The notes under the pieces were generated by a model. That model had not been told where the DNA came from, did no database searches, and saw only the letters and a list, made by a program, of their open reading frames with translations. Shown here piece after piece: positions 1-64,000 of a stretch of DNA of 64,000 nucleotides. This stretch comes from an uncultured candidate division Zixibacteria bacterium (GTDB taxonomy: Bacteria; Zixibacteria; MSB-5A5; GN15; FEB-12). Positions within the stretch are counted from its first letter, which is position 1. Each line of letters begins with the position of its first letter. The DNA is taken from the NCBI GenBank assembly GCA_963806185.1, contig CAWDXE010000007.1, positions 96,001 through 160,000 of the forward strand, written 5' to 3'. Position numbers and translations under genes: made by a program.

Positions 1-330
1 CGCATGGAGCCAACTCATGACGACGATCGTACTATCATTTAGGACGGTTACGGATGCTGAATCTGCGTCGTGATAAACAGCGAGTTTCTGGCTCAGCCCG
101 GGCAGCTCCCATCCGCGAAATAGATAATCCGCTATTGGAAACCGAACCCACAGCACATCGACGGTATTGCTGGGCCACGGGCACTTAAACACGGTAACGA
201 CGTCGTCATTGATCACGTGTCGTTCAAGTCGATCAAGTTGTAGGCCCGAAAGTACTATGGGACCCAGCATTATCACTAGAAGGCAAACGAACGCAAAGCC
301 AAGTCTGCGTGCCGGTGTGGACCTTTCCAT
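1..330 (-). CDS. Exported/membrane hypothetical protein, truncated by the window edge
   Basis: Not in the ORF track. ATG at 330 (minus) and the frame stays open to base 1: MERSTPARRLGFAFVCLLVIMLGPIVLSG..., a signal-peptide-like N-terminus. Confidence 0.6.
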   Translation of the reverse strand, partial: MERSTPARRLGFAFVCLLVIMLGPIVLSGLQLDRLERHVINDDVVTVFKCPWPSNTVDVLWVRFPIADYLFRGWELPGLSQKLAVYHDADSASVTVLNDSTIVVMSWLHA

Positions 331-738
331 GAAATACATATAACTCTCAACAATAGTACAATTGAAACTCAGAAATTGCCGTAGAATCCTCGAATCAAAT
401 AGTATCTGTCGATCGACTGGTGTCCCACGGCAAGCCGTGGGCCACCGAAAAGAAGAGAAAGACACGGGCTGCCCACCGCATAGGCGGTGGGGTACGGAGA
501 ACAGCCGGCTGAAAACCGCGCTTGACGAAGCCCTATCGCTCCACATTTATTAGCTCAACGCTATCCTAAACTCCTTATAGAACGGCAACTGTATTGACGG
601 CATCAAGGCCGATCGATTTGTGAGTGCAACGACGTAAGGATGGACCCCCGACGCAACCGGGGGACGGGAGTAATCATGATGAGCAATACCAACAGGCGGC
701 GTACCTTGGGTTCAAACGCTCTTGGCTCGAGGCAGGCC

Positions 739-1416
739 ATGGAGAGGACTTGCCTCCTCCTCGCGTGCGCGGTGATCTGGTTCGCTCCTGCGGGTGAAGC
801 CCGCACGCGTAGCCTGGATGATACGCTTCCCAGACAACTGACTTCCTATGTCACCGTATTCGGAGGGTATCATCTCGGCTTTGGCGGCAATACCACGGTC
901 GAATGGCAGGACGAGTACAACTACCATATCGCGACTCTGGGGTATAGCGATCTCTTCAAAGCCTCCCCCAACGTCGGTGTATCAATCGGTACCTATGGGA
1001 ACGGTTTTGGCATGCAGGTCGGGTTGCGGTATTCCCAGTACCGCGTCAAAAGCTCAGTGCAGGTGCGGGACGAAGTCGGCAACGTAGTTTTGTTGATACC
1101 GTCCGACCACGATCTCTCGCTCTACAATTTTGATTTTGGGCTGATCTTTCCGCTCACCAATATGCACTCGCGCGTCATTCCCGTGCTGGCACCGTCGATC
1201 TCTTCAGCCGCCGATGAATCGTTTTTTCAGCAGAGCGGACGTCTGTTCCACGTAGTGATCACCGGCATGGTGATCATCCGGGTTAACGCGAAGGCGGCCG
1301 GCAAGAATTATCTCGGCGTGATTCCGAGTGTTTCGTACGATGTGGGTCGGAAAGACAGGCTGCCGGCGACGTTGTTTGTCAATGTCGGCTTGGGATGGTT
1401 TATGTCCCGATGGTAA
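739..1416 (+). CDS. Putative outer-membrane beta-barrel protein
   Basis: ORF 640..1416, with likely start at ATG 739 (MERTCLLLACAVIWFAPAGEA signal peptide). Alternating beta-strands and an aromatic C-terminus (VNVGLGWF). Confidence 0.6.
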   Translation: MERTCLLLACAVIWFAPAGEARTRSLDDTLPRQLTSYVTVFGGYHLGFGGNTTVEWQDEYNYHIATLGYSDLFKASPNVGVSIGTYGNGFGMQVGLRYSQYRVKSSVQVRDEVGNVVLLIPSDHDLSLYNFDFGLIFPLTNMHSRVIPVLAPSISSAADESFFQQSGRLFHVVITGMVIIRVNAKAAGKNYLGVIPSVSYDVGRKDRLPATLFVNVGLGWFMSRW

Positions 1417-1473
1417 TGACATCAGGATCGCCCGGCAGGAGTGGTTGGGCGGTCAGTAGAAGGAGTGCGATTC

Positions 1474-2245
1474 ATGCCCTCGAAGTTTACGCGAGCGATT
1501 GTCCGGCAGCCGGGAAGATCGATGGTGCGCGGGCTCACCACGGCGAATCTTGGCGTGCCGGATTTCGAGAAGGCCCAGAGGCAGCATTGTGCCTATGTAC
1601 AGGCTTTGCTCCAATGCGGGCTGACTGTCATCTATTTGCCGGCTGACGAGAGCAACCCGGACTCGACATTTGTGGAGGACACCGCGCTGCTCACACCGGC
1701 ATGTGCGATCATAATGAGGTCGGGAGCGGAAACGCGCCGGGGGGAGACGGAACATATTGAGAACCCCATTCGAGATTTCTTTCCCTTCATTCATCGAGTA
1801 GAAGCTCCGGGGACGGCCGACGCCGGCGATATCATGGCGGTCGGTCGGCATTACTACATCGGGATTTCAGAGCGGACGAATGAGGAGGGAGCCCGGCAAA
1901 TTATCGAAATACTGCAGCGGCACGGGATGACGGGATCGACTATTTCCGTCGGGCAAGGCCTGCACATGAAGTCCGGTGTTTCGTATCTGGAGAATGACAC
2001 GGTGCTTGTCACCGACAGCTTCAGAGCAGCGTCCGGATTGAGTCAGATGCGTCAGATCCCGGTGTCTGACGACGAACAGTATGCGGCCAACAGCCTCTGG
2101 ATCAATGACACGGTCCTCGTGCCGAGTGGTTTTCCCAAGACAGAACGGGCCATCCAATCCTGTGGCTATAAGACGATTTCTCTCGATGTCTCTGAGATTT
2201 CGCAAGCTGGACGGTGGGCTGAGCTGCCTGTCCCTGCGACTCTAA
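1474..2245 (+). CDS. ddah: N(G),N(G)-dimethylarginine dimethylaminohydrolase (amidinotransferase family), one frameshift near 2195
   Basis: Motifs PDSTFVEDTA, DAGDI and GLHMKS. Removing one base in GAGATTTCGCAAG restores the canonical end SEFRKLDGGLSCLSLRL* (TAA 2243-2245) with the catalytic Cys. Confidence 0.88.
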
Positions 2246-2255
2246 TCCAGCTTCT

Positions 2256-2621
2256 TCAACAATTGACTTCTGAAGGCAGGGCTTTTACGGCGTACTCTGC
2301 CTGGATGAGCACGATGAGGAGTTCTGTATCTTGCGGAAGAGCGGCAAATTGGAGCCCAACGTCAAAGACGCCACGGTTGGCGGTTTTCGATTTCCATTTA
2401 CAGGTGGCTTTTAGGTCGATAGTTCGGGTACTCATGACCGGTCTGGGCAGGACGACCTTGAGTTGGTACTGTCGCCCTTTCTCGAAGGGACCCTTGCCGG
2501 TGAGCATCATGCCATGAATGGACAGGTCGCGCAGGAAACCTACCGTGACGTTGGTGGCGCTGTCTTTGACGGGGATGGTCTCAGGGGCGACAATCCTTCG
2601 CGCTTTGCGTTTTTCGGCCAT
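2256..2621 (-). CDS. PilZ domain protein
   Basis: RKARR (RxxxR) and DLSIHG (DxSxxG) c-di-GMP-binding motifs, with a GLQF end. Confidence 0.85.
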   Translation of the reverse strand: MAEKRKARRIVAPETIPVKDSATNVTVGFLRDLSIHGMMLTGKGPFEKGRQYQLKVVLPRPVMSTRTIDLKATCKWKSKTANRGVFDVGLQFAALPQDTELLIVLIQAEYAVKALPSEVNC

Positions 2622-2715
2622 GCGGATGCCCTCCGTCACAAGTTGGTTGCCCCCTACAACGGTATCGACACAACTGACGACGGCCTGAACGGCCGTTGGA
2701 ATCCGGCCTGATATA

Positions 2716-4469
2716 TCAGGTCTGGGTAGTCAGCCACGCCTGCATCCGTCGGTCGAGCATATCGAGCGGAAGGCAACCGGCGCCGAGGATCTGGTCGTGG
2801 AAGGCGCGAATGTCGAAACGGGGGCCGAGCGTCTTTCTCGCATCTGGCGCGAATCTCGCTGATCCTCAGTTCGCCGATTTTATAGGCGAGTGCCTGGCCG
2901 GGCCATACGATGTAGCGGTCGATTTCCACCTGGATGTCGTGGCGTGACTTGCTGGAATTCTCCATGAAGAAGGCAATGGCTTGCTCGCGAGTCCAGCCCT
3001 TGGCGTGCAGGGCGGGATCGACGACGAGGCGGATGGCGCGCCACATCTCGTAGGTGAGCTGGCCGAATTTGGCGTAGGGGTCGCCGTAGAAGCCCATGTC
3101 CTCGCCGAGGCGTTCGGAATAGAGCGCCCAACCCTCGCCGTAGGCGGTAATCCACATGTATTTTCTGAATTCGGGGATGCCCTGCAATTCCTGCATCAAG
3201 CGCGATCTGCAAATGGTGGCCGGGGACAGCCTCGTGAAGGGTGAGGGCTTCCATTTCCCACTTCGGGCGGGATTTCAGATCATAGGTATTGGCATAGAAA
3301 TAGCCGGGGCGGCCGGCGGCAGGTGAGCCGGGTTCGTAGTAGGCAGTGGTCTGGGATTTTTCGGCATACGACGGAATCGGGGTTACGCCGTAGGGGAGGC
3401 GGGGCAAAGTGCCAAACAGGCGGGCCAGTTCGGGGTCGACGCGTTTGGAAATGTCGCGATACGTGGTGAGCAGTTCGGCAGCCGAGGTGCAGAAGAAGCG
3501 GGGATCGGTGCGCAGGAATTCACACCAGGCGGCAAAATCACCGGAGAAATTGGCGGAGGCAATGACGGCCTGCATTTCGCGCTTGATGCGGGTCACCTCG
3601 GACATGCCGATGTCGAAAATCTGATCGGGGGTGAGATCGGTGGTGGTATGGCGACGAACGAGGAAGCGGTACCAGTCGAGGCCGTTGGGGAGGTCGGTCC
3701 AGGCGGTGGTTGTCCGGCAGGCAGGGAGGTAGCGGTCGCGCAGGAAGGTATGGAGTGATTTCAGGGCAGGAGTGATTTGTTCGGTGAAGATCGCCCGAGC
3801 TTCTTCGCAGGCGCCGATAAAGTCGACGGACTTGTCGGTGCGGGCGGAGCGTTCGAAGGCGGCGAGCATCGGAGAGGCGTGGGGATCCTCGATAATCTGA
3901 TTGAGCACCTGCTGAGGGAGCTCGGCGACACAGGCGCGGGGCGGCGTTATGCCGCGTTCGATGCCTTGCGCGAGAAGATCAGTTGTCTGAGCGAGGAAGG
4001 CGGGGACAGCCTCGAGGCGGCGGAGGATATTTTCGCGCTGTTCAGCCGATTGCGCGCTCATCATGGAAAGCATGCGGGGGATATTCTGATGAGGGCCGTC
4101 CATCTGCGTGACCAGCGTCAGCTCGGTCGGGAAGGTGAGTTCCTCGGCGTCGACGTCGAGGCTGCGTTTGAATAAATCGTAAGATAACTGATCGTCGGCT
4201 GTCAGGGCGGAGCGATCGATGGCGCTCAGGGCGCGGAGTTGAATGCCGGTGGCGGAACGGCGGCGACGCCAGCCGTCGGCGGAGTAATCGGGCCAGCGAT
4301 CATCGTAGCCGGGGAAACCATTGGCCGTGGCCGCGTCGGGGCTTTCGGCCATGGTGTAGTGCCAGGCGAGATCGAGAAGTCGGTGGAAACGGGCTGAGAC
4401 ATCCGTGATTGAGTGGTTGGCGGGGAATAGCTCTAGTTGTGATAATAGCTCTATTTGCGTGGGGGTCAT
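2716..4469 (-). CDS. DUF885 family protein (M2-like metallopeptidase fold), two frameshifts (~3198, ~2835)
   Basis: LHEAVPGHHLQ, AYGEGWALYSE and PGQALAYKIG. The corrected tail LGPRFDIRAFHDQILGAGCLPLDML ends at TGA 2716-2718. Confidence 0.88.
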
Positions 4470-4569
4470 GATCGCATCTCCTTACTCATGCCGAAAGATA
4501 CGGCACGAAGGAATACGTTGCAATGGCCGGCGCGCGGCGGCATTCGGCAAGGGTGATGGATTGATGGAT

Positions 4570-5874
4570 TTAGCGAGCGGCGACCGGTTGCTCGACATCG
4601 GCAAGATGTCGCTTCAACCGCTGCTCAACGTTGGCCATGTAGGAGGAATCGTGGGCCAGAACGCCATCGGTGGCGGTAATCTTGGTCAACTCTTCGATGA
4701 CGGAACGGAGAGCGTCGACGCCGGCAATGATACTGTGGACGTGGTCAGTGACAATGCGCTGGGGGTCGACGATGCTGCCGCTCTCCACGGCTTTCTGTAC
4801 CTGGTCGGCGCGATCGCGGACGATAGCGGAGGCCTCGTACATGTACCGAGAGAAAGTAAGGGTAGCCTGCCGGAGCGATTGCCAGCTTGACCGAGCGAGC
4901 TGGTCGTGGGCGATCTGCTGCTGCATCTGGCGGTTTTCGCGGAGGAGAGTCTCGACAGTCAGGTACTGTTCGAACAGAAGTTGGTTGGCCTGAGAGAGGA
5001 TCTCCTCCGGCTGGCCGATTTCGATTTCGAGGAACTGAGCCTCCTTGATGGTCTGTTCGAACAAGCGGACCTCGAGGGCGGTCAGATGCTCGACCGGGAT
5101 ATTCAAGTTGACCCGCATGATGTCTTTGTTTTCGATATCGAAAGCATTGGAAGTCGCGTTGGCGGCCAGGCCGAAGTGCGAGATCAGATGAGCGAGGGCG
5201 ACGATTTGCGGAAGGATCAGTTCCGGTGTTGTTGTCCCAGGGACGAAGACCGAGTGGTGGCGGCCGACGGCTTCGCAGATGCGATCGGGGAGGTGCCACT
5301 GTTGAAGGAGGAATTGTCCGACGCGGGCGTGATTGGTGCCCCAGAGTTCTTCCTCCTGCTCCATCATTTCGCCATTTTTGTGGGCCTGTTTCCAGAGGCG
5401 GGCGAATTCGGCGGGGTATGATTTTTCAAGAATCAGCACGCCGATATCGTGCAGCAGGCCGGAGATGAATGCTTCTTCCGCGTGCGGGTATTTGATTTCC
5501 TCGGCGATCAGGCGCGCAGCGATGGCGACCTCGAGTGAGTGGCGCCAGAAACGTGTTCGTTCGAGTGACGACTGCCAGCTATCGGTCATGCGGTAGACGG
5601 AAGACGAGAGGGCCAGGGCGGTGACCTGGCGCATGCCGAGAGTCATGACGGCCTGGGTCATGGTGCCGATTTGCCGGCCGACGCCGTAGAAGGGGGAATT
5701 GACGATGCGGAGGACGCGCGCAGTCAGGGAAGGGTCCTTCATAATCACGCCGGCCAGATCGCCGGCGGAGGAGTTTTCATCGTTAACGACACGCATCACT
5801 TCGGAGAGCGTCTGAGGCAGAGAGGCCAGATGGCGATTGTCGTTGAGGACCTTTTTGATGACGTTGTTGTCCAT
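4570..5874 (-). CDS. HDOD domain signalling protein with C-terminal coiled-coil/helical region
   Basis: LASLPQT, DPSLTARVLRIVNSPFY, FWRHS and GLLHDIG. Start at MDNNVIKK. Confidence 0.88.
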   Translation of the reverse strand: MDNNVIKKVLNDNRHLASLPQTLSEVMRVVNDENSSAGDLAGVIMKDPSLTARVLRIVNSPFYGVGRQIGTMTQAVMTLGMRQVTALALSSSVYRMTDSWQSSLERTRFWRHSLEVAIAARLIAEEIKYPHAEEAFISGLLHDIGVLILEKSYPAEFARLWKQAHKNGEMMEQEEELWGTNHARVGQFLLQQWHLPDRICEAVGRHHSVFVPGTTTPELILPQIVALAHLISHFGLAANATSNAFDIENKDIMRVNLNIPVEHLTALEVRLFEQTIKEAQFLEIEIGQPEEILSQANQLLFEQYLTVETLLRENRQMQQQIAHDQLARSSWQSLRQATLTFSRYMYEASAIVRDRADQVQKAVESGSIVDPQRIVTDHVHSIIAGVDALRSVIEELTKITATDGVLAHDSSYMANVEQRLKRHLADVEQPVAAR

Positions 5875-5927
5875 AGCATGCCCTTGAGAGGTTATCGGCG
5901 CGGCGGCGGAAAAGTTGAGTAGGGAGG

Positions 5928-7160
5928 TTATATCTGTCGTGATCGTTTGACCTGCAGGCGGGCGAGGCGGTGATTGAGTTGCTCGCGATGGTGCAGGCCA
6001 AACGGGCAGGTGGCGAGGGCGGCGTTGGTGCAGGCGATAGCTTGAGTGACATCGGCGCCGTGGCGCTCGAAGTACTTGGCCAATTCGAGATTGGCGAAAT
6101 ATCCTTCGCGAGTCTCCAAGCCGGCTAACTGTTGCCAAAGGGCGACCGCGCGGTCGTACTGGCCGCAGCGCTTAAAGGTGTTGGCGTGGTAGAGGGTAAT
6201 ATCCGGAGCGAGGGCCGGCTGAGAGGGATCGGGCTCGATGCGGCCGTACAATTCAACGACGCGGTCGAGCTGACGTCGACGGCCGTAGACCCGGGAGAGG
6301 GAATGGAGATCGTCGACGTCGAACAATACCTCGCCGCGCGTCTGGAAGATTTCAGCGATGTGCACGGCCAAAGCGGCGAGGGCGATGATATCCCGACGAT
6401 TGTGTTCCAGAGTTCCCACCAGACCGTCTGTTTTCTGGTAGGAAAGCCAATCGAAATAGAGGGAGGGAATGAGGTAGCCGGGAGTGTCGTTGACGCGGTG
6501 ATAGTCGAAGATCATCCGTTCGATATTGGTGAGCTGACAGTCGCGCAGGCGGCGGCGGTAGAGGCGGCGGGCGGCGTGGAGAAGATCAAAATGACCCGCG
6601 TGAGGGAGTTCTCGGGCGACCCGATTAATGATTACGCGATCGCGGAGCAAAGGGAGATCGAAAGCGGCGCCGTTGTAGGTGACGAGGTGGGCCTGAGGGG
6701 AGAATTCGTTCAGCGCGAACTCAAGCATGGCCGCCTCGTCGGCATAGTCGGGAAGCAAGTATTGTCTGATCTCAAAACCGGATTCGGTCAGGCGACCGAT
6801 GCCGATGAGGAAGGCGACGGCGCCGGCGCCGCCGAGGCCGGTGGTTTCGGTGTCGAGAAAGAGCATGTCGCGCAGAGACACCTGGCCCTCGTGTTCATCG
6901 GCGGTGAAGCAAGAGACGGGCAGGTCGGCCATGGCGAAAGCGTCGTTCGGGGTCAGGTCGCGAATGAGATGAGTGAAGTCGACTGATCGTCGCACCAGGC
7001 AACTGCATCCGGCAGTATGGTGGTGAAGTTCGCCCTCAACCGAAGCGGCCAGGATGGCGTACCGATCGTGCGTTGGGTCTTTTCCTGATGTTGGTGCCGG
7101 GGTCGGGTTGAGGTGATGCTTCAGGCGGGCGAGACGATCGTTGAGGTTATTGGGTTCCAT
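5928..7160 (-). CDS. RNase_H_2 (YprB/MrfB-like) DEDDh exonuclease with C-terminal TPR
   Basis: FLDTETTG, TYNGAAFDLP and EHNRRD, followed by TPR-like helices. Confidence 0.85.
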   Translation of the reverse strand: MEPNNLNDRLARLKHHLNPTPAPTSGKDPTHDRYAILAASVEGELHHHTAGCSCLVRRSVDFTHLIRDLTPNDAFAMADLPVSCFTADEHEGQVSLRDMLFLDTETTGLGGAGAVAFLIGIGRLTESGFEIRQYLLPDYADEAAMLEFALNEFSPQAHLVTYNGAAFDLPLLRDRVIINRVARELPHAGHFDLLHAARRLYRRRLRDCQLTNIERMIFDYHRVNDTPGYLIPSLYFDWLSYQKTDGLVGTLEHNRRDIIALAALAVHIAEIFQTRGEVLFDVDDLHSLSRVYGRRRQLDRVVELYGRIEPDPSQPALAPDITLYHANTFKRCGQYDRAVALWQQLAGLETREGYFANLELAKYFERHGADVTQAIACTNAALATCPFGLHHREQLNHRLARLQVKRSRQI

Positions 7161-8097
7161 GGGCGTACGTATCGATAGCCGACTGGATGCGGACGCGCAC
7201 GAGCCGGTCGGTTTCAGCGTCGAGCATAGTCTGATGGTACCCGTGAGTGTTTTTCGGGTCGGCCTGAATGAGAGCGACGGCAGCGGAGCCCCGGCGGTCG
7301 GGATCGGCGGCTTTTGATTGGGTGAAGAGCAACTGCACGGCTTCTTCGCCGCCCAGTTTCCCCAGTACCGAACAGGCGACGTCGCCGAGAAGGGCGCTGG
7401 GTGAAGCGAGGGAGTCATTCAAAGTCCTGAGGACTGTTGTAGTATCGAGCGAGAGCAGAGATGCTGCGGCCGACATGCGGGCGCCGTAGAAGGGGTCGCC
7501 GAGCAGGCCCACCAGTTTCGCGGTGCTCCCGTTAAGTTTCAATTTGCCGGCCGAGACGGCCGCGGCCTTGCGGACAATTTCATTACTGTCGGCGAGGGCA
7601 GCGTCGACCACAGCGGCACCGCGCTGGTCGCGGATGCTGCCGAGAGCGCCGACCGATTGCTCGCGGACCTGCCAGCGGTGGTGGCGAGAGATTTCGACCA
7701 GAGGGAGTGTGGCGGACGAATCGGCGATTTCGCCGAGGGAACCGCAAATTCGTTCGACGCGAAGGCCGCAGGTATCGCCGAGATTGTGCACCAATTCAGG
7801 TACGGCGGCGGAGCCGATCTTCTTGAGAATTTCCATGATGGTGACACGTTCGCGGGCGGATTTAGTGTCCAGCTTCTGGACCAGGCGCGGAGCGGCCTGA
7901 GCGCCGAGCGCGGCAATGCTGTCTTTGGCGGGCTGGACCATTTTCTGAAACTTGACCTCACCTGACGACGCGATAACGAACAACGAATCGATCTTCTTGT
8001 CGAGCACGGTTTTGCCGGCCGCGGAACTTGCCCACACTCCGACAATGAGAAACAGAAGGGTCGGAACACAAATCACATATCGCCGTAGGGGTGTCAT
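7147..8097 (-). CDS. Exported HEAT-repeat protein
   Basis: Signal peptide and repeated L.D....VR..AA.ALG units. Confidence 0.85.
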   Translation of the reverse strand: MTPLRRYVICVPTLLFLIVGVWASSAAGKTVLDKKIDSLFVIASSGEVKFQKMVQPAKDSIAALGAQAAPRLVQKLDTKSARERVTIMEILKKIGSAAVPELVHNLGDTCGLRVERICGSLGEIADSSATLPLVEISRHHRWQVREQSVGALGSIRDQRGAAVVDAALADSNEIVRKAAAVSAGKLKLNGSTAKLVGLLGDPFYGARMSAAASLLSLDTTTVLRTLNDSLASPSALLGDVACSVLGKLGGEEAVQLLFTQSKAADPDRRGSAAVALIQADPKNTHGYHQTMLDAETDRLVRVRIQSAIDTYAHGTQ

Positions 8098-10040
8098 TTT
8101 GCACCTGTAGTCGTGGTGGTGTCCGGAGGGGGAGTCAGTTGAATATCGAGGCCACCGCCCCAGACGGACTTGGATTGCCAGTAGAAATTGTCTTTGCCAT
8201 TGCCGGCGTATTGGTCGAGGCCGCCGAGATCGATGAACAGGCCGATCGAGCCATAGTCGCGGCGGGGGTTGCCATACCCTTGAGTGTTGGCGTAGTTTTT
8301 CGCAAAGTAACGGTCGTCGCCTTCATTATCAGCGAGGATTCCGACGCCGTTGGCGGAACCAGCTCCCTGTGACAGATCGTAAGCAGTGTACGTGTCATTG
8401 CCGTGACGGTCGAGCAGCATGCCGCACGAGTAGTCGTGGCCGCACCCTTGCATGAGACCTTTGCCGAAGTAGACGTCGTTGCCAAAGTCATCTACAAGGA
8501 TGCCGACGGTCATATGCGTGGCGCACCCCTGACCGTATTGGAAGAGTGAATAACTGTCGTTGCCCGAGGAATCGTAGAGGACACCCAGGCCCCACCAGTA
8601 GGAAGCGCCCTGGGCGAAGATGTCGCCGAAATACTGGTCATTTCCGGTGAGATCGACAATGGCGCCGATGCCGCCGGAGAGGTAGGGGCGAAGTCCCTGG
8701 CCAAAGCCCTGCGAGAGGGAGAGGTAGCGATCTTCGTAACGGAGGATGTCTTTGTACTTGCCGCCGGCGAAATAGAGATCGTTGCCGGCCATGTCGTAGA
8801 TTATCCCGGCGCCCTGGGTGAAGCCGAAGCCTTGCGAATATACGGCCGAGCGGTAGGTGTCGCGGCCACCCTCATCAATCAAGAGACCCAGGCCGAACGA
8901 GGCTGCCCCTTCGACGTGGGTATCTCCGTCGTAGCAGTCGTCGCCGGCTGCGTCATATAACAGGCCGAAGCCGAAGTAGCCGGAGCCGAGGCCGAATGAT
9001 TTGCAGTCGTACCGATCGTCGCCGCCGAAATCGAGCAGGAGGCCGACAGACAGGCAGCCGGAGCCGACGGTGAAATCGGACTTGCCACGGTAGCTGTCAT
9101 TGCCGCCCAGATCGATGATCAGCACGGGGTGCGGCTTGGCCGGGTCGTAAGTCAGATCGTAAACGTCATCGCCACCGAGGTCGAGAATAAACGTGTAATC
9201 GCCCGTGTAGTAATCGTTGCCTGGGCCACCGATTTTCCATCCGGTCTGTTGACCGAGGGTGATCTGGCGATCGGTCTGTTCGCCAACCGGATTCCCGCTC
9301 TTAATCAATGCCTCCGGGGTGACGCGATTGGAATCGAGGAGGCCCTGGATATGACGAACCTGGAGCAGGATGTCGCGCAGGCATTCGATGCCGGCGGCGA
9401 TAACGGGATCTTTGTCAATCTTGGAGCCGAACAGGGCGAAGGACTGGGCGTACTTCTCTTCAAGCTGCTCCAGCGAGTCCATCGCTTCGGCCGAGAGTTG
9501 TTCGTCTTCCTCGCGCATCGTCAGCATGAATTTGAACTCGTTGAGCAGGAATTTGCGTTCTTTCGCTGTGAGGCGGGCGAGAGCCATCTCAGTCGACTTG
9601 GGGATGACGATATTCAGATAGTACGACGCTCGACTGAGGAGTTCATTGGTGGCCAGGTGCGAGTAATACAGATTGTAATTGCCGCGGATTTCCTCAGCGG
9701 AAGCCTTGTAGAAGCCGGATCTCCCGGTGTGACCCTGCCAGGCCAGATCTTCGAACATAATGCGGGATAGAATTTCCGGCTGGCCCTGTACATGGGCCTG
9801 TCGGAGGGAAGCGGTATAATCGATCATCCCGAGCGGCTTGTGCATCAGATTGGCGACCAGGTCAAGGCGGAAGGAGTCGAGGTCGGTGTAATCGTCGCGA
9901 AAGCCGATATCATCCGGAGTCAGGCCGAGCGACTGGGTCAGGCGGCGGAGTCCGGTGAACTCCGGCGCGGGCTGCGTAGAATCCTGAGCGACGGCGGTCG
10001 TATACAGGATCAACAGAAGAGTGAGGACGATACGTTTCAT
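8094..10040 (-). CDS. Exported protein with tandem GxGxLxDxxGxDxY repeats (putative Ca-binding beta-roll)
   Basis: Signal peptide MKRIVLTLLL and roughly ten DxxG(N/D)DxY repeats in the C-terminal half. Confidence 0.75.
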   Translation of the reverse strand: MKRIVLTLLLILYTTAVAQDSTQPAPEFTGLRRLTQSLGLTPDDIGFRDDYTDLDSFRLDLVANLMHKPLGMIDYTASLRQAHVQGQPEILSRIMFEDLAWQGHTGRSGFYKASAEEIRGNYNLYYSHLATNELLSRASYYLNIVIPKSTEMALARLTAKERKFLLNEFKFMLTMREEDEQLSAEAMDSLEQLEEKYAQSFALFGSKIDKDPVIAAGIECLRDILLQVRHIQGLLDSNRVTPEALIKSGNPVGEQTDRQITLGQQTGWKIGGPGNDYYTGDYTFILDLGGDDVYDLTYDPAKPHPVLIIDLGGNDSYRGKSDFTVGSGCLSVGLLLDFGGDDRYDCKSFGLGSGYFGFGLLYDAAGDDCYDGDTHVEGAASFGLGLLIDEGGRDTYRSAVYSQGFGFTQGAGIIYDMAGNDLYFAGGKYKDILRYEDRYLSLSQGFGQGLRPYLSGGIGAIVDLTGNDQYFGDIFAQGASYWWGLGVLYDSSGNDSYSLFQYGQGCATHMTVGILVDDFGNDVYFGKGLMQGCGHDYSCGMLLDRHGNDTYTAYDLSQGAGSANGVGILADNEGDDRYFAKNYANTQGYGNPRRDYGSIGLFIDLGGLDQYAGNGKDNFYWQSKSVWGGGLDIQLTPPPDTTTTTGAK

Positions 10041-10191
10041 AGTGGTAGGGATAATAGGCCGAAACCTGTTGGCCGTCAACAAGAACCGTCGAATGTCGAA
10101 GAATCCCGGAAACACCGCTGAAGTGAAGCAAGGGCGGTCGAAAAAAAATGTAACTCAAGGCGCTTCAATCTGTTAATCCGTCAGATCGGTC

Positions 10192-10220
10192 TTGCCAAGA
10201 GAGTCCGGCTACTATATATT
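10192..10220 (+). promoter_or_regulatory. Sigma70-like promoter of rpmE
   Basis: TTGCCA-17 nt-TATATT. Confidence 0.55.
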
Positions 10221-10311
10221 ATTCGGCTAAGGGTGAGGCGAAAGTTGAGGAACTTTTCGTCTCAGTATGGTATTGTTTGAAGAGTAGCAATTGGTGAATA
10301 GAGGTAATGAC

Positions 10312-10524
10312 GTGAAAGCTGGTATCCATCCGGATTACAAAGAGGTGACCATCACGTGCGCCTGCGGGGCGACCTATCCGACTCGTTCGACGCGCAAGAC
10401 GATCAACGTAGAAATTTGCTCCAACTGCCACCCGTTCTTCACGGGTCGTCAGAAACTGATCGACACGGCTGGTCGCGTGGATCGGTTCCGTCGAAAATAC
10501 GCGAAGATGGAGCCCAAGAAGTAA
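10312..10524 (+). CDS. rpmE: 50S ribosomal protein L31 (Zn-binding C+ type)
   Basis: MKAGIHPDY...CACG...[10 protein letters not shown]...GRVDRF. GTG start after GAGGT. Confidence 0.97.
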
Positions 10525-10622
10525 AGCGATCCTGGCCGTATAATGCGGCCGGCAATCGATGAAGAGAGAAAGTCGCCGACTGCCTGTCAGTCGGCCTTTT
10601 GTATACGGCAGGAAAGAGACTG

Positions 10623-11591
10623 ATGCCCGATCTGAATGTTGGTGGACAAGCGGTAATCGAAGGGGTCATGATGCGCGCCAAGGATAAGGTGGCGACCGCC
10701 GTCCGAGTTGCATCGGGTGAAATCCTCATCAAGACGCAAGACTACAAATCACTGGCCGGTCGGCACAAGTGGTTGAAGATTCCGATTCTGCGCGGGGCGG
10801 TTGCCTTCGTGGAGATGCTGCTTCTGGGCATCAGTACGCTGAATTTCTCCGCCGACATCGCAATGAAGGAATTGGAGAAGGCGGAGGCCGCCCAGAAGGG
10901 GGAAGCATACGTTGAGAAGACGAAGTCGTCGTCCAACGTCAAGCTGGCTTTCACCGCCCTGTTTGCGCTGGCGATCGGGCTGGCTTTCTTTCTCTTCCTG
11001 CCGCTGGCTCTGGCGAATATTTTTGGGGTGAGCAAAGATGCGGTGGCGTTCAATTTGATTGCGGGCACGGTTCGGTTGGTGATGTTTGTCGCATATGTGT
11101 GGGTGATTTCGTTCTTCAAGGATATTCAGCGGATCTTTCAGTATCACGGCGCGGAGCACAAATCCATCTACGCGTACGAGATGGGCGACGAGTTGACGCC
11201 GGAGCGGGCGGCCGGTCACACCCGGTTTCACCCGAGGTGCGGGACGTCGTTCATTCTCATCGTGGCCTTGTTCGCCGTGCTGATTTACGCCATATCGGAC
11301 AGTATTTATCAGGTAGTTGCGGGTGTACCGCCTCATCTATTGCTGCGGTTTGGCATTCATCTGTGTTTGTTGCCGTTGGTGGCGGGCGGATCGTATGAGT
11401 TGCTCAAGCTTTCCGGCAAGACACGCGACAACGCGGTAACGAAGGTACTAATCAAGCCAGGGCTCTGGCTGCAGAAGATTACGACCAAAGAGCCGAGTCA
11501 CGACCAACTGGAAGTGGCGATTGCAGCGCTGGAAGCGGCGCTGGGTATCACCGAGTCGCGGATCACCTCCCGCAAGACTGCCGTCTACTAG
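10623..11591 (+). CDS. DUF1385 membrane protein
   Basis: GGQAVIEGVMM, YHGAEHK and HPRCGTSF, in the typical rpmE/prfA/prmC context. Confidence 0.92.
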   Translation: MPDLNVGGQAVIEGVMMRAKDKVATAVRVASGEILIKTQDYKSLAGRHKWLKIPILRGAVAFVEMLLLGISTLNFSADIAMKELEKAEAAQKGEAYVEKTKSSSNVKLAFTALFALAIGLAFFLFLPLALANIFGVSKDAVAFNLIAGTVRLVMFVAYVWVISFFKDIQRIFQYHGAEHKSIYAYEMGDELTPERAAGHTRFHPRCGTSFILIVALFAVLIYAISDSIYQVVAGVPPHLLLRFGIHLCLLPLVAGGSYELLKLSGKTRDNAVTKVLIKPGLWLQKITTKEPSHDQLEVAIAALEAALGITESRITSRKTAVY

Positions 11592-11656
11592 CGAGCGCCT
11601 CGCTTGCCCTAATTCCAACATCCCATTACATTGTTATTTCCCGGGTAGAAGTCCGT

Positions 11657-12745
11657 ATGATAGAAATTGTAGACAAACTTGAGCAACGCCTGGCCGCACT
11701 GGACCAGGAACTGGCCGATCCGGCGAATCAGGCCGATCGAAAGAGACTCATCGAGTTGAATCGCGAGCGCCGAGGTCTGGCTGAAGTGGTCGCGGTGGGC
11801 AGAGAGTACCGCAAGGTGCGGCAGGCGGTCGACGAGGCGCAGCAGATTATTCGTGACGGGGGCGATGAAGACCTGCTGACGATGGCAAGGGAGGAATTGG
11901 CGAAATATGAAGGCGAAGTCGAAGGGCTGGAGCAGAAATTCAAGCTGATCCTGTTGCCGCGCGATCCGAATGACGACAAGGCGGCGGTAGTGGAAATTCG
12001 CGCCGGGACCGGAGGGGATGAAGCAGGATTATTCGCCGCCGACATGTTTCGCATGTACCAGCGGTATACCGATCTCAAGGGGTGGAAGCTGGAAATCCTG
12101 TCCACCAGTGAATCGACGATGGGTGGATTCAAGGAAGTGATCTTTTCGGTGGCGGGTGACGACGTCTACGGCCATCTGAAGTACGAGTCGGGTGTTCACC
12201 GGGTGCAGCGGGTGCCGGCCACGGAGGCGCAGGGGAGAATTCACACGTCGGCCGTAACAGTCGCCGTCTTTCCCGAGGCCGAGGAAGTGGATATTGAAAT
12301 CAAGGAGAGTGAGCTGAAGATCGACGTCTACCGGTCATCGGGGCCGGGAGGGCAGTCGGTCAATACGACTGATTCGGCGGTGCGGGTGACCCACATTCCG
12401 ACCAATACGGTGGTCACATGTCAGGATGAAAAGTCGCAGCTCAAGAATAAGCAGAAAGCGCTTAAGGTCCTTCGCGCCCGATTGTACGACCGCAAGATGG
12501 CCGAACAGCAGGCGAAGATCGCCGCTGAGCGACGTTCGATGGTATCGACCGGGGATCGTTCGGCGAAGATACGGACGTACAATTTCCCGCAGTCACGAGT
12601 GACGGATCATCGCATAAATATCAGCTTGTACAAATTGCCGGAAATCATGGCAGGCGCGCTCGATGACCTGATCGAGCCGCTCCGCCGGCACGATCAGGAA
12701 GAACGGCTTAAACTTGAAGCGCAACAGGCGGCGTCGCACGTATGA
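11657..12745 (+). CDS. prfA: Peptide chain release factor 1
   Basis: GGQ motif (GPGGQSVN), PAT anticodon tripeptide and ESGVHRVQRVP. Confidence 0.97.
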   Translation: MIEIVDKLEQRLAALDQELADPANQADRKRLIELNRERRGLAEVVAVGREYRKVRQAVDEAQQIIRDGGDEDLLTMAREELAKYEGEVEGLEQKFKLILLPRDPNDDKAAVVEIRAGTGGDEAGLFAADMFRMYQRYTDLKGWKLEILSTSESTMGGFKEVIFSVAGDDVYGHLKYESGVHRVQRVPATEAQGRIHTSAVTVAVFPEAEEVDIEIKESELKIDVYRSSGPGGQSVNTTDSAVRVTHIPTNTVVTCQDEKSQLKNKQKALKVLRARLYDRKMAEQQAKIAAERRSMVSTGDRSAKIRTYNFPQSRVTDHRINISLYKLPEIMAGALDDLIEPLRRHDQEERLKLEAQQAASHV

Positions 12746-13737
12746 AGTGGAAATTCGTCGGATTGGCGATCGTGATCACGGTCATCATGTTGTTCATTGC
12801 CCGGACCAACTCCCGAGGGCGATCGGAACATGTGAAACGAACTATCGGCGATATCACCTTTGAGATGAATACCGTGCCGAAGATTGTTGAACATGAGAAG
12901 GATACGGTGCGAGTGACGGTCACGGGAATCGGCAAGAACGACAAAGTGCTCTTTCGAAACATCATGCGCGATCCGTCCGGCCACGACACGGTGGTAACGT
13001 CGCAGTTATTACAGTCGTGGGGAACTGACACGTATCGAGCCGAGGTGGTGGCGGGCAGCAAAGGGTTGCGACGCCTCTACGCCATAGATGTAGTTGACAG
13101 CGCCAATCAGCATCGGGCACGCTTTCTGGGAGAGAAGGGGGAGCCCTTCTATATCCGGTATATCGGGAGAGTGCCGGGATCGGTGTTAGCCTTGCACGTC
13201 ATATTCATTTTTGCGACGGTGTTCTTTGTGGCCATGGGGGCATTGTATGCCTGGCAGTTGTTCAAGGGAGCGGAGGTACTGAGGCAGATCGCCTTCCATT
13301 TCTTCTGGGCGGTTGTCTGCTGCTGGCTGGGCGGTTATCCGTTTGGCTTCGCCATGAATTACTATGCGTTTGGCGGATTGTGGGAGGGTGTGCCGTTCGG
13401 CACCGATGCCACCGACAACAAGACGCAGTTGATCCTGGTGTATCTGATCATGGTGGCGGTGGTGGCGGCCGGGCACTATGGGAAGGGGATGCTGGGGCGT
13501 GCGGTGTTCAGCCAACGGACGCTGGCGGTGATCGCTATAGGCGCCGTGCCGGTAATGGCGTTCATCTACCTGATACCACATTCGATACAGTTCTCAGCCG
13601 GGTTCACCTACGCGTTCTGTTATGCCTTTACCGGGATAGTGGTGGCCATCTACCTGATCGGTTTTCTCACCAGCAAGCCGGTGACGGTGGCGATATCGAC
13701 CGATCCGGGCAACGCGAAGCCGGCGCGTCGAAAATAG
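12742..13737 (+). CDS. Hypothetical membrane protein (soluble domain plus ~5 TM helices)
   Basis: ATGA overlap with prfA, hydrophobic helices and a WEGVPFGTDATDNK motif. Confidence 0.75.
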   Translation: MKWKFVGLAIVITVIMLFIARTNSRGRSEHVKRTIGDITFEMNTVPKIVEHEKDTVRVTVTGIGKNDKVLFRNIMRDPSGHDTVVTSQLLQSWGTDTYRAEVVAGSKGLRRLYAIDVVDSANQHRARFLGEKGEPFYIRYIGRVPGSVLALHVIFIFATVFFVAMGALYAWQLFKGAEVLRQIAFHFFWAVVCCWLGGYPFGFAMNYYAFGGLWEGVPFGTDATDNKTQLILVYLIMVAVVAAGHYGKGMLGRAVFSQRTLAVIAIGAVPVMAFIYLIPHSIQFSAGFTYAFCYAFTGIVVAIYLIGFLTSKPVTVAISTDPGNAKPARRK

Positions 13738-13741
13738 CAGC

Positions 13742-14614
13742 ATGACGGAAACTGTTGAGCATCTTCCGAAGCTGATCGCCGAAAGGGCCAAGGTACTGAC
13801 GGCGGCCGGCATTCAATCCGCGGCCGCCGAGATCGAATGGATGCTCTGTCACATCCTCGACGTCGACCGACTCAATCTCTATCTTCACGGTTCCCGTCTA
13901 TTGACTCCCGAAAAACTGGTGCGACTGGATGAGCTCATTCAGAAGCGTTTAACGCGCTGGCCGCTGCAGTTCATCCTGAATGAATCCTGGTTTTATGGGC
14001 GGAAGTTCTATGTCACACCGGATGTCATGGCGCCGACGCCGGAGACGGAGCTGCTCTGTGAGGCGGCATTGCGACTCATTGCGCAGCGGAAGCTGCAGGT
14101 CCCTCGAGTGCTGGATGTCGGAACGGGTTCGGGGGTGGTGGCAGTGACGATGGCCAATGAGGCGCCGACGGCCGAGGTGGTGGCACTGGATGTTTCGGAG
14201 GCGGCGCTGGCGGTGGCGCGACGAAATGCGAACGCTCTTGGTGCGGATGATCGCATTCGGTTTCGCCAGTCCGACCTGTTCGAGGCAGTCTCGCCGGACG
14301 AGCGGTTCGATCTCATTCTCTCCAACCCTCCCTACATCGCCGAACCGGATTATGCCGGTCTGGAGCCGGAAGTGAAGGCCGATCCAAAGATCGCCATGAC
14401 GGCCGGGGTGGAAGGGCTGGATATTATTAAGCGGTTGGTGGCCGAGGCGCCGGGGTATCTTGCGCCCGCGGGACGGATCATGTTTGAAATCGGGTATGGA
14501 CAGTCTGAGAAGATTGCGGCACTGACCAGTCAAGATGAGCGGTATTCGTCGCTGGATATATTGCAGGATTTGAACGGTATCGATCGAATAATCGTTTTGA
14601 CGTGCGGAGACTGA
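13742..14614 (+). CDS. prmC: Release factor glutamine methyltransferase
   Basis: LDVGTGSG, SNPPY and PTPETE. Confidence 0.95.
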   Translation: MTETVEHLPKLIAERAKVLTAAGIQSAAAEIEWMLCHILDVDRLNLYLHGSRLLTPEKLVRLDELIQKRLTRWPLQFILNESWFYGRKFYVTPDVMAPTPETELLCEAALRLIAQRKLQVPRVLDVGTGSGVVAVTMANEAPTAEVVALDVSEAALAVARRNANALGADDRIRFRQSDLFEAVSPDERFDLILSNPPYIAEPDYAGLEPEVKADPKIAMTAGVEGLDIIKRLVAEAPGYLAPAGRIMFEIGYGQSEKIAALTSQDERYSSLDILQDLNGIDRIIVLTCGD

Positions 14615-14616
14615 GA

Positions 14617-15267
14617 ATGGCTCGCGAGTCTCAAGCGGCCAAGATCGAACGCGGGAAAGAGGTCGTGAAGCGGCTCAAGCAGACCTACCCGGACGTCCGC
14701 TGCATGCTGATTTTTTCCTCCACACATGAATTGATGATCGCGGTGATGCTCTCGGCACAGAGCACTGACGAGCGGGTCAATATGGTCACGCCGGCATTGT
14801 TCAAGAAGTACCGGACGGTCGAGGCGTTTGCCAAGGCGAGGGCTGAGGATATAGAAGCGATCATTCATTCGGTGGGGTTGAGCGGGGGCAAAGCGAGCAA
14901 TATCAAGCAGTCGGCGATCGAATTGCTGGAGCGGTTTGGCGGGGAGGTTCCAAGGACGCTTGGTGAACTTGTGACGTTGCCGGGAGTGGGGCGGAAGACG
15001 GCCTCCGTGATACTTGGAGTTGGTTTTGGACTGGCCGAAGGGGTAGTAGTCGACACGCATGTGACGCGACTGTCCAACTTGCTCGGATTCACGAAGCAAA
15101 GTGATCCTTTGAGAATTGAGCGCGACCTGGTGAAGATCATTGGGCGTGATGATTGGATTGTATTTTCGCACCTGATGATTTTCCATGGGCGGGCGATCTG
15201 CAAGGCGCGCCGGCCTGAATGCGGGCAATGCGCTGTTCGGCGACTTTGCCCGTCGTCACTGGTGTAG
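14617..15267 (+). CDS. nth: Endonuclease III
   Basis: LSAQSTD, HhH LPGVGRKTA, VDTH and the CxxxxxxCxxCxxxxxC Fe-S motif. Confidence 0.95.
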   Translation: MARESQAAKIERGKEVVKRLKQTYPDVRCMLIFSSTHELMIAVMLSAQSTDERVNMVTPALFKKYRTVEAFAKARAEDIEAIIHSVGLSGGKASNIKQSAIELLERFGGEVPRTLGELVTLPGVGRKTASVILGVGFGLAEGVVVDTHVTRLSNLLGFTKQSDPLRIERDLVKIIGRDDWIVFSHLMIFHGRAICKARRPECGQCAVRRLCPSSLV

Positions 15268-15557
15268 TCGGAGGGTGTTGACAGGAAGGGGCTTTGAGTC
15301 GACAGGCCAGAGCACACTAGGCAAGGGATGAGCTGATTTAGAAGACCAAATATCCTAACTGCAGTGATGTCTTGATTTTACCGGGGATCCGGTGGTGGAG
15401 CGGGGTGAACGGGAACTTTGGATCTTGAGGGTGGTTTCACAGGGTAAATAATCTCTTGGCGAGCAAGGGATTAAGGCCTATATTTGGGGCTGGGGAAGAG
15501 GAAAACTGTTCAGAATCTGAACGGATTGACGATAAAATTAGTAGAGCAGGAGCTACC

Positions 15558-15875
15558 TTGTTTAACGAGTCGTTTTTGCTGATGGGGGGGCCACAGGGAG
15601 GTGGTTCGGGCAGCAGTGTATTTCTGCTGGTGTATTTGGGGCTGATTTTCGTGCTGATGTACATGCTGTTGATCAGGCCGCAGCGCAAGAAGGCGAAAGA
15701 GCACGAGAAGCTGATCAGTGAGTTGAAAAAAGGTGACAAAGTTGTGACCAACGGCGGGATGTTCGGCATAATCTTCGCGATTGACGACGACAGTGGTCGG
15801 GTCATTTTGAAGATTGGAGAGGATACCAAAATGGAATTCCTCAAGTCGGCCATAGCGGCGAAGGTCGAGAAATAG
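15558..15875 (+). CDS. yajC: Preprotein translocase subunit YajC
   Basis: TM helix, then IRPQRKK and LKKGDKVVTNGGMFG. Start uncertain (TTG 15558 after CAGGAG). Confidence 0.92.
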   Translation: MFNESFLLMGGPQGGGSGSSVFLLVYLGLIFVLMYMLLIRPQRKKAKEHEKLISELKKGDKVVTNGGMFGIIFAIDDDSGRVILKIGEDTKMEFLKSAIAAKVEK

Positions 15876-15895
15876 GAACAGTGTGAGGAGTTACC

Positions 15896-16402
15896 GTGGC
15901 TGAGCGTCGGATCGTCATATACGGCGACCCGGTTCTACGGGAAGTATCTCGACCGGTTGAGGAAGTCAACCAGGAGATCAAGGATCTCGTGTCCGATATG
16001 GTGGACACGGTCAAGCAAGCGCGAGGATTGGGACTGGCGGCAGTCCAGGTCGGTGTGGCGAAGCGGATTTTTATTGTCGATTTTTCCGCTATCGATATCA
16101 ACGGCTCTTTGATGGTCTTTATCAATCCGGAAATACTGGAAGCATCCGGCCAGGTGGAAATGGAAGAAGGGTGTTTGTCATTTCCGGAAATTTATCAGAA
16201 AATTACCCGCCCGGCGCGTGTACGGATTCGCGCCCTTGACGGCAATGGCCGGCCGTTCGAACTGACGGCTGAGGGTCTGCCGGGGCGAGCCATTTTGCAT
16301 GAGTTTGACCATCTCGAAGGCCGGTTAATCATCGATCATATCACCCCGATCGCTCGAACGTTGCTTCGCGGCCGACTCCGGAAACTAGCGGCAGCTTCAT
16401 AA
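15896..16402 (+). CDS. def: Peptide deformylase
   Basis: GLGLAAVQ, EGCLS and HEFDH. Confidence 0.97.
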   Translation: MAERRIVIYGDPVLREVSRPVEEVNQEIKDLVSDMVDTVKQARGLGLAAVQVGVAKRIFIVDFSAIDINGSLMVFINPEILEASGQVEMEEGCLSFPEIYQKITRPARVRIRALDGNGRPFELTAEGLPGRAILHEFDHLEGRLIIDHITPIARTLLRGRLRKLAAAS

Positions 16403-16465
16403 TCTGCTTCCGCGTTAGAGCCCACGCGCCGACAGGCGCCGGCACTCTCTCACGGCTGTCCCAAC

Positions 16466-17425
16466 ATGCGAATCGTCTTTATGGGTACGCCCGAGTTTGC
16501 TCGGGCGGTTCTGGCCCATCTATGTGAGAGTAAACACCAGGTGGTGGCGGTGGTGACCGGCCGGGACAAGCGGTCGCGCCGTGGAGGGGAAGTTCTGCCT
16601 ACAGCCGTACGCGTGGAGGCCGAGAAGCAGGGCTTGCCGGTTTTGACTCCTGCCAGGTTGACGGATGACGCCTTTTTTGAGCAACTCAAAAAGTTGGTGC
16701 CGGACCTGTTTGTCGTGGCAGCCTTCAAGATTCTTTCGCCACGTCTCTTTACCCTCCCGAAGTACGGTTCCATCAACATTCATGGTTCGCTGTTGCCCAA
16801 GTATCGCGGCGCCGCCCCGATTCACTGGGCGCTCGTCAACGGCGAAACCGAAACCGGGTTGTCGAGTTTCTTTCTGAAGGAGACGGTCGACACCGGAGCG
16901 ATCATTTTGCAGGAGAGAACGACCATCGAGCCGGACGCGACGTACGACACCCTGTACGCCAAACTGGCTGAAATGGCCGGTCCGTTCTGTGTGCGCACCA
17001 TCGACCTGATTGAAGCCGGCAAGGCGAAGGCGTTGCCACAGGACGAGAGTCAGGTGACCCGGGCGCCGAAGATCGGACCGTTTGACGCGATGGTCGATTT
17101 CGGCTTTCCGGCAGAACATGTTCGCAATTTTATTCGCGGGTTGGCGACCAAACCAGGAGCGTACACCTATTTTCGCGAGAAGAAGGTGAAACTCCATGCC
17201 GCCCGTGTAGTCCAGACCGAATGTACAGGGCAGCTCGTGCCGGGAACAGTGATTCCCGACCGTAAGCGTCTGCTGGTGCAGTGTAACAGCTCGGTCATCG
17301 AATTACTGAAGCTTGTGCCGGAAGGGAAGAAAGAGATGGACGGGGTGTCGTTCGTCAACGGCTTTAAGCCGCTTTCGGCCGAGCGATTTGGCCAGATGCC
17401 TTCAGGGGCTAAGGAGACTGCGTGA
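16466..17425 (+). CDS. fmt: Methionyl-tRNA formyltransferase
   Basis: MRIVFMGTPEFA and INIHGSLLPKYRGAAP. Confidence 0.97.
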   Translation: MRIVFMGTPEFARAVLAHLCESKHQVVAVVTGRDKRSRRGGEVLPTAVRVEAEKQGLPVLTPARLTDDAFFEQLKKLVPDLFVVAAFKILSPRLFTLPKYGSINIHGSLLPKYRGAAPIHWALVNGETETGLSSFFLKETVDTGAIILQERTTIEPDATYDTLYAKLAEMAGPFCVRTIDLIEAGKAKALPQDESQVTRAPKIGPFDAMVDFGFPAEHVRNFIRGLATKPGAYTYFREKKVKLHAARVVQTECTGQLVPGTVIPDRKRLLVQCNSSVIELLKLVPEGKKEMDGVSFVNGFKPLSAERFGQMPSGAKETA

Positions 17426-18958
17426 AGAAAGAGATTGTTGTAAACACCACGGCGTACGAGACACGAGTCGCGATTTTAGAGGACGGCCTTTTGGTGGAGT
17501 TGATGGTCGAGCGGGCCAACGCCGACCGGATGGTGGGGGATATCTACAAGGGCAAGATCAAGACGGTCCTCCCCGGGATGCAGGCCGCGTTTGTCGATAT
17601 CGGCATGGAAAAAGCGGCCTACCTGCATTCGTCGGATATCGGCAAGGTGTCCAAGGGGCGGTACGACTCGGACGACGAGGAGGAAGAAGCACCGGCGGAA
17701 ATCATCCGCAAGACGCGACGCGCCGGGATTGAGACGGTGCTGAAGAAGAACCAGGATATTCTGGTGCAGGTGATCAAGGAGCCGATTTCCACCAAGGGGC
17801 CGAGGATTGCGTCGGAAATCTCTCTGCCGGGCCGATTTCTGGTGATGGTGCCGGGGGACGATCATATCCGGGTGTCCAAGCGGATCAGCGACTGGGGCGA
17901 GAAGCGGCGGCTGCAGAAAGATACTCGATCCGCTTCGGCCGGAAGGGTTCGGGTTGATTATTCGCACCGAGGCCGAGGGAAAGGACGAGCGGGATTTTGC
18001 GGCTGATATCAAACGGCTGCAGAAGCTCTGGACCAAGCTGAAACGCAAAGCGGACACGTTGCCTGCGCCGGTGCTGATTCACAAGGAATCGGAGATGATA
18101 GTCGGGATGATCCGGGACATTTTCACGGAAGATGTAAATCAGATTGTGCTCGACGACCGGGAAGATTACAAGAAAATCATGGGGTTTGTACGGCAGATCG
18201 CGCCGCATCTCAAGGACCGGGTCAAATTGTATCGCGGCGGGAAGCCGGTGTTTGATAACTATGATCTCGAGCCCGAAATCGACAAGATGCTGTCGCGAAA
18301 GGTCTGGATCAAGAAGGGGGCCTACCTGGTGCTCGACCAGACCGAGGCGATGATGACGATTGACGTCAACACCGGCCGGTTTGTCGGGGGCAAGGACCAG
18401 GAACAGACGATTCTGCAGACCAATTTGCTGGCGGCGCGGGAAATTGCGCGGCAGATTCGGCTTCGGGATATCGGCGGACTAGTGGTTTGCGACTTCATCG
18501 ATATGTACAATCGGGACAATCGTCGTCGCCTGTACGAGGAATTCAAGAATTGTTTTCGGCACGACCGCGCCAAACGGGCGATCAACCCGGTGACCGAGTT
18601 CGGGCTGGTGGAGATGACGCGCGAGCGGGTGCGTCCGTCGCACATGCAGACGCTTTCCGAGCCCTGTCCGCACTGTGCGGGACTGGGGCGGGTGATGTCC
18701 AAGGATGTGCTGGCGACCAAGATTGAGCGGTGGTTTGACCGTGCCCGGGTGGATAAGCGCTTTACCAACTTCCATTTGGTGGTCAACCCGAATCTGGCGG
18801 CCCTTTTGGTGGAAAACGGCACGAATCGAATTGACCGGATCATGCGGGCGTACCGATTCCGCATTAACCTGATCCGTGACACCACTTTGCCGCATCAGGA
18901 GTTCAAGTTATACAGCGCCGAAGACAACAAGGATATCACGGAGATGTATACGGTGTAA
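17422..18958 (+). CDS. rng: Rne/Rng family ribonuclease, one frameshift near 17918
   Basis: S1 domain (GDIYKGKI, AAFVDIG) in ORF 17422..18006; TIDVNTG, LRDIGG and CPHC in ORF 17954..18958. Removing one A in CAGAAAG joins them (QKILDPLRPEGFGLIIRT). Confidence 0.9.
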
Positions 18959-19072
18959 GCTTCGGCTCGACAGACAAGTGAGAGCAGGCCGCGCGATTTG
19001 TCGACAAACCGCGCGGTTTTTTGTCGAAAGAGGTTGCCAGAGCATTCGAAACAGGCCTATATTTTTGATGCT

Positions 19073-19711
19073 ATGACTACACAGGGCGAACCCAATCTGG
19101 AAATCGAGATCAAACTTCAACTAGCATCCTTCATGGACTATCTGAAGTTAATCGGTTCGTTGTCGCCGCTCGACGGCGAGCGGCACCATGTCAACAGCTT
19201 CTACGACAGCGAGGATCGGTTGTTGTCCCGGGGGGGCTGGGCACTTCGCGTGCGGGCGGAATCTGATCGTGGGTTCGTGACGCTCAAGAGCATCGACGCA
19301 CCGTTGGGGACGGCCACCGTGCGTCGCGAGATCGAGGCGGAGATCGGGCCGGCGGCGGCGCACCGGATATTGCTTCTTCAGGAGGAGGTCCTGGACCTGG
19401 ATGTAGCGCCGGTGAAATTTATCCAGGAGCATTTTCCGAAGATTCGTCTCGCGAAGCTGATCCAGTTTGAGAACGTTCGTTCGTTGAAGAACTATCAAAT
19501 CGGCGATTATCAATACTTGTTCGAGATCGACAAGACATCGTTCAGTGACGGCTCGGTGGATTATGAGCTGGAGGTGGAGCTGGAGAGTCAGGATCGGGTG
19601 GTATTCGTCGAAAATGCGCTGCGACGGCTGTTTAGTACGCTGGCGATACCGTTCGAGAAGCAGATGGAGAGCAAGTTTGCGCGGGCGTTGAAGCGGGCGA
19701 GGATGGTGTAG
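19073..19711 (+). CDS. CYTH domain protein
   Basis: EIEIK, LRVR and ELEVE motifs. Confidence 0.9.
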   Translation: MTTQGEPNLEIEIKLQLASFMDYLKLIGSLSPLDGERHHVNSFYDSEDRLLSRGGWALRVRAESDRGFVTLKSIDAPLGTATVRREIEAEIGPAAAHRILLLQEEVLDLDVAPVKFIQEHFPKIRLAKLIQFENVRSLKNYQIGDYQYLFEIDKTSFSDGSVDYELEVELESQDRVVFVENALRRLFSTLAIPFEKQMESKFARALKRARMV

Positions 19712-19731
19712 GGGGGGGCGATAAGGACAAT

Positions 19732-19764
19732 GCCGCCGGGCGATGGTGCCGGGCGGCTTTTTTG
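19732..19764 (+). terminator. Rho-independent terminator
   Basis: GCCGCCGGGC...GCCGGGCGGC stem followed by TTTTTT. Confidence 0.7.
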
Positions 19765-19919
19765 TTTGGGGGAAAACCTATTCCATTTCACAGCTTTTCT
19801 AAGTATCCGAACTGGTTCATGATCTCGCAATCTGCAATCGGAAGATTGAGTTCTTCAGTTCGTGTATTATCTTACAAGTTAGTCAGCCGAGATAGAGTCG
19901 AAAAAGGAAGTGTCGTAAC

Positions 19920-20477
19920 ATGTCTGTATTCCCGATTTTGTCGGTCATTCCCATCTACAGGTGCACTGAAAGCGATCATCACGCAACTATGGAGAGGAAA
20001 AAGGCAGAACTTCTGGCAGAGTGTTCTGACGGAGCGACCCCACTCGCAGAAGCCATCACGGTCCGACTCAACTCGTACTTCGAAAGGGTCATTAACTATT
20101 CGTGGACTTTCAATGAGATTGTGGGATGGATCGAATTGTACCTTGACGACGAACGTGTTGTCGGCGATTTGTGGCTCGACGAGTCGAAGCGATTCTGTAG
20201 TGGCATCAGAAAGAAGAAGATATGCTACGTGGGCAAGTGCCTAGAAGTCTCCACAGGCATATGTCGTTCCTCCGTTGAGGTATTTGAATCCATGGTAGTA
20301 GAATTGAATCGCGTCGCTAGCAAACGTCGGTTGCGAAAGCGATACGTTGACCTGGAGATTTTCACGAACACGGGCCGGTTCTTGGATTGGAAGACGCTTG
20401 TGGAATCCAGGTTGAAAGATCAGTTTGTTGAGGTTGGTAATATTCGGTGCCCTAAGCGTTTAACCCATCCAGGATGA
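19920..20477 (+). CDS. Hypothetical protein (lower-GC islet)
   Basis: 185-aa ORF with no recognisable motif. Start may be ATG 19989. Confidence 0.5.
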   Translation: MSVFPILSVIPIYRCTESDHHATMERKKAELLAECSDGATPLAEAITVRLNSYFERVINYSWTFNEIVGWIELYLDDERVVGDLWLDESKRFCSGIRKKKICYVGKCLEVSTGICRSSVEVFESMVVELNRVASKRRLRKRYVDLEIFTNTGRFLDWKTLVESRLKDQFVEVGNIRCPKRLTHPG

Positions 20478-20527
20478 ACTTCAATTGATCGATAATCTGA
20501 AATCAGTTCGAAAGGTACCTTTCAGCA

Positions 20528-21580
20528 ATGTTCCTCGATGACGAACTGAAGGATCTCTTTGAAGCACCCAAAGAACTGCTTATTGAAAGGCCGTTTGCCA
20601 ATCGCAGACACGTAGTGATACTCGGTGCGGGTGCTAGCAAGCAGGCATTTCCAAATGGAGATGCTGCTGGCAATCGCATCCCGCTTCTCGACGAATTAGT
20701 AGAGACCATCTGTCTAGGCGGCGTCCTAGGACAGTCGCACATTGCGTGGAAGGGCCTAAATTTCGAGGCGGTCTATAGCAAGCTACACCAAGCCGATCCG
20801 AACTCAAGTGTTCTCAAAGCGATCGAAGGACGCATTCGTGAGTACTTTGGGGGCTTTTCTTTGCCAAACACAGCTTCACTATACGACTTTCTCGTAGTAT
20901 CGCTACAGCCTAAGGATTTAATTGCCACCTTCAACTGGGATCCGTTTCTTCTCGAAGCGTACGAAAGGAATGACGGCTTTGTCCCTTTGCCGCAGATCGT
21001 CCACTTGCATGGATGTGTTGCGTTGGGCTATTGTTCGGAACACCGAGTTTATGGTCGCGTTGGAAGGGCGTGCCCTACCTGCGGTTCTAGACTCGCGCCT
21101 ATGTCGCTGTTATACCCCGTTGAAAAGAAGAACTACGCGGCCGATCCACTAATTAAGGATCAGTGGAATATCTTACGGCGCGCCCTGTCAGAGGCCTATA
21201 CCGTAACGATTTTTGGCTACGGCGGGCCCAAGACAGATCGTGAGGCGCTGGAAATGCTCAAACGTGGGTGGAACACGGGGAACAAGCGAAGTTGGGAGAC
21301 TAGCGAAATCATCGACATTCGCAATGAATATGAATTACGTAACTTCTGGAACAAGTCCGTCAAGAATCATTCATTCATTTATACGGAAGACTATTTCTCT
21401 TCTAATATCGCGCGTCATCCACGCCGAAGTTGCGAGGCATTGTACATCCCGAAGATTTACGGTAGACTGGTTGAGGACTTCCCATTGCCAAGAGTCGAAT
21501 CTCTTCAAGACCTGCACGAAGCAGTACAAGCTCATGTTTCTGCTGAGCAGCGACTTGCGAGGACCAAGTCGTCGGTGTAG
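20528..21580 (+). CDS. SIR2-like (SIR2_2) domain protein
   Basis: VILGAGAS, TFNWD, HLHG, CxxH...CxxC and IFGYG. Confidence 0.8.
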   Translation: MFLDDELKDLFEAPKELLIERPFANRRHVVILGAGASKQAFPNGDAAGNRIPLLDELVETICLGGVLGQSHIAWKGLNFEAVYSKLHQADPNSSVLKAIEGRIREYFGGFSLPNTASLYDFLVVSLQPKDLIATFNWDPFLLEAYERNDGFVPLPQIVHLHGCVALGYCSEHRVYGRVGRACPTCGSRLAPMSLLYPVEKKNYAADPLIKDQWNILRRALSEAYTVTIFGYGGPKTDREALEMLKRGWNTGNKRSWETSEIIDIRNEYELRNFWNKSVKNHSFIYTEDYFSSNIARHPRRSCEALYIPKIYGRLVEDFPLPRVESLQDLHEAVQAHVSAEQRLARTKSSV

Positions 21581-21750
21581 ACCACTGCAACGGAGGGCAA
21601 GCAAGGTGCCCGGCGGGTGACAGTTAGAATCGGTTGGGTATCCGATCCGTCGCCTTAAGCGAATCGGCAGGGCTCGCGGCGACTCGTCGCGCAGTGGAGG
21701 GGTTTCTGCCCGGTCGAATCCGCGGGGTTTTCAGCCAACATAAGAGAGCT

Positions 21751-22043
21751 GAGAATTCGCCACGGCGCGAAGCGCGCCTCGCGATGGCGGGTATGATAGC
21801 TCAGTGTACATTGAGATGCTGAAGCCCGATAAGAATTGGCTTCAGCATGACAATTTTATAGGCTCCCGCTCAAGGCAGGGGTGACATTGGGGGAGAGATG
21901 TGCCCCATGGATTCTGGACCTTCGGTCCAGAATGACAAGGGAGGGGGGGAAGTGGACTTCGAGATTCTGAAGCCTGACAGGCCAATCTGGCGCTTGCCCT
22001 GTCAGACTCCGGAATGACAAAGGTTGCGGGTTCAGGATGACGA
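21751..22043. repeat. Cluster of REP/RPE-like palindromic elements (GAT.CTG...CAG.ATGACA)
   Basis: Hairpins at 21813-21852, 21908-21937 and 21961-22019, with degenerate copies at 21751-21798, 21859-21886 and 22028-22043. All end in (A/G)TGA(C/T). Confidence 0.7.
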
Positions 22044-22185
22044 TGAGGGGAGATGGTCGGGCGTGGCGCACGAGACGTACGCCACGCACGGAATGGCTTC
22101 TTGCCAGGTTGACGTTTTTTGGGTGGGCGTTGCCGGAGAGAGGGATACCGGTTATATTACCAGTTATCAAAAACGGGAGAAATCA

Positions 22186-22530
22186 ATGACCGACCGTGTA
22201 GAACAATGGCAGGAAGAGCGCAGGAAGCTCAACGAAATCGTCCTGGGGCGCAAGGACCTGAATATCAAGCGGTTCTTCGGAATCGATTCGGCAGTCTACC
22301 GCGACGGGGGATTGGACGCCAAGACCAAAGAACTGCTGGGGCTTGTTGCATCATTGGTTCTTCGCTGTGACGACTGCATAACGTATCACGTCATACGAGC
22401 GCATGAATGTCAAACTACTGATACTGAATTCGACGAGGTCATGTCAATCGGCCTGGTGGTGGGAGGATCGATCACCATTCCTCACCTTCGCCGCGCCTTT
22501 CGCACCTGGACTGAACTTCAACAGAAATAA
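22186..22530 (+). CDS. Carboxymuconolactone decarboxylase/AhpD family protein
   Basis: LDAKTKELLGL...RCDDCITYH. Confidence 0.9.
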   Translation: MTDRVEQWQEERRKLNEIVLGRKDLNIKRFFGIDSAVYRDGGLDAKTKELLGLVASLVLRCDDCITYHVIRAHECQTTDTEFDEVMSIGLVVGGSITIPHLRRAFRTWTELQQK

Positions 22531-22533
22531 CCT

Positions 22534-23424
22534 ATGAAACAAGTCATCATCGCACTTCTCCTGGTCGCCGCAACGTCGAGTCTCGCCGCGGCCGAAGGCA
22601 CAATTAATACCGCGCAGCGGCCGATTGAATGGTACCTTCAGCAGTATCCGTTCATTCAGTACAAGGGAGTTATTTTCTCCTTTGAGAATCAGTTTGACTG
22701 GCCGAGCGGGTTTGCGCGCGTGGATTCGGCCAAGTTGACGCCTTACCAGTTCTGGATTTCCAATCTTCCACTCTGGTTTAAGGATCGTCCGGTCGGATCA
22801 CTCAAGCACGGCACGGTTCAGAAGGCGGATTCGATTTCGCGCGTGGTGCACTTGCCGTGGCGCACAATCAAGTTTTCCGACAAAATCATCCCCCTGCATT
22901 TGACGGCCGATTACCTTTTCGTAAAAGGGCAAGATGACAAACTGTCGGCCATTACCCTGTCGGGCGATACCATTACGTTTGACCGGTATCTCTCCGGTAC
23001 GGTAGGTTACGGCCCGAGGCAGGAGATTCGCTGGACACCCGTCAAGCGACGGCCACCGACGGAAGCCGAATACGACAGGTGCGTCGGGCTCATTGCTGAT
23101 AACACGACCTATCGCAGCCTATTGCACAATTGCGTGTCGATAGCCGAGAGCGATGTCCTGCCCGGTGATTTCTATATCACCTGCGATTCGACCGGAGAGC
23201 GCGGCAGAGTTGCGGTCGCGCTCGTGACGATCGAAAATGCCAACGGTCATCGACTGTATATCTTTGGCACCGGCTGTGCCAACGAATGCGACTTTCATAT
23301 TCCGTTATTCAATAACCGGCGGGATTATCCCTGGACGACCACTGAAGAAGTAGTGAAGCGGTTTGGACCAGCGATGGCGATCAGCGGTTTTTATCGGATC
23401 AAGCTTCCCGAGCTAAAGCGCTGA
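22534..23424 (+). CDS. Exported DUF4846-like protein
   Basis: Signal peptide; PSGFARV, ISNLPL, LTADYLF and LPGDFYI resemble DUF4846. Confidence 0.6.
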   Translation: MKQVIIALLLVAATSSLAAAEGTINTAQRPIEWYLQQYPFIQYKGVIFSFENQFDWPSGFARVDSAKLTPYQFWISNLPLWFKDRPVGSLKHGTVQKADSISRVVHLPWRTIKFSDKIIPLHLTADYLFVKGQDDKLSAITLSGDTITFDRYLSGTVGYGPRQEIRWTPVKRRPPTEAEYDRCVGLIADNTTYRSLLHNCVSIAESDVLPGDFYITCDSTGERGRVAVALVTIENANGHRLYIFGTGCANECDFHIPLFNNRRDYPWTTTEEVVKRFGPAMAISGFYRIKLPELKR

Positions 23425-23479
23425 CATTCGTGGTTTTTTGTTGCCATGCTTGTCGCTATTGGGGTATCGTGCTGGTGTC

Positions 23480-24688
23480 ATGAATCTCAAATTGTCTTTC
23501 GTCCTATCTTCAATCGTCGCAGTCGGCGTGACGAGCGGATCGGCTGCCGTGCGAACAGTCGGGCGTGGCGCTGATCTGCAGGCCGCCATCATGTCGGCTC
23601 GGAGCGGCGATACGTTGAGATTGTCGGCCGACAGTTTTGTCGCCAAGCCGACGATGTTCACCGACACGCTTTGCGGGAATTGCCAGGATCCGCGCACCAA
23701 GGTGGCGGCGAGCTTCGGTTTTCGCGTTGCGAATAAGGCACTGGTTATCATAGGCGCTAGTCGGGGAAAGACACGACTGGTAACCAACGCCGGGTACGGG
23801 CTGTTTTTTGATAATGCCGGGAGTAGTGCGCTCTTCAATCTGACAGTCACCGGCGGCATGCGTGACGCCGACGGCAGTGCCACCGATGCGGGGATTGTCG
23901 TGCGCAACAGCCGGGTGACGGTCGAGCAGTGTGATATCAGAGAAAACAAGCGGCGGATTGATTCGGTAATCGTCGGGATCGGGGGCGTATTTGGCCGCGA
24001 GGGGGCGGAGTTGACGGTCAGCAACTGCAATATTGTCGGCAACACGTGGGACGGGATAGCGCTCTATCGCGGGGCGAATGCGGTAGTGTCGGATTGCCTG
24101 ATCAAGGATGGACGCGGGGTAGGGATCGGCGTGACGTGGGACGCCAATTGTGATGCGTATCGGAACGAGGTGACCGGGTATTGGAAAGGGATAGGATCGT
24201 TTGGTACGTCGAATGTAACGGCGCGAAACAACCTGGTGCACCGAAACCTGGGGTGGGGAATTATTGCGACCGGCGAGTCATCGATGGAGGCGACGAACAA
24301 CGTCGTTTATCATAACGGCAATTGCGGCGTGGCGTCGTGGGGAACTGACGCGCGGGGGAAATTCATAAACAATGTCATCGTCGACAATGGTTGGCGGGAT
24401 CAGTGGGTCTGTCCTTGTGTCGGTGTCTGGAATTACGGGGACTGGTCGAAGTGGGTCTTTCGGAACAACATCATCTGGGGAAACAAGGCCAACCAGTTTG
24501 AGGGGATTTGGGATCAGACCGAGGTGGGGGGAAATCTATCAGTCGATCCGCAGTTTGCCGACGACGGCACGTTTGCGCTCAAAGACAGCTCACCAGCGAT
24601 ACATGCCGGGGATTCGACGATTTACAATTTGGACGGTACGCGGTCTCACATCGGCCTGACCGGTGGCGGCCGGGCAGATCGCAAGTAG
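23480..24688 (+). CDS. Exported right-handed parallel beta-helix protein
   Basis: Signal peptide, NNxxxxNxxxGI repeats and DPQF...SSPAIHAG. Confidence 0.85.
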   Translation: MNLKLSFVLSSIVAVGVTSGSAAVRTVGRGADLQAAIMSARSGDTLRLSADSFVAKPTMFTDTLCGNCQDPRTKVAASFGFRVANKALVIIGASRGKTRLVTNAGYGLFFDNAGSSALFNLTVTGGMRDADGSATDAGIVVRNSRVTVEQCDIRENKRRIDSVIVGIGGVFGREGAELTVSNCNIVGNTWDGIALYRGANAVVSDCLIKDGRGVGIGVTWDANCDAYRNEVTGYWKGIGSFGTSNVTARNNLVHRNLGWGIIATGESSMEATNNVVYHNGNCGVASWGTDARGKFINNVIVDNGWRDQWVCPCVGVWNYGDWSKWVFRNNIIWGNKANQFEGIWDQTEVGGNLSVDPQFADDGTFALKDSSPAIHAGDSTIYNLDGTRSHIGLTGGGRADRK

Positions 24689-24805
24689 TTGGAAATCAAT
24701 CGGGTCAAGATATTGGAGAATCAGACTCAGGTTTGGGGCTGGGCGAGCCGAAACTGAGAGATATTCACAGCAGTTTTCATAGTTCCGGAAAGAGAGGAAT
24801 TCCAC

Positions 24806-25735
24806 ATGAGACGACTCACGATTTTGTCCCTTTGCGCTATTGTCATCGGAGCGCTGGTCATTGCTCTGGGCTGCAGTTCCGACAAATCGACCAATGAGCC
24901 GTTGCCGCAGCCGAATCAGGCGACGGCCGATTTTGTGGCGTCCTCAGTGGGGACCTCGCTGATTGATGGCGCCAATGAGTCAATTCATCAGACGCTGGAA
25001 TTATTCGATTTCCCGGTGGGGTCACCGAATCGCCCCAGTATCGGCAGCTTGCGGGCGGCGGATTCATCGGCATTCGATACGGTGATCTACACCTACACCG
25101 ACGGACACCACGCGTTCTATTTTGTTTCGTCAGTAACGGAGACGCTGGGCAGCGACACGCTTTGGACCGCAACGCTTCGCGGCTGGGATACGGTGACATT
25201 GTGGAATAACGGTGTTGCTCAGCCTGACCGGGACACCACGACTGATTCAATCCGCGCCAATCTGGTGGTGGAATATGCGCAGTCGGGACCCGGCTTCGAG
25301 ATTATGGCGTGGCGCAAGCATGGAGTGGGCGTTGACGGCAATCCGTGGACGGATTCGTCGTTCGGGGTGGACGGCAGTCTTCTGGATTCGGCCCGATTTT
25401 CGATCAGTAATGACAGCGGCTCTTGCGAATTGAAGACACATTCGACCGGCAGCGTTGTAGACGTAGTGCTGGATAGTAATGTGATCTATAACGACGCCTG
25501 TCCGTCGTCGGGCGGGCTCAATTTCAATGCTGCGCTGGCGCTCACTTGCCAGGGGAACGGCGGCAGCGGGATGCAGAGTCTGACGATCAACGGCAACTGG
25601 GGAATCGATGTGACCTGGGATGGCGTGGTGCAGACGACGCACCTGACGCACAATGGGGCGGTGTTTAATTCGACGGACTCCTGCGGCACGGAACCGTCGT
25701 TGGCCAAGCTTGGGCCATGGCTGCAGGCACGTTAG
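24806..25735 (+). CDS. Hypothetical lipoprotein
   Basis: Lipobox IALGC followed by SSDKST; AGAGGA RBS. Confidence 0.8.
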   Translation: MRRLTILSLCAIVIGALVIALGCSSDKSTNEPLPQPNQATADFVASSVGTSLIDGANESIHQTLELFDFPVGSPNRPSIGSLRAADSSAFDTVIYTYTDGHHAFYFVSSVTETLGSDTLWTATLRGWDTVTLWNNGVAQPDRDTTTDSIRANLVVEYAQSGPGFEIMAWRKHGVGVDGNPWTDSSFGVDGSLLDSARFSISNDSGSCELKTHSTGSVVDVVLDSNVIYNDACPSSGGLNFNAALALTCQGNGGSGMQSLTINGNWGIDVTWDGVVQTTHLTHNGAVFNSTDSCGTEPSLAKLGPWLQAR

Positions 25736-25791
25736 TAAGATTCCTGAATTACGCCGATAGCGTGATGGCAGTGCGCACTGCCGGGAATGCG

Positions 25792-25823
25792 AGCGCCCCG
25801 AGGGACCGGGGCGCTTTTGTTTT
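25792..25823 (+). terminator. Rho-independent terminator
   Basis: AGCGCCCCG-AGGGAC-CGGGGCGCT followed by TTTGTTTT. Confidence 0.75.
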
Positions 25824-25910
25824 GGGTGAGGCCGATGCGGGGCGGGCGATGAGGGAGAGGGCTTGACTTGGGGTAGTGAAAGCGGCATTTTCCTTGAGCG
25901 ATCGAAGAAC

Positions 25911-25995
25911 GGAGGAGTGGCTGAGTGGTCGAAAGCGGCGGTCTTGAAAACCGTTGTACCGCAAGGTACCGTGGGTTCGAATCCTACCTCCTCCG
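25911..25995 (+). tRNA. tRNA-Ser(TGA)
   Basis: GGAGGAG/CTCCTCC acceptor stem, anticodon loop CT-TGA-AA, long variable arm GTACCGCAAGGTAC, GTTCGAATC T-loop and G discriminator. CCA is not encoded. Confidence 0.96.
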
Positions 25996-26801
25996 CTTGT
26001 AACCCATTACAATGTAGTCATTTCGACTTGTTCTCGGGCTGAAGGCTTCTTTGGGCTCCTCCGCCGATCAGACTTATGGAATTTTTGCGGATTGATGTCT
26101 GCCCAGAAGGGGGAGAGATTCCTCCTCTCAACTCACACTGCTGATTGAGTTCCTTTGGCACGGTAACAGTCGATCAAATGGTCGGTCGGTTTATTGACCT
26201 CTCTGTACTTCCCGTTAGAACCCATTGAAGTGCTCAAGAATCGGGCAACGTGGATTGCCCCACACCTGCTCGCTATCTCAATACTCGATCCTCTCAATTG
26301 GCGGAACGCGGCATTGTCACGTGATGCCGCTGAGACGAAAAGATGGTTCGAACGGATAGCTGTCCTTGGGCGCGAAACAATATTGGGAGTTGCCAAATCC
26401 TGCACAGGGCGGTACCGCCCTTTTCCAAGCGTACCTCAAGAGAAATACTAATATGAGGGCAACAAACGCGCGATTTAGAATCGATCACCAGCGGGTTCGA
26501 AGGGTTTGTACTCTACGTTTCGCGACAAACTGGACGAAAACTCAGATTGAATTCGGTCTGAATTTCAAGTGGCGTGGAGCACCGCGACAATCAATCCGCC
26601 TGGTATCTGTGCTCACCCAAATTGCCCGATGGCAGCAGTTCAATGCGCCTGGAGAGATGCGATGCGATCTCCACTATCACTTCGGGCGAATGAACTGTGG
26701 GGCGATGGGCAGCCTTGCAGTCTTGACATTCAGATTCTCACAGCATTTATTTAATGAATAGAATTTTCAGGAATGGCGCTTCGAGAGGAGAGTCTGCCGG
26801 G

Positions 26802-28124
26802 ATGGGTAAAGTTCGAAGGAAATCAGCAATTCCAGTTGAAGAAGAGGGGCATCCCCACTTAAGTGAACACCAATCGGCATTCGACAATGCGCTGAGGCAA
26901 TTTGACCGGGCGGCTCACATTATCAATTTGTCCCCGGATCAGATCGCGATGATTAAGGAGCCTCGCAAGATTGCGCAAGTGGAACTTCCCGTCCGCATGG
27001 ACGACGGCCGTATTCGTTTATTTACCGGCTATCGTGTTCAGCATTCTGTCGCCCGCGGACCGGCAAAGGGCGGCGTGCGCTTCCATCCGCAGGTGACACT
27101 TGACGAAGTCAAGGCGCTGGCATTCTGGATGACGTTCAAGTGTGCGACGATCGGCATCCCGATGGGCGGAGGCAAAGGCGGCGTGGTGGTCGATCCGCGG
27201 CAACTTAGCGATGGTGAGTTGGAGCGCCTCTCGCGACGATACTTCGCAGATTTGATCGACATGTTCGGTCCCGATCGGGATGTCCCAGCTCCCGATGTTA
27301 ACACCAATCCCCAGATCATGGCCTGGTTCATGGATACATACTCAATGCACTTCGGCGGCGACTATCTGCCCGCAGTCGTCACCGGCAAACCACTGGAGCT
27401 GGGCGGGTCGGAAGGGCGCGGTTCGGCGACGGCACAGGGCATGGTGTTTTGTGTCGTGCGTGCAGCCGCACACCTCAAGATGAACCTCGCGAAAGCGTCC
27501 GTAGCTATCCAGGGGTTTGGTAACGCAGGATCCCATTCTGCGCTTCTTCTTCACGATCAAGGATGCACGATTCAGGCAATTTCGGATATTGATGGCGCCT
27601 TCTACAATCCCAAAGGTATCGACCCTAAGATGGCCATCACCTATCTGGCAAAGCACAAATCCTTGAAAGGATTCCATACGCAGGCAGAAGTGGAGAGTAT
27701 CACCAATCCGATGGATCTGCTTGAATTGCCCGTTGACATCCTCATCCCTGCCGCCCTTGAGAACCAGATTACCGCAAAGAACGCATCCAAAATCAAGGCG
27801 AAGATTATCGCCGAGTGCGCCAACGGTCCATGCACACCGGAAGCGGATGATATTCTGGAGAAGAAGAAGACATTCGTCATTCCCGATATTCTCTGCAATG
27901 CCGGCGGAGTCGGAGTCTCATACCTGGAATGGGTCCAAAATCGAATGGGATATTATTGGACCATCGAGAATGTCCAGAAGGATTTGAAACAGATGATGGA
28001 CCAAGCGTTTGACGTCGTACTTGAGACATCACTCAAACACAAGGTGCCAATGCGGACGGCAGCCTTCGTTGTCGCCATTCAGCGAGTTGCCCGAGCCGCC
28101 GAATTACGGGGGCTATACGCCTGA
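26802..28124 (+). CDS. gdh: Glu/Leu/Phe/Val dehydrogenase (likely NAD-type glutamate dehydrogenase)
   Basis: GPAKGGVRF, GGGKGG, DVPAPDVNT, VTGK, QGFGNAG and ANGP; GAGGAG RBS. Confidence 0.93.
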   Translation: MGKVRRKSAIPVEEEGHPHLSEHQSAFDNALRQFDRAAHIINLSPDQIAMIKEPRKIAQVELPVRMDDGRIRLFTGYRVQHSVARGPAKGGVRFHPQVTLDEVKALAFWMTFKCATIGIPMGGGKGGVVVDPRQLSDGELERLSRRYFADLIDMFGPDRDVPAPDVNTNPQIMAWFMDTYSMHFGGDYLPAVVTGKPLELGGSEGRGSATAQGMVFCVVRAAAHLKMNLAKASVAIQGFGNAGSHSALLLHDQGCTIQAISDIDGAFYNPKGIDPKMAITYLAKHKSLKGFHTQAEVESITNPMDLLELPVDILIPAALENQITAKNASKIKAKIIAECANGPCTPEADDILEKKKTFVIPDILCNAGGVGVSYLEWVQNRMGYYWTIENVQKDLKQMMDQAFDVVLETSLKHKVPMRTAAFVVAIQRVARAAELRGLYA

Positions 28125-28208
28125 CCTGGAATGAATGTCGAGGCAGATCGAAGCGAGTTACGGCTGATTTGACGACGGTCCGGTCCCGTGGATCCGTCCG
28201 GTGCGTTT

Positions 28209-29069
28209 ATGACTTGCTACTTCGTCTCTGATCTCCACGGTTCAATCGCCCGATATCAGAAACTCTTTGCCGCGATCCGGAAAGAAAAACCACAAGCGGT
28301 GTTTTGTGGCGGCGATCTGTTGCCGACAGGGCCGAAGGCACAGTCTTGGTCGTCCAGCCATTACCGCAACTTCGTGCATGATTTCCTCGCCCCCGCCTGC
28401 CTGGAGTTGAGAAGCGCAGTGGGGAATGCCTATCCGCGTATATTCATCATTCTCGGCAACGATGATCCCAAATCTCAGGAACCGTCGTTGTTGGATGGCG
28501 TCGAATGCGGTCAATGGGAGTATGTTCACGGCCGACGCGTTGCCTTCGGTGATTACCACGTGATGGGCTATAGTTGCGTACCGCCGACCCCTTTTCTACT
28601 TAAAGACTGGGAACGATACGATGTGTCACGGTTTATCGACGCCGGCTGCGTGTCGCCGGAAGAAGGTCGCTATTCTGTCGAAGTATCGCCTGGGGAGAAG
28701 AAATACTCGACTATCCAGGCAGAGCTTGAGAGTCTAGCCATAGGTTTCGATTTAGCCCGAACGATCTGCCTTTTTCATTCGCCGCCTTACCAATCCCACC
28801 TTGATCGCGCAGCACTTGACGGACGGATGGTAGACATGGCGCCGCTCGACGTTCATGTCGGAAGTATTGCCATACGGAGATTTATTGAAAAGCATCAGCC
28901 ATTCCTCACGCTTCATGGGCATGTACATGAAGCGGCCCGCCTGACGGGCTTCTGGCGCGATCAGATCGGCCGCACGGTGATGTTGACGGCGGCACACGAT
29001 GGCCCAGAGCTGGCTCTGGTAAAATTTGATCCCGAGAATCCTGCTGCGGCCGTGCGGGAGTTGCTCTAG
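28209..29069 (+). CDS. Calcineurin-like metallophosphoesterase
   Basis: SDLHG, GGDL, GNDD, HSPP and LHGHVHE. Confidence 0.9.
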   Translation: MTCYFVSDLHGSIARYQKLFAAIRKEKPQAVFCGGDLLPTGPKAQSWSSSHYRNFVHDFLAPACLELRSAVGNAYPRIFIILGNDDPKSQEPSLLDGVECGQWEYVHGRRVAFGDYHVMGYSCVPPTPFLLKDWERYDVSRFIDAGCVSPEEGRYSVEVSPGEKKYSTIQAELESLAIGFDLARTICLFHSPPYQSHLDRAALDGRMVDMAPLDVHVGSIAIRRFIEKHQPFLTLHGHVHEAARLTGFWRDQIGRTVMLTAAHDGPELALVKFDPENPAAAVRELL

Positions 29070-29076
29070 TTGGCCA

Positions 29077-32000
29077 TCACTTGTGCCCGAGCGGCAGACG
29101 GCGGGCCGGATCGGTCACGGCGTCGATCTTCGCGGCGAATGATGTATGTGCAGCAATGTCCTCGTCTGTCACGATGTGGACGTCAAGCAGGCCGCCCGTC
29201 CGATGGCCGGTATGCAAGTAGTTGACTTCATCCAGGCAAAGACTCCAACCGCTCAGCCAGGATAGCAGCATCTCCCTTTGGCACGTATCGCCCGCGAAAT
29301 GAATGAGAAGATCGATGTCGCTTGCCGGGCCTGCCGTGGCGTTCTTGCTGCTGCCAAATATGTACATGGCCTTGACACCGAATCGCTCTGCGTCCAGTTC
29401 AGACGAGATCCTTTCGGCCACCCGCAAGCGCCAGCGCCAAGGACTTTCCTGCTCCTCTTGATGCAATGGCTGATACACGGTCCCTTCTGCAGGCTGGCTC
29501 TTGGGCTGCGCTAAGAGTCCGATGGCCTCCTCTTGATCAGCATTCAGGAGTATTTGTAGTATCCGCCCTCCGGTAGCCTGCGGCACATCTATCACACGAA
29601 CGACATTTGCCAGCGACTCAAACTCCGGCAGGAGTTGACTCAGCATATTAGGTGATTCGGTGAAAAATGTTTCGTTGAACACATTGACCGGGTCATCGGG
29701 GTACAAAGGAAGATACCTGATATTCGCCTCCACCAGATCCTGGAAGAAATGCGTGCCGAACGAGAGGTCCGGAAGATAGTTTCCTTTTTTGCGCGCTACT
29801 TCAATCAGGCACGATGTATTGCTGACATCGGAGTAGGTAACACTGACGCCGAGCTTAATATCGCCGCGACTGCCCCAGCGCCCGGGACCGATCAATATGA
29901 ACTGTCGTTTCGGCAGCAATTTGTTCAACCGTCCCACTGCGCGTCCGACCGCAAGCAGTTGCTGACGGTCTGGAATCTCACCGTATTCCAGCGGATCGAC
30001 GTACACGATGTGCGTAATGTCAGGCACCCGGCCGTTGGAAATGTACTTGTTGGCCGTAAACACAATGTCCTTCGACGGCACACCCCGGGGAATCGGTGTC
30101 GAACTGCTTCGTTTGGAATAGCTCTGCGGACGACATTGGAGCAGATAGAAATCGGTACCGTCAGACGCAAACTCGATATCCACCGGCGTCCCAAACGTTT
30201 CTTGCAGCAGTTTAAGAATGGCCTGTATGCGTTTGATAAACGTTGTCTGCGTCAACATTCCTTCGAATGTCACCAACATCTGCCCCTCTTGCAAATCCAT
30301 ACCGGCATACGAGAGAGCATGACTGCGGTCTCCCTCAATCATCGACACCATGTCAGCAAGGTTGGGAATACTGTACCCCGATAACCGAAGCACGTCGGCG
30401 ACCGGTACTGTCTCAAACGCTCTGGTCCTGAGATTGATGAGATCGATGAAATGAGGTGAGTAGCGGATTTGCTCATCGAGCGACACATTGACGCGTAGTC
30501 CTGGTTGACCCGGAGCTACGAGAATCGGGTAATCATCAGTGAGACGATCCACCGCCCGGGTGCCCAGTCCGGGTACCAGGCGAATCAGACCGTCCTCACG
30601 TCTGATACGAGGTGACCATCTGAATTCGTTGTTGCTGAACGCCACACCTGCGAATGCCGGCATGAAATAATCACCGACCGTGATACCGACGACCTCCTGG
30701 ATCATGATGCCCATTTCCTCGTTGAAATCCAGTAGTCCGCGCTCAACTCTATATTCGACAGGATCGGGACCAAATGTGGATGCGTAAACTTCTGCAATGG
30801 CATCCTTCAAGGCATCCAGCCTCTCCTGCTTTGTGCCCTGGTTAGCAAGAAACAGGCTTTTGTATTTCCCCGAAAAAGCGGAGCCCATCCGATCCTCGAG
30901 CAAACTGGAACTACGGACGATGATGGGTACAATGCCCAGATCATCAAGCGCGACCGACAAACCCTGTACGATTTCCGGAGGGAAATTTGAGTGCTTGAAG
31001 GTCTGTACGATGTGAGGGTATTCGAGTCGGATCTGATCGAGTTCCTTGTATTTCTGCTCTACGATTTCCTCAAGATTGTTGTGGTACATGAAGCTTAACA
31101 GCGCATCGGACGTGATATACCACGTTCTAGGTACCTTGATGTCCGCCAACAAAGGTGAATCCTGCCCAGCCCGTTTCAGAATCTTTGCCGCCACATACAA
31201 GCCCGCACTTTTTCCGCCCAAATGGCCGCTGCTCTCCGCAGTGAAGATCACGTAGGGGAGAAGATCGTAAAAATCAGCCACCGTGACGAACCGCTTAGCA
31301 ACATCGACAAACTGCACCTGCTCGCTAAAGAAGCGCCTGACCAGCGCCGCGCTGACGCCGCGCTGAGTGGGACTGCGCGGCTCCATCTCCTGGGGAGCTA
31401 TACGCCGATACCGGCGAATGGCCTCCGCGACCTCGGAAAGGGTAAGATTCCGATTAAGCGCACGCACGAGAAATCGTTGTTTATCTTCTTGTATCCGCTT
31501 TTGTATGAATAGCAGTATTTCGGCATCACCAATTTCATCGGAAGCGATCTTGAATATCTCGTCGCTGAGGAAATCGTTTGACGTTGTCAGCATTTTGCGA
31601 TGAAGTGGAACGTTGGAGTCCCCGTCGGCCCCCTCAGATTCTTTGGTGGTACCAGCCGTGTAATACTGCTCCAGCTTCTTGGCGGCCTCGACACCGCACC
31701 AGCACAAGTGATTGAGAAGTTTGTGAGAAATACTGAAAAATAAGTCCTGATCGGTTTGGCGTAACATATCGACAACGCCCCGCCACTCCGGTCGTTGTTG
31801 TTTAGACACACTAGCCTGAACGGCCTGCCAGTCTTGATAAACCGCCCTCATCTGTCGATACATCAGGAAGTGACTCAATCGGTCGGCGATTGAGTGAATC
31901 AGGCGAGTTTCCTCTTTGAGAAACGGGCCGTGATCCACCGATTCCTTCTCCGTCGTATAATAAACGCTAATGCGTCCGATTACTTTCTCCTGAATTAAGA

Positions 32001-32259
32001 TGTCGGCACTCTGTACCCACGCGGATCGAGCAAATCCCGGTGGATAATACCTGGCATCGTTGAGGACAATCTCGGCAACACAAACCTCGGGATACTGCCA
32101 TCCCTGCGGAATTGCGTCAACGATCTGTCGGCAGACTTCCGCTACCGTGAGATTCTGCTGGTTCAGGATCTCCTCGACACTATAGAGGCAGTTGAGCTCC
32201 TTTGCCCGTTCCGACAAAAACCAGATCAGATCATCAAGGGATTTGCCCTCGTCAGCCAT
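29077..32259 (-). CDS. PPDK_N (PEP/pyruvate-binding ATP-grasp) protein with N-terminal GAF-like and C-terminal nucleotidyltransferase domains
   Basis: ERAKELNCLY...WQYPE...GPFLKEE; GGKSAGL, VRSSSLLED, FSGKY, DIEFA, LLQCRP; SFGTHFFQDL; FGSS...SDIDLL...LDVH. Confidence 0.85.
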   Translation of the reverse strand: MADEGKSLDDLIWFLSERAKELNCLYSVEEILNQQNLTVAEVCRQIVDAIPQGWQYPEVCVAEIVLNDARYYPPGFARSAWVQSADILIQEKVIGRISVYYTTEKESVDHGPFLKEETRLIHSIADRLSHFLMYRQMRAVYQDWQAVQASVSKQQRPEWRGVVDMLRQTDQDLFFSISHKLLNHLCWCGVEAAKKLEQYYTAGTTKESEGADGDSNVPLHRKMLTTSNDFLSDEIFKIASDEIGDAEILLFIQKRIQEDKQRFLVRALNRNLTLSEVAEAIRRYRRIAPQEMEPRSPTQRGVSAALVRRFFSEQVQFVDVAKRFVTVADFYDLLPYVIFTAESSGHLGGKSAGLYVAAKILKRAGQDSPLLADIKVPRTWYITSDALLSFMYHNNLEEIVEQKYKELDQIRLEYPHIVQTFKHSNFPPEIVQGLSVALDDLGIVPIIVRSSSLLEDRMGSAFSGKYKSLFLANQGTKQERLDALKDAIAEVYASTFGPDPVEYRVERGLLDFNEEMGIMIQEVVGITVGDYFMPAFAGVAFSNNEFRWSPRIRREDGLIRLVPGLGTRAVDRLTDDYPILVAPGQPGLRVNVSLDEQIRYSPHFIDLINLRTRAFETVPVADVLRLSGYSIPNLADMVSMIEGDRSHALSYAGMDLQEGQMLVTFEGMLTQTTFIKRIQAILKLLQETFGTPVDIEFASDGTDFYLLQCRPQSYSKRSSSTPIPRGVPSKDIVFTANKYISNGRVPDITHIVYVDPLEYGEIPDRQQLLAVGRAVGRLNKLLPKRQFILIGPGRWGSRGDIKLGVSVTYSDVSNTSCLIEVARKKGNYLPDLSFGTHFFQDLVEANIRYLPLYPDDPVNVFNETFFTESPNMLSQLLPEFESLANVVRVIDVPQATGGRILQILLNADQEEAIGLLAQPKSQPAEGTVYQPLHQEEQESPWRWRLRVAERISSELDAERFGVKAMYIFGSSKNATAGPASDIDLLIHFAGDTCQREMLLSWLSGWSLCLDEVNYLHTGHRTGGLLDVHIVTDEDIAAHTSFAAKIDAVTDPARRLPLGHK

Positions 32260-34009
32260 ACAGTATTACCCCGCGAGCTGTGCGTCCATCGGCTTTGATT
32301 AGCAGAGGTCTTTCAGATTGCACGTGCCTAACAAAATGAGACTCTGATACGATTCGCTGTTGATTTACCCATCGCCAATCAATAGCGTACTTGCCGCTAT
32401 GGGCGACAGAGAAATAGAGTACTTGAAAGCTGGAGAGATTGTGGAAGAAGTGTGATCCCTGGCTCAGCTCTACGTCAAAAGAAGGTAGTGTCGCTTCAAC
32501 TACAACCCTGGCCCCCGATACGTTGGACCACGCAACCGGAATACCCAGCCACGGTTCAGAGCTTCCCCATCGACCAAAACCGATGAGCGCATAGGGGCGA
32601 CCCTCATCCAGAAGCTGACTGTTTACCCTGTCGATTTCAGCGGCAATTTGCGGCGAATGTGCGGCATCAAATGTCTCCGGTTTGACGAATACAATATCCG
32701 AGACGGAATCGATAATTCCGTTGCCCATGGCACGTTCGGTCGCGACGATTGCATTCTGTGCCGATAGTTCTGCCATCGTCACATCCACCACGGCCGCAGA
32801 CACCACCATCGGACGCACCTGAAGAAACCCGAATCGGCCGTGCGACGATCTATCGGGTTCGAGCGTCGCCGCAAACTCGATCTCGACGGGACTCCCGACT
32901 CGCTCTTCGCACAGCTTCAAGAGCTGCTTCACCAATCGATTGAGCGGAATGAGTTCAGATTTGAGAATCGGTCCGAAATCCAATAGCCTGGGGCCCGCAA
33001 CGTTGATTCCACTCACGATTCTTTCCTCGCCAGGTACGAAGGTTGAGGCGACCCCCACCAAGGTCCCGTCCTCTTCCGCCTCGCGAATGCCTGTCTGAAC
33101 AAGGTACTCGGTTTCTCGAATCGGATCGTACTCTGGCGGTTTCCCCATGTTCACCGCCCAGAATTGCGTCTGCGACTGATCCAGCAGTTCTTCAAAATTG
33201 CCATACGGGGGCATGGCCTTCGGAAACGCAGGCGAATACCCGTACGAAATGCCGCCATCAACAATCGTCTTGCCCAGCCCCAGCGCGAGATTCACGACGC
33301 CATCCAACGGTTTTGCGTGTCCGGATGGATAGTAATTATGTGAACGCGCTACCCCGGAGATGTTCGGGTAGAATCGATCATCGTGTCTTAGTCCGACGAC
33401 CTCCTGAATGATCACGGCCATCTTCTCGGACTCGATCGACTTGCCGGTAGCTCGGAAATACGTCTTTGCCTTGCGAAAAAACGTCGATGCGTAGACAAAT
33501 CGGATGGCCTCAATCAACTTGCGGAACCGTGTATCGGCATCGGCCTGATTATTCGGTATCATCTTGGTGTGGTAAACCCCTGCGAAGGGTTCGAACAGCG
33601 CATCCTCAAGCAGACTTGAAGAGCGGACCGCCAGCGGTGTGTGAACAAAATGGACAAGCGCCCCGAGATCCCCAACCAACGTTGCGGGAAGAGAGCCTTG
33701 CTGGAACGCGGTCGCGATCCGGTTGTCGTGTGCGTCGGAAAGAGCGACTTCGTACAGATTGTTCGATCGCATGAACTCATCGAAGCAATCCGTGGAGAGA
33801 ACCGTCAGCCTTGGCACCGCGACGTCGATCTGGTCATCGCGAAACGCATCGACGTGCTCTGCCAGCACCCCCCGCATCAACGCCAGCCCTTGCGCCTTGC
33901 CACCGATTTCACCGGTTCCTATACGTGTAAATGTCTCTGTGCCGTCAAAAAAACGACGATCAAACGCCGGCAGACTGTTGAGGGGGATGCGGAAAGAGTC
34001 GGCAGTCAA
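32252..34009 (-). CDS. Stand-alone PPDK_N (PEP/pyruvate-binding) protein with His domain
   Basis: GGKAQGL, AVRSSSLLED, FAGVY, EIEFA, LQVRP, GRWGS and SQGSHFFHNL. TTG start after a GAAGGAG RBS. Confidence 0.85.
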   Translation of the reverse strand: MTADSFRIPLNSLPAFDRRFFDGTETFTRIGTGEIGGKAQGLALMRGVLAEHVDAFRDDQIDVAVPRLTVLSTDCFDEFMRSNNLYEVALSDAHDNRIATAFQQGSLPATLVGDLGALVHFVHTPLAVRSSSLLEDALFEPFAGVYHTKMIPNNQADADTRFRKLIEAIRFVYASTFFRKAKTYFRATGKSIESEKMAVIIQEVVGLRHDDRFYPNISGVARSHNYYPSGHAKPLDGVVNLALGLGKTIVDGGISYGYSPAFPKAMPPYGNFEELLDQSQTQFWAVNMGKPPEYDPIRETEYLVQTGIREAEEDGTLVGVASTFVPGEERIVSGINVAGPRLLDFGPILKSELIPLNRLVKQLLKLCEERVGSPVEIEFAATLEPDRSSHGRFGFLQVRPMVVSAAVVDVTMAELSAQNAIVATERAMGNGIIDSVSDIVFVKPETFDAAHSPQIAAEIDRVNSQLLDEGRPYALIGFGRWGSSEPWLGIPVAWSNVSGARVVVEATLPSFDVELSQGSHFFHNLSSFQVLYFSVAHSGKYAIDWRWVNQQRIVSESHFVRHVQSERPLLIKADGRTARGVILYG

Positions 34010-34182
34010 TCTATCGCTCCTTCGGGATGCTAATCCTTGATAGACTAGGTATCTTATAAGTAACGTGCGACATACCCTAAGTCAAGAAATGATTGCCTGT
34101 CGAGTCGTTCTTGTCGATTTCTACTCTGATCACTTGTACGAAGCGTCCGAGCATGGTATGATATTTATTAAGGGTGTTCGTT

Positions 34183-34836
34183 ATGTTAAAGCGGATCATA
34201 AAAGTCATCATTATAGATCACCAGTGCCTGGTACGACAGGGTTTGGCAAGTCTTTTGAATACCGATGGGAATTTTCAAGTTGTCGGTGACTTCGCCTCCA
34301 GCCCGGAGGCGTTTGATCAGGTAAGCCTGGTCAAGCCGGACGTAGCCATCATCGATGTACAAATGCCGGGCCTTGACGGCATCAGTATTGGCCGACGGCT
34401 GCGGCAGATCAGCCCGACAACAGAGATCGTGTACCTGACCGCGAATCATTCTGACGATCAATCCCGGGATGCGTTTGAGTCTGGCGGACGGTGTTATTTG
34501 CTCAAGGACTGTTCATTCGAGGAATTGGCACTCGCTGTGCGAAAGGCAGCCGACGGCGACTACTACCTCACCGGTCCTTCATCGTCAGAGATGATCGCCG
34601 AGTACGTAAAGCCGCTCCTCAGCGCTCAGCGGCCGGGAGGGCAAATGACATTGCGCGAGAGGGAAATCGCTCGGCTGTTGGCGGACGGTTACTCTACCAA
34701 AGAGGCGGCTGACGTGCTCAATATCAGTGTTAAGACGGCAGAGGCACATCGTACTTCTATCATGAAGAAGCTGAACGCCAAAAATGTGACTGATATTGTC
34801 AAGTATTGCATCCGCAATCAAATCATTGAGACATGA
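34183..34836 (+). CDS. NarL/FixJ family response regulator (REC plus LuxR HTH)
   Basis: IIDVQMPGLDG (phospho-Asp), YLT, YLLK and LREREI...ISVKTAEAHR. Confidence 0.93.
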   Translation: MLKRIIKVIIIDHQCLVRQGLASLLNTDGNFQVVGDFASSPEAFDQVSLVKPDVAIIDVQMPGLDGISIGRRLRQISPTTEIVYLTANHSDDQSRDAFESGGRCYLLKDCSFEELALAVRKAADGDYYLTGPSSSEMIAEYVKPLLSAQRPGGQMTLREREIARLLADGYSTKEAADVLNISVKTAEAHRTSIMKKLNAKNVTDIVKYCIRNQIIET

Positions 34837-34843
34837 CGGCTTC

Positions 34844-36416
<1,573 letters not shown>

Positions 36417-36440
36417 GTCCTGTTTTCGAGCATTACACCA

Positions 36441-36471
36441 AAAACGGAGTGGTATCACACCACTCCGTTTT
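36441..36471. terminator. Bidirectional-type terminator hairpin after gdhA
   Basis: AAAACGGAGTGG-TATCACA-CCACTCCGTTTT. Confidence 0.75.
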
Positions 36472-36534
36472 GTATGTTTGGTTTTTGGTCTGCGTCAATG
36501 TGCGGGTATAACCGGGAAGCTGAGACTCGACAAG

Positions 36535-39500
36535 ATGCTCACGTTCAACGATCTCCTGGCAGAGCACGGTTACGTAAACCGCTTCAACGAATTTCAAGGA
36601 TTGATGCAGTTTCGCGTGCGCGAAATTCTGCTCGCCTCCAGCTTGTACGACTCGTTCATCTTTGAGCAAGATGGTCGTCTCTCGGAAATGCTCCTTTCCG
36701 AGTACCTTGATCTCAATCTTAGCCAGGCCCCTGGCATCACCCGCGTATCGACCGGTGGCGAGGCGCTCGCACGGATTGTCGGCCCTAACCGCTTCGATCT
36801 GATTATCACGACGATGAATTTGGCCGACATGACAGCGGTCGACCTCGCCAGACGGATCCGCGCCGAGCGACCGAATCTTCCGGTTATTGCCCTGCTATAC
36901 GATACCCGTGAATTTGCCGAACTCACGACTTACCACGATATTGCGGTGTTCGACAAAGTATTTATCTGGCAGGGAGATTTCCGAACCCTGATGGCCGTCG
37001 TCAAGTACGTCGAGGACCGCCGAAACGTCGAACACGACACTGCAGCAGTCGGTGTGCAGTCAATAATCCTCATCGAAGACAACGTCAACGCGTACTCCTC
37101 GTTCCTCCCCATAATCTATACCGAGGTCGTTAAACACACGCAGCAAGTTATGGCTGAGAGCTTGAACCTCTCGCATAAACTTCTTCGCATGCGGGCGCGG
37201 CCGAAGATCTTGCTGTGCAGTTCGTTCGAGGAAGCGTGGGACTTCTTCAAGCGGTATGAGAGTTGTGTGCTCGGAATCATCTCCGACATAGAGTTCCCCA
37301 GAGACGGTCAACTTGACCGGGAAGCCGGCCTTCGCTTCGCAGCCCAGGTACGGGCAGTGCACTTCGACATACCGATTCTGCTGCAATCCGATTCTCCAGA
37401 TTTCGAGGAAGCGGCCCGTGAGATCGGGGCCGGATTTCTACTAAAACGATCGCCCCGACTGCTCCAACAATTGCGCGAATTTATGGCTGCGCATTTTAGC
37501 TTTGGTGAATTCATTTTCCACTTGCCCGATGGACGTGAGGTGGCGCGCGCCAATAGCCTGCTTACGCTCGAGGAACAACTCCGGTTGGTTCCCGATGAAT
37601 CAATCCGCTTTCATGTCGAGCGAAATCACTTTTCCAATTGGCTCAAGGCTCGTACGGAATTTCTGCTGGCGGATCGCCTTCGTCCACAGCGAGTCTCCGA
37701 CTTTCCCTCTATTCAAATGTTGCGCGCCGATCTCGTGCGTTCGTTGCAGGAGTTCCGCCAGGAACGAAGTGTCGGCATCATCGTTGATTTCGATCGCAAG
37801 TCGTTTGATCCTCTGTCTTCCTTTGCCCGGATTGGCTCGGGCTCGCTCGGGGGCAAGGCGCGAGGGATGGCTTTTGTCAATGGGCTTTTGAAAAACTTCA
37901 AGCTCCATGATCGGTTTGATGGCATCCGGCTCCAAGTGCCGTCGGCAGTCGTGCTGGCCACGGACATATTTGATCAATTTATGGACGGCAACAATTTGAG
38001 CAAGATCGCCATAGAATCGACCGACGATACTCGCATACAGAGCCATTTCCGCTCGGCTCAACTTCCGGATTCCGTAGTGCGTGAACTTGCCGAATTCGTA
38101 GATATCGTCCAATATCCGTTGGCGGTCCGCTCTTCAAGTCTGCTGGAGGATTCCAGATTCCAGCCCTTTGCGGGGATCTATGACACCTTAATCCTGCCAA
38201 ACAATCATCCTGACCCGTCTGTTCGTTTGAACGAGCTGCTGGACGCCATCGTCCGGGTGTACGCATCAACATTCAGCGCGGCCGCCAAGACGTACATGGC
38301 CACCACCGTGTTTCGCCTCGAAGAGGAGAAGATGGCGGTCGTTATTCAGCGCCTGGTGGGCTCCGTCCACGAATCAAGGTTCTACCCCAATTTTTCCGGT
38401 GTCGCGCGATCCTATAATTTCTATCCGCACCCGCCCATGTCTCCGCAAGACGGCGTGGCCATTGTCGCGCTCGGTCTGGGCGCCGCCGTGGTCGACGGTG
38501 ATCTCTCTGTCCGATTCTGTCCCCGATATCCCAGGCATCTGTTTCAGTTGTCCGGCATCGAGGATGCTCTGCGATACTCGCAACGGGAATTCCTGGCGCT
38601 GGAACTCAACGACACAAGTGAAGCGGAGCAAAAGACTGGCGCGACGCACCTGACGCACTGCGGACTGGATCAGGCCGAGCGAGATGGAACCTTGTGGCAT
38701 GTTGTCTCCACGTATTCAAGGGAAAACGACGCTATCTCCGACGGACTGTCCCGAACGGGGGTGAGACTGGTCACCTTCGCGCCGATCCTGAAGAATAGTT
38801 TGTTTCCCCTGGCCGAAATCCTGAATGTTGTGCTCGATATGGGAACCTGGGGAACGGGCACTCCGGTCGAGATCGAATTCGCGGTCAATATTCCGTCATC
38901 CCCGGCCGATCGCAGCGAGGTTGCGGTTCTCCAAATGCGGCCGCTCGTCACCACACGGGAGTTCGAAGAACTGTCCATTGGTGATGTTAACCCCGACGAT
39001 GTCATATGTTTTAGCGATCGCGTTCTCGGCCACGGGATACTTGAGACCATCCAGGACATAGTGTTGGTCGACCCGGATTGCTTCCGGCGAGACCGCAGCA
39101 CCGATGTAGCTCGCGAAGTAAGCAGATTCAACGCGGAACTGGTGGCCGCCCGGCGGCCGTACCTGTTGATCGGGGTCGGACGTTGGGGCTCTGCCGATCC
39201 GTGGCTGGGTATTCCGGTATCCTGGGAACAGATTTCGGGTGCGCGGGCAGTGGTTGAATCCAGTTTCCGGGATTTTGACGTTACGCCGTCTGAGGGAAGT
39301 CACTTCTTTCAGAACATGATTTCATCACGCATCGGATATTTTACCGTCAATGCCAGTCAGACCTGTGGGTACGTTGACTGGGCCTGGCTCCGACTTCAAC
39401 CTGCGTTTGAGACTCGCCACTACGCTCGCCACATTAGACTGGATTCGCCGACTATCATCAGAATGGACGGACGCACAGGTCGCGGTGTCATCTACAAACC

Positions 39501-39558
39501 AACGTTTCGTATACCGGCACTGGCGCAGCCTGTGTACCCACTGAACTCTCAGGAATGA
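36535..39558 (+). CDS. REC-REC-PPDK_N (PEP/pyruvate-binding) protein with His domain
   Basis: Pseudo-REC (DLIITT), REC (LIEDN...IISDIEF...LLQS...LLK), HVERNHFSNWL, GGKARG, VRSSSLLED, LQMRP and SEGSHFFQNM. Confidence 0.87.
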   Translation: MLTFNDLLAEHGYVNRFNEFQGLMQFRVREILLASSLYDSFIFEQDGRLSEMLLSEYLDLNLSQAPGITRVSTGGEALARIVGPNRFDLIITTMNLADMTAVDLARRIRAERPNLPVIALLYDTREFAELTTYHDIAVFDKVFIWQGDFRTLMAVVKYVEDRRNVEHDTAAVGVQSIILIEDNVNAYSSFLPIIYTEVVKHTQQVMAESLNLSHKLLRMRARPKILLCSSFEEAWDFFKRYESCVLGIISDIEFPRDGQLDREAGLRFAAQVRAVHFDIPILLQSDSPDFEEAAREIGAGFLLKRSPRLLQQLREFMAAHFSFGEFIFHLPDGREVARANSLLTLEEQLRLVPDESIRFHVERNHFSNWLKARTEFLLADRLRPQRVSDFPSIQMLRADLVRSLQEFRQERSVGIIVDFDRKSFDPLSSFARIGSGSLGGKARGMAFVNGLLKNFKLHDRFDGIRLQVPSAVVLATDIFDQFMDGNNLSKIAIESTDDTRIQSHFRSAQLPDSVVRELAEFVDIVQYPLAVRSSSLLEDSRFQPFAGIYDTLILPNNHPDPSVRLNELLDAIVRVYASTFSAAAKTYMATTVFRLEEEKMAVVIQRLVGSVHESRFYPNFSGVARSYNFYPHPPMSPQDGVAIVALGLGAAVVDGDLSVRFCPRYPRHLFQLSGIEDALRYSQREFLALELNDTSEAEQKTGATHLTHCGLDQAERDGTLWHVVSTYSRENDAISDGLSRTGVRLVTFAPILKNSLFPLAEILNVVLDMGTWGTGTPVEIEFAVNIPSSPADRSEVAVLQMRPLVTTREFEELSIGDVNPDDVICFSDRVLGHGILETIQDIVLVDPDCFRRDRSTDVAREVSRFNAELVAARRPYLLIGVGRWGSADPWLGIPVSWEQISGARAVVESSFRDFDVTPSEGSHFFQNMISSRIGYFTVNASQTCGYVDWAWLRLQPAFETRHYARHIRLDSPTIIRMDGRTGRGVIYKPTFRIPALAQPVYPLNSQE

Positions 39559-40368
39559 TCGAAATCCCACTCGGAACTCGGGGAGCTCTGAGATCCCCGC
39601 GTCACCAGTGTGTTTTCTCATTAATTTATTCTGGCAATCTTCAATTGGCGAACATTAATGAAGTGCATAGACCTTCCTCCCAATGTATTATTTGGTAACG
39701 AACCCAACCCGCCTGGCAGCGTTGGAATGCACCCAATCTCTCGCGATTCCAAAAGTTGTTGAAGACCGGCCTTGCCTGAATCTCGTGGACCTCGCTTCAG
39801 GCGGCGCCTCGACTGCGCTCGATAAACGCCGAAAAGTTTGAGTAGTGCCCGCTCGGGGGAGCATAGCTGAACGAGAGTCGAAATCCAGTAGAAAACTGGA
39901 TGGCGATGTGTAAGTTCGCTTATACTCTTGCAGTCATACGTATAGCTTATAGCCCGAATCCCAAGTGTATGAACCGACACAACGGATCATGAATCCGGAT
40001 TGGCTTACAAGTCTATTGTCAGCGTTCAGTCGCCAGTTAGGACCTTCAACCCGACAGCCAATTGGTCGTTCACTTCCGGGGAACTAGCTGACTTTCAATC
40101 AGCCGCATTGAATTTAGATGGCCGCTGGGGCTTGTTCCAGCGGCCACGAACGGGCAGGTCCTGTATGCGAGGGGGGACCAATACCCTGCGTATTCAAATG
40201 GCCTTTCCCCATGGGCCGGGCGGCGGCCGACGGGATCGAGGTTGACGGCCACCGTGAGGCAGCTTCGGTACTTACACCGATGGTGCCTCGGACCCAATTA
40301 CCTCCAATCGCGTCAAATCCGCCCGCCAGAAACGGGAGTGCGTCCACTGCTGGAACTCCCAGTCCGCT

Positions 40369-42132
40369 TCATATGGAGATCCTGAACTTGCTCACCATGC
40401 TCTGCAATCCCTCGGCCTGGCGATTGAGTTGTTCGGCCGCTGCGGCCGATTGCTCGGCTCCCGCTGACGTTTCCTTGGTCACCGACGCGATATGTTCCAC
40501 ATTCTTGGAAATCTGCTCGGCTGCAGTGGACTGCTCTTGTGAAGCGGTCGCGATCTGAGCGATCATATCCATCACCCGCTGGCTCATGCTAACAATCTCG
40601 GCCAAGCTAGAACCGGCCTTGTCGGCCAGATCCCGCCCCTTGTCGACTTCTTGAATACCTGACTCCATCGAGTTAACGGCTTCCTCGGTGTCGGTCTGAA
40701 TCCCCTTGATCATGCTGGTGATCTCTTTAGTTGCCTTGCCCGTCCGCTCGGCCAACTTCCTGACCTCATCGGCCACGACGGCAAAGCCGCGGCCCTGTTC
40801 GCCGGCCCGGGCTGCTTCGATGGCGGCATTTAGGGCCAACAGGTTCGTCTGGTCGGCAATATCATCGATGACGCCAATAATCTCGCCAATCTGATCGGCT
40901 GACTTGGCCAGCTTGCCGATCGACTCAGCCGATTGGCGCACTACCTGGGCGATCTTCTGCATGCCTTGAATAGTGTCAGAGACGATCTGCCCCCCCGAAG
41001 TGGCTGTGCCCGAAGCCGAGCGGGCCGTATCAGTGGCCTCCCCGGTGTTTCTCGAAGACTCCAAGATGGTCGCCGACATCTGTTCGATAGCAGTGGAGAC
41101 CTGGGCCACCTGGTCGGCTTGGACTTTGGCTCCGTTGCTCATCTGCTCGGATGAACTGGAGATCTCATTGGCCGCCGACACGAGCTCCCGGGCGTTGTCG
41201 GTGAGCTGCCTGATCATCCCGCTCAAGTTCTGCAGCATAGTCACGAATGCCTTGCCCAGAGCGTCGTGCTCGCTCTTGGGCTCGACTCGTACCGTCAAAT
41301 CGTTGGCCGCAATACTCTCCGCCGCCTTGGCCATCGTCTTCATATAGTCGATCAGTGCCCGGAACGCATCGGCCAGTACGCCGATCTCGTCTCGAGAGTG
41401 AATATCGACGGTATTGCGGATGTCCCCGATCGCCACGGCCTTGGCCGCCGCAGTCAACCTTCGCATAGGTCCGATCAACTTGGCGGATAAGAGCACGCCG
41501 AGACACAACGACAACGCGAGTGTCACAATACCGATTGTCACGAGCGTCGTCATTCCGGAACTGATCCTCTCTCGGGCCGTGCCCTCCAAGCCGGAGTTCA
41601 TCGTGGCCGCGTCACTGACCGTGCGGTCAATCGCCGCCCGATGCTCATCGTACAGCGGGGCCAGTCGATTCTCTAATAGGGTCCGGGCGGTCGTTACGTC
41701 GCCGCTCATCACCGCCGGAATGACGTCGTTTTGTGCGATCTCATAAAATCTTTGAGCCGGCTGGTACGACTGCTCCACCAGAGTTCGCTTCATCGGTCCC
41801 TCGGGAAGTGCCTTCTGCCAGAACTCGTGTCTGGAGGCGTACTCGGTCTGCAGTTGTTTCAACCGATCGACGAGCGGCGGAATTGCCTGACGCTCCGTGG
41901 CGTACACGATCTGGTAGGTCACCAAATATGACTCGAGGATGTACTCGGGCGGTGGCAGGACGTCAGCCACCAGGTCCTTACCCATCACGATTTCCTGATA
42001 CAACGGGCCGTTTACCTGCAGTGTCCTCGTCATGCTGATCGAAAAGATGCCGAACGCGATCAGTCCCACGACCGGTATAGCCAACAGCACGATCAGCTTT
42101 GACCGAAAAGACAGGTTATTTAGGAATTCCAT
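40369..42132 (-). CDS. Methyl-accepting chemotaxis protein
   Basis: Two TM helices, periplasmic [16 protein letters not shown] and [35 protein letters not shown]. Confidence 0.95.
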
Positions 42133-42202
42133 CGACGTACCTCCATACTGAAGCGTGAGCTTGTTTGCCGTTTTCTGGGCGGTCTTTCCAAGGGTCTCCC
42201 GG

Positions 42203-43645
42203 CTAGAACCCGCACGTAAACTCAACCGCACCGGAGAATCGCCGGTCGCGAATGTCTCCGTGCGAATTCGCAAAACTCTTCTTGTCCGACCAGTCGTATC
42301 GCGTCTCCAATAGGCAGGTCAGCCCCTCAACGATCACCAGCGAAGGCGCGATCAGAATCGCCTTCCACTCCTGGGCGACTCCGGTTCTGGAACCATCTTT
42401 GTCGTTGAGGTAGTCGAGACGAGCGGTCACGCCATAACGGGAGTCGGGCCGCCAATGAGCCGTGACTAATCCGCCCTGCCAGCGGCCGTCACGGCCGTCC
42501 CCCAGAGCATCCTGCTCCGTGCCCAGCTGTAATTCACCCCCAATCGTCCATTGTTCAGTCGGTGTGTACGCGGCGTCCCAGTCGATGACTGTTCGCGGCC
42601 CGGTCGTACTTCCCGCCACTTCCGGCCCCGTGATCGCCGAAAGGCCCCACGCAAAGCTGGGTGAAAGTGTGACTCCCAGCCGCGTGCCAATCGTCTTCCC
42701 ATTATTATTGTCCGGTGTGGCGTCCCAGCCATTGACTATATAGAGTTTTGTGTCGAACCATGAATTTGGCTTAGCGGATAGCATTAACCCGGTGAGATTG
42801 GTGGGCAGGCCGTACACGAAGACCAGGGCGTGGGAGTACTGATACATATCGGGAGCGTCCAGCAGCTCAAAGCCAATCGGGGCATTGAATTTTCCAAAAG
42901 TAACCTGCCACGTCGCCGACCGACCCAAATCAAATGTCAGATAACCTTGTTCCAGGTCCGTGCCAAAGTGTCCATTCCCATCGGCCATCAATTCAATATC
43001 AGCGCGGACCTTGGCCCGCTCACCCAACGACCTGCTGATATCCACCTCGACCTGATCGAGACCAAAGGAGTTTTCCCGATCGCCGTCGTCATACGCCTGG
43101 CTGGCATCAACAAACCCCGATAGCGCCAGATTGCTTACGATTGGCGACGGTCTACCGGCCGTCGAATTTTCCACGCCTGCCGACCCGGCGTCGGAAGCCA
43201 TCGACGGAACTCCAAACTCCTCAAGGGAGGCGATCTGTGATCCGGCATTGCGGCTGGTATCCTGACGGAGGTTACGGCATTCGGCCCGCAGGTACTCGAT
43301 ATCGGCGAGCAATTGCGGCCAGAGCGAATCCGAAGATATCCTCGGGCTCTCGACGGGCATCTTCATGGCCTCGACCTCGGCGCGAAGTTGCGCGATCTGC
43401 GCTTCGAGTGCCTGCACATCCACGCGGTCAGGCGTCGCCGCGCTGTCCGCGCGTGACCGAAACATCGACTCCAAGCGAGCCACGGACTCTTTGCGGGCCT
43501 TGCATTCACTTTCGACCTGGGCTTTGAGACGTGACTCCATTCTGTCCACCGCCTCAAGCAGCTGGGCGAAGTCCTGCGCCCGACAGCATCCCGCAACCAG
43601 GAGGACGACCGACGCGTACAGGCCGATTCTCTTCAGTTTGTCCAT
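42203..43645 (-). CDS. Outer-membrane porin (BBP2/DUF1597-like) with N-terminal coiled coil
   Basis: Signal peptide; [22 protein letters not shown]...DNN and a terminal Phe. Confidence 0.8.
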
Positions 43646-43904
43646 ATTCCCTTCCCACTTTGCTGTCGGCAGGCTCGGCCAGCGACAAGATTTTGCTGAT
43701 CGTAACAGAAATCGCCAGGCAGCGGGAACGCGGCTCAATGCCCCCATGGAAATGTCAGACCGTGTGCGACCGCGCTCCCGCCGCCCGACCAGCAAATGGT
43801 TCACTATCCCTCTTTCGGGAGTCTTACTGAAAGGGCGAGGGCCAGCCAAGGGTCACCCAAAGGCTACTCCGACTGACCTCAGCCTGAATTGTGGGATGGA
43901 CGGG

Positions 43905-44894
43905 CTACTCGTTGGTACCGCGAAGAACGGTAACGAGATCCGACGTTTTGCTGGAAATGCCGAGTTTTCTGCGGATCCGCTTGCGGGTGTTGACGACCGT
44001 AGCGGGGGAGATGCTCAGAGCAGAGGCGATTTGTTTCGACGAATAACCGGAAGAGATAAGGCTGCAAATCTGCAATTCGCGTGGCGTCAGATTTTTCCTT
44101 TCCAATCCGATCTCGCCGCCATGCTTCCGACTAATCGACTGCAACGCTTCCTCGAGGGCGGTGACAACGGGCCGAAGCTCGCTATCCGCCCGGTTGCGCA
44201 GCGCTTCCAATAATGGACTCAGTTGCAGCTCGATGTTCGTCAGAATGGTAGTGCGAATATCGTGGGCCTCCAGATCGATCTGATAGAGCAGTTCCCGCAG
44301 TGCGATGTTCTTTTCGGTGAGCTCCTTCGCGACGGTTTGCAGCCTGAGGTTCGCCTCTGCCAGACCCTCGCGTGACTTGGCCAGCTCGGTCACGTCGCGA
44401 AACGTAAACAGAAACGGACTGCCGGGAAGACCGGTGTCCTTCACGTCGGTCAGCACGCACACCTCTCGGCCGTCGGCAGCCAGCAATTTCGCCGGCACGT
44501 CGCGCAAATCGCGATGACTTTGCACCGACCGAAGCCAGTCGGTGCCCTCGCCGCCCAGAAGCTCAAAAATGGTCGGCATTCGCTTGTACTCCTCGTACGA
44601 GCGGCCGCAAAATCCCTCGGCGTTGGGGCACACAAAGGTGATGTTCCCTTCCTCATCGGTGAGAAAAGCGACATCTGAAATCGCCTCCAGAATCACCCGA
44701 TGCAATCCCTCTGAATCCGACAATAGACGGTTCCCGTGACACTGCTTCAGAAGGATGTTCAGGATTCCATTGACGGCAGCCGACAGGCATGCCTGCGCGC
44801 TGTCAGGGGTATCGTCCGACTCGGTGCTGGCAGGCTGGTCATACGTCACGTCCGCCAATGCTCGTGGTGAGTTCGGCAAGTCATTGGCCGCCAT
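43905..44894 (-). CDS. PAS plus LuxR-HTH transcriptional regulator (start uncertain)
   Basis: LEAISDVAFLTDEEGNITFVCP (PAS), KNIALRELL coiled coil and LTPRELQICSLI...IRRKLG. The 5' part of ORF 43905..45341 looks non-coding. Confidence 0.8.
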   Translation of the reverse strand: MAANDLPNSPRALADVTYDQPASTESDDTPDSAQACLSAAVNGILNILLKQCHGNRLLSDSEGLHRVILEAISDVAFLTDEEGNITFVCPNAEGFCGRSYEEYKRMPTIFELLGGEGTDWLRSVQSHRDLRDVPAKLLAADGREVCVLTDVKDTGLPGSPFLFTFRDVTELAKSREGLAEANLRLQTVAKELTEKNIALRELLYQIDLEAHDIRTTILTNIELQLSPLLEALRNRADSELRPVVTALEEALQSISRKHGGEIGLERKNLTPRELQICSLISSGYSSKQIASALSISPATVVNTRKRIRRKLGISSKTSDLVTVLRGTNE

Positions 44895-45495
44895 AGACTG
44901 ACGGGCCGACTCGCCCACCATCCAGCCCCCGGTCCGACAGCCAAGCCCAATTCCGGTCACGCGTTGACCGGCCGGCCAGCTCTTGGCGAGAGTGTTCAGG
45001 TGCTCGAGCAATTCCGCGGCGATTGCCTTACCGGCCTCGCAATGGACTCGAGTAGAGGACGGCAGCGACCGCCGAACGAGGTTCAGAGGGCCGTTGGCAT
45101 TGAATCGTTTGGCTGCAGACTTGGTTGTTGATGCCACAAGTGCTTCCGGCGTTGGAGATGGTTGTTTACGGACAGTATCGGCCGATCTGTTGAAAAGTTG
45201 AACAGGCCAAAAGAGAAAAATAAGCCGGCTAATCATTATGGTTGTTGTGAGTCTCTGGCGCACTATCGGATAGTTCCGTGATTGGGGCGGCCCGGAGTGA
45301 ACTTGCGCGACGCCCGATTCCTCTTTCATGAAGTCTGCCACTGTGGTAGCGGTGAGTACGACGACAAACCCGGGCTACTTTCAATCCGGTGTCAACCGAA
45401 TTGAGGGGCGAGTAAGCAACAAGCGCGGGACCGACATGGGACTGGACCTGATCGGCTATGTGACGGCTGACATCTTTGCCATACTAGCGCCTGAA

Positions 45496-45612
45496 TGCTG
45501 TAGTGCAAGTTGTTGCATCAACCTGACCGGCAATGTCGGCCGCGACGCAGCTGACGGCGTCGATGTCGGCGAGATCACGTGTTTGATCGACGACCCTTTA
45601 ATCCGCATCGCT
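45496..45612 (+). pseudogene. Remnant of a C-terminal dockerin-like tail
   Basis: SCCINLTGNVGRDAADGVDVGEITCLIDD aligns with TCCVAATGNVDCDAADGVDIGDLTALIDN of the 52175 gene. No upstream gene body is present. Confidence 0.7.
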
Positions 45613-45681
45613 GGATTGCCACCAAGCGAACAGTATCGTGATCCAACCTGGGAGAGACGAGGGCCGATCTCAGCGAGGTGC

Positions 45682-45774
45682 GTGACCCCTGTCATTTGTA
45701 CCCAATTTGGGTCCAATTCGCTCCGGTGTAGACAAGTCTACAAGCATCTAGACAAAACCATATGGAATTGCTAA
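45682..45774 (+). repeat. ~93-bp dispersed element, copy 1
   Basis: Ungapped match to 54387-54479 (about 73/93 by manual count). Contains TAGACAA repeats. Confidence 0.85.
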
Positions 45775-45842
45775 TTCGTTGGCGCTATTGGCACTATGGC
45801 GTAATCGATTGTATCGCAATTGGATGACGAATAAGGCTCGGG

Positions 45843-45860
45843 CGAATCCTACCTCCTCCG
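45843..45860 (+). repeat. Duplicated tRNA-Ser 3' end (attR-like)
   Basis: CGAATCCTACCTCCTCCG, followed by TTGTAA..CATT as in the tRNA copy. Confidence 0.9.
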
Positions 45861-46231
45861 GTTGTAAGTCATTGTGGGACAATCGTGTATGCCGCCCGTC
45901 AATCGGGTTCGCCGCATGACTCCTCCACCACCGGGATTGGGATTGTGAGACTTCTCTGCGGCGGGTTATGCGTGTGGTGGTCGCGCCTGCACCTGTTCCT
46001 ACGCTCACCATCGATATCTCATTCAGGCGTAAAGCCCGAGTAGTAGCCTTCTTGCGTGTACAGCCAGATCAGGCTGCCGACCCATATGGCCTGATAATGA
46101 ATACGTACTCCCGCAGCTGAGTTCCGCCTCACCCCGACAACCATTGACAAGCGGAGCCATTTATCCATATCTTTTGACAAGCACACGACAAGGTAATCAT
46201 ACGGTCCAAACCGATTGCAGTCGAGGACGAT

Positions 46232-49200
46232 ATGGTGCACTCCACGGTTCGGTGGCAGGGAGTACTCACATTAGCGCTTCTCACAAATCTAATAGTATCG
46301 GGATCCGGACTGACTGCGAATGTGGTTCGGGTCGACCATCGTATTTCTGCAATTCGATGGTACAGCTTTGGCGTTGCCCGGCAGAACTCATCCGCTGTCT
46401 CCGAAAGAGACAGCTTGGTGTCTTCTACGACCACGATGTCCGGCAGTCAGAAGTTGTCGGTCGGTCAAGCGGCGACCGCGTCGCGGCGCCTGGGCCCGGG
46501 CTTCGTCGTCGATAATACTTATGACGATTGGCAGCACGGTTCCCGCGGGCGTAAAGTGGATTTCTGGTCCACCCCCGACGTGCATTTTGCCTACTCCGAT
46601 CTGCCGCAAGCCAGCCTGGATTTCTCTCGCCTTGGTTACAATGTCTATGATCCTGTAGGCGGGACATGGCCGCATCTTGCCGGCCAGGGCTGCGAAATTC
46701 AAACAACCGGCGAATATGGCAGCATGGTCTCGTCGTCGATCACACCGTTGGGCCGCGCCGTTCTCGCCGGTCATGAACCCCGCTTGCAGGCGGATCATCA
46801 CCTTTATTACCAGTCCGCTGGCACCGCGTATAGCTGTCTATGGGGGATGGGCACAGCCATCCCGAAATCGAACTATAGCCAGTGGCGTGGCAATCCAGCC
46901 GATACCGCACCGGAACTGAATTTCCCCATCATCGAGATGCAACTGATCGGCGCCGATACGGTGCTTCACCTGGCTGCGCGCTGGAATGGTACCGTCGCTC
47001 CCGGCGGCCCAAACGCACTCGGGTCGGTCGAATACCCAATCCTGTACTATCGCAAGCTCGGGCAGACTGCATCGGGAACATGGACCGGCCCAACGGTTAT
47101 CGATACATCCTACTACTATCTGCACCTTGCAGCGTCACGCGTAAATCAAAACGTGGCCGTCTCCTACATCAAGATCACGGACGCCGGGTATGCCCAGGGT
47201 GAATCGTCAGACGAGATGGCGTGTTATCGTGAGTCGAATGACGGCGGTCTGACCTGGGGACCGCGCACCGTGATCCACTCGATAGATCGATCCGTGCAAA
47301 CCATAGCGCCGTGGGTGGAGGCACAGTGCTTGTACGACAGCAACGGCGATTTGCATATCGTTTTCAATGCGCGGCTGGTCGCTGCTAACCCATACCTTAC
47401 CGGCTATGAGTGGAATTCGCTCCTTAGTGGCTCGAACGTTTATCATTGGTACAAGCCCACCAACGCTGTCAGCTTGGTTTATGATGCGACGTGGCCTGCG
47501 GATCAGATCTACGGCAGAGTCTGTGGCTGGATCGGTTACAACGCCCTCACGACAGCCTACGTGACCATGTCTGAGTGCGGAGGCCACATATACGTCTTTT
47601 GGTCCATGGCCAACGACATGAATACCCCTGGAGCGCCGACCGATGATTGCGCCTCCAGTGTCGGTGCGAGTGACTGGCGTTTTCAAGGAAACGCCGATAT
47701 CTTTATGTCTGTCTCCAATGACCTCTACGGAAGCCTCTGGGACACACCGCGAAACGTTACGGCTACCTATACGCCGAACTGCGATTCAGCCGCTGGTAAT
47801 GGAATCTGCATGAGTGAGGTCAAAGCGGCAACGTCCCGTTACGGACTTGACTCTTCCTCTTACGGCGCGGCCCTTACCTGGCCGGACACATCCTTGACTC
47901 TCGGGGGCGAGCGAAATAATGACTCGTCGATTCAGCTGTTCTACGTGGAAGATCATTATCCTGGTCAATGGACACTGTCGGGCCAATTCACTTTCGTGCC
48001 GACACTCAATCCGCTGAAGTGGGCCCGGATTTCCTGCGTGGCTCCCGTTCCCGAAGCGAAGCTTGTCGCGAATCCAAAGAGCGTGGGATATCCGTACAAT
48101 GTGCTAAACCATTCAATTCACGACACCACCATCGAGCTCCGAAATACGGGAAACATCGAACTCGGATACACTGTCGCGGCTCAGCAGAACAACGGGCCGA
48201 CCGGCTGGCTTTCGGTTTCTCCTGGGAACGGAACGGTTCCGCCAGGGGGGGCTACCCAGCCGCTGAACGTACGGATCGATGCCAGTTCGGTTGAGGCGGG
48301 AGATTCCGTCGTGTACCTGCAGGGGCGATTAGTGTTCACCTCCAATGCATTGACCAGCCCCGACACGGTTCCGATTATAGTAGCGGTTGTTGACACCATC
48401 GGTAACCTCGTCTGGGACACGATCAGCACAACTTGTCTGTCGTTAACCGTCGCTAACAATGGGACGGCCGGACACCAGGGGCTCGGAAAAGTCAATTTGG
48501 ATTACTTCAATCATGGCGACTGCGATACGTTGTCCACCGACCACACAGTGTCCGAACTTTACCTCTTTGATGCGTCGCCGGTGGTTGGCTGGGTGAAAAA
48601 CGGTGATACTGTACTGTATGATGGGCTGTATACCGGCTCGATCCGTACGCAGAGTAGCCTCCTGCCTACGGAAGCACCGACCGGGCCGGTGCAAATGCCC
48701 GGCTACACCGCCTATCAAACCGGTACCTTTGTGACCTATGACTCCACCATTGGCGTGCGTCGCACATGGATGGCGCCGACCGGGGCCAGTTCCTGCAACT
48801 ATTTGATTCAGGAACAAAAAGTATTTGTTCGCGACGGTCAGGTGCACAGCGGGCTCATGATCGGCGATCTCGTGGACTGGGACATTCCTTCCAGCACCGA
48901 TCGAATGAACGTCGGTGGAGTGGATCCGTCTCGAAACCTGCTCTATCAATCCGGGATTGGTAGCGACTGTCAGTCGAATGCTGATAGGTTCGGCGGCTTG
49001 GCGCTCATCGGCTGGCAGAAAAACTCACAGACGACCGGCCACACCTGCAGTGGTGGTTACGTCATGCGCACCGACTCCATGCTGCTCCGGCCCTTCGTCG
49101 GTTTTGACCCGCGACAGCTGTATCGTCGTATGTCCCTGGTGACGTCGCTGACGGCCAACCCGGCTGACACGGCCGATCAATATATGGCCATTGCGTACGT

Positions 49201-52024
49201 GTCCGGCCTCTCTCTGGGGCCTGGAGATACACTGACGATCTACAGCGCCTACGCGACGGTCAGAAATGGTACGCTCAGCACTCTGCAGAGAGCGATCGAT
49301 AGCGCCAAAACATGGCTATGCAACTCAGGCCGTCATCCTTTCCTCCCGACGCCGGACATCTGTGATTTCTGCGGGGATGTGAATTCGGACGGCGTTATCG
49401 AAATCAGTGATATCACTGAACTAACATCCTATCTCTACCACTCTGGTGCGGCTCCACAGCCGCTGAATGTGGCGGACATGGACGGATTCAGCGGGGTAAC
49501 GAACAATGACCTGATGCGCCTATATGACTACCTGTTCGAGAGCTTCCTCCCTCCAAGCTGCGAGACTGCGCCAATACCCTTCCCGGCGATCAGCGACACG
49601 ATTCTTATCACGGGGAGCTACGTTGTTCCCGGCGTCAGCAAGCCGGTCGTGAATCTGTGGATGCGCACGCAGACGCTCTGGCAGGGGCTGTCATTTCCGT
49701 TCTCGGCGCATTGTCTTACATCAGATCTTTACATCGATTCGCTGGTGATCAACCCGGCGATGAAATTTGAGGAGCAGTCCTTTGCCCTTGTTGATTCAAT
49801 TCACAACCCTTCTGACGCGAGAGGGTTGATCGGTTTCGCCAGCCCAGCGCACGAGTACAGCGGTGATGTCCTGCTCGCATCAGTATACTTTACCGTAACA
49901 CCAAGCGACCGAATACAACGAATTTCGTTCGATACTTCATCCTTTTTGCCTGGCCATACGACGGTTCTCTCCCGTTGGTCGGGAACCGGTGAAACGGGGG
50001 TACCGACCCTGAAAGACGAATTCGACATCGACCACGATAATGTACCTGACACGGTGGATAACTGCATGCTGATTGCGAATCCATCCCAGAGTGATATCGA
50101 TTCGGATTCGCTCGGCGATCCGTGCGACAATTGTCCGTCGGTTGCCAACGGCGATCAGATTGATTCGGACGGTGATGGAAAGGGTGACGCCTGCGATCCT
50201 GGCGTTGGCGACTTTTCCGCTACGCCTCGATGTGGCGGCGCACCTCTGACCGTCTCGTTCGTTGATGCCACCGTTCCGCTACGGCCCGCCGTGAGCTGGC
50301 ATTGGGATTTCGGGGACAACGCCACGTCAACCCAAAGCAATCCGACACACGAGTATTCTGATGTCGGCGTGTTCGACGTGACAATGATAGTGTCCGACGG
50401 TTTTGGGGCAGACACCATCACGAAGGAGTCGTATGTCACAACGCAGGAGGGTCTCACTGTTGAGTTCTCGGCCATACCTACGGCCGGTCAATCGCCGCTG
50501 ACGGTGGCCTTCGCCGCCAATATCACTGGGTTGGTCACTGACTATCTCTGGGAATTCGGTGATGGTGATACCGGCAACATCGCGAACCCGATACATACGT
50601 ACGCCGTTCAGGGCATCTACTCTGTGATGCTGAAGGCTCGGTTTGTCCAGGACGGCTGCAATCAAGCCGACTCCCTCATCAAACAGCAGTTCATAACGGT
50701 ACGTGATCTGGTGGCTCGGTTCACAGCCGACAAACAGGTCGGCAGCTTCCCGCTAACGGTACAGTTTATTGATCAGAGTTCCGGCGAGCCGACATCTTGG
50801 TACTGGGATTTCGGCGACAATGCGACATCGTCGTTACAGCATCCGATCCACGTGTATTCCACAGCGGGCCGATACGACGTGAAACTGAAAGTAGCGAACA
50901 GTCTCTTCGAGGACAGTACCGCCGTCCTTGGTTTTGTTCAGGTCGATACCCCGTATGTCGATCTGGAGACAGATGTCTGGACCAATGGAGCCAAACCCGG
51001 TTTTGACTTCTGGTTCCGGGTCCCCTGGAGTAACCTCGGTACCAGCGATGCCGCCGAATGCACGCTCAAGGTTCTGCCGCCGGCGTTGATGCAGCTCCAG
51101 TGGGTCGATGCCGATTTTGATCCTCAGGGTGCCTATCAGGGATTCACTTTATCCGGTGACACAGTGGTGGTGTCGCTTGGCGCGGTTCCACCCAACGGTC
51201 GTTACGGCGGCTATCTGAAATGCTACGGCACCCTGCCGGGCTGGCCGGATGTCGAAGTCGGGGATACCCTGGTCGGCGAGGCCTGGCTGACGACTGCATC
51301 GATAGACGCCGACACGGGTAACAACAGCGTGATCCATGCCTTCGAGGTGACTGGCTCAATCGACCCGAACAACAAGACCGCCTATCCGGAGGGCATCGGC
51401 ACGTTGCAGGCGATCAAGCCGACCCAGCGACTGGATTACCTCGTGCAATTCGAAAACACGAAAGAGGCCAGCGAAGCGGCCACGTACGTGCTGGTGGTCG
51501 ACACTCTTGATCCCAATCTGGACTGGCGCACGCTCGCAATTGGCGCCGAAAGTCACCCGAGCAAGTGTGTGCACAGCTTTGACCCCTTTACCGGCGTCAT
51601 TACCTGGTTCTGCGACAGTATCATGCTTCCGCCCAACGTTGTTGCCCCAGAGGGCGAGGGGTACTTCACCTATTCTATATCGCCGAAGACAGGCCTGCCG
51701 GAAGGAACCGAGATCAGCAACCGCGCTTGGATTCGCTTCGACTTCAACAAGTGGCTGGAGGCACCCAAGGCGGGTCCGCTGATACGGCATATCTTTGCTG
51801 GATGCTGCGTGGCACAAACCGGCAACATCGACTGCGACCCAACGAATGGTGTGGATATTGGCGATCTGACCACACTCATCGACAACCTCTTCATCAGCTT
51901 CACACCACTATGCTGCGATGCTGAGGCCAACTGCGATGGACTTGGCGGGATCGACATCGGTGACCTTACGGCCCTTATCGACAACTTGTTCATCACCTTC
52001 ACGCCGCTGGCGGGGTGTCAGTAG
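46232..52024 (+). CDS. Large secreted modular protein: BNR/propeller-like N-terminus, Ig-like, dockerin, cohesin-like, TSP3, 3xPKD, DUF11/SxDPN-type domain, C-terminal dockerin
   Basis: Signal peptide; ESNDGGLTW; GDVNSDGVIEISD; DNC...Q.D.D.D..GD.CD; three W(D/E)FGD motifs; SIDPNNK; GCCVAQTGNIDCD tail. Confidence 0.85.
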   Translation: MVHSTVRWQGVLTLALLTNLIVSGSGLTANVVRVDHRISAIRWYSFGVARQNSSAVSERDSLVSSTTTMSGSQKLSVGQAATASRRLGPGFVVDNTYDDWQHGSRGRKVDFWSTPDVHFAYSDLPQASLDFSRLGYNVYDPVGGTWPHLAGQGCEIQTTGEYGSMVSSSITPLGRAVLAGHEPRLQADHHLYYQSAGTAYSCLWGMGTAIPKSNYSQWRGNPADTAPELNFPIIEMQLIGADTVLHLAARWNGTVAPGGPNALGSVEYPILYYRKLGQTASGTWTGPTVIDTSYYYLHLAASRVNQNVAVSYIKITDAGYAQGESSDEMACYRESNDGGLTWGPRTVIHSIDRSVQTIAPWVEAQCLYDSNGDLHIVFNARLVAANPYLTGYEWNSLLSGSNVYHWYKPTNAVSLVYDATWPADQIYGRVCGWIGYNALTTAYVTMSECGGHIYVFWSMANDMNTPGAPTDDCASSVGASDWRFQGNADIFMSVSNDLYGSLWDTPRNVTATYTPNCDSAAGNGICMSEVKAATSRYGLDSSSYGAALTWPDTSLTLGGERNNDSSIQLFYVEDHYPGQWTLSGQFTFVPTLNPLKWARISCVAPVPEAKLVANPKSVGYPYNVLNHSIHDTTIELRNTGNIELGYTVAAQQNNGPTGWLSVSPGNGTVPPGGATQPLNVRIDASSVEAGDSVVYLQGRLVFTSNALTSPDTVPIIVAVVDTIGNLVWDTISTTCLSLTVANNGTAGHQGLGKVNLDYFNHGDCDTLSTDHTVSELYLFDASPVVGWVKNGDTVLYDGLYTGSIRTQSSLLPTEAPTGPVQMPGYTAYQTGTFVTYDSTIGVRRTWMAPTGASSCNYLIQEQKVFVRDGQVHSGLMIGDLVDWDIPSSTDRMNVGGVDPSRNLLYQSGIGSDCQSNADRFGGLALIGWQKNSQTTGHTCSGGYVMRTDSMLLRPFVGFDPRQLYRRMSLVTSLTANPADTADQYMAIAYVSGLSLGPGDTLTIYSAYATVRNGTLSTLQRAIDSAKTWLCNSGRHPFLPTPDICDFCGDVNSDGVIEISDITELTSYLYHSGAAPQPLNVADMDGFSGVTNNDLMRLYDYLFESFLPPSCETAPIPFPAISDTILITGSYVVPGVSKPVVNLWMRTQTLWQGLSFPFSAHCLTSDLYIDSLVINPAMKFEEQSFALVDSIHNPSDARGLIGFASPAHEYSGDVLLASVYFTVTPSDRIQRISFDTSSFLPGHTTVLSRWSGTGETGVPTLKDEFDIDHDNVPDTVDNCMLIANPSQSDIDSDSLGDPCDNCPSVANGDQIDSDGDGKGDACDPGVGDFSATPRCGGAPLTVSFVDATVPLRPAVSWHWDFGDNATSTQSNPTHEYSDVGVFDVTMIVSDGFGADTITKESYVTTQEGLTVEFSAIPTAGQSPLTVAFAANITGLVTDYLWEFGDGDTGNIANPIHTYAVQGIYSVMLKARFVQDGCNQADSLIKQQFITVRDLVARFTADKQVGSFPLTVQFIDQSSGEPTSWYWDFGDNATSSLQHPIHVYSTAGRYDVKLKVANSLFEDSTAVLGFVQVDTPYVDLETDVWTNGAKPGFDFWFRVPWSNLGTSDAAECTLKVLPPALMQLQWVDADFDPQGAYQGFTLSGDTVVVSLGAVPPNGRYGGYLKCYGTLPGWPDVEVGDTLVGEAWLTTASIDADTGNNSVIHAFEVTGSIDPNNKTAYPEGIGTLQAIKPTQRLDYLVQFENTKEASEAATYVLVVDTLDPNLDWRTLAIGAESHPSKCVHSFDPFTGVITWFCDSIMLPPNVVAPEGEGYFTYSISPKTGLPEGTEISNRAWIRFDFNKWLEAPKAGPLIRHIFAGCCVAQTGNIDCDPTNGVDIGDLTTLIDNLFISFTPLCCDAEANCDGLGGIDIGDLTALIDNLFITFTPLAGCQ

Positions 52025-52174
52025 GCTATGACAAAAAGACACGAGATTTCTGTGCGAACGTTCGTAGTGGGTGGCTCTTGGGAGTCAGTATTTTGTTCTC
52101 GGTATTTGAGATGTTCGATACTTGATCCTAATGATTAGGGCATCTGTGCACGCCATGGGAAAGGAAAATCAGTC

Positions 52175-54340
52175 ATGATCGCACCTGCAACCCTGATGCT
52201 CCGATTGGGTGCTCTGCTCACTGTCGTCGCGTTGCTCTTCGCGTCTGCTTTGACGGCCGAGCCAATACAGCACGAATTGAACGCGCCCGACTACCGCCTG
52301 TCGCCCCCGCGACCTCCGGATTGGGTGATGCCGAAGATGCCGCTACAGCCGCAACGATCGGCTGCAGCGTCAATGACCCACGATCAGTACCTGTCGATCG
52401 ATGTGTTGGTCGTGGTGTACACAAACTACGTATTTGACAATGTCACTACGTCCGAGATCCAGGCGTTGCAGGCCGAGGTGGCGCAGGCCCGCGAGTTCGA
52501 CTTTAGAAACTCCCAGTGCCGCCTTGACTTGAATATCTCGTACGAGGTCATCAATCGTAACCTGACGCTCAATCAATTCTGGAAAGTTGCCCCGCCGTAC
52601 GGATACTGGTATCCATTTTGGGAGGTCGATGGGATTCACTCGGTACGGAACGACCTCTACGCGCTTGGATATTCCGACAACCAGTTTGCGGCCGTCTTTG
52701 TGTACTATGCGTGGCAGAATGTAGACACTGCTGCCGCCGCATACGGCGGCGGCGCATACGGTCCGGACGTCGGGTTCATGGGCAATACCGCGTACGCATC
52801 GGTGCCACTTTGTTGGGACCCGGCCACCAACGACTGGTACTTCATACACGAATTTCATCACCAGCTCGACGGTATGTTCAATTACTCGGGGCATCCGGAG
52901 TATCCGCATGCCGATCAGCCGGGGGATTATAATGGAGGATATGACGACGGATATTCATTCAATGCCTGGATTATGCGAAGCTGGCCCTTTAATGACTGGG
53001 GCGGAATGTCCACAAGCTGGGGCAGTGTGTCAACCTTTGACGATCCCGACACAGACTCGCTGCCCAATAGCGGGACGTTCCCGATCACGGAGACCACATT
53101 TGGAAGTGACCCGACATCCATTGATGGCGACTACGATGGCTTGTCAGATATGGGTGAGGCGACGGCCGATTATTTTAAGGGATCCGATCCGATGGAACAG
53201 GATACGGATGGTGACGGGCTACCAGACGGACTCGATCGCTACGCGCTAGACTCGGTGAAGACGCGTGTGCCGTACGCGAATCCGATTATCGACGGCGTCA
53301 TTAATTGTCCCAACTGCAGTATTGCTCATATTGTGGGAGAAAGCAGCGCCGACTTGAACGCCACTCTGTATGCCGGTCACAATGACTCTGGTCTGTATAT
53401 CGCCTTGCAAGCAAACGATGATATCGTACAGACACCGTGGGGAGACCCGTGGTGGGACGACGGCTTCGAGATAAAGCTGGACGCCACTGATGATGGCTAT
53501 CTCAACCGCGGAGACAATGACTATACGATTTCCGTGGCTCCCACAGGTGGTACAACCACACCGCTCGTCAATTGGGCTATCCTGCGGTCCAATGGAACCC
53601 GCGACCAGACGTATATCCCTCAAACCGACGTTCGAGCGGCGTACACTAGGGGATCAAACAGCTATTCAATCGAAGTCTTCATCAAGACTAATACCCTGAC
53701 CGGCCTGGGAGTGTCATCTCTGGACACCATCGGTCTGCAGGTTGATGTAATCGACTATGACACCTATCCGGGATGGCCCCACTATGTATATTTCACCAAG
53801 TTCCTAAGTCTTGATTTTATCGCCAAAGACGAGGCGCCGCCCGCGCCGCCCCAGAATTTAACTGCCAACGCGAGTACCGATAGCGTCGTATTGGCGTGGA
53901 ACAAGAACCTTGAACTTGATATCTCTCGGTACCGGATCTTTGGTGGCGTCAGTCCCCATCCGACAAGTAAAGTCGACTCCACGACTGGAGGAATAAGTGA
54001 CACAACCAAAGTCGTACACGGGCTGGTTGCGGGGACAGCTTTTTACTTCAGAATAGCCGCCGTGGATACGGCTGGAAACGTAAGTTCCTACTCGAATGAA
54101 GTAGCAGTGTTGATGACGTGTTGTGTCGCCGCCACCGGTAATGTCGACTGCGACGCAGCTGACGGTGTCGATATCGGAGACCTGACAGCCCTGATCGACA
54201 ACCTGTTCATCTCGTTCACACCACTCTGTTGTGAAGCCGAAGCGAACTGCGACGGTTCGGGCGGAATAGACATCGGAGACCTGACGGCCCTGATCGACAA
54301 CCTGTTCATCACCTTCACGCCGCTGGCGGCGTGTCAGTGA
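52175..54340 (+). CDS. Secreted zinc-metallopeptidase-like protein with TSP3-like, CBM9-like, FN3 and dockerin domains
   Basis: Signal peptide; IHEFHHQLD; DGDYDGLSD and DTDGDGLPD; LYIALQANDD...DGFEI; PPAPPQNL...AVDTAGN; CC-dockerin tail. Confidence 0.8.
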   Translation: MIAPATLMLRLGALLTVVALLFASALTAEPIQHELNAPDYRLSPPRPPDWVMPKMPLQPQRSAAASMTHDQYLSIDVLVVVYTNYVFDNVTTSEIQALQAEVAQAREFDFRNSQCRLDLNISYEVINRNLTLNQFWKVAPPYGYWYPFWEVDGIHSVRNDLYALGYSDNQFAAVFVYYAWQNVDTAAAAYGGGAYGPDVGFMGNTAYASVPLCWDPATNDWYFIHEFHHQLDGMFNYSGHPEYPHADQPGDYNGGYDDGYSFNAWIMRSWPFNDWGGMSTSWGSVSTFDDPDTDSLPNSGTFPITETTFGSDPTSIDGDYDGLSDMGEATADYFKGSDPMEQDTDGDGLPDGLDRYALDSVKTRVPYANPIIDGVINCPNCSIAHIVGESSADLNATLYAGHNDSGLYIALQANDDIVQTPWGDPWWDDGFEIKLDATDDGYLNRGDNDYTISVAPTGGTTTPLVNWAILRSNGTRDQTYIPQTDVRAAYTRGSNSYSIEVFIKTNTLTGLGVSSLDTIGLQVDVIDYDTYPGWPHYVYFTKFLSLDFIAKDEAPPAPPQNLTANASTDSVVLAWNKNLELDISRYRIFGGVSPHPTSKVDSTTGGISDTTKVVHGLVAGTAFYFRIAAVDTAGNVSSYSNEVAVLMTCCVAATGNVDCDAADGVDIGDLTALIDNLFISFTPLCCEAEANCDGSGGIDIGDLTALIDNLFITFTPLAACQ

Positions 54341-54386
54341 GGTAGCCGTAAGTGTGATAGTTCCGAGGCCATTCATCAACGGGTGA

Positions 54387-54479
54387 GTGGTCTCTTTCAT
54401 TTGTGCCCGATTTTGATCCAATCAACTCCGGTATAGACAAGTCTGCAGCGATCTAAACAAGACCATATGGAAATGCGAA
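54387..54479 (+). repeat. ~93-bp dispersed element, copy 2
   Basis: Matches 45682-45774. Confidence 0.85.
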
Positions 54480-54677
54480 CTGGTATTCGTCTGATGACCG
54501 GCGGATAGCCAAACGACACCTATATTGGGAAGAGTACTCCTGTCCTGATGCCTTGATCGCCGGAATTGTTTTCGATTTTGACCTCCTGTTCTTTGCCGTA
54601 TTATATCCTGTAGAGAACGCATGTTTGGTTACTCTTGTCTGTCCGGGGCGCCGAGTAGCTCCGATCAGGCAAGGTAA

Positions 54678-54947
54678 ATGGTTCTTTCCGTCTGTTACAC
54701 GAGCCCTGAAAGCGAAAGGGAAGAACACGAACCCTCGCCGACCGAAGATTTGTTACGTCTGTCCGATACTGAGGATCAGCGGGGCCAAATATTTGCTGAT
54801 CTACGTGAAAGATTCTCGCGAATTGCCAAAAGACGAATTGGGGTGCAGGATGCAGAGGACGTTGCCAACGAGGCGAGTCTAACGGTTGTGAATCTGTGCG
54901 GATATGACGCCCCCGCGATCTACTGCGCGCGTATCGGTCATGCGTGA
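54678..54947 (+). pseudogene. ECF sigma factor region-2 remnant
   Basis: FADLRERFSRIAKRRIGVQDAEDVANEA resembles ECF region 2. Truncated, with no region 4. Confidence 0.55.
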
Positions 54948-55133
54948 CCAGTCGCCGGATTAGACGGATTTAGCGTGAGCTGCAAACGCCCAAATTGTCT
55001 GCACCTCCTAATCGCATGCCCCGGTAATCGGGAGTCGCAGTGTCGCCACATGGGTACACACTCTGGATGGACAAGTGAAATGTAGACATCAATTATAATA
55101 CTTCAATCGGCTGAATATTGCCAGGAGAAAGGT

Positions 55134-58100
55134 ATGTTCACGAAAACTGCGTGTTCAACATTCGCGCTGATCGTACTGCTGCCGATTCTTGCATGGGCTG
55201 AGCGCATCTCAGTTGCGTCGCAAGAAAGCTCGGACGTAGTCGTGACGGTGCTCGAATCAAGCGATACTCGCACCGTCGTCCGCTTCGACATTAATGCCTT
55301 CAATCAGGACACTGTCGATGTCGAGGGAAAACCATACTTCAGGCTCAGACTGTCGGGGGAATCCTTTGCCCATCAACTCGGTGCACCCGAGTTGCCGGTG
55401 ATTTACCGGAGTCTCGGTCTGCCTGACAATGTTGATGCGAGCCTGCGGATCGTGTCGTCGGAGTTTGTCGACATATCAAACACCCCGGTAGTTCCGTCCG
55501 ATGGCGGGATCGTACCCGAGGCGGGGGAGCGCAAGTGGACATTCGGATCGGCCTATTATGCGTCAACCTGGGTGCCTTCAGCGATAGCAGAGCTGGCGGA
55601 CCCGTTCATAATGAGAGGCATTCGAGGGGTCACTGCCAATATCAACGCGTTTCAGTATCAGCCGACAACGCACACTCTCCGCGTGTTTCGCTCGATAACA
55701 GTCGAGATTTCCGCTGATCATGCGGCGGTGACCAATGTGAGACGAGCTGATGCCTCACGCCCCGCGATAACTGGGGACTTCCAGCGGATTTATCAGGGTT
55801 TGTTTCTCAATTACGGCGCCGTAGAGAAGAGATTGGTTGCGGATCGATCGATCGCTCCATCGTCGACATCGGGAACGGGCATGCAGGCCTGGCCGGATCC
55901 GGAGATGCCGGACGAGCTGGGAGAGATGCTGATCGTCGTTTACGACGACTTCCATGATGCCATGCTGCCGTTTGTGGAGTGGAAGCAGCAGAAGGGGATG
56001 AAGACCACGATGGTACGGGTGTCGGAAACGGCGAACTATCCGTTCACGCCAGTCAGTTATCCGTATGAGTTCTGTCCTCTCACTGCGGTTTGTAATAGCG
56101 TGAAGTCATACATTCAGAATTATTACAATGAGCACCCTACGTTGTCCTATGTGCTCCTGGTTGGAGACGGTAACGAGATTCCGGCCATCGAGTGTCGATC
56201 GTTTGAGAGCGAAGTCACTGAATCTGATTTCTCATACAGCCTTATCGACGGTGTTGACGCCTATCCGGATGTCATTGTCGGTCGATTCTCAGCCTCCACG
56301 GTCGCACATGTTCAAACGCAGGTGAGCCGGAGTATCGACTATGAGAAGGCGAATATCGCCCCGGGCTGGCTGGAAAAGGCGGTCAACATCTCAGATCTCA
56401 GTTTCGCCGGCGGCGAAATGGATCAGATACGCGATCTGTTGGTTGCCGATGGATATCAAGTGGACAACTGGTATTGTCAGGACGCCATGAACTGCCCGGA
56501 GGGTACAACGATCGAGTCGAACCTGATTGCTGCCTTGAACGGCCCGGGACGAAGCGTAGTGAACTACTATTGGCACGGGAATGAGAATAGCTGGGCGTTC
56601 AGCCCTTTCACTGTCGATGATGTACGCGGTTTGCATAACACAGGAAAGCTGCCTATTCTCTTCAGCATCGCCTGTCGACCGGGACACTTCGTTGCCACGC
56701 CGTGTTTTGCTGAAGCGATGCTGCAGTCTCGCGAGAACTATGTCGGTGACCCGATCGGTGCGGTCGGTGCGTATATGTCATCAGAGATCATTACCGGGCC
56801 GGAATTGTGGAACGGCATCATGAGCGCTATCGGCGATCTCACCGCCGAAAACGGTAACAGCACTTACGGCGGCATGTGCTTTCATGCAGCACACACGATG
56901 GTACAGCGGGGCTCTGAGGCCTGGGCCGGCGTAATGATCGTTTTCGGAGATCCTTCGCTGCAAGTGCGCAAGCAGGCACCCGGTACACTGGCGATTGCGC
57001 CCTTAACGAGTATCGACTACAACGCAGCCAGTGTGACCTTATCTGGCGCAACGCTCAACGGCGCGGCCGCGCCGAACATCCGGTGCGGGTTATATGGCGA
57101 TAGCACGATGTGGGGTTCGAGTCTCACGGACGTCGCTGGCCAAGTGTCGGTACCGTTGAGTTCTCCCATCTTTGCCTCTGGTCCGCTACTGCTGACTGTT
57201 ACGGCGCGCGACGCGGACGTAATCCAGATGCCGGTGGCGTTGACGGGATTGACCATTCAGGCTGCGCAGTTGCCGAATACCATTGAGATCCTGGAGCCGT
57301 ATACCGTAACCTGCAAGGTGTTCCACGACAATTACTCGTATTCGACTCCGGCGCTCGAATATCGGGTGAATAGTGATCCCACATGGCAGTCCATTACCAT
57401 GACGTCCGGGACAAATCCTGACGAGTATAGCGGGCAAATCCCCGCTCAGGCACCGGGCAGCACCGTCTACTATCGCGTCTCGGCTTCGAACGAGAACTCC
57501 TATTCGTACGTTACGCCGGAGTACAGCTTCTGGGTCGTCGACTATGCTTTCACCCTCGATGTGCCTGAAGTGACGATCGACACGGAACTGTATAACCATC
57601 CCGTGTATTTCGACATGGGCATAACAAACGAAGGCGCGGTGACGGACTATTACACTCTCAGTGTCGCCGAGGGACTACCGTGGACCGCGACGTTCGTGAA
57701 TATGGCTGATCAACCCATCACTCAGACTTCGACGATGCACAGCGGACTCGGGTATGCATTTCGACTCAAGGTAATAGTCGGTTCCGCAACTCCAGATGCG
57801 GCGATTGATATCCCGATAACAGTTGCGTCGGGACAACGTCCGGAGCTTACCCGGTCCGAGACTTTCACGGTGGTGTCTGAGGGTGCTGCGTTGACGCCGC
57901 CGTTCGCGGACGATTTTGCCGGTTCGACGCTCGATTTGGACAAGTGGCGCGACTGTCTGCAGGCAATCAACAAGTTGCTGATTTCAAGCAGCGCCTATTA
58001 CGATGCGGGTGGCGCACGACCGCAGCCATACTCTGCCTGCCTGTATACGTCGATGGAACTGGGGCTGGCAGCCTCAGCTGCTCTTGTGATGTGCTCCGGG

Positions 58101-59975
58101 TTGACGAGCAAGATGATCGACCTGTCATCGTTTGCCAATGCAAAACTGTCGTTTTGGGGAGAGCGCGGCGGAATGCTAAACCTGCCGGAAGGCGATGACG
58201 AATTGGTTGTTGAGTACATGGATGGTCAGAAGGTGTGGCAGGAGTTGGCTCGATACGGGTCTACATATTTCACTAATGCTGCGTTCACGGAGGTGCGTCA
58301 GGCGCTGCCGTTGGCTGCACTTCACTCTCGGACTCAGATTCGTTTTTATTCAATCTCAACCGTCGATCTCAAAGACCCGATACAGGGCGATCGGGACCAT
58401 TGGTTCATCGATGACGCTTCTATTTACGTCGTGCCCAGTGCTCCGGTGTTATCAACGCCCATTTCGGGGACTCATTCGACGAACCAAACGCCGACGCTGA
58501 CCTGGCAGCCGTCGCAGCCATCCGGGCAAGTGAGCTCATATCATGTGGAGATCAGTCTGGATCCGACATTTGCACAGATCCACCGTTCAGCCTCCGTAAC
58601 CGGTACCACCTGGACAGTCACGCCCGCCCTCGGAACGGGTGCCGCATCCTACTACTGGCGAGTGAATGCTCAGATGCAGCTGGCGAGTACACAGCTGACA
58701 GATTCAAGTGCCTGGTCGACGACTTATACCTACGTCACAACGACGGGGGGGGGCGGTGGTGGGGGCTCCTCATGTCCCGTCTTGTTTGCATATAATGGGG
58801 CAGCTTATCAGGAAGAGAATCCGCTGCTCACGCGTTGCGAAGAGAGCGGTTATAAGGACGCAGTGACGGACTACTATCTTGTTCAAACGCGAGTTGATGC
58901 GAAAACCGGGTTGCTCAGATTCGAACTTCGCGAACAGGAAGATGAGATAACTTATCTGGACAGTGTCTCCTTGCTGCAAGTTGATCATAGCAGCGGCACC
59001 AAGGTAGGATGTTCGGTCGATGGGTTCCCGTTCCTCTACAACGATATCATCTCGCCGATTGCGGCGATCGACCAGGATGGAAACGACTGGCTGGAGGCAG
59101 TCAGTGACAAAGATAACGTCTTGTTTACCGCCATTGGGCCGGGGGAGCTGACGGTTACGTTTGAGGTACCGGCTGGGCGGACAGGTCTCAGAATAGCTGC
59201 CGGTCTCAAGCCGCCTTACTGTATAGCGCGGAAACCCGGATCAGGTACCCCCGTCGCCGGAATGAGGGGGGTGAATGTCTCAGGTCGATCAGCGGAAGTC
59301 GGCTGGAACGACCTCGCAACCTTGCCGTTGCGAGAGCGGCCGACGGACGAATATGTGCTTCTTAACGCGGGTACAGATGGAAATCAGAGGACGATCGAGT
59401 TACGAATTACCTGGCCAGATGCCTATGTCGCCGATGTAATCAGTTTGGTCGTGATTGCCGACGAGCAGCCGGTGGTCTCTCCGCTATTGGCAGATTGCGG
59501 CAAGTTGACGCACAAAGACGGGACAGGTATCGACGTAATTCGGCCGAGTGAGGACCGAGTGACGCTCATAAAGGGCGACGTGCTCGCACTTGATTTCAAG
59601 GCGGAAGAGACGTCAAGCCCGTGGACGACGCGCGACTACGTCGTAAAGGCATCGGGTCGGTATGTGCCTGTCGTTGTCGCGTCAACGGATCTACCCGTGA
59701 AATTTGAGCTGTACTTCAATTACCCGAACCCGTTCAATCCGACCACCACTGTCGAATACGACTTACCCGTCTCGTGTCAGGTGAATCTCAAGGTGTACAA
59801 CGTGCTGGGTCAGGAGGTCATAACCTTGGTGAACGCCATGGAACAAGCAGGACATAAGTCTGTTGTCTGGAACGGTCGCAACAATGCGGGGGAAGCAGTG
59901 GCGAGTGGTGTGTATATGTATAGGCTGGCCGCCGGCAACTTTGTGCAAGTGAAGAAGATGCAGTTGATCAAATAG
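55134..59975 (+). CDS. C25 (gingipain-like) cysteine peptidase with propeptide, Ig-like domains and FlgD/T9SS-type C-terminal domain
   Basis: GAPELP propeptide; EWKQQKG, YVLLVGD, PDVIVGR, YYWHG (His), SIAC (Cys), FGDP; NYPNPFNP...KKMQLIK. Confidence 0.9.
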   Translation: MFTKTACSTFALIVLLPILAWAERISVASQESSDVVVTVLESSDTRTVVRFDINAFNQDTVDVEGKPYFRLRLSGESFAHQLGAPELPVIYRSLGLPDNVDASLRIVSSEFVDISNTPVVPSDGGIVPEAGERKWTFGSAYYASTWVPSAIAELADPFIMRGIRGVTANINAFQYQPTTHTLRVFRSITVEISADHAAVTNVRRADASRPAITGDFQRIYQGLFLNYGAVEKRLVADRSIAPSSTSGTGMQAWPDPEMPDELGEMLIVVYDDFHDAMLPFVEWKQQKGMKTTMVRVSETANYPFTPVSYPYEFCPLTAVCNSVKSYIQNYYNEHPTLSYVLLVGDGNEIPAIECRSFESEVTESDFSYSLIDGVDAYPDVIVGRFSASTVAHVQTQVSRSIDYEKANIAPGWLEKAVNISDLSFAGGEMDQIRDLLVADGYQVDNWYCQDAMNCPEGTTIESNLIAALNGPGRSVVNYYWHGNENSWAFSPFTVDDVRGLHNTGKLPILFSIACRPGHFVATPCFAEAMLQSRENYVGDPIGAVGAYMSSEIITGPELWNGIMSAIGDLTAENGNSTYGGMCFHAAHTMVQRGSEAWAGVMIVFGDPSLQVRKQAPGTLAIAPLTSIDYNAASVTLSGATLNGAAAPNIRCGLYGDSTMWGSSLTDVAGQVSVPLSSPIFASGPLLLTVTARDADVIQMPVALTGLTIQAAQLPNTIEILEPYTVTCKVFHDNYSYSTPALEYRVNSDPTWQSITMTSGTNPDEYSGQIPAQAPGSTVYYRVSASNENSYSYVTPEYSFWVVDYAFTLDVPEVTIDTELYNHPVYFDMGITNEGAVTDYYTLSVAEGLPWTATFVNMADQPITQTSTMHSGLGYAFRLKVIVGSATPDAAIDIPITVASGQRPELTRSETFTVVSEGAALTPPFADDFAGSTLDLDKWRDCLQAINKLLISSSAYYDAGGARPQPYSACLYTSMELGLAASAALVMCSGLTSKMIDLSSFANAKLSFWGERGGMLNLPEGDDELVVEYMDGQKVWQELARYGSTYFTNAAFTEVRQALPLAALHSRTQIRFYSISTVDLKDPIQGDRDHWFIDDASIYVVPSAPVLSTPISGTHSTNQTPTLTWQPSQPSGQVSSYHVEISLDPTFAQIHRSASVTGTTWTVTPALGTGAASYYWRVNAQMQLASTQLTDSSAWSTTYTYVTTTGGGGGGGSSCPVLFAYNGAAYQEENPLLTRCEESGYKDAVTDYYLVQTRVDAKTGLLRFELREQEDEITYLDSVSLLQVDHSSGTKVGCSVDGFPFLYNDIISPIAAIDQDGNDWLEAVSDKDNVLFTAIGPGELTVTFEVPAGRTGLRIAAGLKPPYCIARKPGSGTPVAGMRGVNVSGRSAEVGWNDLATLPLRERPTDEYVLLNAGTDGNQRTIELRITWPDAYVADVISLVVIADEQPVVSPLLADCGKLTHKDGTGIDVIRPSEDRVTLIKGDVLALDFKAEETSSPWTTRDYVVKASGRYVPVVVASTDLPVKFELYFNYPNPFNPTTTVEYDLPVSCQVNLKVYNVLGQEVITLVNAMEQAGHKSVVWNGRNNAGEAVASGVYMYRLAAGNFVQVKKMQLIK

Positions 59976-60424
59976 CTGCGTTGATTTGCGGCGACAGTGC
60001 CGTTAGAGCGCGTTATTCAGAGTGCCATGTCGCTCACGATCGGGTGTGCATGGCACTCGCGATATCGACATTTGGCAAGGTCAGTCGTCCTGCGCACGAT
60101 CGATCCGGATGGTTTTGGTGGTATTTCGGATTACCTTTCGGCTTGGCAGCGAGCTCGGTCGCTGGAAGAGTGAAGAATCACTTGCATCCACTCAATCGTA
60201 CTGTAGATTGTGGTTGCCATTGTCGGTGATGCCTGGATAGAGCACCGACAACAGGCTATGGTTACAATCATCGATCTTGAGTGCCCGGTGGTGAGTGAGC
60301 GTATGACGTTCTACGAACACACCATCAGGGATTCACATACGTAAATCATCTGAGCTAAACTCTGTGGGCAGTGCTGCCCAACTGCGCAGTTGGGCTGTCT
60401 GCCGAGAAGGGAGAGGAGTAAACC

Positions 60425-63400
60425 ATGGAACCGGGTAACTTCATCAAGGTTTCCAGCTTACTGTTGGCAGTGTTGACGACGGCGTATCCGTCTGCAGGCG
60501 GGGCTACAGAGAAACCCGACGGGGGAATCGACAATCGCCGTCAAACAATCAAAACCTACGATCTGGCGGCGGATCGACCACGCGAGCGGATATCTACGAG
60601 ACTTTCGGGGATTGTTGGTCCCCAATTAGCCGCACCCGTCCGACGAATCTCCGTCGGCGCCTCCGGCGATAACGCGGCTACCGCGGGCCCGGGTATCGAA
60701 GTTGAAGCTTCTTACGACGACTGGCAGGGCTCGTCTCGCGGCCGTCGCGTGGATTTCTGGGGCACCCCGGATATGCACTTCGTTTATCAGGATCAGCCCG
60801 CACCGATTACGACTGAAGAGCGTGCCGGCTATAACGTGTATAGCCCCACGCTCAATAACTGGCCGAAAGGCTTGGGCATTGGTTGCGAAGTTCAGGCCGC
60901 CGGCGACTACGGTATCATCACCTCGATGGCTGTGACCCCCAAGGGCCGCGTCATCCTGGCTGGTGCAGAGCCGCTGTCTCAGATGGACAACCACTTCTAT
61001 TATCAGCCCTCTGCCACAGCTTACTCTTGCACCTGGGGCACCGGCACCAAGATTCCGAAACTCGGCACCAACGGCTACAGCACCTGGCGTGGCCTTGCTT
61101 CCGATACCGCTCCGGAAATGGTTCTCCCGATTGTGGAAACACAAATCATCGGTTCTGATACCATTACCCACGTTGCGGCTCGTTGGCAGGGCACGGTTAA
61201 TCGCCCGCGCGACCGGCAATCGGCCACCGCCGGTTTCCCGATGCTGTACTACCGCAAGCTTGGCCAGACGGCCTGCCGGTACCTGGACCGGTCCGGTACT
61301 TCTGGATACCGTCTTCTCGCAGTGCAACCTGGCTGCTTCCCGCGTGAATAGCAATATCGCCGTTGTCTACACCCGTAACGACCGATCAGGGTTACATTCA
61401 GGGGAAGGCAACGACGAATGCGTGGCTTATCGGGAATCCACCGACGGTGGATTGACCTGGGGCCCGCGTACGGCGATTACCACGCAAGACCGGGCGTCGC
61501 GTCAATCTCTCCGTGGATCGAATGCTCAGGCGCTCTACGACCAGCAACGGCGATCTCCACGCGGTTTTCAACGCGGTCAACGTTGTTGCCGATCCATACG
61601 CGAGCAGGATATGAATGGAATTCGCTATTCAATGGGTCGAATGTCTATCACTGGACGAAATCCATCAATCAGATCAGCCTGATTTACGATGCCACCTGGC
61701 CCGATCCGGCTTGGGTATGTGGGTGGATGGGATTCGACGCCCTGACTACGGCACAACTGAGCATTTCCGAGTGCGCTGGCCGTCTCTATGTGTTCTGGTC
61801 GATGGCCAACGATCTCAATACCCCCGGTGCTCCGACCGACGATTGTACTTCCGGCGGTGCGCCGTATGACTGGCGTTTTTATGCCAACGCCGACGTCTTC
61901 ATGTCGGTGTCCAACGATCTCGCCGGCGCCCTGTGGGATGCCCCGCGTAACATCACCAATACCTATACCCCGAACTGTGACTCTGCCACCGGCAACGGCG
62001 TTTGTATGAACGACGTCAAGATGGCGGTGTCGCGTTATGGTATGGACTCCTCGCAGTACGGCGTGGCCATGACCTGGCAAGAGCCGCCGCTCACCATGGG
62101 TGGTACCATTACCAACGACTCGACTCTCCACCTGTTCTATGTGGAAGATCACTATCCGGGCCAGTACAATTTACAGGACGCCTCGTTGACGTTCGTTCCG
62201 ACGCTGAACCCGCTGCGCTATGCTCGCTTGGCGTGTGTTGCGCCGAACACCGCTCCGACAATTCACTTGGAACCTCTTGTCGCCTCGGCCTCAATCCGAC
62301 ATGGCATGAGCGCCGCGGTAACCGTGACCGTTCGCAATAGCGGCAATACCACACTTACGATAGGCTCCATCGACATACATAAGGACAACTACGCCCCTGA
62401 GAACTGGCTCGGAGTGTCTGCCACTTCACAGTCCGTTCCACCCGCAAGTACGGGAACTTTCAATGTCAGCTTCACCGCCACACCTTTTTTCACGGCGGGT
62501 ACAATTTGGACTGCCGGCGGGAGTGTGACTCTGCATTCAAACGTGCATACGGCTGACTCGGTGCTGGTCATTCCTGTAGGTTTGGCGGTAAAAGATGACA
62601 CGACAGAATCCGTGAAGATATATGAGCTTGATTATCGAACCGCGGGACCCGAAAAGCCCCAAACGGTGTGGGCTTGGGCGCGAATAGCATTTCAGCCGGG
62701 TCCAGGAATCAAGTACTTCAACCTGGCCGTAAATGATGCTTGGCGGGTGAAGAATGTGCCGGTTTACGCGGTTGAGGGTGGTTTCCCTATCCAATCTCTT
62801 GACATCCTATTTCCTCTGTTGGAGAGCACACCCAGTGTTCGCTATGGCTTTACAATTACGCCTGGAATCGGGACACAACCAGAATGCAGACTTGTGGACG
62901 ATCCGACCAGGATGTTAGTTTATTGGCCGAGCGGCCTTGCCGAACAAGAGGTCGTGGACACGGGACTCGCCTATGTCGCACCGACCGCTATTACCGGGGG
63001 CTTGGTCGCAGATGGCACGGCACACAGACATCTCGATTTCCCAAGCCAACAAGCGTGTGTGATGTGTTGTACTCCGACGTCCGTTTCGAACTCACTGAAA
63101 TTTCTAAATACAAGGCACAACCTGCATATCCCGGAGGCGGAATTGTCGCCTGAGGCGATGAAGGCAGCGACCCATTGGACTGCCAAGGACGGTTGCTGGG
63201 GGACCATTGACCCGGAAAGAGGACCCAGCAACTGGAATACATGGTATGCATATAAGAAACAGTACTTGCTTAACAATGGAATTCCCATTTGGACTGAGCG
63301 GCGTTCGCCTTATCGTGTTAACGAAATGGCGGCAGAAATAGATAAGAACAACGTCGTTGAAATGAGCTTCTGGGGACGGCGCTACGATCCTTCCGAAAAC

Positions 63401-63856
63401 GAGTTTATAGAATGGGGACATACAGCTTCGTTGATCGGCATCACTGACGTAGGCGGCGGCCGCTATTCTATGGTGTTTGCCGACGATTTACAACAGGGGA
63501 ATGATTCCGTACCAACCTGGCCGCCGTATATCATGGTCTGGGACGCCAATACACAGATGTTCCAATCTCATGTATATCGTACGATCCGGAATCTCGTCAT
63601 TGAGACTCCAGTCGATTCCGTCTCCGGTTGCTGTATTGCCACGACCGGCAACGTCGACGGCGATGCCCTTGACGGCGTAGACGTCGGTGATCTGACCAAG
63701 CTGATCAATAACCTGTTTATCACCTTTGAAGCCATTGACTGCCCGGCGGAAGCCAACTGTGATGGCGACGGTGCGAACAGTGTCGACGTAGGTGACTTGA
63801 CGGCGTTGATTAACAACCTGTTCATAACCTTTGCGCCGCTTCCTGCCTGTCAGTAG
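60425..63856 (+). CDS. Secreted paralogue of the 46232 protein (shared N-terminus) with papain-like domain and dockerin; multiple frameshifts at 61270-61610
   Basis: ORFs 60425..61351, 60963..61682 and 61418..63856 align consecutively to the 46232 protein. QQACVMCCTP...WGHT...ADD; GCC-dockerin tail. Confidence 0.75.
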
Positions 63857-63873
63857 GCAAAGTCGAATCTTCG

Positions 63874-63910
63874 GAGCGAGGCCACAATCATTGAGATTGT
63901 GGCCTCGCTC
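63874..63910 (+). terminator. Hairpin after the last gene
   Basis: Perfect 16-bp stem GAGCGAGGCCACAATC/GATTGTGGCCTCGCTC with a 5-nt loop and a weak U-tract. Confidence 0.6.
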
Positions 63911-64000
63911 TGACTACGCAGCTCACCGATCCATGCTGCACCTCGTCCAACTTGATACTGCTTCTGCGAACTCAGCTGTCACAGTAACCGGAGGATGTGA

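Follow-up and report, generated by a model that had tools for sequence, protein, structure and literature searches.

The 64-kb window analysed here, by which we mean the whole stretch of DNA, raises the question of what three proteins resembling PEP synthase and PPDK do among two glutamate dehydrogenase (GDH) genes, a phosphoesterase gene and a regulator gene. The three paralogous ORFs of the original prediction, and all the neighbours it had named, were located in the window. On the plus strand, gdh1 (26754..28124), encoding a GDH of an archaeal-like group with an intact catalytic Lys, is followed by a metallophosphoesterase gene (28209..29069), the motifs of which (DLHG, GGD, GNDD, H and HGHVHE) were kept in 45 homologues. 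The latter is convergent with paralogue A (29077..32259, minus strand) across a gap of 7 bases, and paralogue B (32252..34009, minus strand) lies upstream of A, the two ORFs overlapping by 8 bases. The plus strand then carries a NarL-type regulator gene (34174..34836) with the acceptor Asp present in this copy, gdhA (35055..36416), which encodes an NADP-specific GDH (NF006929, 761 bits; cut-off, 536), and paralogue C (36535..39558). No sigma-54 motif was found within the window. Elsewhere in the source genome, a fourth paralogue, 60% identical to A, is located directly behind a third-class gdh (G000:C7:869952-873125), and an 80% identical copy of gdh1 lies on contig C4, without family genes there.

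The three proteins share a core and, as had been noticed, differ in the domains appended to it. B (585 aa) is the core only, an ATP-grasp and a predicted swivel domain with His520. A (1060 aa) places a GAF-like sensor (residues ~5-136; 31852..32247, minus strand), of a type common to ordinary histidine kinases, and a middle region before the ATP-grasp and a predicted swivel domain with His837, and adds a nucleotidyltransferase (29080..29442, minus strand). C (~1007 aa, its residues counted from position 36478) carries a pseudo-receiver, a canonical receiver and a helical linker before the ATP-grasp and a predicted swivel domain with His942. The middle region of A (136-345) did not match the N-terminus of C, and no HisKA or HATPase_c domain was matched in A, B or C. 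PPDK_N (PF01326) was detected in each paralogue (E values of 1.6e-59 for A, 3.9e-33 for B and 4.8e-37 for C); B and C are 43% identical, and A shares 28-30% identity with either. The shared motifs GGK, VRSSSLLED, (D/E)IEFA, LQxRP, GRWGS and SxG(T/S)HFF aligned in all three, and the His called invariant was present in all the A (62/62), B (37/37) and C (88/88) homologues compared. The PEP-synthase-type ATP-grasp is intact, with the catalytic Lys, Arg, Glu, Gln and Arg all present; among 145 diverse homologues, K38 and R129 were each kept in 145, E378 in 144, Q397 in 143, R399 in 141 and H520 in 143. The PEP/pyruvate TIM barrel is missing, as had been claimed: no PEP-utilisers barrel was matched in A, B or C, and the B model leaves no room for one.

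It had been asked whether the SxGxHFF domain is a phosphohistidine swivel, and structure prediction gave swivels as its best matches (Z ~7), sequence profiles being negative. The model of B reached a pLDDT of 94, its two domains accounting for all 585 residues, and that of the isolated C-terminal domain reached 97. When the latter was compared with 48,161 chains, six of the top seven matches were swivel domains, with scores that were moderate throughout (Z 6.0-7.2, all under 8): the swivel of rifampin phosphotransferase (RPH; Z 7.2, rmsd 3.1, 111 aligned), those of PPDK (7.1 and 6.7) and enzyme I (6.1 and 6.0), and pyruvate kinase (7.0). In the model, the His stands at the start of a helix that is followed by a strand. 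No Pfam swivel domain was matched in A, B or C, hhalign was negative against a low-diversity set made up of enzyme I and 29 swivel stretches of the PPDK type, hmmsearch of PDB sequences did not detect the relationship, and Foldseek of the isolated domain returned nothing at E<=0.001 (PPDK came highest, with a probability of 0.66). Atlas searches returned unnamed clusters and weak GAF leads and nothing more. The C-terminal domain is predicted to have the phosphohistidine swivel fold, which in C would cover 38959..39492 (plus strand); the domain put to the fold comparison was the corresponding one of B.

The original prediction had called for enrichment beside gdh genes, and the linkage proved to be far above chance across related genomes. 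A sample of 80 genomes from across the phylum gave 96 family matches, 72 of them no more than 8 kb from a listed gdh (chance, ~1.4%), and fetching 13 of the 24 unlinked matches raised the number of family genes near gdh to at least 80 of 96. Loci were also surveyed as the best 80 of 579 and the best 80 of 589, in which kin are not independent. A gdh was present in 62 of the best 80 C-type loci (the other 18 showed none, several of these being short), and gdh-query matches were present in 42 of the best 80 A-type loci, many of the matches being short. Linkage to a response regulator, which the original prediction had wished to see surveyed, was rare (4/80 C-type and 2/80 A-type loci, best 80 each). 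C pairs with the NADP-dependent GdhA, and the partners of A and B are the phosphoesterase and the GDHs of a third clade; in the GDH tree, one clade (support 0.99) is followed downstream by B or A as the next family gene in 39 of its 41 members. The gdh1 clade is loosely linked to the family. Six of six short A-like forms that were fetched had no gdh in 10-17 kb, and none was found near two divergent cores and one Bacteroidales-like C-type. Family genes stand beside gdh in many phyla, and at least 8000 members were scored, with 3330 representatives at 50% identity and E<=0.001 that may include true PEP synthases. The family, with its thousands of members, is unstudied: full-text literature searching, which covers subscription journals thinly and also missed the VadK paper discussed below, found no paper on it.

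GDH as the partner, one of the possibilities originally listed, was further backed by a predicted complex of GdhA with the core of C, which scored 0.68, whereas the best of three controls scored 0.00; the mark for this score is reached by 116/157 solved complexes and 2/215 mismatched pairs, counts that are approximate for self-made alignments. Structure searches turned up no solved structure of a family member, which makes it unlikely that the score reflects a memorised structure. The prediction runs agreed in at least 70% of contacts, with a partner pLDDT of at least 77. In the model, which holds a single pair of monomers, the enzyme being a hexamer, and used alignments paired by neighbourhood, residues 651-772 of C, a variable part of the ATP-grasp (38428..38793, plus strand), dock on GdhA loops round the mouth of the cofactor cleft, and the His domain lies outside the interface. 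The interface residues of C are less conserved than average (0.58 versus 0.66).

We therefore favour, at a probability of roughly 0.6, the reading that these are dikinase-derived proteins, likely autophosphorylating on His, that would bind the cofactor cleft of GDH and switch its activity post-translationally. Because C is predicted to dock at the active-site mouth, the family likely switches GDH directly rather than via the neighbouring transcription factor. ATP would drive phosphorylation of the His, by likeness to PPDK and VadK, and docking of the C ATP-grasp at the cleft mouth would switch GDH after translation. The second receiver of C (REC2), phosphorylated by an ordinary kinase, may gate C; A may be gated by a nitrogen signal read through its GAF-like domain; and B and A, which are fused in some relatives, may work as one unit. 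Since the His domain lies outside the predicted interface, binding whose strength is set by the phospho-state of the kinase is slightly favoured over covalent modification.

VadK (Rv1127c), a barrel-less, PPDK-derived His autokinase that autophosphorylates His422, provides a precedent for the phospho-His kinase, distinct from PEP synthase, that had been proposed, and it is reported to co-precipitate PrpC and PrpD and to regulate after transcription (PMC13400623). By layout and description, it is the closest known system. Both VadK and the present family combine an ATP-binding and a His domain without the barrel, and VadK binds metabolic enzymes whose genes (rv1130, rv1131) stand a few genes from its own, as GDH binding is predicted for the family. 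In contrast to VadK as described there, the family has a predicted swivel (SxGxHFF, GRWGS) too diverged for any profile to detect, carries fusions to receiver, GAF-like and nucleotidyltransferase domains, occurs as several paralogues in one genome and has GDH as its predicted partner. If the favoured reading is true, the VadK principle would extend to a second, sensor-equipped family.

The nucleotidyltransferase of A recalls GlnE and GlnD, which control glutamine synthetase and PII by nucleotidylation: in A, too, a polymerase-beta-type nucleotidyltransferase is combined with sensing parts in a setting of nitrogen metabolism, next to a candidate eraser. A differs, however, in being a minimal transferase on a dikinase scaffold, and the domain search of the paralogues gave no GlnE, ACT or HD match. 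Its motif, G[ST]-x-DxD...D, is intact (G969 kept in 62, S/T970 in 62, D981 in 61, D983 in 59 and D1026 in 62 of 62 homologues); the second copy in the source genome has DxN. The phosphoesterase, present in 53 of the best 80 A-type loci and within 3 kb in 42 of the 60 loci with enough flank, may be the eraser and form a writer-eraser pair with the transferase. The GAF-like sensor of A also occurs in the only HisKA_3 kinase of the source genome, which heads a kinase-regulator-ammonium transporter operon.

Direct control of GDH has to be weighed against the reverse direction, an unlikely alternative in which GDH, or a dead copy of it, senses glutamate or 2-oxoglutarate and binds and controls the kinase, the output lying elsewhere, in another protein or in a nucleotide signal that the transferase would make and the phosphoesterase would remove. 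Of 41 A/B-linked GDHs, 10 have lost the catalytic Lys, which suits GDH as a sensor or a scaffold no less than as a target. The remaining substrate-binding residues are retained in 38-40 of 40, and an intact full-length gdh stands in the same locus for 7 of the 10 Lys-less GDHs versus 2 of the 31 intact ones. The predicted docking also spans the GDH cleft, which moves on ligand binding, and leaves the His domain free. However, C-linked GdhA keeps the catalytic Lys in 67/67, A and C carry input domains of their own, and a third conserved output gene was not seen in the loci inspected. Bound proteins control GDH in the GarA, GltAB-GudB and Thermus GdhA-GdhB-APRTh systems, and inactive GDH copies serve there as regulatory subunits, but the folds of these regulators are unrelated to the family and none is known to be built on a dikinase core.

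It is also rather improbable that the proteins are small-molecule dikinases of the RPH, HpeHI or glutamine kinase type, in which the phospho-His would phosphorylate a metabolite from glutamate metabolism, to be dephosphorylated again by the phosphoesterase. RPH (5hv1) and HpeI (9goj) are the best fold matches (ATP-grasp, E 3e-13; His domain, Z 7.2; 16-18% identity), the phosphoesterase is tightly linked and some members have no gdh neighbours. Unlike these enzymes, the family lacks the middle substrate-binding domain, as the two-domain model of B illustrates, and its receiver and sensor fusions, together with the predicted GDH docking, point to regulation.

The relay originally proposed, in which a non-GHKL histidine kinase passes phosphate to REC2 or the NarL-type regulator and so switches transcription, is improbable. 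REC2 is canonical (E200, D201, D270, S304, K323; D270 kept in 88/88 close and 67/79 distant homologues), the sensor of A is typical of histidine kinases, and a split form is found in which REC-REC makes up a protein of its own. However, the regulator is rarely linked, and it is likely phosphorylation-independent, judging from five orthologues, in all of which the acceptor Asp is replaced (Asn in four, Glu in one), and A and B carry no receiver. VadK, moreover, is reported as not acting through transcription (PMC13400623). No HisKA match was found within the window, as had been noted, but the argument drawn from this does not stand, since about 30 HisKA kinases (35 matches, 30 over the cut-off) are encoded elsewhere in the genome and five related clusters themselves hold ordinary HisKA-HATPase kinases with the same GAF-like sensor as A. 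The case for a relay to the neighbouring regulator is weak. That the paralogues are PEP synthases or PPDKs, as many databases label them and as the PPDK_N domain, the ATP-grasp catalytic residues and the predicted swivel fold might suggest, is scarcely credible, as originally judged, given that barrel and TSH motif are absent, that they score 27-59 bits against NCBIfam PEP-synthase cut-offs of 598-740, and that a canonical swivel enzyme (PF00391) is encoded separately in 31/31 genomes, with a true PPDK elsewhere in the source genome. Members often carry the label PEP synthase in error, and metabolic models are distorted as a result, those of gut Bacteroidales among them.

The central domain of glutamate synthase was found in none of the 81 genomes of the phylum sample, so GDH would be the main route to glutamate; with PII in only 23/81, control of GDH may act as the chief nitrogen switch. 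That the family replaces PII (13/50 genomes with the family versus 10/30 without) or glutamine synthetase (present in 81/81) was rejected. More tentatively, direct control of GDH may belong to an undescribed, widespread post-translational system, the equivalent for GDH of the control that GlnE exerts on glutamine synthetase, in which dikinase-derived His kinases, gated by sensors and receivers, clamp the cofactor cleft and mark GDH covalently, either with phosphate supplied by the swivel His or with a nucleotide supplied by the transferase of A, the phosphoesterase erases the mark and dead GDH copies sense ligand. Baggio and Morrison reportedly observed in 1996 that the activity of GdhA is influenced by trans-acting genes that lie downstream of gdhA, and BT_1972 of Bacteroides thetaiotaomicron may, within this wider picture, be that factor; together with the predicted interface, it makes the 30-year-old observation testable. 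BT_1972 was provisionally placed in the family by its matching size, label and layout.

The gene arrangement claimed by the original prediction matched the window sequence, and the observation is real and conserved. The cluster consists, in order, of gdh1 (26754–28124, plus strand), a phosphoesterase gene (28209–29069, plus), the PPDK-like paralogues A (29077–32259) and B (32252–34009), both on the minus strand with B upstream of A and an overlap of 8 bases, and then, divergently, a NarL-type regulator (34174–34836), gdhA (35055–36416) and the third paralogue C (36535–39558), all on the plus strand. A carries in addition an N-terminal GAF-like domain and a nucleotidyltransferase with an intact motif, the extra domains in C are receivers, and the phosphoesterase motifs were kept across 45 homologues. 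The same contig carries, outside this cluster, a fourth paralogue with 60% identity to A, placed immediately after a third-class gdh (the GDH clade paired with B or A). This second gdh–A pair (contig C7, 869952–874605; L081) is adjoined by neither B nor the phosphoesterase gene, and its A copy has DxN rather than DxD as the transferase motif. Single fused B and A proteins of 1520–1650 aa exist; the close homologues with names were from Zixibacteria.

Among the best 80 of 579 C-type loci, gdhA was present in 60 and any gdh in 62; the best 80 of 589 A-type loci contained a phosphoesterase in 53, a B-like core (ATP-grasp plus His domain) in 51 and a gdh1-query match in 42, the usual cassette being gdh, B, A and a convergent phosphoesterase. 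The family was present in 50 of 80 genomes drawn across the phylum, with 96 matches whose types were set from length and identity. A listed gdh lay no more than 8 kb away for at least 72 of the 96 (chance ~1.4%), a lower bound given 55 unlisted gdh matches, and the linkage counts include related, non-independent genomes. Thirteen of the 24 matches without a listed gdh were fetched as regions, and gdh lay within ~8 kb in 8. The fetched stretch contained no gdh for six short A-like forms, two divergent cores and one Bacteroidales-like C-type gene; the short forms (L197–L199 and L201–L203; 770–790 aa) lack the transferase. In a tree of 122 GDHs, the NADP-GdhA clade preceding C was set apart from a 41-member clade, for 39 members of which the next family gene downstream was B or A. 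One locus (L206) contains the window's whole cluster with a third-class gdh between B and the regulator, a gene missing from that position in the window. A gdh1 copy on contig C4 (423383–424648; L163), 80% identical, overlaps what we take from motif labels to be a gene for an FAD-linked oxidase-like protein; by the same kind of label, multiheme cytochrome-like genes lie downstream of it.

The catalytic Lys was replaced in 10 of the 41 A/B-linked GDHs versus none of 67 in the GdhA set, and an intact full-length gdh occurred in the same locus for 7 of these 10, compared with 2 of the 31 Lys-intact ones. The pairing thus outlives catalysis, which argues for a physical partnership between the family and GDH. 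The same persistence keeps alive the alternative that GDH is itself the sensor, which we regard as unlikely, if the best placed of the alternatives.

The main new element is a predicted interface between C and GdhA. With residues 40–482 of the GdhA ORF, the C core (449–1004) and 50-row alignments paired by locus, the complex scored 0.68 versus 0.00 for the best control; 116 of 157 solved complexes attained the score mark, as did 2 of 215 mismatched pairs, a calibration that is rough for our own alignments. Contact agreement between runs was at least 70% and partner pLDDT at least 77; the score is a prediction rather than a measurement, and the modelled unit was a GdhA monomer, not the hexamer. 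The predicted GdhA contacts (the DDQ turn, PKGKSDN, GVGGR, GKGL, LIRP, the Asn of GSGNV and NVRRG) form loops around the mouth of the active-site cleft, presumably including NADP 2'-phosphate-binding residues. Those of C fall within residues 651–772. This stretch makes up the ATP-grasp's second, variable half and exceeds the Pfam model by ~60 residues; the conservation of C's contact residues is 0.58 versus an average of 0.66, except for P653, L698, N750, R763 and K772, and no contact was listed for the His domain.

We favour, at a probability of roughly 60%, a reading in which A, B and C would be VadK-like His autokinases, binding GDH directly. VadK, a truncated PPDK relative, autophosphorylates His422 and co-precipitated PrpC and PrpD. 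Its action is not transcriptional, and the accessible part of the source reports no phosphate transfer to a partner (PMC13400623). No published description of the present dikinase-derived family turned up in the full texts searched. The accessible supplement rows for B. thetaiotaomicron place BT_1970 (gdh), BT_1971 (catalase) and BT_1973 (gdh) on the plus strand and BT_1972 (2973 bp), labelled 'phosphoenolpyruvate synthase', on the minus strand (PMC7366714). Because Bacteroidales family members of ~990 aa share this label and a 993-aa C-type gene (L194) is divergent from gdh in the same layout, BT_1972 is likely, by size, label and layout in those rows, to be a family member. The trans-acting factor for GdhA reported in 1996, for which BT_1972 is a proposed candidate, could instead be the catalase or other genes.

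The ATP-grasp residues K38 (145), R129 (145), E378 (144), Q397 (143) and R399 (141; B numbering), which we take to be counterparts of PPDK catalytic residues, were retained in at least 141 of 145 diverse homologues, as was His520 (143/145); in locus-derived sets the His was invariant (A, 62/62; B, 37/37; C, 88/88). The B model was confident (pLDDT 94, pTM 0.93) and matched RPH, HpeI, PEP synthase and PPDK. In the isolated C-terminal domain (pLDDT 97), the His opens a helix, followed by a strand. A fold comparison of this domain with 48,161 chains ranked the RPH His domain first (Z 7.2, rmsd 3.1, 111 aligned), followed by the PPDK phosphoryl carrier (7.1), the pyruvate-kinase swivel (7.0), PPDK (6.7), a DRTGG protein (6.6) and enzyme I (6.1 and 6.0). 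Because no Z-score reached 8, and neither Foldseek nor the sequence methods returned a significant swivel match, the swivel assignment is based on how these domains group among the top ranks. With RPH and HpeI as the best fold matches, the proteins might be dikinases acting on a metabolite, an improbable reading that comes next after GDH as sensor. A highly diverged split form (L093, L113, L207 and L208; for example, L207:12812–15973) pairs a 555-aa core bearing two His-containing motifs with a separate ~490-aa receiver–receiver protein, neither with a Pfam match. Membership tests ruled out the PEP synthase, RPH and GHKL kinase families.

The first receiver of C lacks the acceptor Asp, and the second is canonical (D270 in 88/88 close and 67/79 distant homologues). 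The GAF-like domain of A is also present in ordinary kinases, including, as sole sensor, the only HisKA_3 kinase of the genome, whose minus-strand operon (contig C1, 912,200–915,500; L082, 3494–7441) also encodes a NarL regulator, an ammonium transporter and an unannotated outer-membrane-like protein. It also occurs in HisKA-HATPase kinases within five related gdh clusters, directly followed by an NtrC-type regulator in three and a single receiver in one. These contexts suggest a nitrogen signal as its input and would offer the second receiver an ordinary phosphate donor; beyond the window, 35 HisKA matches were recorded in the genome. The window's NarL-type regulator, proposed in the original prediction as a possible phosphate acceptor, has the acceptor Asp, but all five of the orthologues that precede gdhA carry Asn or Glu there, so this role is unlikely. 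A relay to receivers, for which the canonical second receiver would provide a target, is accordingly doubtful and rated below a metabolite dikinase. PEP synthase activity, already denied by the prediction, is highly improbable: PF01326 was the sole Pfam match in the dikinase part of A, B and C, and the three proteins scored far below the PEP-synthase cut-offs. Three C-like proteins (P0315, P0368 and P0370) carry 1–4 GAF-like sensor copies ahead of the core.

The genome (assembly 82% complete) encodes a true PPDK and enzyme I elsewhere, and the PPDK gene (contig C7, ~282,600–285,400; L174) contains several frameshifts, probably assembly errors. In a set of 81 genomes from the phylum, glutamine synthetase was present in all 81 and PII in 23, and none gave a match to the central domain of glutamate synthase. 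GDH of B. fragilis reportedly undergoes reversible inactivation in vivo. Elsewhere in the window, a 350-aa ORF (20528–21580, plus) with GAGAS, TFNWD and HLHG motifs, which we take to resemble SIR2-like proteins, had no Pfam match at E 0.05 and is possibly a defence gene. A PAS-LuxR regulator, a coiled-coil and BBP2 porin and a methyl-accepting chemotaxis protein lie in a row on the minus strand (40369–45341), and two very large, probably secreted proteins of 1930 and 1613 aa are encoded on the plus strand (46232–52021 and 55134–59972).
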